A stretch of DNA of 53,586 bases, from IMG/VR virus record IMGVR_UViG_3300044994_000102, positions 1-53,586 of that record; one strand, written 5' to 3'. Positions 1 to 53,586 of the stretch are shown one piece after another. The notes beneath the pieces are model-generated. The model was given only the letters and a program-made list of their open reading frames with translations, had not been told where the DNA came from and ran no database searches. The stretch comes from a virus (Duplodnaviria > Caudoviricetes). Position numbers and translations under genes: made by a program. Position 1 is the first letter of the stretch. Every line of letters starts with the position of its first letter.

Positions 1-2
1 CC

Positions 3-24
3 CAAAGACGCGTCAACGTCTTTG
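3..24 (-). promoter_or_regulatory. Palindromic operator (CAAAG-N12-CTTTG) enclosing a TTGACG -35 box of a leftward promoter
   Basis: CCCAAAGACG-CGTCAA-CGTCTTTGGG at 1-26 is a perfect 10-bp inverted repeat around rc(TTGACG); the same architecture occurs at 5130, 9224, 9538 and 17366. Confidence 0.6.
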
Positions 25-35
25 GGGCCGCGGCG

Positions 36-224
36 CTACTTTTGTTTCGCCATCGCCGCGAGCAATACCGCCCTGGACACCCAACCACTCACCGGGATGC
101 CCTCGTCCGCCGCGAGCTGGTGGAGCAGGTCTCGCGTCTGGCGGGACAGAGAGAGTTGGACGGCGATTTTTTTTCCTCCGGGACCGACCTTGGGGCCCGG
201 TTTCCGTCGCGCTTTCATTGCCAC
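36..224 (-). CDS. Small ribbon-helix-helix-like DNA-binding protein
   Basis: 62 aa, basic N-terminus, beta-strand-like IAVQLSLS then two helices (RQTRDLLHQLAADEG-IPVSGWVSRAV); GGAGG RBS upstream. Confidence 0.6.
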   Translation of the reverse strand: MAMKARRKPGPKVGPGGKKIAVQLSLSRQTRDLLHQLAADEGIPVSGWVSRAVLLAAMAKQK

Positions 225-232
225 GTTCCTCC

Positions 233-272
233 GTTGTGTGTGGGGGGGCGGCCGGAGCCGCCCCGTGGTTAC
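233..272 (-). repeat. Intergenic hairpin repeat, copy 1 (GTAACCAC-stem-loop-ACACAAC)
   Basis: Minus strand GTAACCAC GGGGCGGC TCCG GCCGCCCC CCCACACACAAC; near-copy at 577-611. Confidence 0.6.
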
Positions 273-547
273 TACCTATCCTGGGGTTCGTTGTCCCACT
301 GCACCTGTTTCCTGTGCCGTGTCGGGTCGACGTAGACCCCAACGATGTTTCGCGCGAGCTCTAACTCCACGAGCCGCCGTTGTTCGGTCAGCTCGCACTC
401 GTGGGGAACCGTGGCGAAAATACTCCCGGTTCGTAGTTCCGGTGTGAGCCCGTCATCGATTATTATTGAGAATGGCCACAGGCCGCGCCTAAAACCACCG
501 TTTGGCAGCGGACCATCGAGCACGTCGACTTTAACTTTAATGTTCAT
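272..547 (-). CDS. Hypothetical protein, tandem paralog 2
   Basis: 91 aa, colinear with and strongly similar to 608..880 (GPLPxGGF, WPFSI, RTGSxFATVP, EQRRxVELxLAR, PTRH); GAGGAGG RBS. Confidence 0.85.
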   Translation of the reverse strand: MNIKVKVDVLDGPLPNGGFRRGLWPFSIIIDDGLTPELRTGSIFATVPHECELTEQRRLVELELARNIVGVYVDPTRHRKQVQWDNEPQDR

Positions 548-576
548 AGGTTCCTCCTCATTATAATTATACGCGT

Positions 577-611
577 GTTGTGTGAGGCGGCTCCGACCGC
601 CTCGTGGTTAC
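577..611 (-). repeat. Intergenic hairpin repeat, copy 2
   Basis: Minus strand GTAACCAC GAGGCGGT CGGA GCCGCCTC ACACAAC; loop inverted relative to copy 1. Confidence 0.6.
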
Positions 612-880
612 TTGGCTTTGGGTTCGTCCCACTCCACCTGCCGTGCGTGCCGTGTTGGGTTGGCGTAGAACCCGACGATGCTCCGCGCGAGTGCGAGCTC
701 AACGCGCCGCCGTTGTTCGTCCAGGTCGCACTGGTAGGGAACCGTGGCGAAAACACTCCCGGTGCGCACCTCCGCTGCAAGCCCGTCTTCAATTACGATT
801 GAAAACGGCCACATGCCGCTCTTGAAACCGCCGCCGGGCAGCGGGCCCTTGAAAATGTCAACTTTGATTTTGATATTCAT
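608..880 (-). CDS. Hypothetical protein, tandem paralog 1
   Basis: Start at MNIKIK (ATG 880, AAGGA RBS), which aligns with the start of paralog 272..547. Confidence 0.85.
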   Translation of the reverse strand: MNIKIKVDIFKGPLPGGGFKSGMWPFSIVIEDGLAAEVRTGSVFATVPYQCDLDEQRRRVELALARSIVGFYANPTRHARQVEWDEPKAK

Positions 881-941
881 AGTTTTCCTTTTTTCCGTAT
901 GCGTTACGCGGCTCACAGCGCCGCTTTCTTTCAGTCTCATT

Positions 942-990
942 ATGATGCACCAGACGTGCCCACCTTGTCAACAATAATCGTACAATTATT
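942..990 (-). promoter_or_regulatory. Leftward sigma70-like promoter with an adjacent AT-rich palindrome
   Basis: Minus strand TTGACA-N18-CATCAT; near-perfect palindrome AATAATCGTACAATTATT at 973-990, just upstream of the -35. Confidence 0.5.
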
Positions 991-1020
991 ATAAGTATAA
1001 ATATCAGGTACTTAGCCGGG

Positions 1021-1761
1021 TTACAGCGCCTCGGCCCGCCGAATCACGTCCCCGTAGTACTCGAGTTCCCACTCGCGCCGACCGAATTCCGTCCCCCGGT
1101 GTCCGCCGAGAGACGCGACCCGGAGATGCTCGCGGGGCCAGCGCCCGCCGCCGTTCATCGCGTAGGCCGGGTGGGTCGGCAGTCCGTTCGCGGCCAGGTA
1201 GCCGAACACGTCGCCCCACCGCCACCAGCCGATCGGCCGTGCAGTGCGCTCTCCGACCAGCCCAAGTTTTTTGGTGATAATCTCCCGCACCCGCGACTCG
1301 TCCCGGCGGACACCGGAGATATGCCTCGCCGTGCCGAGCGTCTCGCGGGCGCGAGCGAACCCGTCGGCCGAGGTCCGCTCGCCGGTCTCGGGGCGTTTCC
1401 AGCCGCCGCCCCAGTCGATCGGGATCTCGAGATACGGCAGGTCCCTCGTGCGGAAAAACTCGTCGCGAACTGCCGGACAATCGGGGTTGAAAATCGGATC
1501 GACTTTTACCCACACCAGCGTCGGCACGTGCGCGAGCCGGTCCCGCACCCGCCACACGAGGTCCGCGACGACGACGGAATCTTTGCCCCACGACACGCCG
1601 AGGTAGGCGGGGCCGGCGGCCATGAACTCGACGACGGCTCGCTCTGACTGATCCACCAACCGGGCCAGCCGTGGTGAGTCCCCGTGTACGAGGTCGGCGG
1701 CGTACTCGTCCCGCCAGAGTGCGAGGTCCTCTTTGCGGTGGCGGTCGGACGGGATCAGCAC
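1021..1761 (-). CDS. cysH: CysH/PAPS reductase-family protein associated with type IV-B CRISPR-Cas
   Basis: PP-loop YLGVSWGKDS, GVRRDES, RPIGWWRWGDVFGYL..NGLPTHPAY; probable GTG start at 1761 overlaps the cas6e stop (ORF track extends to 1785). Confidence 0.85.
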   Translation of the reverse strand: MLIPSDRHRKEDLALWRDEYAADLVHGDSPRLARLVDQSERAVVEFMAAGPAYLGVSWGKDSVVVADLVWRVRDRLAHVPTLVWVKVDPIFNPDCPAVRDEFFRTRDLPYLEIPIDWGGGWKRPETGERTSADGFARARETLGTARHISGVRRDESRVREIITKKLGLVGERTARPIGWWRWGDVFGYLAANGLPTHPAYAMNGGGRWPREHLRVASLGGHRGTEFGRREWELEYYGDVIRRAEAL

Positions 1762-2330
1762 AACAGCAGCAGTCCCAACCCCCACGCCTTGCCGTGACCA
1801 ATGCCGTGCGTGACGGCGGCGCGGAACATCGCAGCGTCGATCACGGCGAGCGTGCCGGAGAAGTCGACGACCAGGATCGCCATGGTACGCCCGCCGTCCC
1901 GTACCTCCCAGCGGTCGCGTTGGACGCTCACGGAGTGCCCCGGCTTAAACCCGTGTCGCTCGCCCTGCCGCTGGAGCCACTCGAAGTAGATCTCGCGCTG
2001 GCGGTCCGCGTCGAGTACGCCGTACGCCGGGTCGCACCGGCGGTTCTTCCCGTTGATGAACTTCGTCACGGTCGGGTTGCAGCGGAGACGGAATCGGCGC
2101 TCGCCATCGAGCGGCGGCTCGAATGCCTCCGACGACATGACATCGGACACGGCCAACGGCAGGCGCGGAGCGAGCGCGACCAAAGAGGGGCCGTCCACCC
2201 GGTAGAGAAAATCCCTCGGGCTGTCCGGGTCAGCCGAGAACAACCTCATCGCCTCCTGGTGCGCCCAGTAGTGTTTGCACACGCCGGGCGGAGGGATCCC
2301 AAGCCGAACTTGCGTGAGCGTCAGGCTCAT
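1755..2330 (-). CDS. cas6e: Type I-E-like Cas6e (Cse3/CasE) crRNA-processing endoribonuclease
   Basis: YWAHQEAMRLF (catalytic His motif), FLYRVD, RFRLRCNPT, WLQRQGERHGF, VDFSGTL, C-terminal G-loop GIGHGKAWGLGLL; ATG 2330 overlaps the csf3 stop (ATGA). Confidence 0.88.
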   Translation of the reverse strand: MSLTLTQVRLGIPPPGVCKHYWAHQEAMRLFSADPDSPRDFLYRVDGPSLVALAPRLPLAVSDVMSSEAFEPPLDGERRFRLRCNPTVTKFINGKNRRCDPAYGVLDADRQREIYFEWLQRQGERHGFKPGHSVSVQRDRWEVRDGGRTMAILVVDFSGTLAVIDAAMFRAAVTHGIGHGKAWGLGLLLLC

Positions 2331-3013
2331 ATCGGCTCCACGATTTCGCAGTACCGGTCCCCGTGCCAGTACGGCGGGCAGCACGCGCCGAACGATTTGC
2401 GGTAGCCGACCAGGGCATTGGGCAGCTCGTCGCACAACGGTAGCGGGCGCATCAGCAGCGTGCCTTCCGGGGCGTCGGCGTACCACCAACACTCTCGGTC
2501 GGTCGGCTCGACCTCCCATCGGGACACGGCGCCGTACCCCTTCGCCACGCGCTGGCCGATGGCCTTGACCCTCCCGAGCGCCACCTCGATCGCTTCCCGG
2601 TCCGCCAGGCAGAACCAGACCACGCGCTCCACCCGCCGCACGTCGAGCGGGAGGCGGTAACTCTTGGTCCAGAACCCCACCGTGATCACCGTCTTTCGGT
2701 GCTCGGGGGCGAGGAGGTCGGCGTGCTCGACAGCCATCCGCTTGGTGATGTGCTCGACGGTAGTGGCGGCGGCTTCCTCCGCGATTGGCGACGAGCAGCA
2801 CGCGACCGGCCAGCCGCCGATGACCTCCCTCGCGACCGGGATCGGGATGTCGCCCGGTGGGTACACCGGCCGTTGCTTGTCGACCGTCCACCGCGTACCG
2901 GTCCCCCCGTGCTTGGCGACGCTGACCGAATACTCCAGTAGGGCGTCGAGCTGCGGCGGGGACCCGGCCATCGGGGCGGCCATGTGAGCGGTCACCTTCA
3001 ATGGCTCCGTCAC
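2327..3013 (-). CDS. csf3: Type IV Cas5-family subunit Csf3
   Basis: PLKVTAHM, LDALL, G-rich loop IGQRVAKGYGAVSRWEV, LMRPLP, PPYW; GTG 3013 overlaps the csf2 stop (GTGA). Confidence 0.85.
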   Translation of the reverse strand: MTEPLKVTAHMAAPMAGSPPQLDALLEYSVSVAKHGGTGTRWTVDKQRPVYPPGDIPIPVAREVIGGWPVACCSSPIAEEAAATTVEHITKRMAVEHADLLAPEHRKTVITVGFWTKSYRLPLDVRRVERVVWFCLADREAIEVALGRVKAIGQRVAKGYGAVSRWEVEPTDRECWWYADAPEGTLLMRPLPLCDELPNALVGYRKSFGACCPPYWHGDRYCEIVEPI

Positions 3014-3924
3014 CCCAGTAGCGCCTCCTGCGCCGAGCCCTTCTTGCCCTTCTTCGGCGCCCGGTAAAACGCATCGGTCAACCACTGGCGGCACTCGTCC
3101 CGGTGCTCCTCGACGTGGGCGAGGTAGGCGGCAACGGCATCGGCCCTCGTCTCGTCGTGCCCGAGGAGGACGGTCTTGAGCCGCCCGTGTCCGCGGGCCG
3201 CCTGCCCGCCGATGGTGCCGCCCGCGTTCGCCCACAGGAGGAGCGAGTGCAGCAGCGCCCCGAGCTCGAGCGGCGACGGGTGAAGGAGCGTGAACCCGTG
3301 CAGGAACATCGCGCCCCGCATGACCGCCTGACCCGAGAAGATCATGAGGCTGCTCTTGTCCTTCTCGGCGCCGGCCGGCAGGAGGTCCCCGGCCGACTTC
3401 TCGGCGTCGGATCGCGTGTACTGGTATCCGGAGATGTACGCGTGGGCCGGGTGGAACGTCACGCCGTCGGTGTCGAACCCGGGCGGCAGGAGCATCCGAA
3501 GCTGCGCCTCGTTCTCGCGGCAGAGGAGCGTGCCCCGCCAAACGTGCAGGCTGCCCGACAGCACCTGATCGGGGAGGCATCCGCCCAAGAGCCGGAACAA
3601 CGGGAACAGCCGGTACATCTCGGCGATCCGCGCGGTGTTCTCCCGGCCGGTGCTCTCGGTGAGGTTCCCGCCGTGGAGGAGGAAATTGAGTTGCTCGAGG
3701 CTGAGCTCACCCTTCAGGCCCATCCGCTCGACGAGGTGACGGGCACCGGGAGCGCGAACGCAGCGGTGGCGGATGGCGTTGCCGGACAGGAACGGAACCC
3801 ATCGGACGCCGTCGTTGGTTCGAACCGGTTCGATGGCGCACAAGGCTTCGTTGCCCTCCGTGCGGCTCATGTGGGTAATCGGGGACACGGCCTCGCTCAA
3901 ACAGTGAACGCTATAATTTTCCAT
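3010..3924 (-). CDS. csf2: Type IV Cas7-family backbone subunit Csf2
   Basis: SPITH, VPFLSGNAIRHR, FLLHGGNL, FPLFRLLGG, YQYTRSD, G-loop IGGQAARGHGRL; 304 aa. Confidence 0.9.
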   Translation of the reverse strand: MENYSVHCLSEAVSPITHMSRTEGNEALCAIEPVRTNDGVRWVPFLSGNAIRHRCVRAPGARHLVERMGLKGELSLEQLNFLLHGGNLTESTGRENTARIAEMYRLFPLFRLLGGCLPDQVLSGSLHVWRGTLLCRENEAQLRMLLPPGFDTDGVTFHPAHAYISGYQYTRSDAEKSAGDLLPAGAEKDKSSLMIFSGQAVMRGAMFLHGFTLLHPSPLELGALLHSLLLWANAGGTIGGQAARGHGRLKTVLLGHDETRADAVAAYLAHVEEHRDECRQWLTDAFYRAPKKGKKGSAQEALLG

Positions 3925-4390
3925 GCTCGACCCTCATCTCCAGCTTCTTCCAGTTCCACTGCTCCTTGCCGAGCACCAGCACCGCGTAGATGCGGGTCTC
4001 GACGTACCGGGCGAACGCCCGCCGCCACTCGACCGGCTTCTCCGTCAGCGCTTTCAGTAGCGCCGGGAGCTCCTCCGCCGAGCAGGCCCGTACCGGGTCG
4101 GCCTTGACGTGCTCCAGGCAGTGGTTCACAAACAGCTCCATGTTCCCGTCCCGCACCTTGGCGCAGGCCGTGCGCAGGCCGCTGTCAATCCTCGCCCAGA
4201 GCGTGAGCCGATCGAGCTCCTCGCCGAACAGGCGGGCCATTAAACAGGCCAAGCTGCCCGCCAGCTCCCGCATCTCCTGGTCGGCCGCTTCCGCAAGCGG
4301 CGTCTCCTGGTCGAGCAGTCCGGCTATCCTTCTTCGGAATTCCTGGTAGTCGATCGAGGGCAGGGCCTCCCTCGGGTGGGTAGATTCCAT
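3911..4390 (-). CDS. cas11: Type IV-B small subunit (Cas11/Csf4-like)
   Basis: 159 aa, predicted all-helical, between csf1 and csf2; ATG 4390 with AAGGAG RBS; assigned mainly by position and size. Confidence 0.65.
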   Translation of the reverse strand: MESTHPREALPSIDYQEFRRRIAGLLDQETPLAEAADQEMRELAGSLACLMARLFGEELDRLTLWARIDSGLRTACAKVRDGNMELFVNHCLEHVKADPVRACSAEELPALLKALTEKPVEWRRAFARYVETRIYAVLVLGKEQWNWKKLEMRVEHGKL

Positions 4391-5078
4391 CGCACGTCTC
4401 CTTATTGGCGGACAGCCAGCACGCGAGCCGGCTGACCGGCTCCTCCCGCACACGCTGCCACTCGGTTATCAGTTGCGCGCCCGTGGTCGGGAACCGCTCG
4501 ATGACGGCCATGCCGAAGCGGGCGTTCACCGTTTCGGCGAGTGCGGGCTTGCCGGTCGCGGCGACGAGTTTCCCGCACAGCTTGAGCCGCGCCGCGAGTT
4601 CCCACGGGCGGTAGGCGATGACCTGCTCTTCAAGCGTGCACACCACCTCGGAGCGGTCGTGATTCACCCGCCCGCGGTACAAGAGCTGCTTCTGCCCGCT
4701 ATCGGTGAGCACGAGCGCGAACGGCGGCTCGGGGGGCGAGATAAAGATCGGGCGGAGCAGGTGGAGGTGGGCTTTGGTCGCGGCGACGGCCCGGTCCTTG
4801 GTGATGACCCACGAGTACATGCGGGTCTTCTGGGCCTCCCGAACCTCGCCGTCGAGCAGCTCGATGTCGGCCCGCTCGTCCATGGCGATGACGCAGCCGC
4901 GACAGACGGCGGAGCTGCCGGGGCAGCGGACCCCGGACAGGTTGTTGAAGCTCTCCTTGACGTATTCGGACGTGGGGTAGGTGCCGTCGCACGCCCCGCC
5001 GCAGTAGAAGCAGGCGAGCGGGCCGATACACGGGGTGCCCTTGGCGAGTGCGAGTAGTTCGGGAACTGTTCGGGCCAC
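4185..5078 (-). CDS. csf1: Type IV large subunit Csf1 (Cas8-like)
   Basis: N-terminal Zn-binding CFYCG...SFNN...CPGSSAVCRGC, PPEPPFALVLTDSGQKQLLYR; first gene of the csf operon; GGAGG RBS. Confidence 0.85.
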   Translation of the reverse strand: MARTVPELLALAKGTPCIGPLACFYCGGACDGTYPTSEYVKESFNNLSGVRCPGSSAVCRGCVIAMDERADIELLDGEVREAQKTRMYSWVITKDRAVAATKAHLHLLRPIFISPPEPPFALVLTDSGQKQLLYRGRVNHDRSEVVCTLEEQVIAYRPWELAARLKLCGKLVAATGKPALAETVNARFGMAVIERFPTTGAQLITEWQRVREEPVSRLACWLSANKETCDGIYPPEGGPALDRLPGIPKKDSRTARPGDAACGSGRPGDAGAGGQLGLFNGPPVRRGARSAHALGED

Positions 5079-5129
5079 AATCCTCCATCATCGGCGCAAC
5101 CACGCCGCTGTCTGTTCGTCGCACGGTGG

Positions 5130-5151
5130 CAAAATCGTGTCAACGCCTTTG
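5130..5151 (-). promoter_or_regulatory. Operator/-35 element of the type IV cas operon promoter
   Basis: CAAAATCG-TGTCAA-CGCCTTTG, i.e. TTGACA on the minus strand inside the shared palindrome, about 50 bp upstream of csf1. Confidence 0.6.
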
Positions 5152-5256
5152 AGCCTTACGGCCCGCCTCTTTGCCTGTGACCGGGAGAGGCGGAAACCGG
5201 CCTATTACCAACGCATCCGGAGTGGGATGCCCTGAGGCACCCAACCGAAATCTCTG

Positions 5257-5694
5257 TTACTCTGGGGGCAAGTCTTTGTCCTCGGAGGTCTTGTGTCCGA
5301 TAAGCTCCTCGACTCCTCCACCGCCGCCGCTCTGTACGCCCTGCACGCCCTGGCGGTTAAAAGCACCCTGGCCCTCGACATCAACTACGACGGACTCCGC
5401 CCGCCTGAGTGCGCCTGGATTCTCCAGCTCTGGGATCCGGCCGAGCGAGAGATCACGACCGCCCGCGCCCCGACCCTCGCCCTGGCCGTGGCTGCGGCGC
5501 TCGACCAGGTGAGGGCCCAGAAGCTCGCCGGTGATTAGCCGGCGGGTCAGTTCGTCGATGCCCCGCCGCAGCGTGCGGTATCGCTCCTCGACGGCCGAGA
5601 CGTAATCCCGGATGACGGCGGCGTCCTCCTCCCGATAAATGGAGGCAAGTATGTCCTCGTAGGCGACCCTCTTCGCTTCAAGCTCTTTGTCCAT
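5257..5694 (-). CDS. Hypothetical protein
   Basis: AGGAGG RBS; N-terminal half helical and protein-like; C-terminal half overlaps 5293..5538 on the other strand. Confidence 0.5.
   Translation of the reverse strand: MDKELEAKRVAYEDILASIYREEDAAVIRDYVSAVEERYRTLRRGIDELTRRLITGELLGPHLVERRSHGQGEGRGAGGRDLSLGRIPELENPGALRRAESVVVDVEGQGAFNRQGVQGVQSGGGGGVEELIGHKTSEDKDLPPE
5293..5538 (+). CDS. Hypothetical protein (antisense to the surrounding operon)
   Basis: 81 aa, GGAGG RBS before the GTG, protein-like composition. Confidence 0.55.
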   Translation: MSDKLLDSSTAAALYALHALAVKSTLALDINYDGLRPPECAWILQLWDPAEREITTARAPTLALAVAAALDQVRAQKLAGD

Positions 5695-5780
5695 CTGCCT
5701 CCTAATCCGCTTTAGTTTTCTTGTTCTCGCGAACTATCCGCGAGTGAGAAGTGCAGCCACAATCGCCCTCCTTCTCCCCC

Positions 5781-6038
5781 TCATCCCCGCCTCGCCTTCT
5801 CGATTAGTTGCGCTATTGCCTCTTCGGCAGAACGCGGCCCGTCGTGACACCACTCGGAGCCTATGGAAAAAGCATTCTCCAACAAACCTCGCAGCTCGTG
5901 CTCGATGAACCAATCGATCCCAGAGAGGAAGACACCAGCTACAAAGTCGTAGTCTGCCTTCTCGCCAAGGGGGCCGATTGCCTCTTTGGCGTACTCCTCA
6001 GCCGCCTCTTCCGCCTTCGCCTTCGTCTTCTCGCTCAT
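5781..6038 (-). CDS. Hypothetical phage protein
   Basis: GAGGAGG RBS, ATGA overlap with the upstream gene, AEEYA...FLSGIDW pattern typical of small phage early proteins. Confidence 0.7.
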   Translation of the reverse strand: MSEKTKAKAEEAAEEYAKEAIGPLGEKADYDFVAGVFLSGIDWFIEHELRGLLENAFSIGSEWCHDGPRSAEEAIAQLIEKARRG

Positions 6039-6223
6039 CGCCTATTCCTCCTCGGCAACACCTCGACCACCTTGATCACCTTGAGCCCAACGGGGCGAAA
6101 GTTGGCGCAAAACTCCCTCGCGTCCTTTCGCGAGCCGAACGAGTCATAGATCACATCTCGGTTATGCTCCTCGTCACCGATCGTGACCCACCACACGCGG
6201 GTTTTCCTTGCTTGCTTCTTCAT
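6035..6223 (-). CDS. Hypothetical protein
   Basis: 62 aa, GAGGT RBS, coupled to the next gene. Confidence 0.6.
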   Translation of the reverse strand: MKKQARKTRVWWVTIGDEEHNRDVIYDSFGSRKDAREFCANFRPVGLKVIKVVEVLPRRNRR

Positions 6224-6255
6224 CGCTCTACCTCACTCGCCGCTGCCGCTGCCGT
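6215..6255. repeat. 41-bp exact direct repeat (copy 2 at 7547-7587)
   Basis: CTTCTTCATCGCTCTACCTCACTCGCCGCTGCCGCTGCCGT at both positions. Confidence 0.9.
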
Positions 6256-6352
6256 CGCCGCTGCCGCTGCCGCTGCCGTCGCCGCCGCCACTGCCGTTGC
6301 CGTTGCCGTAGCCGCCGCACCAAGGGCACGCCTTCAGCTCTTGCTCAGTCAT
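6233..6352 (-). pseudogene. Chimeric mini-ORF: Lar-like N-terminus fused to a Gly-repeat tail
   Basis: Translates as MTEQELKACPWCGGYGNGNGSGGDGSGSGSGDGSGSGE; ELKxCPxCGG resembles the start of Lar-family restriction-alleviation proteins, but the second Cys pair is missing. Confidence 0.55.
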
Positions 6353-6774
6353 TTCTCCTCTCCCGAACTATTCGAAATCTTCGAAGTGTTCACCTCCACC
6401 TTCTCGACGGGGACGGCATAGTAGTATCCAGACTTGTGATACTCGGGATCGTCGCGGATCAGAAAATCATACTCCTCTTCTGTAGCAGCCGGTTCAATGT
6501 GTACCTCCCCGTCTTCAACACGAAACCCAAGCCATACTTTTTCCGATGCCTCGATGCGTGCGCGGAGGGCGGCGATCTGCTGCTTCAGCTCCTCTATCTC
6601 CGCATCCTTGCTGCTCAATTGGCGCTCAAGGTCAGAGATGTACTGGTCCCTCGTCTCTATCTCCGCATCCTTCGCGACAAGGTGGGCACGGATGGCGTCA
6701 ATGGAAACAGGGGACAGCCAGCGGTCTTCCTCTAACGCTTCCATCGCCCTATCAAACGCTTCCTTCGTGCTCAT
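6349..6774 (-). CDS. Hypothetical coiled-coil protein
   Basis: 141 aa, repeated KDAEIE heptads, ATGA-coupled at both ends. Confidence 0.7.
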   Translation of the reverse strand: MSTKEAFDRAMEALEEDRWLSPVSIDAIRAHLVAKDAEIETRDQYISDLERQLSSKDAEIEELKQQIAALRARIEASEKVWLGFRVEDGEVHIEPAATEEEYDFLIRDDPEYHKSGYYYAVPVEKVEVNTSKISNSSGEEK

Positions 6775-7013
6775 TCCGCTTCCTTCTTGTCTTCGGCAAA
6801 GAGGGATTCGAGATCGGAGAGCATTACGAACCTTGCGTCTCCGTACATGCCGTTAAACGCCAATGCTCGACTCCTTGCCTCCTCGAGCACTGCCTTCGCG
6901 CCAGCTATGAATGATCCGTAGCTGCCAACGTAATCGCTGTTGAACATCTGATCCCGCACGTGCTTGTGCGCCATCTCCTCAGTCTTGCTGCTCACGCTCC
7001 TCCTTCTCCCCAC
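6771..7013 (-). CDS. Hypothetical protein
   Basis: Coupled ORF; true start probably the GTG (VSSKTEE) after AGGAG. Confidence 0.55.
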   Translation of the reverse strand: MGRRRSVSSKTEEMAHKHVRDQMFNSDYVGSYGSFIAGAKAVLEEARSRALAFNGMYGDARFVMLSDLESLFAEDKKEAE

Positions 7014-7213
7014 CTTCCGACTCGGACGCGGGGTCCGGCCTCACCACAACATGCCCCTTCAGCAGATCGACCGTGTTCTCGAACGCTGCGCGCAACTCGA
7101 TGGCCGCATCAAACCCGTCCTTCGTGCTCATTCCGCTATCTGCTCCGTAGTCGTGATACCACTGCGCCCAGTAGTCACAGTCCCCGCTCATCCCGCTTCC
7201 TTCTTCGTGCTCA

Positions 7214-7555
7214 TTAGGATCCCCGCTCCCAGATGCACGCACCGTCCCGCCACACTTCGAGCACCTGATCGGCGGTGTAGTTCATGTAATTGCCGACGGT
7301 GTTCGAGCCGAGGCCAAGGGCGGGTTTGATGACCACGATGTGACGGGTCTCGTCGCCCTCGCTCAGCGTGAGGCCGTCGCCCTGGACGATGTTCGGCATC
7401 GGCGGTGTGTTCGTCATGCGGCGGTAGAGCACGTACGTCTCGCCGGGCCGTACCTGAAGCGTTTGGTCCCAACTGCGGATGTCCGAGCCGTTGACCATGT
7501 CGCAAACTTCCTGCCATCGCCCCTCTCGGTACGGCAACACAAAAACCTTCTTCAT
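7214..7555 (-). CDS. Hypothetical protein
   Basis: 113 aa, GAGGT RBS lying within the 41-bp repeat. Confidence 0.65.
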   Translation of the reverse strand: MKKVFVLPYREGRWQEVCDMVNGSDIRSWDQTLQVRPGETYVLYRRMTNTPPMPNIVQGDGLTLSEGDETRHIVVIKPALGLGSNTVGNYMNYTADQVLEVWRDGACIWERGS

Positions 7556-7564
7556 CGCTCTACC

Positions 7565-7909
7565 TCACTCGCCGCTGCCGCTGCCGTAGCCGCTGCCGCT
7601 GCCGTCGCCGCTGCCGTCGCCCCTGCCGTCGCCGCTGCCGCTGCCGCTGCCGTCGCCGTCGCCCCTGCCGTCGCCACTGCCGCTGCCGTCGCCCCTGCCG
7701 TCGCCGCTGCCGCCGCCGCTGCCGTTGCCGCTGCCGTAGCCGTTGCCGCTGTCGCCGCCGCTGCCGCTGCCGACGCCGTTGCCGCCGCCGTCGCCGCTGC
7801 CGACGCCGCTGCTCCTGCCCCTGCCGCTGCCCCTGCCCCTGCCGTCGCCGCTGCCGTTGCCGCTGCCGCCGCCGTTGCCGCTGCCGCTGCCGTCGCCTAC
7901 TTCACCCAT
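7565..7909 (-). CDS. Gly-X (G-S/D/N/Y/R) repeat protein
   Basis: Nearly pure GGC-NNC hexamer array; overlaps the end of the upstream gene. Confidence 0.6.
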   Translation of the reverse strand: MGEVGDGSGSGNGGGSGNGSGDGRGRGSGRGRSSGVGSGDGGGNGVGSGSGGDSGNGYGSGNGSGGGSGDGRGDGSGSGDGRGDGDGSGSGSGDGRGDGSGDGSGSGYGSGSGE

Positions 7910-8211
7910 TCTGGTACCCCCTCAATGCTGATTCGCGCCCTGTCGCTGCAATCAAGGATCTCAAACGCATCCAGCAACTCAACACGCGAGACCGGCGCGG
8001 GGAATTTACAGTTGGACGGATCGCTCGTCCCAGTAGTAGCGAGCTGTGAGAGTGATGCCGCCCCGCTCCAAAACCAGAGCCGCCGAGCATTCCGAAGTAC
8101 GACTTCTCTCTCTTTGCGTGACACAAACACCCCGGCGAACACCCCTGCCAGATGGCTTCTCACAATCACGTATCGCTCTTCATCCTTCCCTTGTTTTGTC
8201 TCTGTTGACAT
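7897..8211 (-). CDS. DUF6948-like phage protein
   Basis: YVIVRSHLAGVFAG...VVLRNARRLWFWSGAASLSQLA; family usually adjacent to Gly-X repeats (recalled, not searched). Confidence 0.7.
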   Translation of the reverse strand: MSTETKQGKDEERYVIVRSHLAGVFAGVFVSRKEREVVLRNARRLWFWSGAASLSQLATTGTSDPSNCKFPAPVSRVELLDAFEILDCSDRARISIEGVPEWVK

Positions 8212-8257
8212 AAAATCCCCTTACTTTTCTACTTCAGATCCTCGATGCCCGCCCCCT

Positions 8258-8503
8258 TTATGGTCGCAGCGCCCGGCGAACGGCCTCCTCGAGCTCGCTC
8301 GTCTCCCGCCCGATGATCCGGACGATGGCTTGAACGGCCTCCTCGCGTCGGCACATGCCGGTTCGGACCTTATCGATTACCCCCATCACCTCCTGCTCGA
8401 GTGTCACCTGCTTCGGTGGCAGGTCAACGAACGCCCGCAGGTTCAGGCCATCACCTGCAAAGTTGGCGGGGATGTGTTTCGTGTCACCGTTCAGTTTCGA
8501 CAT
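8258..8503 (-). CDS. Hypothetical protein
   Basis: 81 aa, GGAGG RBS. Confidence 0.6.
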   Translation of the reverse strand: MSKLNGDTKHIPANFAGDGLNLRAFVDLPPKQVTLEQEVMGVIDKVRTGMCRREEAVQAIVRIIGRETSELEEAVRRALRP

Positions 8504-8516
8504 GGGCCTCCGTCAG

Positions 8517-8792
8517 TTACCTTCTCCAGACGTTCCACACCCGGCACGAGAACGGCTTCCGGAGCGCGTCCCGGCCGTAGATGTACCGACCACGGCACAT
8601 CACTCCGCCAGACCAGTACAGGACCGCCGGCGTGTTCCACGAGCATGACACGCGAGCGTTGTGGGTCCGGCCGTAGAGCACGCCGTTCCTGTGGTTGATG
8701 CGGAAATAACCCGGGACGACGTAGGCGCACTGGGCCTCGGCGGTGGCGACGGTGGTCAGGGCTGCGATGGTGGCGATGAGGATGCGCTTCAT
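8517..8792 (-). CDS. Small secreted Cys-containing protein
   Basis: Signal peptide MKRILIATIAALTTVATAEA; ATGA overlap with the upstream gene. Confidence 0.6.
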   Translation of the reverse strand: MKRILIATIAALTTVATAEAQCAYVVPGYFRINHRNGVLYGRTHNARVSCSWNTPAVLYWSGGVMCRGRYIYGRDALRKPFSCRVWNVWRR

Positions 8793-9055
8793 GACCGCAC
8801 CCGCTCCGCCCGTAGCCGCTCGATCTCATCGACCAGGACGATCGACCAGTCCCGGCTGTGCTCGTGCCGGGCCTTGACATCGGCCATGACCAGCTCAAGC
8901 ACCTGCTCAGGCGTCTCGCCTTTGTTTCGCAGGGTGGCGAGCTCGGCGGCGGCATTCGTCCGGCACGCGCCGGGGGTCTGCCGTATCCGCTCGACCTCCT
9001 CGACTAGTTTCGCGGCATCGTCGACCGTGCCATCGAACTTACTCCTCGGTTCCAT
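8789..9055 (-). CDS. Hypothetical protein
   Basis: 88 aa, AGGAGGAG RBS; first gene after the structured leader. Confidence 0.65.
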   Translation of the reverse strand: MEPRSKFDGTVDDAAKLVEEVERIRQTPGACRTNAAAELATLRNKGETPEQVLELVMADVKARHEHSRDWSIVLVDEIERLRAERVRS

Positions 9056-9082
9056 TCTCCTCCTGATGCGTTCACACAGTTA

Positions 9083-9204
9083 ATCGCGGCGGCCGTGGTG
9101 GTTCGTCCGGCCCGGCGTCCACTCCACGCCGTCACTGAGTCCCTCTCGGTTGTCCGAGACCCTCTGCCCGTCCGCCCCCGACATCGGGGAACGGCCGCCA
9201 CGAT
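9083..9204 (-). ncRNA. Candidate structured RNA (multibranch leader or small RNA)
   Basis: 14-bp closing stem (9191-9204 with 9083-9096, one G-U) enclosing three hairpins (9176-9189, 9144-9159, 9113-9131); begins at the expected TSS of the 9224 promoter. Confidence 0.5.
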
Positions 9205-9207
9205 CGA

Positions 9208-9245
9208 AGGGTGCCACAAGTCTCAAAGGCGCGTCAACGCCTTTG
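9208..9245 (-). promoter_or_regulatory. Leftward promoter with a perfect operator
   Basis: CAAAGGCG-CGTCAA-CGCCTTTG (9224-9245); minus strand TTGACG-N18-CACCCT with an extended TG. Confidence 0.65.
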
Positions 9246-9537
9246 GCGAATCTCTTTGGCTGTGCAGCCGGAACACCACACCAGCCGCAGGAACAGCTCA
9301 GCGGCGAAGCACCGCCCGGTCAGGCCGAGGGCGGCGATCCACGCCTGGCCCTCGGTCGGCCCTGTTCCCCGAATCTCACTCGTCCTGTTGTCCACTATCG
9401 CCCAGCAGTTCATCGTTCTCCGGCCTCCTCACCCACAAAACTCCCGCCACGAAACCCAGCAGGAATCCGATCCATACCGCCATCACCCTAACCCCTCCAT
9501 CGAGCGTCCGGCCTCATGCCTCAACACACCCTGAATC

Positions 9538-9575
9538 CAAAGACATTGACTCATCTTTGCCTCGCGTGTCACCAT
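9538..9575 (+). promoter_or_regulatory. Rightward promoter with operator, upstream of the Cro-like gene
   Basis: CAAAGACA-TTGACT-CATCTTTG; TTGACT-N18-CACCAT; the ATG follows at 9582, so the transcript is probably leaderless. Confidence 0.6.
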
Positions 9576-9581
9576 AAATCT

Positions 9582-9893
9582 ATGCCCTACAACGAGATAA
9601 AGCGGCCCAAGAGTGCGAACCACATCAAGAGACTGTTTCAGTTGATCGCCGAACGGCACGGACGCCGCCACGAACTCGTACTCTGCGAACGCATCGACAT
9701 CGGGCCGCGGAGCGTGTGGGGCTGGACCCGGCGCGGTATCCCGGTGGGCTACTGGCCGCTGGTCGCCGAACTGGCGGGGGTGACGGTGGAGGAGGTGGCG
9801 GCGGGGCATCGGTGGTACGTTCGGGACCACGAGAGCCATCCATTCCGGCTTCGTCGTGGCAGAGCGGCCGGAGCTCCAGGAGCCGCTTCCTGA
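9582..9893 (+). CDS. Cro/YdaS-like HTH regulator
   Basis: LCERIDIGPRSVWGWTRRGIPVGYWPLVAELAGVTVEE resembles the Cro/YdaS HTH. Confidence 0.65.
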   Translation: MPYNEIKRPKSANHIKRLFQLIAERHGRRHELVLCERIDIGPRSVWGWTRRGIPVGYWPLVAELAGVTVEEVAAGHRWYVRDHESHPFRLRRGRAAGAPGAAS

Positions 9894-10155
9894 TCGCCTC
9901 CAAGTCCCAGCCGAGCGACTCGGCCACTTCCTGAGCCGAAAACCCTTTTGGCGCCGAGAAATCATCGAGGAACAGATACGCCGTGGCGCTCCTTCGGTCC
10001 TCCCGCTTCACGTTCACCGTTCCGCCGCGCCCACCACCAACGAAGTCAGCCCGGCTAAGAAAGTCACTCACGGCTCTGGAAAAGACCGCGGCCTGAAGAT
10101 TGTGCTCCGGGATACGGTTCGGCTCCTCCTCGCGGTCAATGGTGAAGTCGATCAT
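9625..10155 (-). CDS. Hypothetical protein, paralog of 16710..17042
   Basis: PEHNLQAAVFSRAVSDF...RRSATAYLF; the C-terminal low-complexity tail overlaps the Cro-like gene. Confidence 0.65.
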   Translation of the reverse strand: MIDFTIDREEEPNRIPEHNLQAAVFSRAVSDFLSRADFVGGGRGGTVNVKREDRRSATAYLFLDDFSAPKGFSAQEVAESLGWDLEAIRKRLLELRPLCHDEAGMDGSRGPERTTDAPPPPPPPSPPPVRRPAASSPPGYRAGSSPTRSAARCRCVRRVRVRGGVRAVRRSTETVS

Positions 10156-10157
10156 GC

Positions 10158-10982
10158 TTAAGTCGCCTCCGCAAACTCTTCCGCGGCCTTCTTCGCCCGT
10201 GCCTTGTCCTGCTCCGGGCACACCTGTCGGGCCGGGCAGAACCAGCACCACCCGCCCGCCTTCAGCTCACGAGGCTCCAACCCCATCATCTGCCTCACCG
10301 CCTTCTCGGCTCCGGCCTTGAGCTTCGCCTCCCACTCGTCGAGCTCCCACGCGGCGTACCACCACTCGGAGAAGAACTGCGGCAGGCGGGGCTGCACCAC
10401 CACCACCTTCACCTGCTCGAGCTTCTTCTTGCTGTTCCGTTTCAGGGCCGCTGCGTAGTACGCGAGCTGTACCGAGGTCTCCGGGTTGACCCGCTTCCCC
10501 TTGCCGTACTTCAAGTCCACCACCATCCCCGTCGCGGCGCCCTTCCTGACACCGGAGCACACAAAATCGAGGGTGCCGAACATCCCGAGATCTTGGTCCA
10601 AGACAAGCCGGTGCTCGATCCTGACCGCCGGCGGGGCGTCGAACGCGGCCACCTGATCCAGGCACACGTTCACGTAGGTCATGGCGTAGTCCACCATGCT
10701 CCACATCCGGCCGTCGCCCGTCGGGAACTCCGTGTCGGCGTACTCCGGGCGGAGGGTGTCAACCCACGCCTCGTCCAGCCGCCGCTCGTTACTTTCCCAG
10801 TGCCGGAGGATGCGCTCGGCCAGCTCGTGGCACCGCGTGCCCTCCAGGGCGTACGGCGCCGGCGGCTCCTCTGGTAGCCCCTGGGAAAGCCCGATGCTGC
10901 CGGGGCAGTTGAGCCACCGCTCGGCCCCGGAGGCAGAGCAGACGGCGTGAGCACGCCCCTTGTGGTCGGGGGCGGCGGTCAT
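10158..10982 (-). CDS. DUF2800 (Cas4-like PD-(D/E)XK) exonuclease
   Basis: HAVCSASGAERWLNCPGS, EGTRCH, FGTLD, VVDLKYGKG, QLAYYA, WCWFCPARQVCP. Confidence 0.88.
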   Translation of the reverse strand: MTAAPDHKGRAHAVCSASGAERWLNCPGSIGLSQGLPEEPPAPYALEGTRCHELAERILRHWESNERRLDEAWVDTLRPEYADTEFPTGDGRMWSMVDYAMTYVNVCLDQVAAFDAPPAVRIEHRLVLDQDLGMFGTLDFVCSGVRKGAATGMVVDLKYGKGKRVNPETSVQLAYYAAALKRNSKKKLEQVKVVVVQPRLPQFFSEWWYAAWELDEWEAKLKAGAEKAVRQMMGLEPRELKAGGWCWFCPARQVCPEQDKARAKKAAEEFAEAT

Positions 10983-11203
10983 TGGCCGACCTTCTCATGC
11001 CCGGTGAAGGCGCGGAAGAGCCGCCACGCCTTCATCTCCATGTCGAAACCGACCCCGCGCTCGGTCTCCGAGTTGGCGAACGTCACGTTAACGGTCCACT
11101 GGCCGTCCCCGTCGAGGCGGGGCTCCTCGAACTCTGTCACCGTCTCGGCGTTCCCCCACCGCCCCGCGGCCCACGGTACGAATTTCGTCATATCCCTCCG
11201 CAC
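10979..11203 (-). CDS. Hypothetical protein
   Basis: Coupled to DUF2800 by an ATGA overlap; likely start MTKFVP after GGAGG. Confidence 0.55.
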   Translation of the reverse strand: MRRDMTKFVPWAAGRWGNAETVTEFEEPRLDGDGQWTVNVTFANSETERGVGFDMEMKAWRLFRAFTGHEKVGQ

Positions 11204-11204
11204 G

Positions 11205-11239
11205 AAAAGGGGGCGACGCCCACACTAGGCGCCACCCCC
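11205..11239 (-). terminator. Probable rho-independent terminator after the ssDNA-binding gene
   Basis: Imperfect GC stem followed by TTTT on the minus strand. Confidence 0.45.
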
Positions 11240-11250
11240 ATTGTTTCTCC

Positions 11251-11814
11251 TTACAGCTCGTCCGCCGATGCCGCCGCCTCGAACGCCTCGAACTCGTCCT
11301 CGGCCTTGACCCCGCTACCGCCGAAGGGCTCGTCGTCCCGCACCTTCTGGACGTTGTTCAGGTAGGCGGTGACGCCCGTATTCCCGAGCGAGTTGTAGCT
11401 GCCGAAGATGACGGACAGCCGCCCCCAGCACCCGCCGTAAATCTCGTCCTTGTCCTCGATGGGCTTGCGGTCCGGGCCAACCACACCAGGGCGCTTCGTC
11501 GTCTTAGCGCGGATCACCCAGTGCCCCTTGTAGATGGGATCGTCCTTATCGTCGCCATCGCGAATCGTCGGGTGCGTCTGCTTGTCCTGCCCCTTCCACT
11601 TCGCCCCGAACGCCTCTTTCCCGACCCTCTCGACCGCCGCCAGCAGCGGGGAGATGTCGGTCTTCTTCGGGATGAGGAGCGTCACCTCGAACTTCCCCTC
11701 CTTGGTCTCGTCCAGGCTCTTCGCCCGCTCGAACACGCTCGGATAGCTGAACCGCCCCAGCGGGGTGATGATCCTGTCCGAGTAAACGTTGTCGTTCTTT
11801 TTTCCTTGTGCCAT
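11251..11814 (-). CDS. DUF2815 / T7 gp2.5-like ssDNA-binding protein
   Basis: RFSYPSVF, KFEVTLLIPK, IRDGD, IYGGCWGR, LNNVQKVRDDEPFGG, acidic tail. Confidence 0.9.
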   Translation of the reverse strand: MAQGKKNDNVYSDRIITPLGRFSYPSVFERAKSLDETKEGKFEVTLLIPKKTDISPLLAAVERVGKEAFGAKWKGQDKQTHPTIRDGDDKDDPIYKGHWVIRAKTTKRPGVVGPDRKPIEDKDEIYGGCWGRLSVIFGSYNSLGNTGVTAYLNNVQKVRDDEPFGGSGVKAEDEFEAFEAAASADEL

Positions 11815-11883
11815 GCCGCACGTCCTTGTTGTTCGCCCTCCGACGCCGCCGGGCTCATTCCCCGCAGTCGCCGTCCGGCATCA

Positions 11884-13212
11884 TCAATCCTGTAAAACTT
11901 TCGTGATGTCCCGCTGCTTCCGCATCACGGCCCGGGTGACAGCCTCATCGAGGCTGTCCGGCACTACGAGGTAAATGGCGCGCGTGATCTCCGTCTGTGT
12001 CACGCGGAACACCCGCCCCTCGCCCTGCTCGTTGTCGGAGGGCACCCATGACGCCTCGACGAACACGACCGTGCTCGAGCGTGTGAGCGTGACCCCCGTG
12101 TTCGCCGCCGTCAGGGACGCCAGGAACACCTGGGCCTCCCCGTTCTGAAAGGCGTCCACCGCCACTTGCCGCTCCGCGGGCGCCGTCTCACCCGTGATGC
12201 CCACGACGGTGATGCCTCGCTCGGTGAACCCGTCACGCATCTCCCGAATCACGTCCCGGTGGTGGGCGAACACCACCGCGCTCCCGGCCTCTTCGAGCAG
12301 GTCGCACACGTACTCCACGGCCGGCCCGGCCTTGAGCAGCCCGAGCTTCCGGCGTGCGGTGGAGATGGCGTCACTCTGGAGCGGGACGCCCGACTCGACG
12401 GCCTGAACTACGCGGTCGACCATTTCGGCGACGTCAGCAAAATGGTCCTGACACTCCGCGACCCGGAGCGCGGGCACCTCGAGCGGCATCGTCTGCCGCA
12501 CCAGCGGCGGCAGTTGCCCGAGAACCTCTCCCTTCTGCCGCCGCACCATGAACCGCTCCCGCGCCTTGCGCCCGAGGTCTTCAAGATTCTTCGAGCGGGG
12601 ATAGGTGACGCCCCACGGCGTCTCCTCCGGGACGCAGTACGCGTTGCGGAACGGCTCCCAGCGGCCGAACAGGTCCGGGGCGAGCCGCGAGAACAGCGTC
12701 CACGCCTCGGCCGCCCGGCCGTTCGGCAGCGGCGTGCCGGTGATGGCGAGGCGGTACGTCGCGCGGCCCCATAGCACCACCATGCAGACGCGCGCCCGCT
12801 GGGAACTCGGGCTCTTGAGGTAGTGCGCCTCGTCGAAGATGAGCCCGTCCCACTCCTCGCGCCGTAGGCGATCGAGAACGGCGGGGCGGCACGCGAGGTC
12901 GTAACTCACGACGACCACCTCGGCGGCGTCCACGAGTGGCACGTCCCGGCCGCTCCGCATGACGGCGGGCCGGTACTGCCCGCCGCTCCACCGCAGCATC
13001 TCACGCCGCCAGTTCTCTTTAAGGCTCGACGGGCAGACCACGAGGATGCGCCGCAGCCCGAGGCCCTGAAACGTCAGTACGGCTTGCGGCGTCTTTCCCG
13101 CGCCGGGCGGATCGGCCAACAGGGCGGCACGGTTCGATCGCATCAGACGAGTGACAGCCTCGATGCCGTCACGCTGGTACTGGAAGAGTGAGTCCGAAAC
13201 GCCCGCCGTCAT
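11884..13212 (-). CDS. SNF2-family (SF2) helicase
   Basis: YQRDG, LLADPPGAGKT, DEAH, TGTPLPN, QGEGRVFR. Confidence 0.9.
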   Translation of the reverse strand: MTAGVSDSLFQYQRDGIEAVTRLMRSNRAALLADPPGAGKTPQAVLTFQGLGLRRILVVCPSSLKENWRREMLRWSGGQYRPAVMRSGRDVPLVDAAEVVVVSYDLACRPAVLDRLRREEWDGLIFDEAHYLKSPSSQRARVCMVVLWGRATYRLAITGTPLPNGRAAEAWTLFSRLAPDLFGRWEPFRNAYCVPEETPWGVTYPRSKNLEDLGRKARERFMVRRQKGEVLGQLPPLVRQTMPLEVPALRVAECQDHFADVAEMVDRVVQAVESGVPLQSDAISTARRKLGLLKAGPAVEYVCDLLEEAGSAVVFAHHRDVIREMRDGFTERGITVVGITGETAPAERQVAVDAFQNGEAQVFLASLTAANTGVTLTRSSTVVFVEASWVPSDNEQGEGRVFRVTQTEITRAIYLVVPDSLDEAVTRAVMRKQRDITKVLQD

Positions 13213-13280
13213 GTTACTCGTTATCTGTTGCGTCCGAGCATGACGTGTAGCATGCTGCGGGTCTCAGGGTCAACGAGTGA

Positions 13281-13475
13281 ATGATTGCAATCATGAGAAA
13301 GACAGAGACGAATAAAAAGTCATCCGCATTCCTTAAGCTCTACTCGGTCCGGTTGGACACCGCCGCCGCCAAGAAGGTTGCGCGGCTAAGAAAAGGGCGA
13401 GCGTCTCAGAACCAGGTGTTCGTCGACGCCATTGAGGCACTGTACCGCGAAGCCATCAAGCCCACCTCGAACTAA
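13281..13475 (+). CDS. Small RHH-like DNA-binding protein
   Basis: YSVRLD strand plus helices; divergent from SNF2 and upstream of the primase. Confidence 0.5.
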   Translation: MIAIMRKTETNKKSSAFLKLYSVRLDTAAAKKVARLRKGRASQNQVFVDAIEALYREAIKPTSN

Positions 13476-13499
13476 CCGTCTGCCGCACCCCGGAGGACT

Positions 13500-15845
13500 A
13501 TGGCGTCGAGCACGACGGAGAGGGATCCCGTTCTCGAAACGGCCCTCGCGTACATCGCCGAAGGCATCAACTGCACGCCGGTGTATGGCCCCAAGGCGCG
13601 GGTAACGGATGCCGGGAAACGCCCTCGGCTCGACGCCTGGCAGAACTTGCGGCTCACGTCCGACGAATACCGGAAGGCCCACCGCAAGGGGGATAACGTC
13701 GGGGTCGTCACCGGCCGAACCTCAGGGCTGATCTGCGTTGACTGCGACAAAAAGGACGACCCCGCCCGGTGCGGCGTTCTCTGGTTCATCGAGAACGAGG
13801 CGCGGCTCGGGCAGTTCGTTCGCGAGGACACGCCGCGAGGTGGCATCCACCTCTGGTACCGCTACCCAGCGGGGCGGGACTTCGTTCCCTCCAAGGGGAA
13901 ACTATTCCCGGGCGTCGACTTCATGGCGGACGGCGGGCGGCAGGTGGTGACATGGCCGTCCGGACACAAAAACGGGTCGTACGTCTTTAGACAGGGGTTG
14001 TCCCTGATTGATGTCGCCGATGAGGCCGGGGAGATCCCAGAATGGATACTCGAAGAGGCAGACCGCGCACACCGGGTGAGTCTCGCGACCGCCCCGAAGG
14101 CGGCCCCTGGGCCCGTCGACGAAAGCCTCATCGACATCCCGCAAGAGATCGACCGAGCCCGCGAACGCATGAAGACCTACCCGGCGGCGATAGAGGGTGA
14201 AGGCGGCGACTTTCGCACCGTCCAGGCCGCGTGGGAGTGCAAGAAGTATAACCTGTCGCCAGAGACCACCCTCCAGCTCTTGGCCGAAATTTACAACCCC
14301 AGGTGCGAACCGCCGTGGGCTTTGAAAGACCTCGCGGTGAAAGTGCGAAACGCCTACAAGTACGGTAAGGAGCCATCGGGCAAGGAGACAGCGGCGAACG
14401 ACTTCCCGCCCGACGACCCGGCCGCCCTGGCCGCGAGCGTGGACGACGTCCGCCCGCCGGGCGCCTACCAGCCGCGCCTGCCCATCGCCTCCGCTCGCCA
14501 CTTCATCGAGCGGAACAGAGGCCGCGTGCTCTGCCAGCAGGGGCAGATGTACGTCTACCGCGACCGAAACGCCCACTGGGACATGGTCGACGACGAGCTG
14601 TTCGAGGCCACCATCCTCCGCGACATCAACGCCGAGGACGCGGACGCCTGCAAGAAGCTCAAAATGGGCCAGCTCCGGGACATCGCCCGCGCCGTCAAGC
14701 GAGAGCTCCAGGCGGCCGCCGCCGACGAGATCGTGCCAGACACCTGGCTCGACGGCCGCGCGGGGCAGTTCGTCCCGCTCAGGAACGGCATCCTCGACGT
14801 CGGCACCGGCGAGTTACTCCCGCACGACCCGACGTGGTTTTCGTTCACCACCCTCCCGTTCGACTACGCCCCCGCGGCCCAGTGCCCGGCCTTTCTCGAC
14901 TTCCTCGCATCCGTCTGGGACGGGGACGATGACCTCGTCCGGGCCATGCGGCTGTGGATGGGGTACGTGCTCACCTCGAGCATGAGCGCCCAGAAGTTCG
15001 CCGTCCTCATCGGCGAGAGCCGGGCTGGGAAGTCCACCCTCGCCCGCGTCATCGAGGGGCTCGTCGGGAAGCGGAACACCGTCGCCTGCTCGCTCATGCT
15101 GTTCGGCGGCGACTTCGGCCTGGAGCCGGTGCTCGGCAAGCGGCTCGCCATCTTCAACGACGCACAGCGGCTCCACGGCACCGCCGGGGACATCGCCACC
15201 GAGCGGATCATCTCCATCGTGGGCAACGACCCGCAGCCGGTGAACCGGAAGAACCGGGGGATCCTGACGGTCCACCTGCCCGCCAAGATCATGCTCGTCT
15301 GCAACGAGATCCCGCACTTCGTGAACCGCCGCGACGCGCTGACCAACCGGATGCTCGTGTTCCCGTTTCGGAAGAGCTTCAAGGGCAAGGAGGACCTGAC
15401 CCTGCACGACCGGCTCATGGCCGAGCTGCCCGGAATCCTCAACTGGGCACTCGACGGCGCACGGGCCATCATGGGCGGGGAGAAGCTGCACCAGGCGGCC
15501 GCAGGCGAGGCCGCGGTCCAGGAGATCGCCGAGATCCTCGACAGCATCCAGGGGTTCCTGTCCGACGCCGTCGAGTTCACCAACGACACCGCCGCGAGGG
15601 ACTCGTTCGTCACGTCGACCGACCTCTACGACGCCTACAAGCGGTGGTGCCGGGACGCCAACATGGGCACCCACGGGATGAAGCGGTTCTTTCAGGAGTT
15701 CAAGAGCAAGGCCCGGGACCGCGTCACCGCCGCCCGTTCCCCCGACCGGAAGCGCGTCAAGGGGTACTACGGCTTGCGGCTCGTGACCGGCTCCGTGGCC
15801 GACTTCCCGCCCAGCTACCACGAAAATGACGACATGGAGCTCTGA
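13500..15845 (+). CDS. Bifunctional primase-polymerase fused to a P4/D5-family SF3 helicase
   Basis: N-terminal NVGVVTG..SGLICVDCD, TPRGGIHLWY, PS.H; C-terminal LRNGILD, GESRAGKS Walker A, ALTNRMLVFPF, LPGILNWAL. Confidence 0.9.
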   Translation: MASSTTERDPVLETALAYIAEGINCTPVYGPKARVTDAGKRPRLDAWQNLRLTSDEYRKAHRKGDNVGVVTGRTSGLICVDCDKKDDPARCGVLWFIENEARLGQFVREDTPRGGIHLWYRYPAGRDFVPSKGKLFPGVDFMADGGRQVVTWPSGHKNGSYVFRQGLSLIDVADEAGEIPEWILEEADRAHRVSLATAPKAAPGPVDESLIDIPQEIDRARERMKTYPAAIEGEGGDFRTVQAAWECKKYNLSPETTLQLLAEIYNPRCEPPWALKDLAVKVRNAYKYGKEPSGKETAANDFPPDDPAALAASVDDVRPPGAYQPRLPIASARHFIERNRGRVLCQQGQMYVYRDRNAHWDMVDDELFEATILRDINAEDADACKKLKMGQLRDIARAVKRELQAAAADEIVPDTWLDGRAGQFVPLRNGILDVGTGELLPHDPTWFSFTTLPFDYAPAAQCPAFLDFLASVWDGDDDLVRAMRLWMGYVLTSSMSAQKFAVLIGESRAGKSTLARVIEGLVGKRNTVACSLMLFGGDFGLEPVLGKRLAIFNDAQRLHGTAGDIATERIISIVGNDPQPVNRKNRGILTVHLPAKIMLVCNEIPHFVNRRDALTNRMLVFPFRKSFKGKEDLTLHDRLMAELPGILNWALDGARAIMGGEKLHQAAAGEAAVQEIAEILDSIQGFLSDAVEFTNDTAARDSFVTSTDLYDAYKRWCRDANMGTHGMKRFFQEFKSKARDRVTAARSPDRKRVKGYYGLRLVTGSVADFPPSYHENDDMEL

Positions 15846-15850
15846 CCCGG

Positions 15851-16212
15851 AGCGGACCCATCGGACCCATCAGCGGACCCGTGCGGACCTTTGGTTTCCG
15901 CACGGGTCCGCTGCTTTTCGCTAATAGTTCCACACACCTACGGTAGTTGCGGACCTTTGCGGACCCATTTTCGGAATAATTGTTCCGGCGAGTTTTTCCC
16001 GGTTACTCCTCTCTCCCCCCATACCCCCCTCTCTATCTATACCTGTTTGAGTGTCTCACGCGGAGTAGTCAGAAAAAGGGTCCGCAAAGGTCCGCAAACG
16101 AGGTAAACACCACAAACCATAGGAGAATTCGTGCGGACCTTTCAAGGCTCGAAAGGTCCGCAATGGGTCCGCAAAGGTCCGCAATGGGTCCGCAAATGTC
16201 CGCAAAGGTCCG
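15851..16212. repeat. Iteron cluster, probable replication origin
   Basis: About 16 copies of a (GC)GGACC core, mostly GCGGACC on the left and GGTCCGC on the right, around a pyrimidine-rich centre directly after the primase-helicase. Confidence 0.75.
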
Positions 16213-16264
16213 CTGCGGGTGGTAGGTAGTGGCCCCCTGGCTGGCAGTGCTACCCTCGGGGCAG

Positions 16265-16675
16265 ATGGCACCCAAGCGCCGCCGCAAGCCCTCGATGCCC
16301 CCGACCCACGAGGGCTCCGAGCACTGGCACCAGAGCACCTTCATCTCCCTCATCCGCCAGGTCCCGCACGTCGCCGGGCGGCGCACCTACGCCACCCCGA
16401 ACGGATTCCTTCGCACGAAGGCCATGCGCATCCGGGCGTGGCAGGAGGGCATGGTCTCCGGCGTCTGGGACGTGCACGTGCCCGTCCCATCTCAAAAACA
16501 TCCGGGGATGTGGATCGAGTTCAAGGCCGGGAACAACACCCTCTCGAAGGAACAGAGGGAGTTCGGGCGGGACATGGAGGCCCTCGGGCACAAAACCGTC
16601 GTGGCCTACTCGTGGCGCGAGGCGTTCGACGCGTGGTGCGCGTACCTCGGCATTCGGGTCGAGCTGTCCGCCTGA
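16265..16675 (+). CDS. VRR-NUC domain nuclease
   Basis: GMVSGVWDV, WIEFKAGNNTLSKEQREF, GHKTVVAYS. Confidence 0.85.
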   Translation: MAPKRRRKPSMPPTHEGSEHWHQSTFISLIRQVPHVAGRRTYATPNGFLRTKAMRIRAWQEGMVSGVWDVHVPVPSQKHPGMWIEFKAGNNTLSKEQREFGRDMEALGHKTVVAYSWREAFDAWCAYLGIRVELSA

Positions 16676-16709
16676 ACACACAATTTCCCCTGGTGCACCG
16701 ATCCCCGCC

Positions 16710-17042
16710 ATGCCGCATCCTACGTCCACAGTGGACCGGAAGCCCAACATCGCCGACCTCGTTCATTACGACGAGTTCGGCCATAGCTCACCGGCCCTGC
16801 CGGAAAAGAAACTCATCGGCGCAATCATCCTAAGAGCCGTGCTCGACTACCACTCCACCGCTATCGCCGACCGGCACGCAAAACGCTCCGCCCGCCTGTT
16901 TCTGTTCAGCGACAACCGCAGAGTGAGCAACCTGAGAGCGTTCATGGAATTGCTCTACAGCGACCCAGACGTGCACATCAGGCGGCTCAGGGCCGGCGTG
17001 CTCGACGGCACCATCCGCCCGCAGAAGGTGGTGGTGGAATGA
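16710..17042 (+). CDS. Hypothetical protein, paralog of 9625..10155
   Basis: PEKKLIGAIILRAVLDY...KRSARLFLF. Confidence 0.7.
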   Translation: MPHPTSTVDRKPNIADLVHYDEFGHSSPALPEKKLIGAIILRAVLDYHSTAIADRHAKRSARLFLFSDNRRVSNLRAFMELLYSDPDVHIRRLRAGVLDGTIRPQKVVVE

Positions 17043-17368
17043 GGATCAAGCTCATGCGGGACCAGAGTGAGGCTAAGGCATCATTGGTGGACGAGCAGGG
17101 GAACAAGCTGGACGGGTTCTCCGCCCACCACTGGACCACAGACGCCAAGGGCACCGCCACCGTCACCCTCTACGGCGTGGAACTCGTGAAGGAAGAACCC
17201 CAGCAATCCGTCGTCACGTGCCCCATCTGCGCGGTGCAGTTCCTCATGATGGTGAAAGACATCGGCTTCAAAAGGCAGTACGCTGGAAAAAATGTATGGT
17301 GGAAGTGCGGGGCGTGCGGCAAGAAATCGAACGCCGAGGATTGGTTCTCGACGGAGCATTTGAATTGA
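17039..17368 (+). CDS. Zn-ribbon protein
   Basis: CPIC...CGAC; ATGA overlap. Confidence 0.65.
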   Translation: MRIKLMRDQSEAKASLVDEQGNKLDGFSAHHWTTDAKGTATVTLYGVELVKEEPQQSVVTCPICAVQFLMMVKDIGFKRQYAGKNVWWKCGACGKKSNAEDWFSTEHLN

Positions 17369-17403
17369 AGGCGTTGACGCGACTTTGGGATGCGTGCCAC
17401 CCT
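17366..17403 (+). promoter_or_regulatory. Rightward promoter with a degenerate operator
   Basis: TGAAGGCG-TTGACG-CGACTTTG; TTGACG-N18-CACCCT with an extended TG. Confidence 0.55.
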
Positions 17404-17431
17404 GGAACTGTCACCCGCAAAGAGGAAATGC

Positions 17432-17680
17432 ATGACAACCAAGGCTGAGCGGCGCGAGAAGAAGTGGGCCAAGCGAGAGGCACAACAACTGCGCAAGTTC
17501 ATCCGACGTGGACACTACTCGCGGGCGGTCAAGCGGGTCTTGGAGTTGATGCCACCTGTCGGCGAAGGGCCGATCTTTCGGGCCATCAAAGAGCGATACG
17601 GCTCGGTGACGTTTGACATTTCGTTCCCGATGGGGTCGATGGAGAACGATGTCATCACCACTGCGAATAAGGAAGACTGA
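17432..17680 (+). CDS. Hypothetical basic protein
   Basis: Likely start MTTKAE after GAGGA; coupled to the next gene. Confidence 0.55.
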   Translation: MTTKAERREKKWAKREAQQLRKFIRRGHYSRAVKRVLELMPPVGEGPIFRAIKERYGSVTFDISFPMGSMENDVITTANKED

Positions 17681-17904
17681 TGAAGATAAACATCCCTAGA
17701 GATCTCGACGCGACAAAAACAGGCAAGGCATACACATTGTTTGCCAAAGACGGAAACTTGTACGCGAACTATTGTCGATGGTCGCCCCACTTGGTCAAAG
17801 CGGCCATCGTGGAAGATGGCGCAGACCTCGATGGATTGCTCGCAGAAGGCAATTACATCGGCGAAGTATTCATCGTCCCTGCTGTTTCGGTGGATCTGGA
17901 GTAG
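17680..17904 (+). CDS. Hypothetical protein
   Basis: 74 aa, TGATG coupling. Confidence 0.55.
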   Translation: MKINIPRDLDATKTGKAYTLFAKDGNLYANYCRWSPHLVKAAIVEDGADLDGLLAEGNYIGEVFIVPAVSVDLE

Positions 17905-17908
17905 GTTC

Positions 17909-18307
17909 ATGCCTTCTAAAGCCCCCCGCCCCTGCTCACACCCCGGATGTCCCGAGCTGGTGACGATTGGGTCCAGGTGTGACAAACATCGGCGGGAGGA
18001 GTTCAAGCGGAAGACCCGTCAGGCCATGCAGGACGAGGGCAAGCGCGAGGACAAACGGTTCTACGACTCGACCCTGTGGCAGAAAACGCGGCGGATGGTC
18101 CTGATGCAAGACCCGTACTGCGCCCAGTGCCGACGTGAGAATCGGGTGACACTGGCGACGATGGTTGACCACGTCCACCGCATAGCCGCTGGGGGCGACA
18201 AGCTGAGTCGTGATAACCTGGAGGGGCTCTGCTCGAGATGTCACGCCGTCAAGCGGCAGCGGGAGAGCCAGGAAGTCAAACATCCTCGCGGATGGGACGG
18301 CGTATGA
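17909..18307 (+). CDS. Packaging-associated HNH endonuclease (HK97 gp74-like)
   Basis: PCSHPGCPELV, FYDSTLWQKTR, CAQC, VDH, NLEGLCSRCHAVK. Confidence 0.9.
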   Translation: MPSKAPRPCSHPGCPELVTIGSRCDKHRREEFKRKTRQAMQDEGKREDKRFYDSTLWQKTRRMVLMQDPYCAQCRRENRVTLATMVDHVHRIAAGGDKLSRDNLEGLCSRCHAVKRQRESQEVKHPRGWDGV

Positions 18308-18335
18308 CGCACCGAAACGTTTGCGACGGTAGAAC

Positions 18336-18430
18336 GGGGGGAGGGGGGATCAATCTCTACAGCTTTTCGGTTCGCGATCGCGCCCCTAACATCAAACACG
18401 CGACCGCGAAATTGGAAGTTTTGAAATTCT
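18336..18430. other. Probable cos region
   Basis: Non-coding gap after the HNH with a G-run, ATCTCT and CGCGAAATT, as typically seen between HNH and terS in cos phages; exact cut site not determinable. Confidence 0.45.
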
Positions 18431-18438
18431 GAGGATAG

Positions 18439-18954
18439 ATGCCGAAAAATAGAACGCCCGAGATTCAACACCTCAAGACGGCCGCCCTCATCCCGTACGC
18501 CCGGAACGCCCGCACCCACACGGAGGCGCAGGTGGCCCAGATCGCGGCCAGCATCCGCGAGTTCGGGTTCACCAACCCGGTGCTGGTCAAGGGGGACAAA
18601 ACCGTCATCGCGGGGCACGGGCGGCTTCAGGCGGCGCACCTGCTCGGGCTGGAAACGGTGCCGTGCCTCGTGCTCGACTACCTGACCGACACGCAGGCGA
18701 AAGCGCTCGCGATCGCCGACAACAAGATCCCGCTCAACTCCGGCTGGGACGTCGACTTGCTCAAGCTGGAGATGGAAGAGCTTCAGGAAAAGGGCATAGA
18801 GGTAGCACTGCTCGGTTTCAGCGAGGCAGACCTAGCAACGATTTTCCCGGTGGTGCCCGACTTCCAGCCGGTGAGCGTTGACGAGCAGGGAAAGCTCGAT
18901 GAGAAGAAGAAAGCTATGTGTCCCAACTGCGGCCATGAGTTCGAACCGAAGTGA
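18439..18954 (+). CDS. ParB/Srx N-terminal domain protein
   Basis: LIPYARNARTH, IAASIREFGFTNPVL, IAGHGRLQAA, IADNK, C-terminal CPNCGHEF. Confidence 0.9.
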   Translation: MPKNRTPEIQHLKTAALIPYARNARTHTEAQVAQIAASIREFGFTNPVLVKGDKTVIAGHGRLQAAHLLGLETVPCLVLDYLTDTQAKALAIADNKIPLNSGWDVDLLKLEMEELQEKGIEVALLGFSEADLATIFPVVPDFQPVSVDEQGKLDEKKKAMCPNCGHEFEPK

Positions 18955-19648
18955 CCTGAAACTCGATTGGTGCAGTCACGAAGCGGCGGAATATGCCTGT
19001 AGACAGTGGCACTATTCAAAAACAATGCCATCGGGAAAGGTCGCGAAGGTGGGAGTCTGGGAAGAAGAACAGTTCATCGGCGTCGTACTGTTCGGGAGTG
19101 GTGCAACACAGCAGATCGGGATGCCGTACGGACTGACACAACATCAGGTGTGCGAGCTAGTGCGAGTTGCACTCGACGCCCACCACTCACCGGCAAGTCG
19201 AATCGTCGCTATAGCTATCCGTTTGGTAAAGTCGGCGTTCCGTGGTTTGCGGCTTATCGTCTCCTACTCGGATCTGAACCAAGGACATCTTGGGGGTATT
19301 TATCAGGCGGGCAACTGGCTTTTTGTCGGCAAGGCAAAGGACCATGCCGGTGCCGTCGTTCTCCACGGCCGACAACATCACGGCAGGAGTATAGTCGCGA
19401 AGTACGGGACTCGTAATTTGGATTGGCTCAGGAAGCACGTAGATCCCAACGCGAGGCACGCCGAAACCGAAGGCAAACTGAAGTACCTCATGCCGCTTGA
19501 TGACGAAATGCGGCAGAAGCTGCTACCTTTGTCGAAGCCGTACCCGAAACGCGCCGGTAGTGTAACGCCAGCACGCCCTGCTAACCTGCAAGGAGGAGGC
19601 GGTTCAAGTCCGACCTCGGCGCTCCATTCTCAAGACGAAGACACATGA
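18935..19648 (+). CDS. mom: Mom-family GNAT-fold DNA (adenine) modification protein
   Basis: WHYS, GVWE..FIGVVLFG, CELVRVAL, LIVSYSD..QGHLGGIYQAGNW, KLKYLMPL, YPKR; placed between ParB and terS. Confidence 0.8.
   Translation: MSSNRSDLKLDWCSHEAAEYACRQWHYSKTMPSGKVAKVGVWEEEQFIGVVLFGSGATQQIGMPYGLTQHQVCELVRVALDAHHSPASRIVAIAIRLVKSAFRGLRLIVSYSDLNQGHLGGIYQAGNWLFVGKAKDHAGAVVLHGRQHHGRSIVAKYGTRNLDWLRKHVDPNARHAETEGKLKYLMPLDDEMRQKLLPLSKPYPKRAGSVTPARPANLQGGGGSSPTSALHSQDEDT
19551..19626 (+). tRNA. tRNA-Gly-like element (atypical) nested in the mom 3' end
   Basis: 76 nt; acceptor GCGCCGG/TCGGCGC, U73 plus encoded CCA, D stem GTGT/GCAC, T loop TTCAAGT; 8-nt anticodon loop containing ACC, no D-loop GG, bulged T stem. 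Confidence 0.7.
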
Positions 19649-20115
19649 AGGGCCGGAAGCCGACGCCGAATAACCTGAAGCTCTTGACGGGCAATCCGGG
19701 CAAGCGGCCAATCGCCGACGAGCCCGAGAGTCCTCTCCTGCCGGCCGACGACGAGCCGCCGGCGTGGCTGCACGACGACGCGAAACAGTTCTACCGCGAG
19801 ATCCTTCGGACCCTTTCCACCATGAGGGTCGCCACTGAGGCCGATCGGCTCGGCATCATCGCGTTGGCGCAATCACTGGCCGAGGTGAAGATCGCCCACG
19901 AGCAGATGAACAAGTACGGCCGGGTCATCAAGGACAAGTCCGGTGGCGCTACTCGGAACCCGTACGCCGTCCACGCGGCGCAGTTCATCGCGTTCGTCCG
20001 CCAGTTCATCACCGAGTACGGGCTCACCCCGTGCAGCCGGGCGAGGCTCATTGCGAAGGCCGAGGGGGGCGAGGAAGACCCGTTTACCAAGTACCTGAGC
20101 GGTGGCAAACAGTGA
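19645..20115 (+). CDS. terS: Terminase small subunit, P27 family
   Basis: GRKPTPNNLKLLTGNPGKR, PPAWL, NPY, EYGLTPCSRAR. Confidence 0.92.
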   Translation: MKGRKPTPNNLKLLTGNPGKRPIADEPESPLLPADDEPPAWLHDDAKQFYREILRTLSTMRVATEADRLGIIALAQSLAEVKIAHEQMNKYGRVIKDKSGGATRNPYAVHAAQFIAFVRQFITEYGLTPCSRARLIAKAEGGEEDPFTKYLSGGKQ

Positions 20116-21787
20116 GTCCGAACATCCCGCCGAGCGGTACATTCGCCACGTCCTTGACGGAACCCAGCTCGCCTGTCAGTTCGTCCGCCTGGCCGTCGAG
20201 CGGCACGTCTCCGACCTGAAGAAACAGGCAGACTCCAACTACCCCTTCTACTTCGACCCGGCCGCCGCCCAGCGGGTCATCGGCTTCTTCCAGTTCTGTA
20301 ACCACGTCGAGGGCAAGTGGGCCGGGGAGCCCATGGTCCTGGAGCCGTGGCAACAGTTTGCATTGTGGGTGCCGTTCGGCTGGAAGCGGAAGGGGAGCGG
20401 GCTTCGCCGGTTCCGCCGGGCGTACGTGGAGGTGGCCCGCAAGAACGGCAAGAGCACCTGGACCGCCGGCCTGGGGTTGTACTTCCTCATCGCCGACGGG
20501 GAGCCCGGTGCGCAAGTTTACTCGGCCGCCACCACGAGGGACCAGGCGAAGATCATCCACACGGCCGCCAGCCGCATGATCAAGGTGAGCCCGTACCTGT
20601 CCCGGATGGTGCGAACTGTCAAGAATAACTTGTCGGTTGTCGAGACGTTCTCGAAGTTCGAGCCGCTCTCCGCCGACTACAACACACTTGACGGCCTTTC
20701 CCCGTCGGCGGGGTTGATAGACGAGGTACACGCCCACCGAAACCGCGGGGTGGTGGACGTCATCGAGACCGGCATGGGCGCCCGCCGGCAGCCGATGATG
20801 TGGATGATCACGACGGCCGGCATCAGCACGGCCAACTCCATCGCGCTCGAGTTCCGGAACCACGGCGAGCAGGTGCTGAAGGGCATCCGGGAGGACGACG
20901 CCTACTTTCCCCTCATCTACACGCAGGACGACGGGGACGACTGGCTGGATGAGAAGCTCTGGACCAAGAGCAACCCGTCGCTCGGGGTGTCGGTCAACAT
21001 CGATGAGCTCCGGGACCTGGCGCTGAAGGCGAAAGAAATCCCCGCCGCGCAGAACAACTTCAAGACGAAGCGGCTCAACATCTGGTGCAACTCCAGGAGC
21101 AGGTGGGTGCCTGTCGAGCGGTGGGACGCGTGCAAGGAGGAGTTCGACCTAAAGGAGCTCCAAGGGAAAGAGTGTTACGCTGGCCTCGACCTGTCCACCA
21201 CCACCGACCTGTCTGCGCTGGTGCTCGTGTTCCCGTGGGCGGACGACCGCTACCGGGTGTTGCCGTTCTTCTGGGTGCCGGCGGAGAATGCCGACCTCCG
21301 GGCCCGGCGGGACCGCGTCCCGTACCCGCAGTGGATCCGGGAGGGGTACATCACGGCGACGCCGGGGAACGTCATTGACTACGGATTCATCCGGAAGGCC
21401 ATCACCGGCCTGGCCGACGTGTACAGGCTGAAGGAGCTGGCGGCCGACCCGTGGAACGCGACTCAAATTTTGCAACAGCTTCAGGAGGAGGACGGCATCA
21501 AGGTGGTCGAGATGCGGCAAGGGTTCGCCTCGATGTCGGCCCCGATGAAGCAGCTGGAGACGCTCGTGATGAGCCAAAAGCTCCGGCACGACGGGAACCC
21601 GGTCATGCGCTGGATGTGGGACAACGTGAGCGTGAAAATGGACCCGGCTGGGAACGTGAAGCCCGACAAGGAGAAGTCCGCCGAACGCATCGACGGGGTC
21701 GTGTCGCTGGTCATGGGGGTGGGGCGGGCGGCCCTCCGGAAAGAGGTCGTCAACCCGTACGAGACGGGCGGCCTGTTCGCCGTCTAG
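20102..21787 (+). CDS. terL: Terminase large subunit
   Basis: LEPWQ, VARKNGKS Walker A, IDEVH, ITTAG, GLDLSTTTDL, RIDGVVS. Confidence 0.95.
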   Translation: MANSESEHPAERYIRHVLDGTQLACQFVRLAVERHVSDLKKQADSNYPFYFDPAAAQRVIGFFQFCNHVEGKWAGEPMVLEPWQQFALWVPFGWKRKGSGLRRFRRAYVEVARKNGKSTWTAGLGLYFLIADGEPGAQVYSAATTRDQAKIIHTAASRMIKVSPYLSRMVRTVKNNLSVVETFSKFEPLSADYNTLDGLSPSAGLIDEVHAHRNRGVVDVIETGMGARRQPMMWMITTAGISTANSIALEFRNHGEQVLKGIREDDAYFPLIYTQDDGDDWLDEKLWTKSNPSLGVSVNIDELRDLALKAKEIPAAQNNFKTKRLNIWCNSRSRWVPVERWDACKEEFDLKELQGKECYAGLDLSTTTDLSALVLVFPWADDRYRVLPFFWVPAENADLRARRDRVPYPQWIREGYITATPGNVIDYGFIRKAITGLADVYRLKELAADPWNATQILQQLQEEDGIKVVEMRQGFASMSAPMKQLETLVMSQKLRHDGNPVMRWMWDNVSVKMDPAGNVKPDKEKSAERIDGVVSLVMGVGRAALRKEVVNPYETGGLFAV

Positions 21788-21856
21788 GTCGTGGCTATCC
21801 CCTGGCGGCCGTTTGGGGCAGTATGGGCCTGACACGTCAATGATTTGCGTCACCGG

Positions 21857-23545
21857 ATGAAGATCTTCGGGATCCCGATTCCATTCACCAGGCGGAGTGC
21901 GACCGCGCCGATCCCGCACGACCGGTACTTCGCCGTTGGCCCGTGGGGCTATCTCGACAGCTCCCGAATCAGCCCCGATACGGCGATTCGGTTCACGGCG
22001 GTCCTGTCGGCCGTTAAGGTCATCTCGGAGACGCTCGCCGCGCTCCCGGTCATGGTGTACCGGCGGCGGCCCGACGGCGGAAAGGACCGGGCGACGAAGC
22101 ACCCGCTCTACAAACTCCTCCGCCAGCGGCCCAACTCGCTCAAGACGTCCAGCTTCGAGTTCCGCGAGATGCTCACGGCGCACGTGCTGCTGTGGGGGAA
22201 CGGGTACGCGCAAATCCTCCGGAACAGTTTGGACGAGCCGGTCGAGCTCCGGCCGATGCACCCGAGCCGGGTGACGCCGAAAGTCGAGAACGAGCGGCTG
22301 GTGTACGTCCTCCGGATGCCGGACGGCGGCGAGCAGAAGCTCTCCGCCGAGCAGGTGTTGCACATCCGCGGCTACCGAGACTCCGGGAACGAGGGCCTTT
22401 CGGTGGTGGCGGCCGCCGAGAAGGCGATCCGGGCCGGGCTGAGCTTGGAGGACTTCGGCATGAACTTCTTCGAGGGCGGGGCGTTCCCGAGCGGCGTGCT
22501 CGAGTACGAGCAAGGGACGATGAGCCAGCAGGCCAAGGACAACCTCCGGGAGAGCTGGCAGAAGATCCACGGCGGGGCCAACCGCGGGAAGCAGATCGCG
22601 GTCCTGGAGGCGGGGCTCAAGTGGAAGCAGATGATGATCCCGCAGACGGACGCGCAGTTCTTGGAGCAGCGGAAGTTCCAGATCTCCGAGATTGCCCGCA
22701 TCTTCCGGGTGCCGCCGCACATGCTGGCCGACCTAGACCGGGCGACGTTCAGCAACATCGAACAACAGTCCTTGGAGTTCATCACCTACACCATGCTGCC
22801 GTGGTTCCGGCGGTGGGAGGAGGCCCTTGGCCGCGACCTGATCGACGCCGACGAGGCCGATGACGTGTTCGTCGAGTTCATCCCGGACGCGCTGCTCCGG
22901 GGCGACACACTGACCAGAGCCACGGCGTACCGCACCCAGATCGAGTGCGGCATCCTGTCCCGGAACGAGGCCCGGCTGATGGAGAACCGGAACCCGTACG
23001 ACGGCGGCGACGAGTTTCTGACGCCGCTCAACATGGCCGGCCCGAACGGGCAGAAGGATGACGCTCAAGGGGAGCCGGAGGAAGAGCGGGAGGAAGAGCG
23101 GGAGGAAGAGGCTCAGGCGCCCGAGCCGCAGAAGGGGCCGAGGGTCACTGACGACGCGGTGAAGGCGGCGTTCCGCGGGTTGTTCCGCGCCACGTGGGAG
23201 AAGATCGCCCGGAAGGAGGTGAACGCGGTGAAGGCCGCGGCCCGGAAGAAGTCGGCGGACGAGTTCGGCGACTGGCGGGCGGAGTTCCTCGACGAGCTGC
23301 ACGACTTCGCGAAAACCTGCCTGCGTGAGCCGCTTCATTCGTACGCCTTCATCCGCGGCGATGCGGACGCGACCGAGGCGCTCGTCCGGCATACACAAGC
23401 GTACCGCGAGGAGGTGTGTGCCGCCGTGCAAGAGTGCTTCGACAACCCGGCTGCGGGCTACACCCGCTCGGCGGACAAAGTTGCCGCCTATTGGACGGAG
23501 CGGCTCCTGGGGTACAGTGGGGAGGAGTATGGAACAACAGCCTGA
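21857..23545 (+). CDS. HK97-family portal protein with C-terminal extension
   Basis: AVLSAVKVISETLA, LLWGNGY, VLHIR, DAQFLEQRKFQISEIARIFRVPPHML, SNIEQQ, LLRGD, PLN. Confidence 0.95.
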   Translation: MKIFGIPIPFTRRSATAPIPHDRYFAVGPWGYLDSSRISPDTAIRFTAVLSAVKVISETLAALPVMVYRRRPDGGKDRATKHPLYKLLRQRPNSLKTSSFEFREMLTAHVLLWGNGYAQILRNSLDEPVELRPMHPSRVTPKVENERLVYVLRMPDGGEQKLSAEQVLHIRGYRDSGNEGLSVVAAAEKAIRAGLSLEDFGMNFFEGGAFPSGVLEYEQGTMSQQAKDNLRESWQKIHGGANRGKQIAVLEAGLKWKQMMIPQTDAQFLEQRKFQISEIARIFRVPPHMLADLDRATFSNIEQQSLEFITYTMLPWFRRWEEALGRDLIDADEADDVFVEFIPDALLRGDTLTRATAYRTQIECGILSRNEARLMENRNPYDGGDEFLTPLNMAGPNGQKDDAQGEPEEEREEEREEEAQAPEPQKGPRVTDDAVKAAFRGLFRATWEKIARKEVNAVKAAARKKSADEFGDWRAEFLDELHDFAKTCLREPLHSYAFIRGDADATEALVRHTQAYREEVCAAVQECFDNPAAGYTRSADKVAAYWTERLLGYSGEEYGTTA

Positions 23546-24506
23546 GATCATCGCCGTCCCGCACTTCGGTCGAGTTCACGATTACGTCGGGGCGTGGGCG
23601 ATCGAGCCCGTCTCGGCGAACGCGCTCCTGGCGATGGTCCGGTCGACCGACCTGGTCGCGCACGTGGCCGACTCGAAGGAGAGGGCGCTCGAGATGCGGT
23701 CGGCCATGACCGTTCAGCCGGACGGCCGGGGCAAGGCGTTCGCCATGGTGGGGATCTCCGGCGTCATGATGAAGCACGCGAGCTCCTTCGGCGGCTCGGG
23801 CACGGTCCAGATCCGGCGGGACATCCGGAACGCCGCGGGCAACGACGACATTTCGGCCATTCTGTTGAACATCGACAGCCCGGGCGGGACCGTCGCGGGA
23901 ACAGCCGACCTGGCGGACGAGGTGCGGGCCGCGACCAAGAAGAAGCCGGTGTACGCGTTCGTCTCCGACCTGTGCGCCTCGGCGGCGTACTGGGTGGCGA
24001 GCCAATGCGACGCGATCTTCGCCAACAACGCCACCGCCCTCATCGGGTCGATCGGCACCGTCATGACCATGTACGACATGAGCAAGGCGGCGGCCGACGC
24101 CGGGATCGAGACGCTGGTGTTCGCCACCGGCCCGTTGAAGGGTGCGGGGACGCAAGGGGCGGTCGTGACCGAGGAACAGCGGGCCTACTTCCAGACGCTC
24201 ATCGAGGACTCGCAGAAGAGCTTCGACGCGGCCGTCAGGAAGGGCCGGAGCCTCACCGACCTGCAGCTCAAGAGCGTGCGGTCCGGCGGCGTGTTCGGCG
24301 CCGAGGACGCCCAGGAGCGGAAGCTCATCGACGGCATCCAGTCTTTGGAGGCTACCGTCGACGCGCTTGTGAAGGCGGCGCACGCCCGGGGCCGGAGGGC
24401 CGAGGGCGAGGTGGCGATTCGAGCTAAGGAGGAGCAAGAGCAACCGGCCGCCACCTCCGCGGAGCCGTACCTACTCAAAGTTCGGATCTTGCGAGCCGCG
24501 TCATAG
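23529..24506 (+). CDS. S49 (SppA/ClpP-fold) prohead protease
   Basis: LNIDSPGG, CASAAYWVASQ, GSIG; GGAGG RBS. Confidence 0.9.
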   Translation: MEQQPEIIAVPHFGRVHDYVGAWAIEPVSANALLAMVRSTDLVAHVADSKERALEMRSAMTVQPDGRGKAFAMVGISGVMMKHASSFGGSGTVQIRRDIRNAAGNDDISAILLNIDSPGGTVAGTADLADEVRAATKKKPVYAFVSDLCASAAYWVASQCDAIFANNATALIGSIGTVMTMYDMSKAAADAGIETLVFATGPLKGAGTQGAVVTEEQRAYFQTLIEDSQKSFDAAVRKGRSLTDLQLKSVRSGGVFGAEDAQERKLIDGIQSLEATVDALVKAAHARGRRAEGEVAIRAKEEQEQPAATSAEPYLLKVRILRAAS

Positions 24507-24691
24507 TCTGTCACTTTCATTGCAGGTGCGGGGGCTCCGTCGGTTCCGTCGAACACGACTCCCCTGCTCGTAACTCACCAGCGGCCCGTCGGCCGTCTCA
24601 CGTTACCCAACGCAACACCACCGCTGTATCAACACATCCCTCCCCCTCGGGAGGGGAGGTCAACGCCTAGCGTGTATTTGAATGAGGAATT

Positions 24692-26044
24692 GTGAGTCTT
24701 GTTAAGGATCTGAAGAAGCAAAAGGCCGCGGCTATCGACGAGCTGAACGCGCTCGCGGACGTCGCGAGGAGGGAGAACCGCGGACTGTCGGCCGAAGAGG
24801 CCGCCAAGTTCGACGAGGTCGAGGCGAAGATCGCCGGGCTGAACGCCTCCATCGAGCGGGCCGAGAGGCTCGACAGGCTGAACGAGGAGCGGGGCACCGC
24901 CGTCGCGTCGGCCGTAGACATCCAGGTCGTCCGGAACGAGTACGAGGACGAGCACGGCAACCCGAAGGTGTGGAGCTCCTTCGGCGAGCAGATGCAAGCC
25001 ATCATCCACGTCGAGAAGAACCCGCACGGGTCCAAGAGCCGCGAGCTTCGCCAGAAGATCGACCTGACCAACCAGATGATGAGTGCCGCAACCGGCATGA
25101 ACGAGTCGGTCGGGGCGGACGGCGGGGTGTTCGTCCAGAAGGACTTCGCGTCCGAGATCGTGGACAACGGGTACCAGGAGGCGCCGTTCGCCAGCCAGGT
25201 CCGCCGGCTCCCGCTCTCGACCGGCGCCAACGGCATCAAGGTGCCGTACGTGGACGAGACGTCCCGGGCGGACGGCTCCCGGCACGGCGGGATCCAGATG
25301 TACTGGGAGGGCGAGGCCGACGAGATCACGGCGACCAAGCCGAAGTTCGGGCTCATGGAGCTCAACACGAAGAAGATCGTGGGCGCGGCGTACCTGACCG
25401 AGGAGATCATCGCGGACGCGGCGTTCCTCGGGGCGTGGGTGAGCGAGGCGTTCAGCCAGGAGCTGGCGTTCAAGCTGGACGACGCGTTCATCAACGGGAA
25501 CGGCGCGGGCAAGCCGCTCGGCATCTTGCAGAACGGCGCGAAGATCGAGCAGGCCAAGGAGACGGGCCAGGCCAACGGCACCGTCGTGGCGAACAACCTG
25601 ACGAAGATGTTCTCGCGGCTGATCAAGCGGAACCGCGCGTCGGCGATCTGGCTGTACAACCAGGGGTGCGAGGGCCAACTGTTGGGGCTGTCGTTCACCT
25701 ACGGGTCGAACAGCTACCCGGCGCTCCTGCTCGGCGGGACGACCGGCGACATCCGCGAGGAGATCGCGACGGACCGCATCCTCGGCCGCAAGGCGTACGC
25801 GAGCGAGCACTGCGCGGCGCTCGGCGACGCCGGCGACGTGATCTTCACCGACCCCAAGTCGTACATCGCGGTCGACAAGGGCGGGCCGAAGCAGGCGGTG
25901 TCGGTCCACGTGCGGTTCCTCCAGGACGAGCAGGTGTTGAAGTTCACCTACCGCGTGGACGGGCAACCGGCGCGTCGCTCGGCACTCACCCCGTTCAAGG
26001 GTAGCGCGACGCTTAGTACGACGGTCGTGATCCAGCAGCGGTAG
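24692..26044 (+). CDS. HK97-fold major capsid protein
   Basis: N-terminal coiled-coil delta domain, DGGVFV, WEGE, GNGAGKPLGIL, RVDGQP. Confidence 0.95.
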   Translation: MSLVKDLKKQKAAAIDELNALADVARRENRGLSAEEAAKFDEVEAKIAGLNASIERAERLDRLNEERGTAVASAVDIQVVRNEYEDEHGNPKVWSSFGEQMQAIIHVEKNPHGSKSRELRQKIDLTNQMMSAATGMNESVGADGGVFVQKDFASEIVDNGYQEAPFASQVRRLPLSTGANGIKVPYVDETSRADGSRHGGIQMYWEGEADEITATKPKFGLMELNTKKIVGAAYLTEEIIADAAFLGAWVSEAFSQELAFKLDDAFINGNGAGKPLGILQNGAKIEQAKETGQANGTVVANNLTKMFSRLIKRNRASAIWLYNQGCEGQLLGLSFTYGSNSYPALLLGGTTGDIREEIATDRILGRKAYASEHCAALGDAGDVIFTDPKSYIAVDKGGPKQAVSVHVRFLQDEQVLKFTYRVDGQPARRSALTPFKGSATLSTTVVIQQR

Positions 26045-26052
26045 TAGACGGC

Positions 26053-26077
26053 GCGGGGGCGGAGCTTCCGCCCCCGC
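26053..26077 (+). other. GC hairpin after the major capsid gene
   Basis: GCGGGGGCGGA-GCT-TCCGCCCCCGC with no U tract (stabiliser or pause site). Confidence 0.5.
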
Positions 26078-26112
26078 AACATGAACAGAAAGGAGACTTT
26101 TTAGAGGACATT

Positions 26113-26580
26113 ATGCTCAGTGAATTTGTAGCCAAGCCCATCAAGGCCCTCGCCCCGGCGGCGGACCGCTGGAACACGAACCCGGTGACCGACAGCATCT
26201 CGCTGGCGAACCACAACAGGCTCACCTTCCTGGTGTACCAGTCGGGCGGCACGACCGGGAACGCCACCCTGACGGTCTTGGCGTCGAGCGACAGCGCCCA
26301 GACCGGCGCCGAGGCCATCCCGTTCCGCTACCGGAAGATGACCACCGGCGCGAGCGACGTCATGGGCAACGTGATCAACGCCACAGCGTCCGGGTTCACC
26401 ACCACGGCGAACGAGGACAGCATCTACGAGATCGAGGTGCTGTCGTCCGACCTGCCGCAGTCCAAGCCGTGGGTGCACATGCTCTGCACGGAGGCGACGG
26501 ACAACCCGGTCAACGGGTGCGTGATCGCGCTCCTGTCCGAGCCGCGCTACGGCGGGCTGACACAGCCGGTTGCGATCTAA
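26113..26580 (+). CDS. Probable head decoration/cement protein
   Basis: 155 aa, beta-rich, immediately after the MCP. Confidence 0.55.
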   Translation: MLSEFVAKPIKALAPAADRWNTNPVTDSISLANHNRLTFLVYQSGGTTGNATLTVLASSDSAQTGAEAIPFRYRKMTTGASDVMGNVINATASGFTTTANEDSIYEIEVLSSDLPQSKPWVHMLCTEATDNPVNGCVIALLSEPRYGGLTQPVAI

Positions 26581-26590
26581 GCACTAACTC

Positions 26591-26620
26591 CCCCGGGCGG
26601 TAACGCCGCCCGGGGCATTT
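26591..26620 (+). terminator. Terminator-like hairpin
   Basis: CCCCGGGCGG-TAACG-CCGCCCGGGG followed by CATTT. Confidence 0.55.
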
Positions 26621-26632
26621 CACCCGAGGCCC

Positions 26633-27214
26633 ATGCCGTGGACCGAGACAGCGGCGCCGTCGGCGCTCGCCATCAATCTTGAAGACCTGAAGAGTCACCT
26701 CCGAGTCACCAGCAACGACGAGGACGGGCTCCTGTCGATCTACGCCAAGGCGGCGGCCCAACTGTTCGAGACGAACACCCGGCGGCGGCTCATCTCCCGC
26801 ACGTTTCGGTGGGAGCAACCGGATTTTCCGACGGACTGCCACGGCATCGAACTGCCGTTCGCCCCGGTCTCGGCCGTATCGAGCGTGCAGTACTACGACA
26901 CCGCCGGGACGCTCACCACGTGGGGCGCGAGTAACTACTACCTCGACACCGTGAGCCTGCCCCCGCGTGTCACCCTGAGACCGAACAAGACCTACCCGAC
27001 GGTGCAGCACGACCGCCCGAACGGGGTGCAGGTGAACTTCACGGCCGGGTACGGGGCGAACTACCAGTCCGTGCCGGAGGGCATCCAGTGGGCGGTGATG
27101 CTGCTCGCCGGGCACATGTGGACCACGAGGGCGCCAGTGGCATCGACCACGATGTCTGACGTGCCGAAAACGCTCGGCTACGCCATCGACGCCTACAAGA
27201 TCTGGGGGGCCTGA
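26633..27214 (+). CDS. Head-tail connector (gp6-like)
   Basis: LEDLKSHLRV, IELPFAPV, VQVNFTAGYG, VPEGIQWAVMLL. Confidence 0.88.
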   Translation: MPWTETAAPSALAINLEDLKSHLRVTSNDEDGLLSIYAKAAAQLFETNTRRRLISRTFRWEQPDFPTDCHGIELPFAPVSAVSSVQYYDTAGTLTTWGASNYYLDTVSLPPRVTLRPNKTYPTVQHDRPNGVQVNFTAGYGANYQSVPEGIQWAVMLLAGHMWTTRAPVASTTMSDVPKTLGYAIDAYKIWGA

Positions 27215-27531
27215 TGGCGGGCGACCCCGGGAAGAAGAACCGCAAGGTCACGATCAAGCGGAAGGTGCTGACCAACACGAACGGGAACGTTGTGGAGACA
27301 TATTCAACCGTCGCCCAGGTGTGGGCCGACTTCCGCCCGCTGCGGATGGACGAGCGGTTCACGAGCGACGCCAAGCACTCGGTCCGGGCCGGGAGCTTCC
27401 GCATTTACTGGAGGGACGACCTCGAGCCGACGATGGTGATCGAGTGGGACGGCCGCACCTGGAACATCATCGGCATCGCGGAAGTGGGCTACCAGGACGA
27501 GTTAGATATCACGGCGGAGGCCGTTTACTGA
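27214..27531 (+). CDS. Head closure protein (SPP1 gp16-like)
   Basis: VWA, FRIYWR, W.GRTWNI; position. Confidence 0.8.
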   Translation: MAGDPGKKNRKVTIKRKVLTNTNGNVVETYSTVAQVWADFRPLRMDERFTSDAKHSVRAGSFRIYWRDDLEPTMVIEWDGRTWNIIGIAEVGYQDELDITAEAVY

Positions 27532-28019
27532 TGGCGGACAACCAGTTCGTAAAAGGAGCCGACGAGCTGATCGCGGCCCTGAAGGATATTCCGCTCGAGC
27601 TGTCGAAGGGCGAGCTGCGGGCCGGTCTCACCAAGGGGGCGCAGTTCTTTCGCGACCGCCTCAGGGAGTCGGCCCCGGTGACCGACAACGTCCCGCCCCG
27701 GGGCGGGCGGTTCAAGGACATGAAGCCCGGGCACCTCCGCCGGAGTTTCAAGGCGAAGGCCCGTCGGGGCACCCGGACGGAGGCCGCGGCCGGCGTGACC
27801 GGCTCGTTTGTCGCCAGGTGGGTGGAGTTCGGCCACACCTTGAAGAGCCACGGCAAAAAGTCCCAGCGGCAGGTGATCGGGCACGTCCCGGCGAACCCGT
27901 TCATCCGCACCGCGTTCGAGGCGAACAAGGAGCAGATCATGCAGGCGATCCGGATGGGGATCATCGGCTACCTGTCCCGCCGGTTCGCGCGGATGCGGCA
28001 GCACCGGCCGAGGGTGTAG
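27531..28019 (+). CDS. HK97 gp10-family tail completion protein
   Basis: GADEL, GHLRRS, WVEFG, PANPFIRTAF. Confidence 0.85.
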   Translation: MADNQFVKGADELIAALKDIPLELSKGELRAGLTKGAQFFRDRLRESAPVTDNVPPRGGRFKDMKPGHLRRSFKAKARRGTRTEAAAGVTGSFVARWVEFGHTLKSHGKKSQRQVIGHVPANPFIRTAFEANKEQIMQAIRMGIIGYLSRRFARMRQHRPRV

Positions 28020-28026
28020 GAGGAAC

Positions 28027-28416
28027 GTGGCGACGGTCGAGGACTTCATTTACAACCGGCTCACGAGCGCACCCGCCATCTCGGCGCTCGTTGGCACCCG
28101 CGTCTACCGCGTGAAGATGCCGGACAACCCGACGCTCCCGGCGATCACGTTCCAGACGCTTTCCGGCTCCGGGGTCGAGAGCTTCGACGGCGACAGCGGC
28201 CTATACATGCCGGTGGTCGGCATCGACTGCTGGGCCAGGACCGCGGGCGCCGCTCAAGACCTCGCGGCGAAGGTGCGGGCGGCGCTGCTCGGTTACTCCG
28301 GGCACTACCAGGACCGCCGCATCCAGAAGGTGTTGGACTGGAGCCACCTCGACCTGTACGACAGCGACACGGACATATTCCACGTATCGTGCAGCGCGAG
28401 AGTTTGGTATTCGTAG
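28027..28416 (+). CDS. Tail terminator (DUF3168-like)
   Basis: LVGTRVY, PAITF, IDCWA; position. Confidence 0.8.
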   Translation: MATVEDFIYNRLTSAPAISALVGTRVYRVKMPDNPTLPAITFQTLSGSGVESFDGDSGLYMPVVGIDCWARTAGAAQDLAAKVRAALLGYSGHYQDRRIQKVLDWSHLDLYDSDTDIFHVSCSARVWYS

Positions 28417-28449
28417 CGTGATTATAATTATTTCGTTTCCCAGAGGGAT

Positions 28450-29214
28450 ATGACGACGAGCGCGAGCGCAGGATCGGGGTGCATTCTTCGGATGAGTAAC
28501 GGGGACAGCGCGATCACGGCTGTCCGGGCGTCGCGTACGATGGGGTCGGGCTCTTCCGGCATCATCGTGTCGTGGGACACTCCGGGCACGGGCGGCAACT
28601 CGAAGACCGCCGCCATCGTCGTGAGCGGCAACAACACGCCCCTCTCGGTCACGGTCACCACCTCGGCGGTCACCATCAACTCGGCGACGGACGGCAGCGG
28701 CGCGGCCACCTCCACGGTTCTCAAAATTCTCGAAACCCTGTACGCCAACGAGACGTTCCGCGCCAACTGGCGGGCTCGCCCGGTCACGGACGGCACGGGC
28801 GTGGTCGCGGCTGCCTCGTCCGCGGCACTCAGCGGCGGCGTGAACGGCGAGACGTTCACCGCGTTCCCCGAGGTGAAGGGCGTGCGGGGGCCGAACTTCC
28901 AGGCGAACGTCATCGACGTGACCAGCTTCGACTCGAACCGCACGCGCGAATTCATCAACGGGCTGACCGACCCCGGCCAGCTCACGTTCATGTGCAACTA
29001 CGTGCCGAACGCGTGGGAGGCCGACCAGCAGAAGATCTTCCCGCTCATTACCGCCGGCATCCGCCGGACGTTCGAGCTGCAGATGAACGACCAGTACAAG
29101 ACGTGCATCAGCATCAAGGGCATCCCGACGGGCGCCGAGATCGCGGCCGAACTCGAACAGGCGCTGTCGCTCAACGTCACGGTGAAGCTGACCGGCGCGG
29201 CCACCTGGTACTAG
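28450..29214 (+). CDS. Major tail tube protein with an inserted domain
   Basis: IDVTSFDS...REFINGLTDPGQL (lambda gpV/TP901-like). Confidence 0.85.
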   Translation: MTTSASAGSGCILRMSNGDSAITAVRASRTMGSGSSGIIVSWDTPGTGGNSKTAAIVVSGNNTPLSVTVTTSAVTINSATDGSGAATSTVLKILETLYANETFRANWRARPVTDGTGVVAAASSAALSGGVNGETFTAFPEVKGVRGPNFQANVIDVTSFDSNRTREFINGLTDPGQLTFMCNYVPNAWEADQQKIFPLITAGIRRTFELQMNDQYKTCISIKGIPTGAEIAAELEQALSLNVTVKLTGAATWY

Positions 29215-29221
29215 GAGGGGT

Positions 29222-29557
29222 ATGGAACACGCGGACAAGGTTTCCCCCGACGGGATTTTCGTCGAGGTGTTCGGGGAGCGGAAAGAGCTGAAGCCCAACA
29301 TGGGCACGTTCCTCCGGTTCCAGCAGAAGAGCGGGCTGAACCCGTTCGACGTCCGCATCTGGGCTCGCCCCAGCCCGCTCGACATCGTCACCCTCATCTG
29401 GGCGGGCATCGGCGGCGAGGCGTGCGGACGCACGGTCGAGGAGGTGGCGGATGGGCTCTCCTTCGAGAGCATCGAAGGCTTCAACGAGACGCTGAACAAG
29501 TTCTTTAAGAAGGGCGAGGTTCCGGAACCCCCAAAAAGCGACGCCGCCGCCGAGTAG
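29222..29557 (+). CDS. Tail assembly chaperone (G)
   Basis: Between tube and tape measure; slippery C-CCA-AAA at 29530-29536. Confidence 0.75.
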   Translation: MEHADKVSPDGIFVEVFGERKELKPNMGTFLRFQQKSGLNPFDVRIWARPSPLDIVTLIWAGIGGEACGRTVEEVADGLSFESIEGFNETLNKFFKKGEVPEPPKSDAAAE

Positions 29558-29928
29558 GCGGCGGCGGGCCGGAACCCGAAGAGCGGCAGCAGTCATGGTT
29601 GGATTGGTGGGCGATAGCGGTGTACGACTTCGGGCTGACCGACGAGCAATTCCTGGAACTGACGCCGGCGAAGTTCAACGCCCTGTCCCGCCGGGCTGAC
29701 GCCGAGGCCGAGCGGGCCGACCAGCACACCGCCCGCGTCTGCTGGGCCGCGATGACGGCCGCCGGGGCGAAGAAGAAGGACGGCTCCCCCATCACCGTCC
29801 AAGATCTCATGGTCACCTACGAGGAGGACGAGCCGGAACCGACCGAGGCGTCCAACAAGATCAAGAACACGATGGTGAGCCTGTTCGGCCTGCCTGCTCA
29901 CATGCAGTGGACGCGGCATGGCGGATAA
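29530..29928 (+). CDS. Tail assembly chaperone GT extension (-1 frameshift)
   Basis: The -1 frame is open from the slippery site to TAA 29928 and contains FGLTDEQFLELTP. Confidence 0.7.
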   Translation, partial: PKKRRRRRVGGGGPEPEERQQSWLDWWAIAVYDFGLTDEQFLELTPAKFNALSRRADAEAERADQHTARVCWAAMTAAGAKKKDGSPITVQDLMVTYEEDEPEPTEASNKIKNTMVSLFGLPAHMQWTRHGG

Positions 29929-32900
29929 AGCCCTTTACAACCTTTTGATCGACCTGCGGGCTGATGTCGCGAACCTGCAGAGCGACATGAACAAGGCCAC
30001 GAAGGTGGTCGAAGGGGCCACCGGGAAGATGCAGGCGGTGGTTCGCGGCTTCTTCGAGGGGCTCGGGCAATCCCTGTCCCGCGGGCTCGTGTCCGCCCTC
30101 ACGAACCCCATCCAGTCTATCAAGTCGCTCGACGCCGCGCTCGGCAAGCTGGCCGACGCCGGCGACAAGGCGAGCGCCGTCCTCGACAACTTCCGCCAGC
30201 TCGGCGGCAGCACGGACGCCATCACCGCCGCCAAGCGGGCGGTGCTCGGGGCGGTTGACTCGTTCGACCTGATGCGGGCGGCGAACGAGGGGCTCATTCG
30301 GGGCATCCCGAAGCTGAACCAGAACTTCGCCCAGCTCGCCGAGTTCGCCAAGCGGTTCGCCGACGCGACCGGCGGCGAGACCGTCCCCGTCCTGAACGAG
30401 CTCATCACCGCGCTGTCGACGGGCGCCCCGAAGGCGCTCAAGGCTTTCGGGTTTGAGCTGCAGGAAGGTGCGACGCGAGCCCAGAATCAGGCGGCCGCGC
30501 TGGCGCAGCTTAGCACGCGCATGTCCGAACTCGCCCCACTCGGCGAGTCCGTCTCGCAGGGCCAGGAGCGGCTCGGCATCGCGATGGGGGAGGCGTTCAA
30601 GCAGATCGGCATCGGGGTTAACGAGAGCGAGGAGCTCGCCCGGGTGTACAACACGCTTGCCGACGCGGTTGAGCGCATCGACTGGGTAAAAGTGGGTGAC
30701 GACATTGCTTCCCTCGTGGGGTCTATCACGAGCCTCCTGCCGTCGATTCAGACCCTCACGGGTGAACTTGGCCTGTTGGCGCTGGGGTTCGAGAAGATCG
30801 CCGGGTCGAGTGCCCGCTCCAAGATATACGAACTTGAAAGGGAGGCCGGACGGCTAAAGGAGCAACTCGCGAACCAGCAGTCTACGGCCGCGTCCGGCTC
30901 GGGCGGGTTCGGCGGCATCGTCGGCGGCTGGTTCGAGGCGAACGCCGGGGCGAACGCGGCGGCCATCGAGCGTACACAGCGCCAGCTCGACACCGTCCTC
31001 GCCACCATCGAGCGGATCAAGGGCGAGGCCAGAGGGTCAATCCTCGGCGAGAGTCAGAACCTCCCCGACCCGCGCGGCCAGGGCATGGTGTTTCGCAATG
31101 GGCAGTGGACGAACCGGGATTACATCCCGACTGGCGGCGGCAGCCGTGGTGGCTCTGACATTGTCAAGCGGAAGAAGGAAGAAGACGAACTTCAGAAGAA
31201 GCGGTTAGAGAACGAGTTCAAGCTCTCGGAGGAGCGATCGAAGCAAGCCGCCGCCCTCCTCGAAGCCCAGTACGAGGCCCAGCAGCGGCAGATCCAGGAC
31301 GCCACGTCGCAATGGTCGGACGCGCTGAACGTCGCCTTCGCCGAGCTCGGGGTGGACCCTCGAATCGGTCAACAGATGGCCGACCTCGGCGGGCAGATCG
31401 TAGCCGGCCTCTTCTCCGACCTGACGGAACGGCAGGACGGGTTTTTCGGGCTCGGCCAGACCATCGGTCAAGGGTTCGCCGCCATCGTCACCTCCATCTT
31501 TGGCAACGACAGCGCGGGCGGGTCCGGCGGGTCCGGCGGGGGGTCTTGGCTCGACAGCATCGGCGGACTGTTCGGCGGCTCGGGCATGACCACCCAGGAA
31601 GCGCACGCGGCGGGCATCCAGGGGCCGGGCGCCGCTGACGGCAGCTTCAACGGCAGGTCTACCACCACCAACTATGCCGGGTACGTCCAGGCCGGGGTGG
31701 GCCTTTACAAGGACTGGCGGAACCGCGACGCCATCGACAAGGAGCACCAAGACAATCGGGGGACCGGGGCGGCGGTCGGTGGCACCATCGGCACCGCCAT
31801 CGGGGCCATCTTCGGCATGCCCGAAGTCGGTCAGGCGATCGGTTCCGCCCTCGGCAGATTCGTGGGCCGGTTCTTCGGCTGGGGCTCACAGGACGCCGAC
31901 ACCCAGGCCCGGCACGTGTTCGCCAACTGGCTCGAGGAGAAGCTCGAATCGGTCGGGGGCAGCCCCGTGTACTCGAACGGCAGGTTCCGCAACCTCACGA
32001 ACTTCGTCGAGGGGTCACGCAACCGGTTCAACACGCCGGGCTGGGCGGACGAGTTCAACAAGAACCCGAACGCCTCCGTGTTCAGCGGCTTGGGCGAGGG
32101 CTTCAAGGAGCTGCTCGGCATTTCCGAGGACGTGGGCTCGCAGCTCGGCGTCCTCCTGTTCGAGAACATGGAGGGGAACGTCAACAACCTCCGCATGCTG
32201 ATGAAGCGGCTCGGGTTGACGTTCGAGGACGTCGAGAAGGCGCTCGTCGAGATGGGCCTCCGGGGAGAAAAGACGTGGCTCGAGATCGAGGTGGCGCTCC
32301 AGGGCGCGGGCGAGGCGTTCAAGGACGGGCTCGTCGAGATCGGGAACTACGCCGGCGCCATGCAGATGTTGTTGGACTCCGGCGCGAAGGGCTTCGAGGC
32401 CGTGCAGTCAGTCCGCAACATCGCCATCGAAGCGAAAGAAGCGGGCATCCAGAATTTCGAGCAGCTCAGGGAGCACCTCCTCAAAACCTTTGACCCGGCG
32501 GTCGTGGACGCCTTCTTCGCGTCGCTCCAGCGGCGGAACGTCGACAACATGGAGGAACTCGCCAGTCTGTCCGACCGAGACGCCGGCGGGGTCGTTGCCG
32601 ACATGCAGGCGGCGGGCGTGCAGTTCAAGGAGACGGGCGAGGGCATCGAGGGCGCCGCCGAGTCGGTCGAGCAGAGCATCAAGGAGGCGACGAGCGCCAT
32701 CCGCGAGCTCGCCGGGTCCGTCCGCGGGATCAAGTACCCAAAACCGGAGGAGGATCCGCCGCCCGAGAAGCCGAAGGTGGCGCTTGCCGCCGGCGGCGTC
32801 ATCACCGGCCCGACCCGCGCCCTCATGGGCGAGAACGGACCGGAGGCCGTGCTACCGCTCACCCGCAAGAACGGGCGGCTCGGGGTGTCGCTGAACGGCA

Positions 32901-33067
32901 TCCAGGGCGGATGGGGGAACGGCTCCGGCATGGTGGTGCACGTCGACGCGAGGGGTGCGGCCCCGGGCGTCGAGAATCGCGTCATGGCGGCGATGCGGGA
33001 GATGGAGGCCCGGATCAAGGACAGCGTCTATCGGTCCATGTCGCACGGGCGGGGGAGGTACACGTAG
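29918..33067 (+). CDS. Tape measure protein
   Basis: 1049 aa, helical and Ala/Gly-rich, C-terminal AAGGVITGPT..MGENGPEAVLPL. Confidence 0.9.
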   Translation: MADKALYNLLIDLRADVANLQSDMNKATKVVEGATGKMQAVVRGFFEGLGQSLSRGLVSALTNPIQSIKSLDAALGKLADAGDKASAVLDNFRQLGGSTDAITAAKRAVLGAVDSFDLMRAANEGLIRGIPKLNQNFAQLAEFAKRFADATGGETVPVLNELITALSTGAPKALKAFGFELQEGATRAQNQAAALAQLSTRMSELAPLGESVSQGQERLGIAMGEAFKQIGIGVNESEELARVYNTLADAVERIDWVKVGDDIASLVGSITSLLPSIQTLTGELGLLALGFEKIAGSSARSKIYELEREAGRLKEQLANQQSTAASGSGGFGGIVGGWFEANAGANAAAIERTQRQLDTVLATIERIKGEARGSILGESQNLPDPRGQGMVFRNGQWTNRDYIPTGGGSRGGSDIVKRKKEEDELQKKRLENEFKLSEERSKQAAALLEAQYEAQQRQIQDATSQWSDALNVAFAELGVDPRIGQQMADLGGQIVAGLFSDLTERQDGFFGLGQTIGQGFAAIVTSIFGNDSAGGSGGSGGGSWLDSIGGLFGGSGMTTQEAHAAGIQGPGAADGSFNGRSTTTNYAGYVQAGVGLYKDWRNRDAIDKEHQDNRGTGAAVGGTIGTAIGAIFGMPEVGQAIGSALGRFVGRFFGWGSQDADTQARHVFANWLEEKLESVGGSPVYSNGRFRNLTNFVEGSRNRFNTPGWADEFNKNPNASVFSGLGEGFKELLGISEDVGSQLGVLLFENMEGNVNNLRMLMKRLGLTFEDVEKALVEMGLRGEKTWLEIEVALQGAGEAFKDGLVEIGNYAGAMQMLLDSGAKGFEAVQSVRNIAIEAKEAGIQNFEQLREHLLKTFDPAVVDAFFASLQRRNVDNMEELASLSDRDAGGVVADMQAAGVQFKETGEGIEGAAESVEQSIKEATSAIRELAGSVRGIKYPKPEEDPPPEKPKVALAAGGVITGPTRALMGENGPEAVLPLTRKNGRLGVSLNGIQGGWGNGSGMVVHVDARGAAPGVENRVMAAMREMEARIKDSVYRSMSHGRGRYT

Positions 33068-33682
33068 ATGGCCATCACCTACCCGCTCACGCTGCCGACG
33101 AGTGTCGGCCTGACCCGGTTCAAACCGGTCGACGTGCACGCCACCGCCACCGAGACCAGCCCGTGGACGCTCGCCGAACTGGTCCAGGAGCACCCGGGAA
33201 AGCTCATGCTGGTCGAGTGTACGGTGGCCATGGCCGCCCGCGAGAACGCCGCCCCGTGGGTCGCGTTCAAGTCTAAGCTCAAGGGGCCGAAGGGCACTTT
33301 CCTGATGGGCGATCCGAGTGCCAGGACGCCGCGAGGGGTCGCCACGGGCACCCCGCAGGTGAACGGCTCCGTCGCAACCTTGGCGGAGGAGATCACCACC
33401 AAGGGGTGGACGCCGAGCACCACGAACATCCTGAAAGAGGGGGACTGGATCCAGATCGGAAACCGCCTCTACCGGGTGTTGCAGAACGTGAACTCGAACG
33501 GGTCCGGAAACTGTACCGTCGACGTGTTCCCGCCGGTCCGGGAGGCCCTCGCGAACAACACCACCATCGTCACCACGAACACGGTCGGGCTGTTCCGCCT
33601 GACGTCCGCCGAGCAGGTGCCGTACGAGGTGACGGCTGACGGGGTGTACGCGATCGATTTCGTGGCGAAGGAGGCCCTCTAG
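33068..33682 (+). CDS. Distal tail protein
   Basis: MAITYP..., directly after the TMP. Confidence 0.65.
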   Translation: MAITYPLTLPTSVGLTRFKPVDVHATATETSPWTLAELVQEHPGKLMLVECTVAMAARENAAPWVAFKSKLKGPKGTFLMGDPSARTPRGVATGTPQVNGSVATLAEEITTKGWTPSTTNILKEGDWIQIGNRLYRVLQNVNSNGSGNCTVDVFPPVREALANNTTIVTTNTVGLFRLTSAEQVPYEVTADGVYAIDFVAKEAL

Positions 33683-33683
33683 C

Positions 33684-34295
33684 GTGGCCCGGAACCTCAC
33701 CGCCGGTTGGATCGCGGAGGCGACGGCGGCCACGAGGCGGCCCGTCGTGTTCTTCGAGGGCGTGTTCTCGTCCGGCACGCTCCGCCTGTGGAACGGCTAC
33801 GGGGACATCTCGTGGGGCGGGTTCACGTGGCAGGGGAACGGCTGGTTCCAGGCCCCGGACGGGATGGAGGAGACCGTCGAACTCGAAGCCACCGACATGT
33901 CGATCGTCCTGTCCGGCATCCCCGATGCGATGCTCGCGCTCGTCCTCGGCGACCAACAGCAGGGGGCGCTCGGGACGCTCTGGTTCGGGTTCCTGAACGC
34001 CTCCGGCGGCGTGGTGTCCGACGCATACCCGGCGTGGAGCGGGTACTTCAGCCACGCCGAGGTCGACTACGGGGCCGCCGCCGCGAGCGTCGAACTCTTC
34101 TACGACAGCCCGCTCGTCGACCTGGAGCGGCCCCGAGAGGGCCGGTGGACCGACCAATCGCAGCGGCAACTCTTCCCCGGCGACACCGGCTTTCGGTACG
34201 TGGTGGCGGCGGCGAACTGGTCCGGCACGTGGGGTCAGGGCAAGAAGAAACCCGACCGGAAGCGTCCGCCCAAGGGGTCGCGGAGGAAGCGGTGA
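33684..34295 (+). CDS. Minor tail (hub/gpL-like) protein
   Basis: LRLWNGYG, WQGNG, WTDQSQRQLFPGDTGF. Confidence 0.7.
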   Translation: MARNLTAGWIAEATAATRRPVVFFEGVFSSGTLRLWNGYGDISWGGFTWQGNGWFQAPDGMEETVELEATDMSIVLSGIPDAMLALVLGDQQQGALGTLWFGFLNASGGVVSDAYPAWSGYFSHAEVDYGAAAASVELFYDSPLVDLERPREGRWTDQSQRQLFPGDTGFRYVVAAANWSGTWGQGKKKPDRKRPPKGSRRKR

Positions 34296-37200
34296 GGGGG
34301 TCTCGGTACTGGATCAATCAGGGCCCGATCACGAAGGACGAGGTCCGGCGGGCGCAGGAGTTCTTCAAGAAGAAGGGCAAGCCCTTCGACCGCAACAGCG
34401 AGGCGTTCCGGAACTTCGTGTCGCGGCTCCGGAAGCGGCGCGAGATCAACCGCTACCTGAAGGGGAAGGAGCCGTCGGCGGCCGACCCGTCCGCGCCGTG
34501 GCAGGTCATCTACGGCGATCGGGTTGTCGGCGGGGCCATCACCTTCATCCATTCGAGCGGTCCGAGCGCGAATGACCCGGACAAGTACCTCCACGTCATC
34601 ATCACGCTCGCCTGCCACGAGATCAACCTCATCAAGGCCGTCTACTTCGACGGCTACCAGCTCTCGTGGGACACGGACCTGCTCACCCGCCCGACCGGCC
34701 AGGTGAACGCGCAGGGCATTTTCGACGGGCTGGTCATCATGCAGATCAACTACGGGTCGGACGGGCAGTCAGCACTCTCGGTCCCGGTCGGCCAGACCAC
34801 CGGGCACAACCCGGTCGGGGCCAAGTGGACGAGCACCGACCGCCAGCGGGGGCACGCGCACGTCTACCTCCGGCTCACCAACAACGAGAACGTGTTCAAG
34901 AACGGGACGCCGGAGATCACCTTCGCCGTGTCGGGCAAGTACAACGTGGTCGACCCGCGGACGGGCACGAACGCGCCGGGGGCGGCGAACGCCGCGATGG
35001 TGCTGTACGACTACATGACCAACACCCGGTTCGGGCTCGGGCTGCCGAGCTCGGCGTTTAATACCTCGCGCCTCCACCAAGCGATCGACGACTGCGAGAA
35101 CCTGATCCCTCTGGCCGGGGGCGGGAACGAGTACCGCTACCTCGTCGACTGCCTCATCACCACGGACGAGTCGCCCGGCGCCGTCATCGAGCAGATCCTC
35201 GCCTCCATGTGCGGGCACATGGTGTACAGCGAGGGCAAGTGGAGCATCTACGCCGGAAAGCCCCGCACCCCGGTCATGACGATCGACGAGGACATGATCC
35301 TGTCGAACGTCCGGCTGCTGACCAAGACGCCGCGGATCGACAACTTCAACACGGTCCGGGCGACCTACGTCTCTGACGCGAACGGGTACGAGGAGACCGA
35401 CGCGCCCGAGGTGCGGAACACGGCCTACATCGCGGAGGACAGCGGCGTCGTGGTGCCGGAGGACCTCACCTACCAGTACGTCACGTCAGGCAGCCGCGTG
35501 CAGCGGCTCATGAAGATCGAGCTGAACGAGGCCCGACAGGGGCGGTTCGTCGAGTTCACGGCCCGGCTTGCGGCGTACCGGATCGAGGCGGGGGAGTGGT
35601 TCCAAATGGACTTCGAGCGGTTCGGGTGGACGGGGCAGACGTTCCGCCTGGTCAGAACCCGGCTCCAGTCGGAGGCGTCGGACGACGGCCCGCCCTTGTG
35701 GACGGTGAAGATCACGGCGAAGGCGGTCGAGAACGCGACGTTCGACTGGCTCGCGGAGGAGTCGCCCGCCGACCAGTACCCGGACACGAACCTGCCGAAC
35801 CCGTTCGTGGTGCAGCCGCCGAGCGCGGTGACGCTCGCCTCGGGAACGGACCACCTCTACGTGAGGGCCGACGGCACGGTCTTCTCCCGGCTCCACGTGT
35901 CGTGGACGGCGGCCCCGGACTCGTTCGTGCTCAACGGCGGCTACTACGAGGTGCAGTACTTCGCGGCCGAGGTCATGACCGACTGGCTGCCGTTCACCGA
36001 CGTGCCGGGGAGTAGCACCAGCCTCTACATCCTCGACGTGCTCGACGAGGTCGGTTACCAGGTGCGGGTCCGGAGCGTCAACGGGCTCGGGGCCAGGAGC
36101 GCGTGGGCTACGTCGGGCGTTCACGTCGTCGTCGGCAAGACTGCGGCACCGTCCGACGTCCCGTCGTTCTCGGTGGTCGTCGAGGGCTTCGGGCTCAAGT
36201 TCTCCTGGCTCCCGGTTACCGACCCGGACGTGCGGGAGTATGAGATCCGCTACGGCCCCGCGTCCCAGGCGTGGGCCAACGCGGCCGTGCTCGCGCGGGT
36301 GCGGGCCGACCGATACTTCGCCGAGAAGCTCGCCGCCGGTGCCTTCCGTTTCCGGATCAAGGCGGTCGACACGAGCGGCAACTACTCGACGAACGAGGCG
36401 ACCGCCGACCTCACGGTGTCGGCCCCGAGCGTTCCGCGTAACGTCTCGGTCAGCCAGATCGACAACAACGTCCTCATCCGCTGGGACCCGCCCGCCACGA
36501 CGGTATTTCCGATCGCGTACTACAAGGTGAACCGCCAGACCGCGACGACCCTGACCGAGGTCGGCCGGGTGTCGGGGACGTTCTCGACTTACGTAGAGCT
36601 TCTGAACGGGAGCTACATCTACCGGGTGAACGCCGTGGACGTGGCCGGGAACGAGAGCGAGGCCGGGATCGTGTACGCGAACGTCTACTCCCCGCCCGAC
36701 TTCGTACTCCGGTCGACCGCGTCCGGGGACCTATCGACCGCGACACTCACTAACGCCGCTTACGAGGCGTCGAACTTCTCGATCGAGGCGAGCGCCAACA
36801 CGGAAGAGACGTGGGAGGACCACTTCCTCAACAACGGGTTCGAGACGTTCCAGGACTTCATCGACGACGGGTATACGTACTACTTGGAACCGCTCACCGG
36901 GACGACCGGCACCGAGACCTTCACCACCACCGAGCCGTCGGTGTGGATGCCGTTCGACACCGCCCAGACGTGGGAGAGCCACTTCACGTCGATGGGGTTC
37001 GCCACCTTCCAGGACTTCATCGACGCCGGGTACACGTACTACCTCCAGCCGAACGGGCTCCTGTCCGGCACCGTCGAGGTGGTGGTCGACATGGCCGAGG
37101 TGCTCCCGCAGACGATCGTCAACTTCGACTACGTGGCGTTCGGGAGCGGCATCCAGCCGGTGCCGACCGTCGCCTGGCGGGAGACGCCCAGCGACCCGTG

Positions 37201-37591
37201 GACGAGCGGGCAGGAGGGCGAGCGGCGGGTGACGCCGTCGAGCTACCGGTACCTGAAGCTCACCCTCGCCTACGAGCCGCTCACCGAGCTCGACTGGTGC
37301 GTGGTCACCGACGTGACCGTGAACGTGCAGGTGAAAGAGATCACCGACTCGGGCACCGTGGCGGTAAATGCCGGCGACGTGGGCGGGACGACGGTCACGT
37401 TTAACAAGCAGTTCCTCGACGTGAGTTCCATCGTGTGCACCCCTCAAGGCACGACCGAGCTTCGATGGGTGCGGGATTTTACGGACACGGTTAACCCGAC
37501 CAATTTCAAGATCCTGCTGTTCAACTCGTCCGGGGCGCGGGCGAGCGGCACGGTTTCGTGGACTGCGCGGGGAGTGCAGGCGGTGTTATAA
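34292..37591 (+). CDS. Tail tip / host specificity protein (gpJ-like) with FN3 domains
   Basis: VIYG..VGG, HEI, NAAMVLYDYM, FN3 motifs YQVRVRSVN and FRIKAVDTSGN; GTG start overlaps the upstream stop. Confidence 0.88.
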   Translation: MRGSRYWINQGPITKDEVRRAQEFFKKKGKPFDRNSEAFRNFVSRLRKRREINRYLKGKEPSAADPSAPWQVIYGDRVVGGAITFIHSSGPSANDPDKYLHVIITLACHEINLIKAVYFDGYQLSWDTDLLTRPTGQVNAQGIFDGLVIMQINYGSDGQSALSVPVGQTTGHNPVGAKWTSTDRQRGHAHVYLRLTNNENVFKNGTPEITFAVSGKYNVVDPRTGTNAPGAANAAMVLYDYMTNTRFGLGLPSSAFNTSRLHQAIDDCENLIPLAGGGNEYRYLVDCLITTDESPGAVIEQILASMCGHMVYSEGKWSIYAGKPRTPVMTIDEDMILSNVRLLTKTPRIDNFNTVRATYVSDANGYEETDAPEVRNTAYIAEDSGVVVPEDLTYQYVTSGSRVQRLMKIELNEARQGRFVEFTARLAAYRIEAGEWFQMDFERFGWTGQTFRLVRTRLQSEASDDGPPLWTVKITAKAVENATFDWLAEESPADQYPDTNLPNPFVVQPPSAVTLASGTDHLYVRADGTVFSRLHVSWTAAPDSFVLNGGYYEVQYFAAEVMTDWLPFTDVPGSSTSLYILDVLDEVGYQVRVRSVNGLGARSAWATSGVHVVVGKTAAPSDVPSFSVVVEGFGLKFSWLPVTDPDVREYEIRYGPASQAWANAAVLARVRADRYFAEKLAAGAFRFRIKAVDTSGNYSTNEATADLTVSAPSVPRNVSVSQIDNNVLIRWDPPATTVFPIAYYKVNRQTATTLTEVGRVSGTFSTYVELLNGSYIYRVNAVDVAGNESEAGIVYANVYSPPDFVLRSTASGDLSTATLTNAAYEASNFSIEASANTEETWEDHFLNNGFETFQDFIDDGYTYYLEPLTGTTGTETFTTTEPSVWMPFDTAQTWESHFTSMGFATFQDFIDAGYTYYLQPNGLLSGTVEVVVDMAEVLPQTIVNFDYVAFGSGIQPVPTVAWRETPSDPWTSGQEGERRVTPSSYRYLKLTLAYEPLTELDWCVVTDVTVNVQVKEITDSGTVAVNAGDVGGTTVTFNKQFLDVSSIVCTPQGTTELRWVRDFTDTVNPTNFKILLFNSSGARASGTVSWTARGVQAVL

Positions 37592-37603
37592 GCAAGGAGG
37601 CAT

Positions 37604-38593
37604 ATGTCGGACTTTAACCAACCCACCAACACGTCTACCTATTCGGGGATCTGGGCGATCGTGCGTGCCATGTTCGCGGCGCTCGCCAAGTGGGACTACA
37701 CCGGGGTCTCGAACGTCCCGTCGAGCGCCAAGCGGTACGACTCGAGCACGGGCAAGTTCCAGTCGTGGAACGGCTCGTCGTGGGTGGACATGAGCGTCCA
37801 CTTCGGGAACGCGGTCGGCATCGGCACCACAAGCCCGAACACCCGGCTCGAGGTCGCCAACGACACCGACGGCCAGACGGCTACCCGCACCCGGAACGGC
37901 AGCACGGGTACGTCCGCCACGGCGGTGCTCCAGCTCGGGAACAACGAGAACGCGGCCGCGGCTGGGATCACCCTGTACGGCACGAACAACACGTCCGGCG
38001 GGAACGCGGGCGGGCTGTCGATCGTGGTCGGCACCACCAAGGCGCTGGCGTTCGGCGTGGCCGGGGCCGAGAAGATGCGGCTCGACTCGAACGGTCGATT
38101 CCTCGTCGGGAAAACTGCGGTCGCCTCGGGCAACCCGGGCATCCACATGGACACGACGAGTGCCCACGTGCCGATCTCGATGAATAAGACGGCGAGCGGC
38201 AGCGTGAACGCCTTCATCTGCTCCCACAACGGAACGGCCGTCGGCGGCATCGACTTCAACAACACATCCACGTCGTTCCAGACCAGTTCCGATTACCGGC
38301 TCAAGGAGAACGTCGAGCCGCTCGCGGGCCCTTGGGTCCGGGAGCGGTTCCGCCAACTCAAGCCGAAGCGGTTCAATTTCATCGCCGACCCAGAAAAGAA
38401 AGTCGACGGGTTCATCGCTCATGAGGTGCAGGAGGTCGTCCCCAACGCCGTGTTCGGGGAGAAGGACGGGGAGCGGATGCAGTCCCTCGACCACTCGAAG
38501 CTGGTCCCGCTCCTCACCGCCGCGCTGTTGGAGGAGATGTCCCGGAACGACACCCTGGAGGCCCGTATCGCCGCCCTGGAGGCCAAGGCGTGA
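37604..38593 (+). CDS. Tail fiber with C-terminal S74 intramolecular chaperone
   Basis: VGIGTTSP, EKMRLDSNG, SSDYRLKEN, GFIAHEVQEVVP, terminal coiled coil. Confidence 0.88.
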   Translation: MSDFNQPTNTSTYSGIWAIVRAMFAALAKWDYTGVSNVPSSAKRYDSSTGKFQSWNGSSWVDMSVHFGNAVGIGTTSPNTRLEVANDTDGQTATRTRNGSTGTSATAVLQLGNNENAAAAGITLYGTNNTSGGNAGGLSIVVGTTKALAFGVAGAEKMRLDSNGRFLVGKTAVASGNPGIHMDTTSAHVPISMNKTASGSVNAFICSHNGTAVGGIDFNNTSTSFQTSSDYRLKENVEPLAGPWVRERFRQLKPKRFNFIADPEKKVDGFIAHEVQEVVPNAVFGEKDGERMQSLDHSKLVPLLTAALLEEMSRNDTLEARIAALEAKA

Positions 38594-38874
38594 AGACCGT
38601 CCGCATCGCCATGAGCGGCCCGGGCGAGGTGGTCGACACCTGCCTCGACGCCTTCGTCCGGCTACACGGCTGGACGGACACCGTGGGGGGCGAGCCGAAC
38701 CCGGTGAGCCAGGCCGAGAAGGCCCGCCGGGTGCTGTTCGCCTACATCCTCGACTCGGTCAAGTTCTACCAGCGGCAGCAGGCGGAGGCGGCGGCCATCG
38801 CGGCGGCGCACGCGGCCGTGGAGCAGCTCGTGCCGCTCACCTCTCTCACGCTCGAAGTCGAGACTGGAGAGTAG
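38590..38874 (+). CDS. Hypothetical protein (possible fiber assembly factor)
   Basis: GTGA-coupled to the tail fiber. Confidence 0.6.
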   Translation: MKTVRIAMSGPGEVVDTCLDAFVRLHGWTDTVGGEPNPVSQAEKARRVLFAYILDSVKFYQRQQAEAAAIAAAHAAVEQLVPLTSLTLEVETGE

Positions 38875-38918
38875 CCGGTAGCGCCCTGAGCCCGCCTGCG
38901 GCACACTGAACCCAGACT

Positions 38919-39269
38919 ATGGCGGCCGGTGTATACGATTTCACCATTGATAAGGGCGAGAAGTTCACCCGTACCCTCACGTGGCGCGATGAGAACGACA
39001 ACGCGATCAACCTGACCGGGTGGACCGCCCGGATGCAGATCCGGCGGACGCACTACGACGACCCTCCCCTCGTCGAGCTCACGACCGCGAACGGCCGGAT
39101 CGCCCTCGGCGGCACGGCCGGCACCATCACCCTGACTATCGCAGCGGACCTCACCACGGCGATCACCGTCTCGTCCGGCGTGTACGACCTGGAACTCGTG
39201 AACCCTTCCAGCGAACCCACCCGGCTGCTGAAGGGGACCATCACGTTCACACCCGAGGTGACCCGATGA
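38919..39269 (+). CDS. Virion-associated Ig-like/adaptor protein
   Basis: INLTGWTARMQIR, YDLEL, RLLKG..PEVTR. Confidence 0.65.
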   Translation: MAAGVYDFTIDKGEKFTRTLTWRDENDNAINLTGWTARMQIRRTHYDDPPLVELTTANGRIALGGTAGTITLTIAADLTTAITVSSGVYDLELVNPSSEPTRLLKGTITFTPEVTR

Positions 39270-39778
39270 CCACCACAGTCACCGTCACCGAGGTCGTTCA
39301 GTCCGTCACGGTCGAGGAGACCGATACCACGGTCGAAATCGTCGAGGAGACCGTTTCGGTCGTCACCGTTGGCACCCAAGGCCCGCAGGGGCCAGCCGGA
39401 CCGCAAGGGCCGAGCGGGGTGCAGACGGCCACCGGGACGGCGGGTGAAACGCTGTCGGCGCTCCGCATCGTCTACGCTGACCCGGCCACCGGAAAGGTGC
39501 GGTACGCGGACAAGGATTCCGTCTCGCACGCGGGGCGAGTTCTCGGCCTCACCCTCGGCGCGGCCGCGCTCGACGCCGACGTCTCGATCCAGACGCTCGG
39601 GCCGGTCGAGGACTCGGGGTGGAGTTGGAGCACCGGCAGCGACCCCACCCTGTTCGTGGGCGACAACGGCGCTCTGGTGCAAGGGACGCCCCCCGCCGGC
39701 TCGTTCGTGCTCCCGGTCGGGTTCGTCATGTCGGCGACCAAGGCGTTTATCCGGATCGGGACACCAGTTTTCAATTAG
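39266..39778 (+). CDS. Virion-associated protein with a short collagen repeat
   Basis: GTQGPQGPAGPQGPSG then AGETLSALR; ATGA coupling. Confidence 0.65.
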   Translation: MTTTVTVTEVVQSVTVEETDTTVEIVEETVSVVTVGTQGPQGPAGPQGPSGVQTATGTAGETLSALRIVYADPATGKVRYADKDSVSHAGRVLGLTLGAAALDADVSIQTLGPVEDSGWSWSTGSDPTLFVGDNGALVQGTPPAGSFVLPVGFVMSATKAFIRIGTPVFN

Positions 39779-39787
39779 CGGAGGACT

Positions 39788-40294
39788 ATGGCGGATAAGT
39801 ACATCAAATTGAGCAACGGCCAACTGGCCGAACAGGAGGCGAAGGTATCGAGCGCCGGGGCGGGCGACGCGGGGAAGATCGTGGCGCTCGACGGAAGCGG
39901 GAGGCTTGACAATTCGGTGATGCCGGTCGGCATCGGTGCCGACACGGCCTCGATCGAGGCGTCGGAGAACCTCTCGGCGGGCGACTTCGTCAACCTCCAC
40001 GACTCGAGCGGCCCCAAGGTCCGGAAGGCGGACGCGTCGAACGGCCGCCGCGCCGACGGGTTCGTACTCGCCAGCGTCACGTCCGGGCAGAACGCGACCG
40101 TCTACTTCGAGGGGTCGAACACCGGGCTCTCCTCGCTCACGGTCGGGGCCACGTACTACCTCTCCGGGTCCTCGCCGGGCGCCGCGACGGCCACGGCGCC
40201 GTCCACGTCCGGGCACATCGTCCAGGAGCTCGGCCGGTCCCGAAGCGCGACCGCCATCTCGTTCGAACCGGGCCAGCCGATCACGCTGGCGTAG
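39788..40294 (+). CDS. Virion-associated beta-rich protein
   Basis: ASENLSAGDFVN, GLSSLTVGATYYLS; GAGGA RBS. Confidence 0.65.
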   Translation: MADKYIKLSNGQLAEQEAKVSSAGAGDAGKIVALDGSGRLDNSVMPVGIGADTASIEASENLSAGDFVNLHDSSGPKVRKADASNGRRADGFVLASVTSGQNATVYFEGSNTGLSSLTVGATYYLSGSSPGAATATAPSTSGHIVQELGRSRSATAISFEPGQPITLA

Positions 40295-40297
40295 CCG

Positions 40298-40876
40298 ATG
40301 GCCGAGCGCAGGCCGCTGGTCCTGGTCAGCGGCGAGGTCAAAGAGCTGCCGGCCGGGGACACGCTACCCGGTGCGTCGGGTAAGGGGCGGGTGCACGTCA
40401 TCAAGGCGATGCCGCCGGCGACGGCGTACGCCACCTTCGACTCTCGCGCCGGGGGCTCGACGCCCGCGGAGTCCGTCGAGGTGATCGACTTCGACGCCTC
40501 ATCGACGGAGTACATGGACTTCCTCTGCCGGCTCGAGAACTACTCGGGCGGTGGTCTCACCTTCACTCTGCCCTGGAGCGCGACCTCGGCGACGTCGGGC
40601 GGGGTCCGGTGGGAGGTAGCGATTCGCCGCCTGGAGGACGACGCCGACGACGTCGACACGGCACACACCTACGACTTTAACGGGGTGACCGACACCGCGG
40701 CGTCCGCTTCCGGAGAAGTGGTCTACGCCACCGTCACCTTCGCCGACGGGGCCGACATGGACTCCTGGGCGGACGGCGAGCTCGCCATCGTCCGGGTTCG
40801 CCGGAAGCACGACCACGCCGGCGACGACATGACCGGCGACGCCGAGCTCTGGTGGATCCGCGGCCAGGAGACGTAG
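40298..40876 (+). CDS. Hypothetical structural protein
   Basis: 192 aa acidic beta-rich ORF in the late operon. Confidence 0.6.
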   Translation: MAERRPLVLVSGEVKELPAGDTLPGASGKGRVHVIKAMPPATAYATFDSRAGGSTPAESVEVIDFDASSTEYMDFLCRLENYSGGGLTFTLPWSATSATSGGVRWEVAIRRLEDDADDVDTAHTYDFNGVTDTAASASGEVVYATVTFADGADMDSWADGELAIVRVRRKHDHAGDDMTGDAELWWIRGQET

Positions 40877-40878
40877 CC

Positions 40879-41514
40879 GTGGGCGCGCTTCTGGTATCCG
40901 CGTCGAGCCAGTACCTCGAGGTCGCCTCGGCCCTCGTGAGCGGCCCGCCGTTCTCGTTCGGGTGCTGGATCCGCCTCACGACGGTCGGCTCGGCGATGAC
41001 CGTGTTCGCGCTGGCGACGTCCGGAAGCGGCAACCACCACTTCAAGCTCGACGTGTCGGCCGCGAACACCATCCGCTTCCGCGCCCGGGACACGGGCAGT
41101 ACGGACGCCATCACGTCAGGCACGGTGTCGGCCTCCACCTGGTACTTCATCGGCTGCCGGGCGGTGGCGAACAACGATCGGTCGGTGTTCCTCGGGACTG
41201 CGAAGACGAACAGCACCGGCACACGGAACCCGACCGGGATGAACCGCACGTCGCTCGGCCGGAGCGCGGAGTCGAGCGGCACGGCGTACATGAATGGCAC
41301 CATCGCATACCCGGGCCTCTGGGACGTCGCCCTGTCCGACTCCGACTTCGCCCAGCTCGCGCGCGGCACGCACCCGCTCCGCGTCCGGCCGGATGGGCTG
41401 GTTGAGATGTGGCCGCTGCTCGGGGTCTCGCCCGAGATCGGCATCGTCGGCCGGAACGAGCTTTCGGTGACCGGGGCAACGAAGGGCGAGAACGTCCGCA
41501 TCTTCCTACCCTGA
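40879..41514 (+). CDS. LamG/concanavalin-like domain protein
   Basis: FSFGCWI, TWYFI, MNGTIA..LWDVALS. Confidence 0.7.
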   Translation: MGALLVSASSQYLEVASALVSGPPFSFGCWIRLTTVGSAMTVFALATSGSGNHHFKLDVSAANTIRFRARDTGSTDAITSGTVSASTWYFIGCRAVANNDRSVFLGTAKTNSTGTRNPTGMNRTSLGRSAESSGTAYMNGTIAYPGLWDVALSDSDFAQLARGTHPLRVRPDGLVEMWPLLGVSPEIGIVGRNELSVTGATKGENVRIFLP

Positions 41515-41568
41515 CGGCCGTCATTTCGCCCGGTGCGGCCCCGATCCGGCCGGTGGTAATCTGCGTGC

Positions 41569-41826
41569 ATGGGCGCCGGCATACCGATGGAACTCTTTCA
41601 GTGGGTCGTGGGCGGTATGTTCGGCCTGCTGGTTACCGTCGGCGGGTTCTTCTTCAAGCAGATCGCGACCCGCCTCGACGGCATCGAGCGCGACCTGTCC
41701 CGGCGGAACGAGCGCATCAGCGTAGTGGAGTCCCAGCTCGATAACTTCAACCGCCGACTCGACCGCATCGAGGTCAAGCTCGACTTAATCATCGAAAGCC
41801 GCTTTTCCGCAAAAAAACCCGACTGA
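41569..41826 (+). CDS. Holin-like / XhlA-like membrane protein
   Basis: One TM segment plus coiled coil, directly before the endolysin. Confidence 0.55.
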   Translation: MGAGIPMELFQWVVGGMFGLLVTVGGFFFKQIATRLDGIERDLSRRNERISVVESQLDNFNRRLDRIEVKLDLIIESRFSAKKPD

Positions 41827-41835
41827 CGGAGGCGC

Positions 41836-42330
41836 ATGGACTACCGCGAGAAGTACCAGAAAATGCTGATCCGCGATGAGGACTTGCGGCTGAAAGCTTA
41901 CAAGTGTCCTGCCGGGTACTGGACTCTCGGGGTCGGGCGGAACATCCAGGCCCGCGGCGTCACCGGCCTAAAGCTCTTGTACTACCGCACCGTCGGCATC
42001 ACCCGCGAGGAGGCGATGAAGTGGCTCGACGAGGACGTTGCCACCGCCGAACGGGACTGCTCTCACGTCTTCGGTGACGCCTTGTTCGACTCATGGTCCG
42101 AGAACCGGCGGCTCGGGTGGGTGAACTTCCTGTTCAACCTCGGGCGGGACCGGGCTTTGAGTTTTCGCAACACTCTCCAGGCCGCCCGCGAGCAGCGATG
42201 GGCTCGGGTCGAATTAGGACTGAAACAATCTCTCTGGTATCGCCAGGTGGGGCCGAAGCGCCCGAAACACGACAACCGCGCCGACCGCGTCATCGCCATG
42301 ATCTGTCACGAGGAGTTCCCGTATGGGTGA
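41836..42330 (+). CDS. Endolysin, T4 lysozyme-like (GH24)
   Basis: DEDLRLKAYKCPAGYWTLGVGRN, FNLG, SLWYRQV. Confidence 0.88.
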   Translation: MDYREKYQKMLIRDEDLRLKAYKCPAGYWTLGVGRNIQARGVTGLKLLYYRTVGITREEAMKWLDEDVATAERDCSHVFGDALFDSWSENRRLGWVNFLFNLGRDRALSFRNTLQAAREQRWARVELGLKQSLWYRQVGPKRPKHDNRADRVIAMICHEEFPYG

Positions 42331-43156
42331 CCTCCTCCGCTGGTTCATCGTCGGCGTGGCGTGTGGGCTTGGTCTGCTCACCGGCATCGTATTGTCTCAG
42401 GAGAACAACTTCGGCGCGTCCTACATTGGGTTTTGTCACCGCCTGTGGCCGTGCCGGCAGTCGCTCGCGGTGTTCGAAGATGTCCCGGTGAAGCGGCTCG
42501 GGTTCCTGGCGCCGCCCACGTTCGGGAAGACCTGCCCCTGCTACAAGCGGTTCCAGAAACTCCCCGGCCCGAAGTTCGTGCGGGTGACACTGGCGAACGG
42601 GACGTGTTTCCCGGAGCGGGGGCGCGTGTGCGGCAAGGGCGAGCTGTTCGAGGGCGAGTCCATCGCCTCGGCGGATCGAAAACTCCGCCGTCGAAACCCC
42701 GGCCTGTTGCGCCGATATCGGCGGAACGCCCAGCGGGTGAGGGCCATCCTCGCCGGGCCTTCCGATACCATCGAGCGGCTGGCCCTATGCCTCGAATGCC
42801 CGGTGTCGGGGCCGGCCCGCAGGGCATTGCTCATTACGGCACGGGAGGTGTTTCCGGACGGCGTGTTCGTCGATTCGGTCCTGACCCAGAGGTGTCTGCC
42901 TGACCTCATCTGCGAGAAGCACGGGGCCGCCCCGAGGCTCTCGCCGCCGTGCATTGCCGACACGGACGGGGACGATTTCCTGAGCATCGACGTGGGCAAG
43001 TTCCGCAGCCTCACGGCGACGTGCGGTGCGGGGTTCTTATGGACCCGGCGCTTCAACCTGTTGGACGCCTCCGGTCGGTTCATCCCTCCCACCAAACGGA
43101 CCACGCGGCCCACGGCCGCGGACTTCACGGCGCTATGGTACTGGCTGCGCGACTAG
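42323..43156 (+). CDS. Cys-rich membrane-anchored/secreted hypothetical protein
   Basis: N-terminal hydrophobic segment; overlaps the endolysin stop. Confidence 0.6.
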   Translation: MGDLLRWFIVGVACGLGLLTGIVLSQENNFGASYIGFCHRLWPCRQSLAVFEDVPVKRLGFLAPPTFGKTCPCYKRFQKLPGPKFVRVTLANGTCFPERGRVCGKGELFEGESIASADRKLRRRNPGLLRRYRRNAQRVRAILAGPSDTIERLALCLECPVSGPARRALLITAREVFPDGVFVDSVLTQRCLPDLICEKHGAAPRLSPPCIADTDGDDFLSIDVGKFRSLTATCGAGFLWTRRFNLLDASGRFIPPTKRTTRPTAADFTALWYWLRD

Positions 43157-43329
43157 CGATCGTCGCGGCCCTGGCCCTCTCCGGCTGCTCCGTGCTGTCG
43201 GCTACGGCGTGGTCGGGCGACGCCCGGAAGTGCGAGCACGGCACGGAGCGGACGCACCCGAACGGGTACTGGGCGGTCCAGTGCCGTGACGGAAAAGGGG
43301 TGCTGCTGTGGGCGGTGTGGCAGTGGTAG
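43135..43329 (+). CDS. Small lipoprotein
   Basis: Lipobox LALSGC. Confidence 0.5.
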   Translation: MVLAARLAIVAALALSGCSVLSATAWSGDARKCEHGTERTHPNGYWAVQCRDGKGVLLWAVWQW

Positions 43330-43379
43330 ACTCGGGAGAAATGAGGCCAGGCTTTTACAACGTCCGCGCACGGAGGGTC

Positions 43380-43625
43380 ATGGAAGCAGAGAAGAAACCG
43401 GCAGTGAAATCGTGGAGCATCTGGGGGAGTGTGCTGCAGGTCATTCCGTTCATCTACCTGCTCGAGAAGGGGCTCGATTTGCCGAGCGGGGTCGTCGATC
43501 AACTCATCGCCAAGGGGAACGAGCTCTACATCGCCGGCGTGGCCTTCGTCGGACTCGTGCTCCAGGTCTGGGGCCGGCTCCGCGCGAACAGCCAGATCTC
43601 CGGCCTGTTCAAGGTCAAAGAGTAG
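43380..43625 (+). CDS. Holin-like membrane protein
   Basis: KSWSIWG motif, two TM segments, GGAGG RBS. Confidence 0.6.
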   Translation: MEAEKKPAVKSWSIWGSVLQVIPFIYLLEKGLDLPSGVVDQLIAKGNELYIAGVAFVGLVLQVWGRLRANSQISGLFKVKE

Positions 43626-43665
43626 CTTCAGGCCGCTTAAACCTAGAAAGAAATATCTCAACCAG

Positions 43666-43689
43666 AGCGGGCACCTAGCCCGCTTTTTT
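43666..43689 (+). terminator. Rho-independent terminator ending the late operon
   Basis: AGCGGGC-ACCTA-GCCCGC followed by T6. Confidence 0.8.
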
Positions 43690-43792
43690 ATTGCCCCGTC
43701 GAAAGTTGTTGAGCCATCTTTCAATGTGTCCGAATCTTATCCCCTGAAACCGGTGAGCACTGAAGCGCACCGAACGAAATGTGGAGGGACCA

Positions 43793-44014
43793 ATGGGAAA
43801 TAGTGCGGAAGCGGCGAAGTACCGACTCAGGCGGCTCAGCCTGAGCGAGTGGAAGGACCGCGTCGACGAGATGCTCGCGTTCGGCGGCTACCGGATCGGG
43901 AACTTTCCCGACACGCCGTGGGAGAGCTACTACAACGCCGGGCTGTCCGCCGGCCGCGTGGCCGAGGTGATCATCGGCTGCGTGAAAGGCGCGGAGCGGA
44001 AGGGTTCGAAGTAA
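43793..44014 (+). CDS. Hypothetical protein
   Basis: GGAGG RBS; FPDTPWESYYNAGLS. Confidence 0.6.
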   Translation: MGNSAEAAKYRLRRLSLSEWKDRVDEMLAFGGYRIGNFPDTPWESYYNAGLSAGRVAEVIIGCVKGAERKGSK

Positions 44015-44031
44015 CGGTTAACGTCTAGAAA

Positions 44032-44241
44032 ATGGCAAGGCAGGTTATGAAACAGGAAGCAGGGTGGATCGTTTTCGGGTTGTTTCTCGGGCTGATCGCG
44101 TTCGCGACTACGGGGTGTTCGTTTCAGGTGGAGGTCGGGTACCACGGGCAGACCGGGAGGGACGACAGAACCCAGACGCAGCTCGTGAGGGGCAGTGACC
44201 GCGGCGCCGTTCGGCCGGTGAAGGACGACGAGCGGTACTGA
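44032..44241 (+). CDS. Small lipoprotein
   Basis: Hydrophobic segment ending in TTGC. Confidence 0.55.
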   Translation: MARQVMKQEAGWIVFGLFLGLIAFATTGCSFQVEVGYHGQTGRDDRTQTQLVRGSDRGAVRPVKDDERY

Positions 44242-44258
44242 TACAGGGGCGATATGGC

Positions 44259-44281
44259 GGCGGGCTTCGGCCCGCCTTTTT
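44259..44281 (+). terminator. Rho-independent terminator
   Basis: GGCGGGC-TTCG-GCCCGCC-TTTTT. Confidence 0.8.
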
Positions 44282-44296
44282 CATGCGCGGAGGGAC

Positions 44297-45016
44297 ATGG
44301 ACATCAAGCGGAAAACGGTACGGGTGGATGCGGACGAGCCGAGGCGGCGATCGTTCGAGGTCAGGGTCGGGGTGGTGCTCTTCAAAGCCGCAATGATCTG
44401 CGCGTTCTGCCTCGCCATCTCGCGGGGGCTGGAGGCGATGTGGGCGGAACTTGTCACCAAGGTGGATGTGGCGAAGGCGGCCGTCATCGACAAGCTCACC
44501 GTCACCAAAGTCGTGACCGAGTACAAGGAGGTCGACGACGCGAGCCTCGGGGAGATCATCACCCGCATCGCGAAGGACCACGAGATCGACCCGCTCGTGC
44601 TCGCCGTCCTCGCCGAGAAAGAGAGCGCCGGCGGGAAGGCGTTGTACCGGTTCGAGCCCCGGAAGTTCTCGGAGCTGCTCAACTCGAAAAAGTACCGCGG
44701 GGTGTCCGAGAACGAGCTCCGCATGATCGCATCGAGCCACGGCGTGTTCCACGTGATGGGCTACAGCGCCCGGGACTACTGCGACCTGCACTGGTCCCAA
44801 CTCTACAACCCGTGGGTGGCCGCCCGGTGCGCGGCCGTGATCGTCGCCCGGCACTCCCGCGACACGGCGGACATCAAGGACCCGTCCGTCCGGGTGCGCG
44901 AGGTGTTCCGGCGCTTCAACGGGTCCGGCCCCGATGCCGAGAGGTACGCCGACGACGCCATGGCCCGGCTCGCGGCCATCCTCTACAAGCGGGTGGCGGC
45001 GCCGGCCCCGAAATGA
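44297..45016 (+). CDS. Membrane-anchored lysozyme-fold / SLT-like transglycosylase
   Basis: TM anchor, IDPLVLAVLAEKES (catalytic E), YRFEP, SSHGVFHVMG, RRFNG. Confidence 0.7.
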   Translation: MDIKRKTVRVDADEPRRRSFEVRVGVVLFKAAMICAFCLAISRGLEAMWAELVTKVDVAKAAVIDKLTVTKVVTEYKEVDDASLGEIITRIAKDHEIDPLVLAVLAEKESAGGKALYRFEPRKFSELLNSKKYRGVSENELRMIASSHGVFHVMGYSARDYCDLHWSQLYNPWVAARCAAVIVARHSRDTADIKDPSVRVREVFRRFNGSGPDAERYADDAMARLAAILYKRVAAPAPK

Positions 45017-45794
45017 CACGCTCATGGGGCCGACGAACCCTCACCAGCTCCGAGGTAGCGCCAGGTGCGCGGTGACGTGCCCGCCTGGCGCGGACGACAG
45101 TCACACCAGACGAAGGCGACACGGGGGCGTCGGCCGAAGCGGGTACTCAACCCCGCCGGGGGGACGGACGACTCACGTAGCCGCCGTAACCCCGCTCGGC
45201 CCCGGACCCCGTCGCCCGCGAGGGCGGCGGGCAGATAGCTCAAGGGGACAACGGCGGGTGACTGCTGCCGAGTACGGGTGGCCGGAGACGGGGCCAGACA
45301 GTGACAGCGCGGGTGCGGGTCGGTAAGCCCGCACTTGTGCGTTCCTCGGGCTGAAATCCTCGCGAGAGGGAAAGTGCCGTGCTGGGGAACCGGGACGGAT
45401 ACCGCGCCCGCCCCTCGGCCGAAGACGCCGATAGCGACGTGACCGCCACCCACGACGGCCGACGACAATGTGGATCCCTCTGCCACCGCCGCGCTCCGCG
45501 ATGGTTCTTGGCAGAGGGGGTGCGCGTCGCGAGTACAAGGTCCGGGCGTTTTGCAGGAGGTTCGACGGGCCGCACGGCGGGGCCACGGTTCACGGGAGGA
45601 CAGCGGACGCGGGGGAGTGGCAGGGCAGTCACCGACCGCAGCCATTCGGGCTCGAGGAAAGCGACCACCAACGAGGTGGCCGGGCCGTTGGGTGTCACCA
45701 GGAATGGTGGAAAGCACCCACGTGCTCGGGGAAGGTTTCGCGGCGGGATCTCGGGGGGTATCCCGGCGGTAAAAACCCCCCGTACTCTGGTCTC

Positions 45795-46457
45795 GTGAGC
45801 TACAGCTATCTCGTCAGATCGCCGCGCGCCCTCGTTCAGTACTTGGCCGGCAACTTGCTGCCGAAGGGCTACCACTTCTACGTGGCCACGTGGCTACCGG
45901 AACACACCGACCCCGTCCTGGTCGATGCCAAACTCACGGTGCTCTACGAGTGCCACCTGCCGAAAGAAAAGCAGTACCGTCGGCGAAAGGCCGGGCGCGC
46001 GAGCGTCAAGTACGTCCGCTGCGGCCGGCTGTGCATGGTGCTTGCCACGCGGGGGCGATCACCGTTCTTCGAGCGCGAAGCCTTTGCCGACGCGCGGGAG
46101 CGGCCGATCCACGTGGCCGGGTACTCGCTCTCCGTCAACCGGGACACGGGCAAGGTGTCCGTCCGGGTCCACCGCGAAGCCCAACGTAAGATCCGGCAGC
46201 AGTTCACCGAACGGGCCGCGTGGTCGCTCGACTGGTGGGAGCGCGCGATCCGAGACTTCCCGTTCGCCGCCTACGCGGGCGTGAGGGACCAACTCTTCGC
46301 CGAGCTCCGCCACCTGAACGCCTGCCGGAAGAATCTCCGCCTCCCGCCGATCGAATGGCGGAACTGCGTTCGAAAGAAGTTCAAGGTCGAGCCCGTCTTC
46401 CTCGACTCTCCCCCGGAGCTCCTCGATCTGTTGCGGCACGAGACTCGTCGGAAGTAG
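45795..46457 (+). CDS. Conserved hypothetical protein (possible Rep-like protein of the plasmid module)
   Basis: VQYLA...GYHFYV, VDAKL, RRRKAGRASVKY, LATRG.SPFF; follows a long non-coding region; function inferred only. Confidence 0.55.
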   Translation: MSYSYLVRSPRALVQYLAGNLLPKGYHFYVATWLPEHTDPVLVDAKLTVLYECHLPKEKQYRRRKAGRASVKYVRCGRLCMVLATRGRSPFFEREAFADARERPIHVAGYSLSVNRDTGKVSVRVHREAQRKIRQQFTERAAWSLDWWERAIRDFPFAAYAGVRDQLFAELRHLNACRKNLRLPPIEWRNCVRKKFKVEPVFLDSPPELLDLLRHETRRK

Positions 46458-46760
46458 CCTCTATCCCAAGCCGGGGAAACGGACCGCAGACGTGACTGCG
46501 GAAGGGATACTCGGCCCGCCGACGATCGATGGCGATCGTTATGCCGCAACAGGGGCCGGACCTCTGTTGCGGCGGTTTTGCCTACGGTCCTCGCCTCCGC
46601 GACCGGGCACCAAGGTTTCTCGTTCTCGACAGGTCGCACCCATCGTGTAACGCTCGTCCCGGGTAGAAGCACTTCGGCCTTCCCTCAGCCCACTGAGGGG
46701 TGGCGTCAGCACGTCGAAGGTTTTGCGTGCCCACCCCTCAGTTCCGGAGGGCACGACCCC

Positions 46761-47516
46761 ATGTCCCAAGCGTCTCTCGTTCTGCACCGTGGCGCCCGGC
46801 CCGTCTCCGGCGAGGAGCTGGCCGAAGTGAAAGCCCCGGCCCCCGTCGGCCGCTGGTATCCGCTGTCGCACCAGACCGTCCTCCGCCGCGTGAAGGACAC
46901 GCTCGGCGAGGCCGGCTTTGTCGTGAAGCGGGAACAGCTCGCGCTCGCGAAGGACAACCACCGCTTCTTCGGCACGCTCGACCTGGAGTCGCAGCTCGTG
47001 CACGGGGTGGCGTTGTCGGTCGGGGTGCGGAACTCCACCGACAAGAGCTTCCCGATCGGGTTCGTGGCCGGGTCGCGGGTGTTCGTGTGCGACAACCTCG
47101 CGTTCTCGGCCGAGTTGCTCGTGAGACGGAAGCACACCCGGTTCGGCGAGCAGCGGTTCGCCGCCGACATCGCCGCCGCCATGCCGAAGCTCGGCCAGTT
47201 CCGCGAGCTGGAGGCGAAGCGGATCGAGGGAATGGCCCGGACCGAGGTGACCGACACGCTCGCTGAGTCGATCATCCTCCGGGCGTTCGAGAAGGGCGTG
47301 GTTCCGGCCCCGCTGCTGCCCGCGGTCATCCGCGAGTGGCGGGCCCCGAAGCACGACGACTTCAAGCCCCGGACGCTGTGGAGCCTGTTCAACGCGTTCA
47401 CCTCGGCGCTCACGCCGAAGGCGAAGGCCAACCCGCAAAGCTACAGCCTGACCACGATGCGGCTCAACGCGCTCGTGGCCCCGGCGCTCCCCGAGCCGCT
47501 CGCCATCGCCGCCTGA
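46761..47516 (+). CDS. DUF932-family protein
   Basis: WYPLSH, RFFG, GVRNSTDKS, VFVCDNLAF, RKHT, TLWSLFNAFT. Confidence 0.85.
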   Translation: MSQASLVLHRGARPVSGEELAEVKAPAPVGRWYPLSHQTVLRRVKDTLGEAGFVVKREQLALAKDNHRFFGTLDLESQLVHGVALSVGVRNSTDKSFPIGFVAGSRVFVCDNLAFSAELLVRRKHTRFGEQRFAADIAAAMPKLGQFRELEAKRIEGMARTEVTDTLAESIILRAFEKGVVPAPLLPAVIREWRAPKHDDFKPRTLWSLFNAFTSALTPKAKANPQSYSLTTMRLNALVAPALPEPLAIAA

Positions 47517-47644
47517 GACCAACCCCGGGGAACGGACGCCCCGGCATGTCACCAACCGGCGGCTTGAGGGCACGACGCCCGGCCGCCGTTCTCCATACCG
47601 GATCGTTCCATGTCCCATTCACTCAGAGACGGGAGGATCGCAAC

Positions 47645-48010
47645 GTGGGCAAAAAGAAACAGCAGGCCGCCCAAGAGGCCCAAGTGCCTCAAGAGCAGCA
47701 GGGGCAGAGCGGGACCGGCAGCCGCACCCCGCCCGCCTACGAGTGCCGCATCGGCCGCATCAAGGCGGTAGTGTGGACCAACAGGACGACCGAGGGCGAG
47801 GAGTGGTTCAGCACCACCCTGACCCGCAGCTACAAGGACTCTCAGGGGAACTGGAAGAGTGCCTCCAGCCTGGGACGGGACGACTTGCTCGTCGCCGCCG
47901 AGTGCCTCCGCGCCGCATTCCTGTTCATCGCCTCGAGGCAGGGGACCAACCTGAACACGGCCCCGACGGAACAGCAGTGCCAGCGGCAGGAGGAGGAAGT
48001 TCCGATCTGA
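47645..48010 (+). CDS. Small ssDNA-binding-like protein
   Basis: RIGRIKAVVW, TLTRSYKD..GNWK, acidic tail EEEVPI; GGAGG RBS. Confidence 0.6.
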   Translation: MGKKKQQAAQEAQVPQEQQGQSGTGSRTPPAYECRIGRIKAVVWTNRTTEGEEWFSTTLTRSYKDSQGNWKSASSLGRDDLLVAAECLRAAFLFIASRQGTNLNTAPTEQQCQRQEEEVPI

Positions 48011-48014
48011 GGCG

Positions 48015-48072
48015 GTGAGAGAGGTTTTCCAGGGAAGGTTTCCCCCATGGCATGACGCCGCCCTCTCTCACC
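48015..48072. terminator. Inverted repeat between convergent genes
   Basis: GGTGAGAGAGG ... CCTCTCTCACC. Confidence 0.45.
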
Positions 48073-48073
48073 C

Positions 48074-48718
48074 TTATATGATGTCCCCGCCGAAGTAGGC
48101 GTAGATCGCGTCCACCCGCTCCGGGTCGTACGTCACGCAGAGCCGCCAGCCGTCGCTCGCCACCGCCACCTTCCAGTCCACCACCATCATCCTCGCAGGG
48201 CCGTTCCACTTACGCGCCTTCAGGTCGGCGACCGGGAACCAGTACTCGCCCCACTTGGGTCCGAGCCTCACGGACTTCGCCGCGAGTACCGTATGGCTCT
48301 CTTCGACCGGCACCGCGTCCAGCATGGTCTCGACCGACCACTCGTCCTCTTGAGTGTCGGGAGGGTCCACCAAACAGATGTGGTAGACCGCCCGCCCGTT
48401 AGGCAGCTTTTTCAGCATCTCCCGGATCGCCAACGCTTGCGAGCGTGCCAGCGTCGGGTCGAGTAGCGGCCGGCCCTCGTACTTCTTGATCGCAGTGTCG
48501 AGCTCGAACGCTTCGGTGTAGAGCTTTGCCAGTTCCGGCTTATCGACGAGCGCCTCGAACAGCCGCGCGGCCTCCTTGACGTTCGATCCGCCTTCGCCGT
48601 TCTCCAGCTTGCTCACGTAGCTGGTGCTCTTCTTCCCGACCGAGTGGGCCAGCTCGATCCCGGTCATCCCCCGGTCTTGCCGCAGCTTCCTGACCAGTCG
48701 TCCCAAGTCGCCAGTCAT
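48074..48718 (-). CDS. XRE-family HTH regulator
   Basis: LRQDRGMTGIELAHSVGKKSTSYVSKLENG. Confidence 0.85.
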   Translation of the reverse strand: MTGDLGRLVRKLRQDRGMTGIELAHSVGKKSTSYVSKLENGEGGSNVKEAARLFEALVDKPELAKLYTEAFELDTAIKKYEGRPLLDPTLARSQALAIREMLKKLPNGRAVYHICLVDPPDTQEDEWSVETMLDAVPVEESHTVLAAKSVRLGPKWGEYWFPVADLKARKWNGPARMMVVDWKVAVASDGWRLCVTYDPERVDAIYAYFGGDII

Positions 48719-49062
48719 GACTCCCCTTGATGCGAACTGCTGAACTCCCGAATTTTAAGAAATTTCGCACTTCCCGCCAGTGCACCCGAGGTTAAAATCA
48801 TTCCGTCCGGTCTCCTGAATTCCGGGAGTCCCGGACTTTAGATTCCACGATTGGCGGTTAGCCCGCCGGAGGTGACGAGACACCTCAAGCCTTTCGTCCG
48901 CATTCGCCAGCATCCAGCCATCTGCCCACCAAGCAACGCAACAGAGCCCCTCGAGGGCTCCCGTCCGCCGTGCGCGCTGACGGCCGCTCTTTGACAACTC
49001 GGCATTTTGTTTCATTCCCCATTCCCCCATCGGCGGCGTGACCGCCGGAAAGGAGGCCATCC

Positions 49063-49542
49063 ATGGCCCAGAAGAAGGCCGAATCAGTGCCGAAGGTCAG
49101 CGTCTCGTTCAAGGTCCACAAGAAAACCAAGGATCTTTACAAGGCGAAATGCAACAGCATCCAGTCCAAGGACTTCAAGGGCAGCGAGTCGAGCGTCGGT
49201 GAGGTACTCGTCGAGGGTTTCGTTTCCGGACTGCTCGTCGTCGACGATCAGGGAAAGCTCGTCGTGCCCGGGCCGGCACAGTCGAAACCCGCTCCACCGC
49301 CCCCACCACTCCCACCGCCGAGGCCCGAGCCGGAGCTCGAGCCGCTCCCGGAGATCCTCCCGCCGATGCCGGCCGAGGACTACCAGGGCCTTAACGTCGT
49401 CGCGTACTTCTACCGCAACCGCCACCCGGGTGAGACGTACGAGCAGTTCTTGGCCGCATTCGAGTCCGAGCGGCACCCCGACGAGTCCATACAGAGCTGG
49501 GCTTACCGCACCCGCAAGGAAGAGGAAGGGGGTGCCGCGTGA
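49063..49542 (+). CDS. Hypothetical protein (possible relaxosome accessory factor)
   Basis: AGGAGG RBS, VSVSFKV strand-helix N-terminus, Pro-rich linker, coupled to the relaxase. Confidence 0.5.
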   Translation: MAQKKAESVPKVSVSFKVHKKTKDLYKAKCNSIQSKDFKGSESSVGEVLVEGFVSGLLVVDDQGKLVVPGPAQSKPAPPPPPLPPPRPEPELEPLPEILPPMPAEDYQGLNVVAYFYRNRHPGETYEQFLAAFESERHPDESIQSWAYRTRKEEEGGAA

Positions 49543-51155
49543 GCCGCCCCGGCAAAACGCCAGAGACGTACCCGCAGGAGGAACGGTTTCAGGACGAAGC
49601 CAGACAGTGCGGGGGGATGGTGCCGCTACCCGGGATGGTGAAGCAGGGGATAGACCCGAACAAGCCCGAGGACCTGAAGAATTTCTGCGAGCACCGCGAC
49701 CCGGACGGCACCCGCCCGATGGCGTGGCACGCGAACGCCGCGACGTACCTTTACTCGCTCCTCTACACAGCCGCTCCGTCGATCAACGGGTGGCTCAAGA
49801 CGCAGCCGAAGGAGGTGTTCGACCGGTTTGTGAAGGAGGTGTTCAAGCCGGCCGTCATGAACGCCGTGCTCGTGATGAACGAGGCGTGCGTCGTTCGCCG
49901 GCGGGAGAACGGCCAGCACATCAAGGAGAAGGCCGCCCTGGTCGGGTTCATCGCCGCCCATCTCACGGCGGCGGACGGCAACACGAGCCTGCACGCCCAC
50001 GTCCCGCTCTGGCGGTACGGGACGACGCAGGACGGGCGGGCGCTGTCCTTCCACGACGGGCGGTTCCTGTTCGGGGAGGCGTTCAAGAAGTCGGTCGAGG
50101 TGTTCCACCAGTCGCTCGCGGTTGGCCTGTTCCAGCACTTCGGCATCAAGGCCGAGGTCAAGGACGGGAAGTGCGAAATCCCGGGCGTGCCGAAGGAGGT
50201 GCTGGAGACCCTCGGCACCCGCAGCAAGGCGGCGCGGGCGTGGCTGGAGAAGCAAGGTATCTCCGAGACCGACCAGTCGATGCAGATCGCGGTGTGGCAG
50301 ACCCGGCCGAAGGGCGTCCCGCACTTCGACCTGACCGAGCGGTTCGCCCACTGGAACCAGGAGGCCCGTCAAGCGCTCGGGGCGAAGGCCGACCAGTACA
50401 TGCGACCCGCGACCGGCACCGGCGCGGCAACGACCGAGCGGCCCACCCAGTCGGAGACGAGGCGATCGTCCGAGTCGAACCAGACCGCCGTGCACTCGAG
50501 CACGGCCGGTCCCGAGCAGTCGACCGCCCAGGCCGACCAGCGGCAGAAGGGCGGAGAGAAGACGGAGCAGCAGCAGTCCAGGTCGAGCCAACAACAGCAG
50601 CACGAGAGCGAAGGGTTCCGCTACTTCCGCCAGACGCCCGGGCGGAAGCAGTCGCCGACCGGGTCGCTCATGTCCCGGGCCTTGAAAGACCTGATCGGCG
50701 AGACCGGGACGGAGCTCGCGAAGACGGCCATGCTCGTGGCACGGAAAGCGTTCGTGCCGCGGGACGACGTGATCCAGGTGAAGAACCTCGCAAGGGCCAA
50801 TGAGGACGGCCGCACGCCGACCAAGGGTGAGGTGTTCCGAGCGGTTCGAAACGAGTTGCGACGGAAAAACGTGGACGACTGGAACGCGATCGCCACGCTC
50901 GGGAGGCTGACGGGGATCGCCTTGAAAGTCTACCTGAAGGCGCGAAAGCCGAAGGTCTCGTACCCGCCCGGGACCGTGATGGTGGTGAGTCGGAAGGCCC
51001 AGCGGACCGCCACCCCCGAGCAGAAGAAGCAGTTCGCGAGGCTCGCCGCGAAACGCGGCTGGGCCGTCCGGTACGCGAAGCTCGAACAAGACCAGTCGCA
51101 GCAACAGGGCCAGCAGCAAGGCCAGAAGCAGCAGAAGCAGCAACAGTCCCCCTGA
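49539..51155 (+). CDS. MOBF/TrwC-like relaxase (divergent, no helicase domain)
   Basis: APSIN, HLTAADGNTSLHAHV (HUH), CEIPGVP..LGTRS, QTRPK; Gln-rich tail. Confidence 0.75.
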   Translation: MSRPGKTPETYPQEERFQDEARQCGGMVPLPGMVKQGIDPNKPEDLKNFCEHRDPDGTRPMAWHANAATYLYSLLYTAAPSINGWLKTQPKEVFDRFVKEVFKPAVMNAVLVMNEACVVRRRENGQHIKEKAALVGFIAAHLTAADGNTSLHAHVPLWRYGTTQDGRALSFHDGRFLFGEAFKKSVEVFHQSLAVGLFQHFGIKAEVKDGKCEIPGVPKEVLETLGTRSKAARAWLEKQGISETDQSMQIAVWQTRPKGVPHFDLTERFAHWNQEARQALGAKADQYMRPATGTGAATTERPTQSETRRSSESNQTAVHSSTAGPEQSTAQADQRQKGGEKTEQQQSRSSQQQQHESEGFRYFRQTPGRKQSPTGSLMSRALKDLIGETGTELAKTAMLVARKAFVPRDDVIQVKNLARANEDGRTPTKGEVFRAVRNELRRKNVDDWNAIATLGRLTGIALKVYLKARKPKVSYPPGTVMVVSRKAQRTATPEQKKQFARLAAKRGWAVRYAKLEQDQSQQQGQQQGQKQQKQQQSP

Positions 51156-51180
51156 CCCTTTTTCGGAAAGGACCGATCGC

Positions 51181-51573
51181 ATGTTCAAGTTCCTCCTGTG
51201 GCTCTACCGCGTCACGCTCGGCGGCTTCCTGGCCGGGGTCGCGTTCGTCTGGCGGGAGTGGGGCTGGCCCACGGTCGCCGGCTGGCTCGTGGTGGCCCTA
51301 ATGCTGGGCGTCCACGGCTACCTCTGGCTCCTCCTCGTCGCCGCTCTCGGCCTGAACCAACTCGTCGCCCTGATGGCGTTCGTGACTGCCGCGGTGAGCA
51401 TCACCGGCGTCGCCGCCACCAACACCGTCCCGTGGGTCGACACCGCCATCCGGTACGCCTGCGACGTGATCACGAAGGGCTACGCCGACCGCTGCCACAC
51501 GGCGACGTATCCCGCCGACCCCCGCCACGCCCTGGCGCCAAAGCGCACCGGGGCAAGCGCCGACGAAAAGTGA
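51181..51573 (+). CDS. Membrane protein
   Basis: About three TM segments; AAGGA RBS. Confidence 0.65.
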   Translation: MFKFLLWLYRVTLGGFLAGVAFVWREWGWPTVAGWLVVALMLGVHGYLWLLLVAALGLNQLVALMAFVTAAVSITGVAATNTVPWVDTAIRYACDVITKGYADRCHTATYPADPRHALAPKRTGASADEK

Positions 51574-51644
51574 TCCCCCAGGCACGGCAGGGCGTTCCTG
51601 CCGTGCCGCTCCGTTCCCGCAACCCTGATACACGAGGTGGCCGC

Positions 51645-53072
51645 ATGAAAGAGTTCCTGAAAATCATGTTGATGGTTTTGACAGGGGAGTTCCCGGAAGC
51701 CGCCACCCCGCCGCCGCCCCGCCGCAAGAACGGCCCGAAGATCCCACTGGCCGACATGCGAGACCCCGAGGAGCTGTTCAACGGCTGCGTCATCGCCGCC
51801 ATGAAGGGGGCCGGGAAGACGAACCTGATCAAGAAGTTGGTCAATAGTGTGATCGACCTCGGCCGCCCGGTGTACCTGATCGACACCGGGGACAAGTGGG
51901 CCGAGCACGTCCGAAGGGTGCGGCCGAAGACGCTCGTCCGGCGGGTCAGCCCTCACACGGTCGGTGGCCTGAAAATCCACTGGGCCAAGACCGTCAACAC
52001 CCCGGCCCGCATCCAGGCGTTCACCGGGAAGATCGTCGGGAACGAGAAGAGCGAGTCGAAAAACCCGTACTTCCCGACGAACGCCCAGCTCGTGATGATG
52101 GCGGCGATCGAGATGCTCATCATCTTCCTGGGCGACAAGTGGACGCTCCGGGACTTCATCATCCTCGCCACCAACCGCAAGCTGTTCGTCGCCCTGCTCG
52201 ACCACCCGAAGGTCAAGGGCCGGGTCAGAGACCCCCAGGACCAGTTCGCCCACAACGACAGCGCCAGGGACGTGATGGGGACCGTCGTCAGCCACCTCCT
52301 CCCCCTCATGGTGTACGCCGCCCTCGAGGAGCACGCCCCGGCCAAGGTCGGCCTGTTCGACGCGATCGACGAGGGCGGGGTCACGATCTTCGAGTGGAGC
52401 GACAACTTCGCCGAGGCGAACTCGAAAATGCTCTCTCTGGCGGCCGAGCTGGTGATGGACGAGCTCCTGTCCCGGCAGGCGGAGAACCTGGTCCTCTGGT
52501 GCCTGGACGAGATCCGGAGCCTGGCCCAGATCGACGCCATCGCGAACGTCGCCACCCGCGGGCGGCGCAGCGGCATCGGGTTCGTCTGGAGCATGCACAT
52601 CATCGAGGGATTGCAGGACCGGTACACGAAGCTCCGGGCCATGGAACTCGCCGACCTGATGGGCATCAAGATCTTCCTTAACCTGGACGGCAACGCGACC
52701 CTCGCCTGGGCGGCCGACTCGCTGGGCAAGTGCCAGCACGTCGTCGAGGTCTGGAAAGACGGCCTCGACGGGAAGGCCGGCCACTGGGAGCGGTCCGTGC
52801 GGGAGCTGCACCGCGTCCCGCCGATCGAACTGCAAATCCTCCCCTACGCCGACCCGGTCGCGGACAAGGTGTGCGGGTACGTGAAGGACAGGTTCGGCGT
52901 CAGCTACTTCGACGCCAAGTTCCTGGCCGACTGCCCGATGCTCACCGACCCGGGGCCGACCCTTCAGCCACAGGACTGCCAGCGGCTTAAGCGCCTCACC
53001 CGTGACGACATGGCCAGGTGGGGCGTCGGCGTCCTCACCAAAGAGATCAAGGAAGCGCTGGACCTGTCATGA
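51645..53072 (+). CDS. TrwB/TraD-like type IV coupling protein
   Basis: Walker A MKGAGKT, NPYF, Walker B WCLDEI, RGRRSG, WAADSLG. Confidence 0.8.
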   Translation: MKEFLKIMLMVLTGEFPEAATPPPPRRKNGPKIPLADMRDPEELFNGCVIAAMKGAGKTNLIKKLVNSVIDLGRPVYLIDTGDKWAEHVRRVRPKTLVRRVSPHTVGGLKIHWAKTVNTPARIQAFTGKIVGNEKSESKNPYFPTNAQLVMMAAIEMLIIFLGDKWTLRDFIILATNRKLFVALLDHPKVKGRVRDPQDQFAHNDSARDVMGTVVSHLLPLMVYAALEEHAPAKVGLFDAIDEGGVTIFEWSDNFAEANSKMLSLAAELVMDELLSRQAENLVLWCLDEIRSLAQIDAIANVATRGRRSGIGFVWSMHIIEGLQDRYTKLRAMELADLMGIKIFLNLDGNATLAWAADSLGKCQHVVEVWKDGLDGKAGHWERSVRELHRVPPIELQILPYADPVADKVCGYVKDRFGVSYFDAKFLADCPMLTDPGPTLQPQDCQRLKRLTRDDMARWGVGVLTKEIKEALDLS

Positions 53073-53278
53073 GCAAGCGCCTCATCCACGACGTGGCCAT
53101 GGCCACGACCCAAGCCGCGCTCAGCCGGTTAAGAGGGTGGTCAGGCGAGGCCGAATACCGCGAGGCTTTTCTCGCGGTGTTCCCCGCCGTCCAGGGTGGA
53201 CTGACTTACCTGATCGAGCACTACCGGCACGAACTGAAACGACTAGCGAAACCCGTCCCACCACCACCGGAGAACTGA
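53069..53278 (+). CDS. Hypothetical protein
   Basis: ATGA-coupled (MSKRLIHD). Confidence 0.55.
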   Translation: MSKRLIHDVAMATTQAALSRLRGWSGEAEYREAFLAVFPAVQGGLTYLIEHYRHELKRLAKPVPPPPEN

Positions 53279-53282
53279 ACCC

Positions 53283-53507
53283 ATGGGACGCCCCAGAAAG
53301 CTCCCGCCGACGGCGACGAGCGACCCGGAGACCCTCGTCGCGAACGTGCTCGACGAGGTGAAGGCGACGCTGAGGGACGCCGGGATCTCCATCCCGCTGT
53401 CCGTCTGGATCGAGGCGCAGCAGGCCGCCGCCGCGCTGCTGCCGAACAAGAGCAACGCCATCGTCACCATCCCCAACACCACCAACGGAGTTCAGGCCAA
53501 TGTCTAA
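53283..53507 (+). CDS. Hypothetical protein
   Basis: 74 aa, MGRPRK start. Confidence 0.5.
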   Translation: MGRPRKLPPTATSDPETLVANVLDEVKATLRDAGISIPLSVWIEAQQAAAALLPNKSNAIVTIPNTTNGVQANV

Positions 53508-53586
53508 GAAGCACGCCGCCATCTACCTCGCCCTCTGGCTCGCCGTGTTCCTGGCGCTCGCCTCGCTGATGTTCTGGCTGTTCACC

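Follow-up and report, generated by a model that had tools for sequence, protein, structure and literature searches.

On the minus strand of a tailed-phage genome, positions 1021 to 5078 form a single translationally coupled operon of six genes, csf1-cas11-csf2-csf3-cas6e-cysH-like, in which an effector set of type IV-B content is accompanied by an intact-looking Cas6e. This Cas6-bearing type IV-B variant is rare, with precedent, and its Cas6e is the mark of a small subclade that sits within a large family of cas6-less phage IV-B systems. The window, meaning the whole stretch of 53,586 nucleotides that was analysed, is an entire virus record (IMGVR_UViG_3300044994_000102), being one linear contig of ~53.6 kb with a CheckV completeness of 100. 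It originates from hot-spring or microbial-mat metagenomes and encodes a large terminase, a portal, a major head protein, a tail fibre, and a primase among other tailed-phage genes, with the operon lying in the left arm among small leftward genes. The host of the phage is probably a member of the Planctomycetota.

Layout and type assignment of the operon

The operon comprises the following features:
4185..5078, minus strand: csf1, Cas8-like large subunit, 297 aa (PADLOC typeIV_Cas8 PDLC01574, 9.1e-64)
3911..4390, minus strand: cas11, type IV small subunit, 159 aa (PADLOC typeIV_Cas11 PDLC01573, 1.6e-35)
3010..3924, minus strand: csf2, type IV Cas7 backbone subunit, 304 aa (PADLOC typeIV_Cas7 PDLC01572, 2.4e-79)
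2327..3013, minus strand: csf3, type IV Cas5, 228 aa (PADLOC typeIV_Cas5 PDLC01727, 1.4e-33)
1755..2330, minus strand: cas6e (Cse3/CasE family), 191 aa (Pfam PF08798 and TIGR01907, above cut-off)
1021..1785, minus strand: cysH-like PP-loop enzyme (CasCysH type), 254 aa from GTG 1785 (PF01507)
5130..5151, minus strand: palindromic promoter/operator-like motif upstream of csf1 (match to a 22-nt palindromic pattern)

The first-pass annotation had described these six phage-borne genes with GTGA and ATGA couplings, and all of them were recovered at these coordinates on the minus strand with supporting profile matches. The csf3 start overlaps the csf2 stop in GTGA (3013-3010) and the cas6e start overlaps the csf3 stop in ATGA (2330-2327); cas11 and csf2 overlap by 14 nt, and 206 nt of the csf1 frame, its last ~68 codons, extend into cas11 in a different frame. 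The cas6e/cysH overlap amounts to 31 nt from start 1785 or 7 nt (GTGCTGA) from the GTG at 1761, which overlaps the cas6e stop and is the probable start. The palindromic pattern occurs five times in the window versus zero expected from 100 shuffles, and its copy at 5130..5151, which includes a -35-like TTGACA box on the strand of the operon, is a candidate promoter or operator of the operon.

On the strength of their profile matches, csf1, cas11, csf2, and csf3 are predicted to build a nuclease-free type IV-B Csf ribonucleoprotein. The family models for Csf1 cover residues 5-230; its match to TIGR03114 (5.4e-10, 39.3 bits) falls under the 140-bit cut-off, and the TIGR equivalogs of Csf2 and Csf3 were likewise matched, yet under cut-off (Csf3 to TIGR03116 at 2.6e-12). 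Cas11 is supported by the PADLOC model alone, with no match in Pfam, NCBIfam, or the PDB sequences. A single-sequence search of the PDB with Csf2 returned the Csf2 of 7jhy as its sole match (8.2e-5), and a profile of 32 Csf2 sequences placed a chain named 'Cas7c' (11fs, 4.5e-13) ahead of 7jhy (2.5e-6).

The final gene of the operon is homologous to cysH-like genes at 24 related loci. Its product matches PF01507 with 28.4 bits (cut-off 22.5). In an alignment of 25 homologues, at least 95% retain the SWGKDS PP-loop motif, and no conserved cysteine was found. In PMC8175902, CasCysH is likewise described as having a PP-loop and no conserved cysteine. A CysH or PAPS reductase proper was ruled out by this lack of a conserved cysteine together with equivalog scores far under cut-off (NF002537, 20.5 bits against 154; TIGR00434, 17.4 against 165).

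No CRISPR array was found in the window by TRF, a repeat finder, or a k-mer chain scan, the last of which recovered the arrays of two other loci (L003 and L004) as a positive control. Model searches for Cas1, Cas2, Csf4/DinG, and cas3_core were each negative for the record (0/1), with responding positive controls, and the sole helicase called in the record is of the SNF2 type and belongs to the replication module. The earlier statement that cas1, cas2, cas3, dinG, and an array are all missing from the 53 kb is thereby borne out by both the profile searches and the array scans; given the estimated completeness of the record, a cognate array just beyond the left end of the window is improbable.

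The operon thus has csf1, cas11, csf2, csf3, an adjacent cysH-like gene, no array, and no DinG helicase, effector nuclease, or adaptation gene found with the models searched, as expected of type IV-B, whereas the absence of a Cas6 or other crRNA-processing enzyme, which is also part of the definition, does not apply to it. It is filed as a IV-B variant and not as a typical member because Cas6e lies within the operon, an assignment made on gene content. The operon shares the five-gene core of the type IV-B system of Mycobacterium sp. JS623 (PDB 7jhy), as well as the lack of an array, adaptation genes, helicase, and nuclease; unlike that system, it includes Cas6e and resides on a tailed phage, not a plasmid, and its Csf2 is very distant (E 8.2e-5).

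Integrity, origin, and distribution of Cas6e

That 1755..2330 might fail to match Cas6e can be set aside, since its product scores 94.8 bits against PF08798 (cut-off 25) and 80.7 bits against TIGR01907 (cut-off 45.2). Its Y21 and H24 align to Y17 and H20 of E. coli CasE (4qyz_K, E 3.5e-9), of which H20 is the catalytic residue. An alignment of 58 Cas6e sequences shows no variation at H24 or at G176, G178, G184, and G186, the glycines of the G-loop, in agreement with the earlier observation that the YxxHQ-motif histidine and the G-loop are kept; across the four close homologues, 81 columns are invariant, including H24 and the G-loop. The AF2 model (pLDDT 95.7, pTM 0.89) is of the double ferredoxin-like Cse3 fold, the best 11 Foldseek rows all being Cse3/CasE chains (TMq 0.69-0.77; TM 0.74-0.77 for the leading matches). 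Purifying selection on cas6e is indicated by dN/dS values of 0.29-0.42 (three pairs, 59-70% identity), which are similar to those of csf1 and csf3 (0.26-0.39). Cas6e therefore appears, from its alignment and its predicted structure, to be a structurally complete protein that retains the catalytic-site histidine and the G-loop, held by purifying selection.

The PADLOC search matched the protein to generic Cas6e models (6.4e-30 and 4.5e-28) far better than to type IV Cas6 models (1.8e-8 and 4.2e-6), and Cas6e has probably been taken from a type I-E system. It shares the family cut-offs, fold, histidine, and G-loop of the type I-E enzyme (CasE/Cse3), but has neither an array nor type I-E neighbours: none of cse1, cse2, cas7, cas5, cas3, cas1, or cas2 was found beside cas6e in the record, where it is flanked by csf3 and cysH. 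An exhaustive HMMER search with the phage Cas6e yielded one cluster at E<=1e-30; outside it, the top-scoring matches reach ~41% identity along almost their whole length, and none exceeds 45% among the full-length matches listed. The phage Cas6e is therefore an isolated cluster that was not captured recently, and sequence does not reveal which repeats it would recognise. Its 191 aa fall short of the length of most of its nearest relatives, which mostly have about 205-235 aa.

The search for Csf2 relatives gave 474 sequences, and the cas6-less IV-B family around the window is large, occurring on viral contigs and mostly in Planctomycetota MAGs. The order csf3-cas6e-cysH is kept in two further metagenome contigs (L001 and L002), and a fourth Cas6e homologue shares a 53,250-bp contig with a 73%-identical Csf2. 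In the Csf2 tree, the window, L002, P0007, and two context-unknown rows form a clade (SH-aLRT 99) inside the cas6-less loci; among the loci with a Csf2 at least 38% identical, no Cas6e match was found (0/24), nor were their gap ORFs matched by any Cas6 model. The csf3-cysH junction of relatives takes varied cargo, including an IbrA-like PAPS reductase, ParB-like genes, and methylases.

A second, independent recruitment of a Cas6e-family gene into a IV-B operon is seen in a Hyphomicrobium sulfonivorans record (L033), which reads csf1-cas11-csf2-cas6e-like-csf3-cysH and keeps the histidine. It has two I-E-like hairpins, CCCCGC-N4-GCGGGGAACA, set 55 nt apart and ~520 bp downstream of cysH. Both it and the Cas6-bearing loci of the 2020 survey by Pinilla-Redondo et al., of which there are 'only 12 instances' (PMC7038947), combine the IV-B core with a Cas6-family and a cysH-like gene as the window does; L033 differs in having its cas6e-like gene between csf2 and csf3, a Csf2 only ~25% identical, and the two hairpins that the window lacks. 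The first-pass view of type IV-B as generally devoid of cas6 and arrays agrees with PMC8175902, PMC7038947, and PMC13676074, but the uniqueness it attached to the present locus was overstated.

Type IV-A3 (Cas6e-like) and IV-A1/2 (Cas6f-like) likewise pair a type IV effector with a Cas6 borrowed from type I (PMC8175902 and PMC7038947); unlike the window, IV-A comes with DinG and an array and without cas11 or cysH, and the window Cas6e looks like a separate acquisition. Phages, prophages, and archaeal viruses are already known from print to carry IV-B (PMC7038947 and PMC10848311). Virus-borne IV-B with cysH is described for the archaeal Fuxivirus, with a two-repeat mini-array (PMC10848311), and for a Methanoperedens virus; both lack Cas6, and the mini-array of Fuxivirus has no counterpart in the window.

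Candidate RNA substrates of Cas6e

The first-pass annotation had also proposed that the variant can mature its own guides. This is plausible given the conserved motifs, the dN/dS values like those of the csf neighbours, the confident Cse3-like model, and the independent recruitment of a Cas6e-family gene in another IV-B lineage. Neither a strict hairpin pattern nor either of two I-E repeat patterns (allowing up to three mismatches) matched anywhere in the phage, the I-E handle motif occurs 24 times in the window versus 30 expected, and a search of the window for a solitary repeat unit of the RNA anti-CRISPR type, with I-E-type repeats as the patterns, was also negative. A canonical phage-encoded substrate is therefore disfavoured, and with a phage having neither an array nor an I-E-like repeat, host type I-E pre-crRNA becomes the leading candidate; the window may also hold a non-canonical Cas6e substrate beyond the I-E patterns searched.

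We tentatively propose, at somewhat less than an even chance, that Cas6e captures pre-crRNA of the host's type I-E system and supplies it to the Csf complex. Cas6e would bind and cut the repeat hairpins of the host pre-crRNA, remain on the 3' hairpin as in Cascade, and seed a Csf2/Cas11 filament on the spacer part; host crRNAs would thereby be diverted into a phage complex unable to recruit Cas3, amounting to counter-defence, and the CysH-like enzyme would have as its substrate the bound RNA or its pairing partner. Several published systems were counted in favour: CASTs bind host crRNAs via Cas6 (PMC11656645), viral cas homologues act as anti-CRISPRs (bioRxiv 10.1101/2023.06.24.545427), and repeat-like RNAs are reported to do so too (PMC10651486). 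By analogy, the phage may resemble these as a mobile element with CRISPR parts and no memory of its own that would rely on host CRISPR RNA or interfere with it; the window has no transposase, and the likeness is to a possible working mode, not membership.

Also counted for host-crRNA capture were the integrity and selection of Cas6e, the conserved gene order, the Csf2 clade, the recurrence in L033, and the hairpins of L005, a relative without cas6 whose contig belongs to a MAG with an I-E Cas6e and an array. The L005 locus has four CCC(C)GCC-loop-GGCGGG(G) hairpins, three followed by NNAAC(C/T)G as a tail and the remaining one with an extra base, which suggests a link between the phage IV-B family and I-E RNA. 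Counted against it were the divergence of Cas6e, the low frequency of Cas6e-like matches in the phylum of G001, a Phycisphaerales MAG (14 of 401 sampled genomes), and the outcome of a possible-spacer search with one 20-kb query in genomes of that phylum, where none of the 12 short high-identity DNA matches lay in an array. The sole purified IV-B complex, which has no Cas6, bound heterogeneous RNA and not the co-expressed I-E crRNA (PMC8175902), and PMC7038947 reports a negative correlation of IV-B with other CRISPR-Cas systems in hosts.

An extension of host-crRNA capture, which we regard as a long shot, is that the Csf complex carries the CysH-like enzyme to nucleic acid matching the loaded host crRNAs, many of which would target the phage itself or its rivals, and that the enzyme chemically marks or shields the very sequences under host attack, or marks rivals. 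Delivery of the CysH-family enzyme to RNA-specified sites, as the first-pass annotation had suggested, is likewise purely speculative. A modification theme fits the frequent insertion of DNA-modification genes at the csf3-cysH junction of relatives.

An unlikely alternative is that the substrate matured by Cas6e is a hairpin RNA encoded by the phage outside any array, which would give the Csf complex a fixed guide or scaffold, whereby targeting would be set by the phage, e.g., against host defence genes or rival elements. The hairpins of L033 imply that a Cas6e-bearing IV-B system can carry its own RNA, although they are equally explicable as operators in an intergenic region, and the mini-array of the archaeal-virus IV-B is a further precedent (PMC10848311). 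On the operon strand of the window downstream of cysH, two 8-bp GC hairpins with tetraloops (245-264 and 584-603) differ by a compensatory stem change; however, their G/C polarity is opposite to that of I-E repeats, the fold z-scores of -1.75 and -2.73 are modest, and the two lie within a 77%-identical tandem gene duplication, from which their likeness is partly inherited. The window gave no Rfam match at the gathering score, no I-E-type hairpin, and no excess of the handle motif.

It is rather unlikely that Cas6e alone serves as an anti-CRISPR decoy, occupying or cutting host I-E repeats to block Cascade assembly as an operon-mate and not a subunit of the Csf complex. The viral cas homologues cited above and the varied cargo of the csf3-cysH junction would suit this reading, but the ATGA and GTGCTGA overlaps couple cas6e translation to csf3 and cysH, the gene position is kept in L001 and L002, and the L033 gene also lies inside a IV-B operon; a Cas6e-family gene seated within an effector operon in two separate cases speaks for a role as subunit.

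Very unlikely, too, is that the Csf complex works on heterogeneous or host non-CRISPR RNA while Cas6e performs another RNA task, e.g., the processing of polycistronic phage transcripts at intercistronic hairpins. Hairpin-then-ribosome-site modules between small genes downstream of the operon, in the window and L005, are compatible with it, as is the heterogeneous RNA of the purified complex, which is actinobacterial (PMC8175902). Since most relatives in the phage family manage without Cas6e, there is no need to invoke a general housekeeping role. To our knowledge, the Cas6e family members characterised to date are repeat-specific, which also counts against such a task. Finally, a decaying or neutral passenger without function in the phage, suggested by the presence of only four close homologues and by the insertion hot spot at the csf3-cysH junction, is barely tenable against the intact reading frames, the dN/dS values, the invariant columns, and the high-confidence model.

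Significance for type IV-B systems

A 2026 paper (PMC13676074) still calls it unclear what type IV-B does and which guide RNA it uses. A IV-B operon with a selection-maintained Cas6e predicts that the bound RNA would bear a Cas6e-type hairpin handle and that its loading would need His24; it thus offers a concrete handle on which RNA IV-B systems use, with the large cas6-less sister group as natural controls. If the marking or shielding reading were true, IV-B with Cas6e would be an RNA-guided nucleic-acid-modifying counter-defence system. Taken together, the window, L005, and L033 form a pattern in which phage IV-B systems appear to have contact with the RNA biology of type I-E, in a host phylum that has received little study.

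A six-gene operon with an intact Cas6e

The operon occupies the minus strand of the window from 5078 down to 1021, where six genes follow one another in a single run.

Genes of the operon, with coordinates, strand and best profile evidence
4185-5078, minus strand, csf1 (PADLOC, 9.1e-64)
3911-4390, minus strand, cas11 (PADLOC, 1.6e-35)
3010-3924, minus strand, csf2 (PADLOC, 2.4e-79)
2327-3013, minus strand, csf3 (PADLOC, 1.4e-33)
1755-2330, minus strand, cas6e (PF08798, 94.8 bits; TIGR01907, 80.7 bits; both exceed the cut-off)
1021-1785, minus strand, cysH-like (PF01507, 28.4 bits, exceeds the cut-off)

The overlapping csf1-cas11-csf2-csf3-cas6e-cysH arrangement described in the first-pass annotation was confirmed by these profile matches and by the junctions themselves, all of which overlap: 206 nt at csf1/cas11, 14 nt at cas11/csf2, GTGA at csf2/csf3, ATGA at csf3/cas6e, and 7 or 31 nt at cas6e/cysH. 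The NCBIfam equivalogs for Csf1, Csf2 and Csf3 matched solely below their curated cut-offs, which marks these as divergent type IV proteins. From this one phage operon, the full set of IV-B effector proteins is co-translated with an intact Cas6e and a CysH-like enzyme of the PP-loop type. The csf1 frame runs 206 nt into cas11 (4185-4390, minus strand) in a different frame, and the csf1 family models end at about residue 230 of 297; in this GC-rich DNA the overlap may represent a disordered tail that is overprinted, or else a genuine dual-coding stretch. Judged from frame and alignment coordinates, comparable csf1/cas11 overlaps of ~150-240 nt are present in five fetched loci (L002, L005, L006, L021 and L028), unlike that of L025, which is 4 nt.

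The assignment of 1755-2330 to a Cas6e retaining its histidine motif and G-loop was likewise borne out, with PF08798 and TIGR01907 both matched above cut-off. Residues 21-190 align with E. coli CasE, placing Y21 and H24 on CasE Y17 and H20, and an alignment of 58 sequences shows no variation at H24 or at the G-loop glycines. The AlphaFold model (pLDDT 95.7) finds its closest solved structures in T. thermophilus Cse3 and E. coli CasE (TM 0.74-0.77), and by alignment and predicted fold the protein is intact. Compared with the homologues in the same gene order on the metagenome contigs L001 and L002, cas6e returned dN/dS values of 0.29-0.42 (Nei-Gojobori), a range like that of csf1 and csf3 (0.26-0.39), while the cysH-like gene evolves fastest (0.49-0.59); all of these values lean upwards, since strong GC3 bias probably leads to an underestimate of dS. 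A complex prediction for Csf2 with Cas6e scored 0.00 and carries no weight either way.

Just upstream of csf1, a palindromic motif of 22 nt (5130-5151) contains a TTGACA box and is one of five copies in total where none would be expected; the other four (3-24, 9224-9245, 9538-9559 and 17366-17387) fall within the left third of the genome. The motif is of the type CAAAG.CG CGTCAA CG.CTTTG, and its two perfect copies differ by a compensatory arm change. From this pattern it is probably a shared promoter/operator of the leftward and rightward early genes, in which case the operon would belong to a co-regulated gene set. Directly downstream of cysH, two tandem paralogous small ORFs (272-547, 91 aa; 608-940, 110 aa; minus strand), 77% identical in DNA and without a family, are each followed by a tetraloop hairpin with a GC stem of 8 bp (245-264 and 584-603) and then by the ribosome site of the next gene. 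The two stems differ by a compensatory change, and the hairpins may be mRNA processing or stability elements. The flanking small ORFs (272-547, 608-940, 36-224, 5257-5694 and 5781-6038) had no homologues in any fetched locus and no Pfam or PHROG family except a weak RHH match, and were not counted as parts of the system.

Relatives of the operon and its place within type IV

A word-indexed search returned four close Cas6e homologues. Exhaustive HMMER searching of 1.84 billion representatives yielded 1,841 Cas6e relatives, with one cluster at E<=1e-30, a next-best match that is 41% identical, and ordinary type I-E CasE proteins as the nearest named outsiders. Csf2 had 474 relatives, the best 120 of them at 53-73% identity. 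Scans of IMG/VR with Cas6e or Csf2 as single proteins gave no matches, and relatives there were found solely via the Csf2 alignment. The 31 loci with a Csf2 relative that were fetched comprised 11 genome contigs and 20 IMG/VR records.

The search for further csf3-cas6e-cysH loci recovered the same gene order in L001 and L002. Among the 24 loci with a Csf2 at least 38% identical, none held a Cas6e match (four being cut near the operon); their usual order is csf1-cas11-csf2-csf3-cysH, and ORFs filling gaps at the csf3-cysH junction matched no Cas6 model. In the Csf2 tree, the window, L002 and the database relative P0007 cluster with two further relatives, P0006 and P0009, which were placed by Csf2 alone, and this clade is nested inside cas6-less loci (SH-aLRT 99, by a quick method without bootstrap). 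P0007 and one of the close Cas6e homologues, P0002, are each encoded on a contig of 53,250 bp, apparently the same one. The lack of a Cas6e match in the 24 related loci, together with the nested clade, suggests the reading that cas6e was captured once, in a terminal subclade.

The site occupied by cas6e in the window carries other cargo in relatives. A PP-loop (SGGKDS) protein of ~350-430 aa lies between csf3 and cysH in L012, L017, L019, L022, L027/L031 and L034, and was found to be a PAPS reductase with DUF3440 in both loci scanned (L017 and L034). Extra cargo includes a ParB-like gene in L034, a DNA methylase in L019 and a methyltransferase fragment in L011, while L016 carries a radical SAM protein between csf2 and csf3. 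IV-B operons of this family seem to attract DNA-modification genes.

By gene content the operon is of type IV-B, showing every tested feature of that subtype except the absence of Cas6. Types IV-A, IV-D and IV-E were ruled out by the lack of a helicase and an array, and IV-C by a large subunit that matches Csf1 models and not the Cas10-like HD protein. Searched against the PDB, a 32-sequence Csf2 profile scored best with a chain named 'Cas7c' (11fs, 4.5e-13), the IV-B Csf2 of 7jhy scoring 2.5e-6. The phage IV-B clade may stand nearer to IV-C-type Cas7 than to the actinobacterial IV-B, a ranking in keeping with the published view of IV-B as a phylogenetically heterogeneous subtype defined by architecture. 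The background assumption that IV-B lacks cas6 stands as a general description, Cas6 being a rare exception there, although PMC7038947 already mentions 'only 12 instances', which its text leaves unanalysed. No publication describing a phage IV-B with Cas6e was found; some of the 12 loci of PMC7038947 may share the architecture. The present operon is accordingly a variant of known IV-B, and IV-B on viruses is already in print, for instance on an archaeal virus (PMC10848311).

The phage and its probable host

The record is a single contig of 53,586 bp, with a CheckV completeness of 100 and without terminal repeats. PHROG matches include the large terminase (6e-183), portal (4e-120), major head protein and tail fibre, as well as a primase/Prim-Pol, SNF2 helicase, exonuclease, Gp2.5-like SSB, small terminase and endolysin, and on the strength of its gene content the window is a tailed phage. 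Neither a tRNA nor, at gathering score, an Rfam family was found in it. Against 50,697 GenBank phages there was no match by megablast of 20 kb or by tblastn of Csf2, and TerL was at most 44% identical to any phage listed. No RNA sequencing runs holding the phage were listed; the DNA runs that hold it are labelled hot springs or microbial mat metagenome, and are not independent evidence of habitat, as they are possibly the source sample or duplicate filings.

The phage also encodes a TrwB/TraG-like coupling protein (51198-53072), a DUF932 protein (46578-47516), a ParB_N protein (18439-18954) and an HTH_3 repressor-like protein (48074-48718), and no tyrosine or serine recombinase was found in the window; this combination may indicate that the phage does not integrate or lives as a phage-plasmid. 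In the gap that follows the primase gene (15851-16215), a GGGTCCGC-type unit of 10-21 nt recurs in a cluster of direct and inverted copies that look like iterons or an origin. A long repeat of 6/12/18-nt periods at 7565-7909 encodes a Gly/Ser/Asp-rich ORF of 114 aa, with a shorter copy at 6237-6315, 1.3 kb away.

Record titles assign five of the 11 genome loci to Planctomycetota MAGs, among them the best match (Phycisphaerales, 57%); the remainder are Micavibrio, Omnitrophota, Acidobacteria and three distant Chloroflexota. Terminase and portal DNA showed 65-74% identity to genomes of the phylum of the Phycisphaerales MAG G001, the one phylum compared. The host probably belongs to the Planctomycetota. 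When 20001-40000 was used as one 20-kb DNA query against 401 sampled genomes of that phylum, many weak matches were obtained, and none of the 12 short matches checked as possible spacers (91-100% identity) lay in a repeat array.

Possible guide RNA sources and the proposed role of Cas6e

The absence from the record of an array, cas1, cas2, cas3 and dinG, noted at first pass, withstood array scans and controlled model searches: three methods, one of them validated by a positive control, detected no CRISPR array, and Cas1, Cas2, Csf4/DinG and cas3_core were not found in the window while positive controls were detected. A type I-E repeat shape was derived from five Planctomycetota arrays and sought in the phage. 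The strict stem pattern and two full-repeat patterns (up to 3 mismatches) gave no matches, a looser stem pattern gave none against 1.7 expected, and the handle motif was not above chance (24 seen against 30 expected). The phage operon itself carries no recognisable guide source.

In a scan of the window and 33 IV-B loci, recurrent hairpins of I-E-like polarity were observed in just two places. The first, L033, is a distant locus on a 56.9-kb IMG/VR record (its protein is listed by NCBI under Hyphomicrobium sulfonivorans), with the order csf1-cas11-csf2-cas6e-like-csf3-cysH-like (4693-8915). Its Cas6e-like protein keeps the histidine, aligns with the Cas6e profile at an hhalign probability of 98.4% and, as a query, recovers itself alone; L033 is a second, independent IV-B lineage that has a Cas6e-family gene, placed differently within the operon. 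Downstream of its cysH, at a distance of ~520 bp (9439-9509), stands a pair of CCCCGC-N4-GCGGGGAACA hairpins separated by 55 nt; the pattern had no further matches elsewhere in that record, a control pattern had none, and the hairpins could be a degenerate mini-array or operators. The second, L005, comes from a Phycisphaerales MAG that also holds an I-E Cas6e and array, and is itself a relative without cas6. Among small genes downstream of its cysH (9302-10191) stand four intergenic CCC(C)GCC-loop-GGCGGG(G) hairpins, three followed by an NNAAC(C/T)G tail and the fourth by a tail with one extra base. This tail recalls the I-E repeat end, and the repeat of the MAG's array has the same stem type and an AACCG end; it is possible that the hairpins are solitary I-E-like repeat units, i.e. 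RNA anti-CRISPRs or guide sources.

Cas6e would add what IV-B normally lacks, namely a means of recognising a defined hairpin RNA, cutting it and capping the complex. As no I-E-like repeat was found in the phage, host I-E pre-crRNA would be the simplest substrate, and the immediate effect would be the diversion of crRNAs from Cascade. That Cas6e acts on host I-E pre-crRNA for the Csf complex is the explanation tentatively preferred here. It is weakened by the occurrence of I-E-type Cas6e in only 14 of the 401 genomes sampled, by the age and divergence of the phage Cas6e, and by two published observations: a Cas6-less IV-B complex ignores co-expressed I-E crRNA (PMC8175902), and IV-B anticorrelates with other CRISPR systems (PMC7038947).

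A phage-encoded, non-canonical hairpin guide processed by Cas6e is unlikely. Folding of the 5' leader and of the cysH 3' region gave structures that did not surpass those of shuffled sequence (z +0.42 and +0.40). Somewhat less probable again is a stand-alone Cas6e decoy, its gene lying within an effector operon. Another RNA-processing role for Cas6e is improbable, and it is hardly credible that cas6e, with dN/dS values in the range of csf1 and csf3, is a passenger gene. The original proposal that this variant can mature its own guides is supported in part: the complete effector set and the Cas6e that appears intact are in its favour, while the source of the RNA stays a matter of inference. The main interest of the operon is that the question of the IV-B guide RNA becomes testable.

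Follow-up and report, generated by a model that had tools for sequence, protein, structure and literature searches.

The Mom protein of bacteriophage Mu moves glycine from Gly-tRNAGly to the N6 position of adenine in double-stranded DNA, after which the glycyl group on the adenine rearranges to a carbamoylmethyl adduct, as reported by Silva et al. (Nat Commun 2026, PMC13219725; an earlier version of the Mu Mom/Gly-tRNAGly work appeared as a preprint in 2023, bioRxiv 10.1101/2023.03.24.534169). The first-pass annotation of the locus described here had mentioned this use of glycyl-tRNA by Mu Mom, correctly according to that paper. That the carbamoylmethyl group comes from Gly-tRNAGly has only recently been settled, and the published view is that host tRNA is scavenged; Mu Mom accepts all three host tRNAGly isoacceptors, its recognition is assigned by the authors to the 3′ acceptor end of the tRNA, and R111 and S124 are given as its catalytic residues (PMC13219725).

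The determinants reported for eubacterial glycyl-tRNA synthetase (GlyRS) are G1:C72, C2:G71, C35, C36 and U73, and the L. plantarum enzyme requires the arms and the whole L shape of the tRNA (PMC10464925). Nearly all of the affinity for EF-Tu is described as being fixed by T-stem pairs one to three. In Staphylococcus aureus and S. epidermidis, non-proteogenic tRNAGly species (NP1-NP3) feed FmhB, FemA and FemB. Their T loop has TGC or TGT rather than TTC, and their binding to EF-Tu via the T stem is weak; EF-Tu inhibits FmhB and sequesters proteogenic Gly-tRNA (PMC7826273). The earlier statements that T-stem pairs set EF-Tu affinity and that non-proteinogenic tRNA-Gly species feed Fem ligases both agree with this account.

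The window analysed is the whole 53,586-nt virus record IMGVR_UViG_3300044994_000102. It contains a Mom-family gene (Table 1) whose product matches PF25680 over profile positions 2-202 of 202 (E 9.7e-45, 153.2 bits against a cut-off of 27.1). The start of this gene is uncertain, the open reading frame (ORF) running from a TTG at 18878 and containing ATG codons in frame at 18899 and 18935; in the 256-residue ORF at 18878-19648 the Mom domain spans residues 27-224 and ends at approximately nucleotide 19549. BLASTP comparison with Mu Mom gave 24% identity (E 3e-11), with the homology of both proteins stopping at PYPK. R101 and S114 of the GenBank Mu sequence have R and S opposite them in the window protein, and probably correspond to the published catalytic R111 and S124 through a numbering offset of +10, which also fits M107. 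The ParB-Mom gene order seen here is annotated in phiEf11 and Appa, and was also found at another viral locus (L033). Downstream, the mom stop codon and the ATG of the small terminase gene overlap in ATGA (19645-19648). A tRNA-Gly-like element begins one base past the end of the Pfam Mom domain, on the same strand as mom, and is traversed by the last 33 mom codons.

Table 1 Coordinates of the genes at the Mom locus and of the parts of the tRNA-Gly-like element
Feature	Position	Strand	Evidence or remark
ParB-like nuclease-domain gene, upstream of and overlapping mom	18439..18954	+	Pfam ParB_N, E 2e-08
Mom-family gene	18935..19648	+	Pfam PF25680 Mom
tRNA-Gly-like RNA element, long class, 76 nt	19551..19626	+	Model R3, relaxed ARAGORN, Rfam tRNA, covariation
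Acceptor stem, 5′ strand (G1 C2 G3 C4 C5 G6 G7)	19551..19557	+	Partner 19616-19622
D arm: stem GUGU/GCAC, 7-nt loop AACGCCA without GG	19560..19574	+	Sequence; D stem covaries in family
Anticodon-like arm CCCUG/CAAGG, one C.A mismatch, 8-nt loop CUAACCUG	19576..19593	+	Sequence, relaxed ARAGORN
T arm GGCGG / UUCAAGU / CCG-A-CC, bulged A at 19613	19598..19615	+	Sequence; family
Acceptor stem, 3′ strand UCGGCGC, U73 (19623), encoded CCA (19624-19626)	19616..19626	+	Sequence
Small terminase subunit gene (terS)	19645..20115	+	Pfam Terminase_4, E 4.5e-15
Large terminase subunit gene (terL)	20102..21787	+	Pfam TerL_ATPase, TerL_nuclease

The 76-nt cloverleaf had been proposed at first pass from the letters of the window, and both the sequence and a covariance model of the family place it at exactly that position. 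It has four arms and a 7-bp acceptor stem (GCGCCGG/UCGGCGC, with one G-U pair) followed by U8 and A9. Missing D-loop GG, an anticodon loop of 8 nt and a bulged T stem had been described, and all three were seen. The window copy retains the canonical U8 and the T loop UUCAAGU (TTC), and lacks a 7-nt anticodon loop with U33, G18G19 and a regular 5-bp T stem, the bulged A lying between pairs 51:63 and 50:64. The C.A mismatch and the 8-nt loop belong to a copy without a close relative that would reveal selection on it.

ARAGORN found no tRNA gene in the window with default settings, and at 90% of the threshold it returned exactly the 76 nt of the element, labelled tRNA-?(Val|Gly)(aacc) and having an 8-nt loop. 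The Rfam tRNA model RF00005 aligned over its whole length with 19552-19622 and scored 17.3 bits, short of the gathering threshold of 29. Model R3, a covariance model of 21 related elements from which the window copy was excluded, matched 19551-19626 over model positions 1-76 (62.5 bits, E 2.7e-14), the runner-up across the 53,586 bases on both strands scoring 12.6 bits, and a model of a second, short class of elements from which the window copy was likewise excluded (R2) gave 27 bits. Covariance models had been suggested as a check, and it is the family model that finds the element, whereas ARAGORN at default and the Rfam cut-off do not. As a single sequence the element folds no better than shuffles (z = -0.72), so that the window sequence by itself proves nothing; it is the comparative evidence from R3 and R2 that sets the match apart from chance. 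A search of the record, a complete virus without host genome, for a second copy or another tRNA returned this element alone, and contigs from four runs of one sample contained no variants of it. The sequencing runs listed for this phage comprised eight DNA entries from five studies, two of them possible sources of this DNA, and none was RNA. The Rfam cut-off was reached by none of the 20 family elements tested, and because ARAGORN default and this cut-off miss them, such elements are unannotated, for example in Arthrobacter phage BarretLemon.

Conservation of the fold was scored in 53 distinct copies, 22 of the long class and 31 of the short class. RNAalifold on a near-ungapped MAFFT alignment of the 22 long-class copies recovered the four arms with the bulged T stem and compensatory changes at 15 of 21 pairs; 96.1% of cells were paired, compared with 36.8-43.9% when the partners were slid, and the covariation score of 0.516 (0.151 in shuffles) was matched by none of 500 shuffles. 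Short-class copies were paired in 99.3% of cells (27.9-41.2% when slid), with compensatory changes at 14 of 19 pairs. Acceptor pairs 4-7 covary with up to five pair types, the D stem covaries (e.g. GUG/CAC versus GCA/UGC), and so does the T stem (e.g. G:C to A:U in 15/31 short-class copies). All 53 copies have G1:C72, C2:G71, G3:C70, U73, a CC in the anticodon-like loop and a bulged A on the 3′ side of the T stem, and 44/53 encode CCA. A pattern search that left the 5′ GCG and the loop CC free gave 78 further distinct elements, 77 of which have the GCG and 77 the CC. The window element carries the marks of the family: the bulged A, the GCG/CGC acceptor end and U73. Conservation and covariation among mom homologs, without which the first-pass proposal would have fallen, were thus clearly found. 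A quick tree, with SH-aLRT support only, did not settle the relationship between the long and short classes (16 changes each).

The GlyRS sequence determinants G1:C72, C2:G71 and U73 are present in the window element together with a CC at 19585-19586, the conserved loop CC of the family, which within the 8-nt loop is probably equivalent to C35/C36. The claim that the element carries bacterial GlyRS identity elements holds for these positions; it had also included G3:C70, a pair that is invariant here but is not listed among the determinants in PMC10464925. Conservation of the acceptor end could equally reflect recognition by Mom, besides GlyRS. Because the L. plantarum enzyme needs the arms and the full L shape, it is uncertain that copies lacking a D arm or a normal elbow would be charged. 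Decoding features (U33, U8, G18G19 and TTC) are lost in much of the family. U8 is replaced by A in 20/22 long-class copies, of which only 5 keep TTC and 15 have a T loop beginning with TG; TTC is found in 0/31 short-class copies, in which the D arm is down to 2 bp. Of 78 loops, 13 are 8 nt long, and among the 60 seven-nt loops 23 have U33. A and U are equally frequent at the position-34 equivalent (28 ACC, 28 TCC). The best reading of these features is that the element is not a decoding tRNA.

The element is closely linked to Mom genes. Among the best 80 viral Mom loci, all 80 had either the element or a canonical tRNA-Gly: 72 by the pattern, four by the model (L044, L076, L017, L033), and four as an ARAGORN tRNA-Gly in place of the element (L029, L032, L063, L069). 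In the reverse test, 72 of 80 loci picked by the RNA motif alone, all of which are full-length model matches, had a Mom gene on the same strand; Mom was not recognisable in three (L126, L140, L179) despite full flanks and the element. Linkage in both search directions means that chance is no explanation. On this comparative evidence the window element is a member of a large, unannotated family of Mom-tied tRNA-Gly-like RNAs. The position of the RNA varies: it lies after the mom stop codon (L027), upstream of ParB-Mom (L033), or, at 15 or more loci, just upstream of a divergent Mom gene, and two Microbacterium phages, Appa and Phonegingi, have an annotated tRNA-Gly on the opposite strand, 33 nt past mom. 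Such varied positions and orientations are evidence that would favour action in trans over action in cis. The element is missing in Mu, phiEf11, three other cultured phages and a Pseudonocardiaceae prophage subclade, and Mom chemistry is therefore independent of it.

With a probability of roughly 65%, the element is a non-canonical derivative of tRNA-Gly, encoded by the phage, that acts together with Mom and supplies a glycyl carrier avoiding EF-Tu and the ribosome. Its expression, processing, glycylation, exclusion from EF-Tu and use by Mom are predictions from sequence. The element would be transcribed with the late operon (HNH, ParB-like, mom, terS, terL) and excised by host tRNA-processing enzymes, and host alpha2beta2 GlyRS would charge it via G1:C72, C2:G71, U73 and the CC in its anticodon-like loop. 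The T-stem bulge and the lost decoding features would keep the charged RNA off EF-Tu and the ribosome, and late in infection, as translation competes for Gly-tRNA, Mom would have a private pool of activated glycine. With somewhat less confidence, we favour viewing the locus as an enzyme and co-substrate cassette, in which the gene of a GNAT-fold DNA glycyltransferase nests a private, non-proteinogenic tRNA-Gly in its last 25-35 codons, and the RNA keeps what GlyRS and Mom would need while shedding what the ribosome and EF-Tu would.

The first-pass annotation had regarded the tail of the Mom ORF as read-through of the RNA. This is borne out in so far as the tail has no excess of variation at third codon positions: entropies at the three positions are 0.85/0.67/1.50 in the body of mom and 0.71/0.82/0.87 in the element. 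However, 49/53 copies keep the mom frame open across the element, compared with 41/106 for the other two frames, which is too often for mere accident. One locus retains the fold despite a frameshifting 1-nt insertion (L062), and three have stop codons before or within the element (L021, L027, L070). A functional C-terminal peptide was rejected, given that codon-level constraint is absent and frame breaks are tolerated. It is an unusual genetic arrangement for an RNA gene to overlap an ORF that is held open. The donor model leaves the openness of the frame unexplained, and excision of the element from the ORF would deprive the mom message of a stop codon. Both points count against that model, as do the C.A mismatch and 8-nt loop of the window copy, the use of all three host isoacceptors by Mu Mom, the Mom phages and prophages in which the element is missing, and the three loci with an element but no recognisable Mom.

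The best surviving alternative, which we nevertheless consider unlikely, is a regulatory mimic, in which the element would be an uncharged tRNA decoy for Mom or GlyRS, in cis or as a free RNA, that limits or times a potentially toxic activity. Mu mom is tightly controlled (annotated late promoter, Com translational activator), and both the location of most elements inside the mom transcript and ORF and the acceptor end, which is the most conserved part of the element and the presumed site of Mom recognition, are consistent with such a decoy. The loop CC (53/53, 77/78) is however a GlyRS determinant far from the acceptor-end site of Mom, the CCA encoded by most copies fits a chargeable end, and the replacement of the element by a canonical tRNA-Gly in relatives, some on the opposite strand, excludes a purely cis role there.

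Punctuation of transcripts by tRNAs is known from mitochondrial transcripts and from mascRNA, and the element could similarly be an RNA-processing or stability signal, that is, an RNase P/RNase Z site or a protective 3′ structure between the mom and terminase messages. This we regard as less likely still than a decoy. The glycine-specific determinants and the loop CC would be needless in such a signal, which would otherwise suit the window, where the element sits after mom and ahead of the packaging genes, and where the terS start and the mom stop overlap. Small, terS-like ORFs likewise make up most of the 50 that were checked downstream, but their families differ and none is Terminase_4 (0/50), indicating that the element tracks Mom and not the terminase; in BarretLemon and Appa the neighbours of the element or tRNA-Gly are not packaging genes, and the element is also found upstream of ParB-Mom or Mom.

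Phage-encoded tRNAs are common, and the normal tRNA-Gly calls at four of the 80 Mom loci and in Appa and Phonegingi would fit an ordinary tRNA-Gly that aids translation of glycine codons and sits beside mom by chance or through shared regulation. That explanation is very unlikely for the window copy and the bulk of the family, in which decoding features are gone (the D arm is lost in 31/53 copies, the position-34 equivalent shows no preference for U over A, and no tested element passes the Rfam cut-off); ARAGORN at default finds no other tRNA in the window, and the linkage to Mom is too tight for chance. Least probable of all is that a Mom C-terminal peptide (R-A-G-S...G-G-x-x-P-T-x-A-L) or a DNA site (pac, cos or attP) is conserved rather than an RNA: the open mom frame (49/53 vs 41/106), the GG..PT..AL motif recurring in translated tails and, for a site, the adjoining terS in the window are outweighed by the absence of codon periodicity, compensatory stem changes that alter distant residues together, the frameshifted tail and the three early stops, and elements outside any mom ORF. 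Two specific sites were rejected, a packaging site on the differing downstream gene and terminase families beside the element, and attP on the late-operon position, the conservation of the whole cloverleaf rather than its 3′ half, and the lack of an integrase (none in the window by Pfam at E ≤ 1e-4).

The literature searched, which took in the main text of PMC13219725, yielded no account of a tRNA or tRNA-like element linked to Mom. That paper reports more than 8000 Mom-bearing contigs; its main text does not mention a tRNA-like or phage-encoded tRNA, a neighbor, genomic context or a fusion. The present family suggests that a large clade of Mom phages and prophages, whose hosts belong to several bacterial phyla, brings its own carrier. 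If the tRNA-Gly derivative does act as glycyl donor, it would be the first viral non-proteinogenic tRNA, and a concept tied to a single bacterial genus and to cell-wall synthesis would be extended to viruses and DNA modification. The tRNA gene would, in addition, share its sequence with an ORF in a dual use where excision and translation are mutually exclusive and could set the ratio of enzyme to donor. The elements, including those of about 70 nt without a D arm, would be natural minimal substrates for studying recognition by Mom and GlyRS and exclusion from EF-Tu, and the covariance models could be used to annotate them and to flag phages whose DNA probably bears the Mom modification.

Several known systems resemble this arrangement in part. 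Appa and Phonegingi have a tRNA-Gly(ccc) and a tRNA-Gly(tcc), respectively, next to a Mom homolog annotated 'acetyltransferase', and score 41.8 and 44.4 bits with model R1. These are regular, tool-detectable cloverleaves on the opposite strand without ORF overlap, and no link to the neighbouring gene was made by the depositors. The 3′ ends of plant viral RNAs form aminoacylatable tRNA-like structures, and tRNA-like operators and processing signals occur in mRNAs; these mimics are embedded in a longer RNA and recognised by host tRNA enzymes, as the Mom-linked element would be. To our knowledge, none of them is encoded in the same gene as an aminoacyl-tRNA-dependent enzyme, and none is a derived cloverleaf with a conserved anticodon-loop determinant. 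Mu Mom belongs to the same family and uses the same class of co-substrate, a tRNA-Gly with U73 and a GCG/CGC acceptor end. It differs in drawing on three host isoacceptors, with no tRNA or tRNA-like element beside mom.

The staphylococcal non-proteogenic tRNAGly species, as described in PMC7826273, are likewise paralogues charged by GlyRS that lack translation features and provide glycine to an aminoacyl-tRNA-dependent transferase, and the TG that begins 15/22 long-class T loops recalls them further, the window copy differing in that it keeps TTC. They are chromosomal, free-standing, regular cloverleaves confined to staphylococci, and their acceptor is a peptidoglycan precursor, whereas the Mom-linked element is viral, mostly nested in the ORF of the enzyme, has a bulged A and often no D arm, and its presumed acceptor is DNA. 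Common descent is unlikely because of the viral, high-GC setting and the different anatomy, and the likeness probably lies in a similar way of working.

Inspection of the sequence bore out the tRNA-Gly-like cloverleaf that the first-pass annotation had placed in the 3′ end of the Mom-family ORF: a 7 bp acceptor stem opening with G1-C72, C2-G71 and G3-C70 leads to U73 and a CCA that is encoded; GG is missing from the D loop, CC is present in an anticodon loop of 8 nt, and the T stem carries a bulged A. This copy has one C.A mismatch and is without a close relative. ARAGORN called no tRNA anywhere in the window at default settings, and at 90% of threshold its call, tRNA-?(Val|Gly)(aacc), coincided with the 76 nt exactly. 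The Rfam tRNA model gave a full-length match of 17.3 bits, under the cut-off of 29; Rfam 15 is without a separate family for the element, and shuffles do equally well in a single-sequence fold. A covariance model of 21 copies of the 76-nt (long) class, with the window left out, gave the element 62.5 bits (E 2.7e-14); the second-best match within the window reached 12.6 bits. A 1748-nt contig from the same sample, with a depth of about 38 where the phage has about 7, aligns with the T arm and the 3′ strand of the acceptor at 30/32 nt; the match is ungapped, so the bulge is kept, and on either side of it the contig shows no relation to the window. This could be a further element of the Mom type, carried by a phage or prophage of higher abundance.

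Viral relatives of the Mom domain (PF25680) numbered 422; the best 80 loci (identity to the query 47-58%) were fetched with their flanks, and almost all carry related sequence after the PYPK at which the conserved domain ends. A strict pattern of bulged T arm and acceptor 3′ strand matched 72/80; model hits added two compensated variants (L044, L076), one element placed behind the second of two tandem mom genes (L017) and one upstream, in the order element, ParB, Mom (L033), and ARAGORN at default settings called a tRNA-Gly in L029, L032, L063 and L069, so that a tRNA-Gly or look-alike is found in all 80 of these best loci. The second mom copy of L017 is putative, identified by eye from the sequence. 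Distinct copies number 22 in the long class, window included, and 31 in a class of about 70 nt whose D arm has shrunk to a 2-bp helix. G1:C72, C2:G71, G3:C70, U73, the bulged A and the CC of the anticodon-like loop are present in 53/53, and an encoded CCA in 44/53. The eubacterial GlyRS determinants are reported as G1C72, C2G71, C35, C36 and U73 (PMC10464925), and the alpha2beta2 form of the enzyme goes together with U73 (PMC3990555).

The fold proved conserved and covarying when the 3′ ends of mom homologs were aligned, as the first-pass annotation had proposed to check. RNAalifold on the almost ungapped long-class MAFFT alignment recovered a cloverleaf with a bulged T stem and compensatory changes in 15/21 pairs. 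In an explicit count 96.1% of cells were paired, vs 77.9% in shuffles and 36.8-43.9% when the 3′ partners were displaced by 1-3 columns (slid controls), and the covariation score was 0.516 vs 0.151 in shuffles, of which 0/500 reached the observed score; kinship among sequences can beat shuffles even without structure, yet the slid controls, which retain that relatedness, score far lower. The short class gave 99.3% paired vs 27.9-41.2% slid, compensatory changes in 14/19 pairs, and 0/500 shuffles.

In the reverse direction, the viral collection was scanned by RNA motif (bulged T arm, four free bases, CGCUCCA) with Mom not used. At least 119 stretches matched; 80 loci were fetched, and all 80 are full-length model hits (36.7-92.3 bits). 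A same-strand Mom homolog lies within 900 nt in 64/80 by tblastn (35 arranged as in the window, 18 with an upstream Mom that is more divergent, and 11 with a divergent Mom starting just downstream), and Pfam adds eight more, giving 72/80. Five of the other eight end at a contig edge less than 400 nt upstream; in L126, L140 and L179 the flanks are complete and neither tblastn nor Pfam recognises a Mom within 900 nt, and these could represent Mom loss or a different partner enzyme. The element of L140 is 3′ of a glycosyltransferase-like ORF and that of L179 lies between ParB and TerL, and two loci carry tandem pairs of the element. Among 78 distinct new elements, features unfixed by the pattern recurred: 5′ GCG and loop CC in 77/78 each, and acceptor pairs 4-7 paired in 97-100% with four to six standard pair types each. 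Loops of 8 nt occur in 13/78, so the odd loop of the window is a recurrent variant, while the 60 seven-nt loops have TCC (28), ACC (28) or CCC (3) at the anticodon position and U33 in only 23. The ORF 3′ of the element, inspected in 50 loci, is mostly small and terS-like, of differing families (DUF5681 five times, Terminase_2 once, weak HTH-type matches five times, TerL of two different families twice), and Terminase_4, the window's family, is absent from these 50; Mom, rather than terminase, is what the element accompanies.

In named-species genomes the element follows mom in 11/24 loci, with carriers including Oceanicaulis, Ralstonia, Paraburkholderia, Roseicyclus, two Saccharibacteria, one Calditrichaeota and one Fimbriimonadaceae; the 13 loci without it include three partial Mom matches and nine Pseudonocardiaceae prophages (L089, L091-L096, L098, L100), which sit on actinobacterial chromosomes and show neither element nor tRNA within 1.5 kb. 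Eight cultured phages were examined. Arthrobacter phage BarretLemon (KU647629.1) has a near-canonical, unbulged tRNA-Gly(UCC)-like element (51.3 bits) overlapping the last 21 nt of an annotated 'acetyltransferase' CDS, unannotated in GenBank and missed by ARAGORN at default; Microbacterium phages Appa and Phonegingi have an annotated tRNA-Gly on the opposite strand, 33 nt past the Mom homolog; and phiEf11, Mu, Polaribacter phage P12002L, Salmonella phage FSL SP-038 and Geobacillus phage PK3.6 gave no element in a model search with filters off (best scores ≤13.6 bits). A tree of 84 Mom proteins from a quick maximum-likelihood search (support by SH-aLRT only) placed every carrier in one clade of 80 rows (support 99), 69 of them with the element or a tRNA-Gly, and Mu and three other distant phages outside it; long and short classes are intermixed. 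Nine of the 11 non-carriers within the clade form the single, well-supported Pseudonocardiaceae subclade, which suggests one loss event, perhaps linked to the GlyRS type of the host or its supply of tRNAGly.

The window record is a complete virus of 53,586 bp (65% G+C) with an HK97-type layout by Pfam: a replication module, then HNH, ParB-like nuclease domain, Mom, TerS and TerL, followed by portal, capsid, tail and lysis genes. Immediately 5′ of Mom, and often overlapping its start, is a gene with a ParB-like nuclease domain in every locus whose upstream gene was inspected (window, phiEf11, Appa, Phonegingi, L033); the two genes and the tRNA-like RNA may constitute a single module. Elsewhere, the C-terminal half of a 439-aa ORF matches the CRISPR_assoc domain (PF08798, E 1.2e-25), giving this virus a Cas-like protein, and a 624-aa ORF matches TrwB_AAD_bind and TraG-D_C, type IV secretion coupling-protein families unusual in a tailed phage; since the latter is close to the record end, a phage-plasmid or an assembly join has to be considered.

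Coordinates of the element and associated features (L-numbers denote fetched loci)
Locus	Position	Strand	Feature
Window	1758-3074	-	Cas-like ORF
Window	18439-18954		ParB-like gene directly upstream of mom; ParB-like genes also in L106, L108, L033, L179
Window	about 19549		End of Mom domain (Pfam)
Window	19551-19626	+	tRNA-Gly-like element
Window	19592-19623		Match to 1748-nt contig
Window	19645-19648		ATGA, mom stop/terS start overlap
Window	51198-53069	+	Coupling-protein-like ORF
L017	109-696		First mom gene
L017	about 700-1330		Second mom gene (putative)
L017	1334-1408		Element
L107 (BarretLemon)	2095-2168		Near-canonical element
L142	825-894, 901-969		Tandem elements
L179	231-845 (oriented)		ParB_N ORF
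L179	ending 929 (oriented)		Element
L179	885-1829		TerL ORF
L192	335-402, 404-472		Tandem elements

That Mu Mom uses glycyl-tRNA, as put forward in the first-pass annotation, agrees with published work, in which the enzyme moves glycine onto N6 of adenine in double-stranded DNA with Gly-tRNAGly as donor; any of the three E. coli isoacceptors serves and Gly-tRNAAla does not, and the authors speculate that Mom reads the 3′ acceptor end (PMC13219725). The window's Mom has R and S aligned with the Mu residues equated, through an inferred +10 numbering offset, with catalytic R111 and S124. The element would be transcribed with the late operon and then excised, host GlyRS would recognise the conserved determinants of acceptor and loop and charge it, and Mom would use the charged product. 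The case for charging comes mainly from the loop CC, a feature that Mom presumably does not recognise, and that for action in trans from the opposite-strand and upstream arrangements. Counted against a glycyl carrier are the reported need of L. plantarum GlyRS for the whole L shape (PMC10464925), the many Moms without an element, the three elements without an adjoining Mom, the preserved read-through, and the mismatch and isolation of the window copy; a regulatory decoy and, after it, a processing or stability signal are less probable alternatives, and the conserved loop CC speaks against both.

An ordinary decoding tRNA would suit the default tRNA-Gly calls, but features needed for decoding are lost in the family: A replaces U8 in 20/22 long-class copies, TTC in the T loop is retained in only 5/22 long and 0/31 short copies, and 0/20 elements tested reached the Rfam tRNA cut-off.

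The Mom domain ends just before the element, so the last 33 ORF codons are the element and a short run to the stop, and ribosomes reading through would finish exactly at the terS translation start. The mom frame is open across the element in 49/53 distinct copies, vs 41/106 for the other two frames; read-through itself seems favoured, one possibility being translational coupling to the downstream gene. The mom body has the third-position excess typical of coding (entropy 0.85, 0.67 and 1.50 at codon positions 1, 2 and 3; 180 codons), which is absent from the element (0.71, 0.82, 0.87); a 1-nt insertion in L062 shifts the tail frame with the fold kept, stop codons fall inside the element in L021 and L070, and in L027 it sits past the stop. 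The ORF tail looks like read-through of an RNA, as first proposed, and a peptide or DNA site is the least likely of the alternatives.

A Mom-linked tRNA or tRNA-like element is not described in the full-text literature searched or, by term look-up, in the main text of two Mom papers, and an acyl-CoA donor was still the assumption in a 2021 survey of jumbo phages (PMC7824862). By analogy, the element would belong to a kind already known, a dedicated non-proteinogenic tRNA-Gly for an aminoacyl-tRNA-dependent GNAT-fold transferase; its novelty lies in being encoded by a virus, in usually sitting within the ORF of the very enzyme it would serve, and in a presumed role in DNA modification. Its closest working analogue is the staphylococcal non-proteogenic tRNAGly, in which TGC or TGT replaces TTC and EF-Tu binding is weak, so that the donor of the Fem transferases is not sequestered; the first three T-stem pairs are reported to set EF-Tu affinity almost wholly (PMC7826273). 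In the Mom-linked family the invariant bulged A sits within these three pairs, and 15/22 long-class T loops begin with TG.
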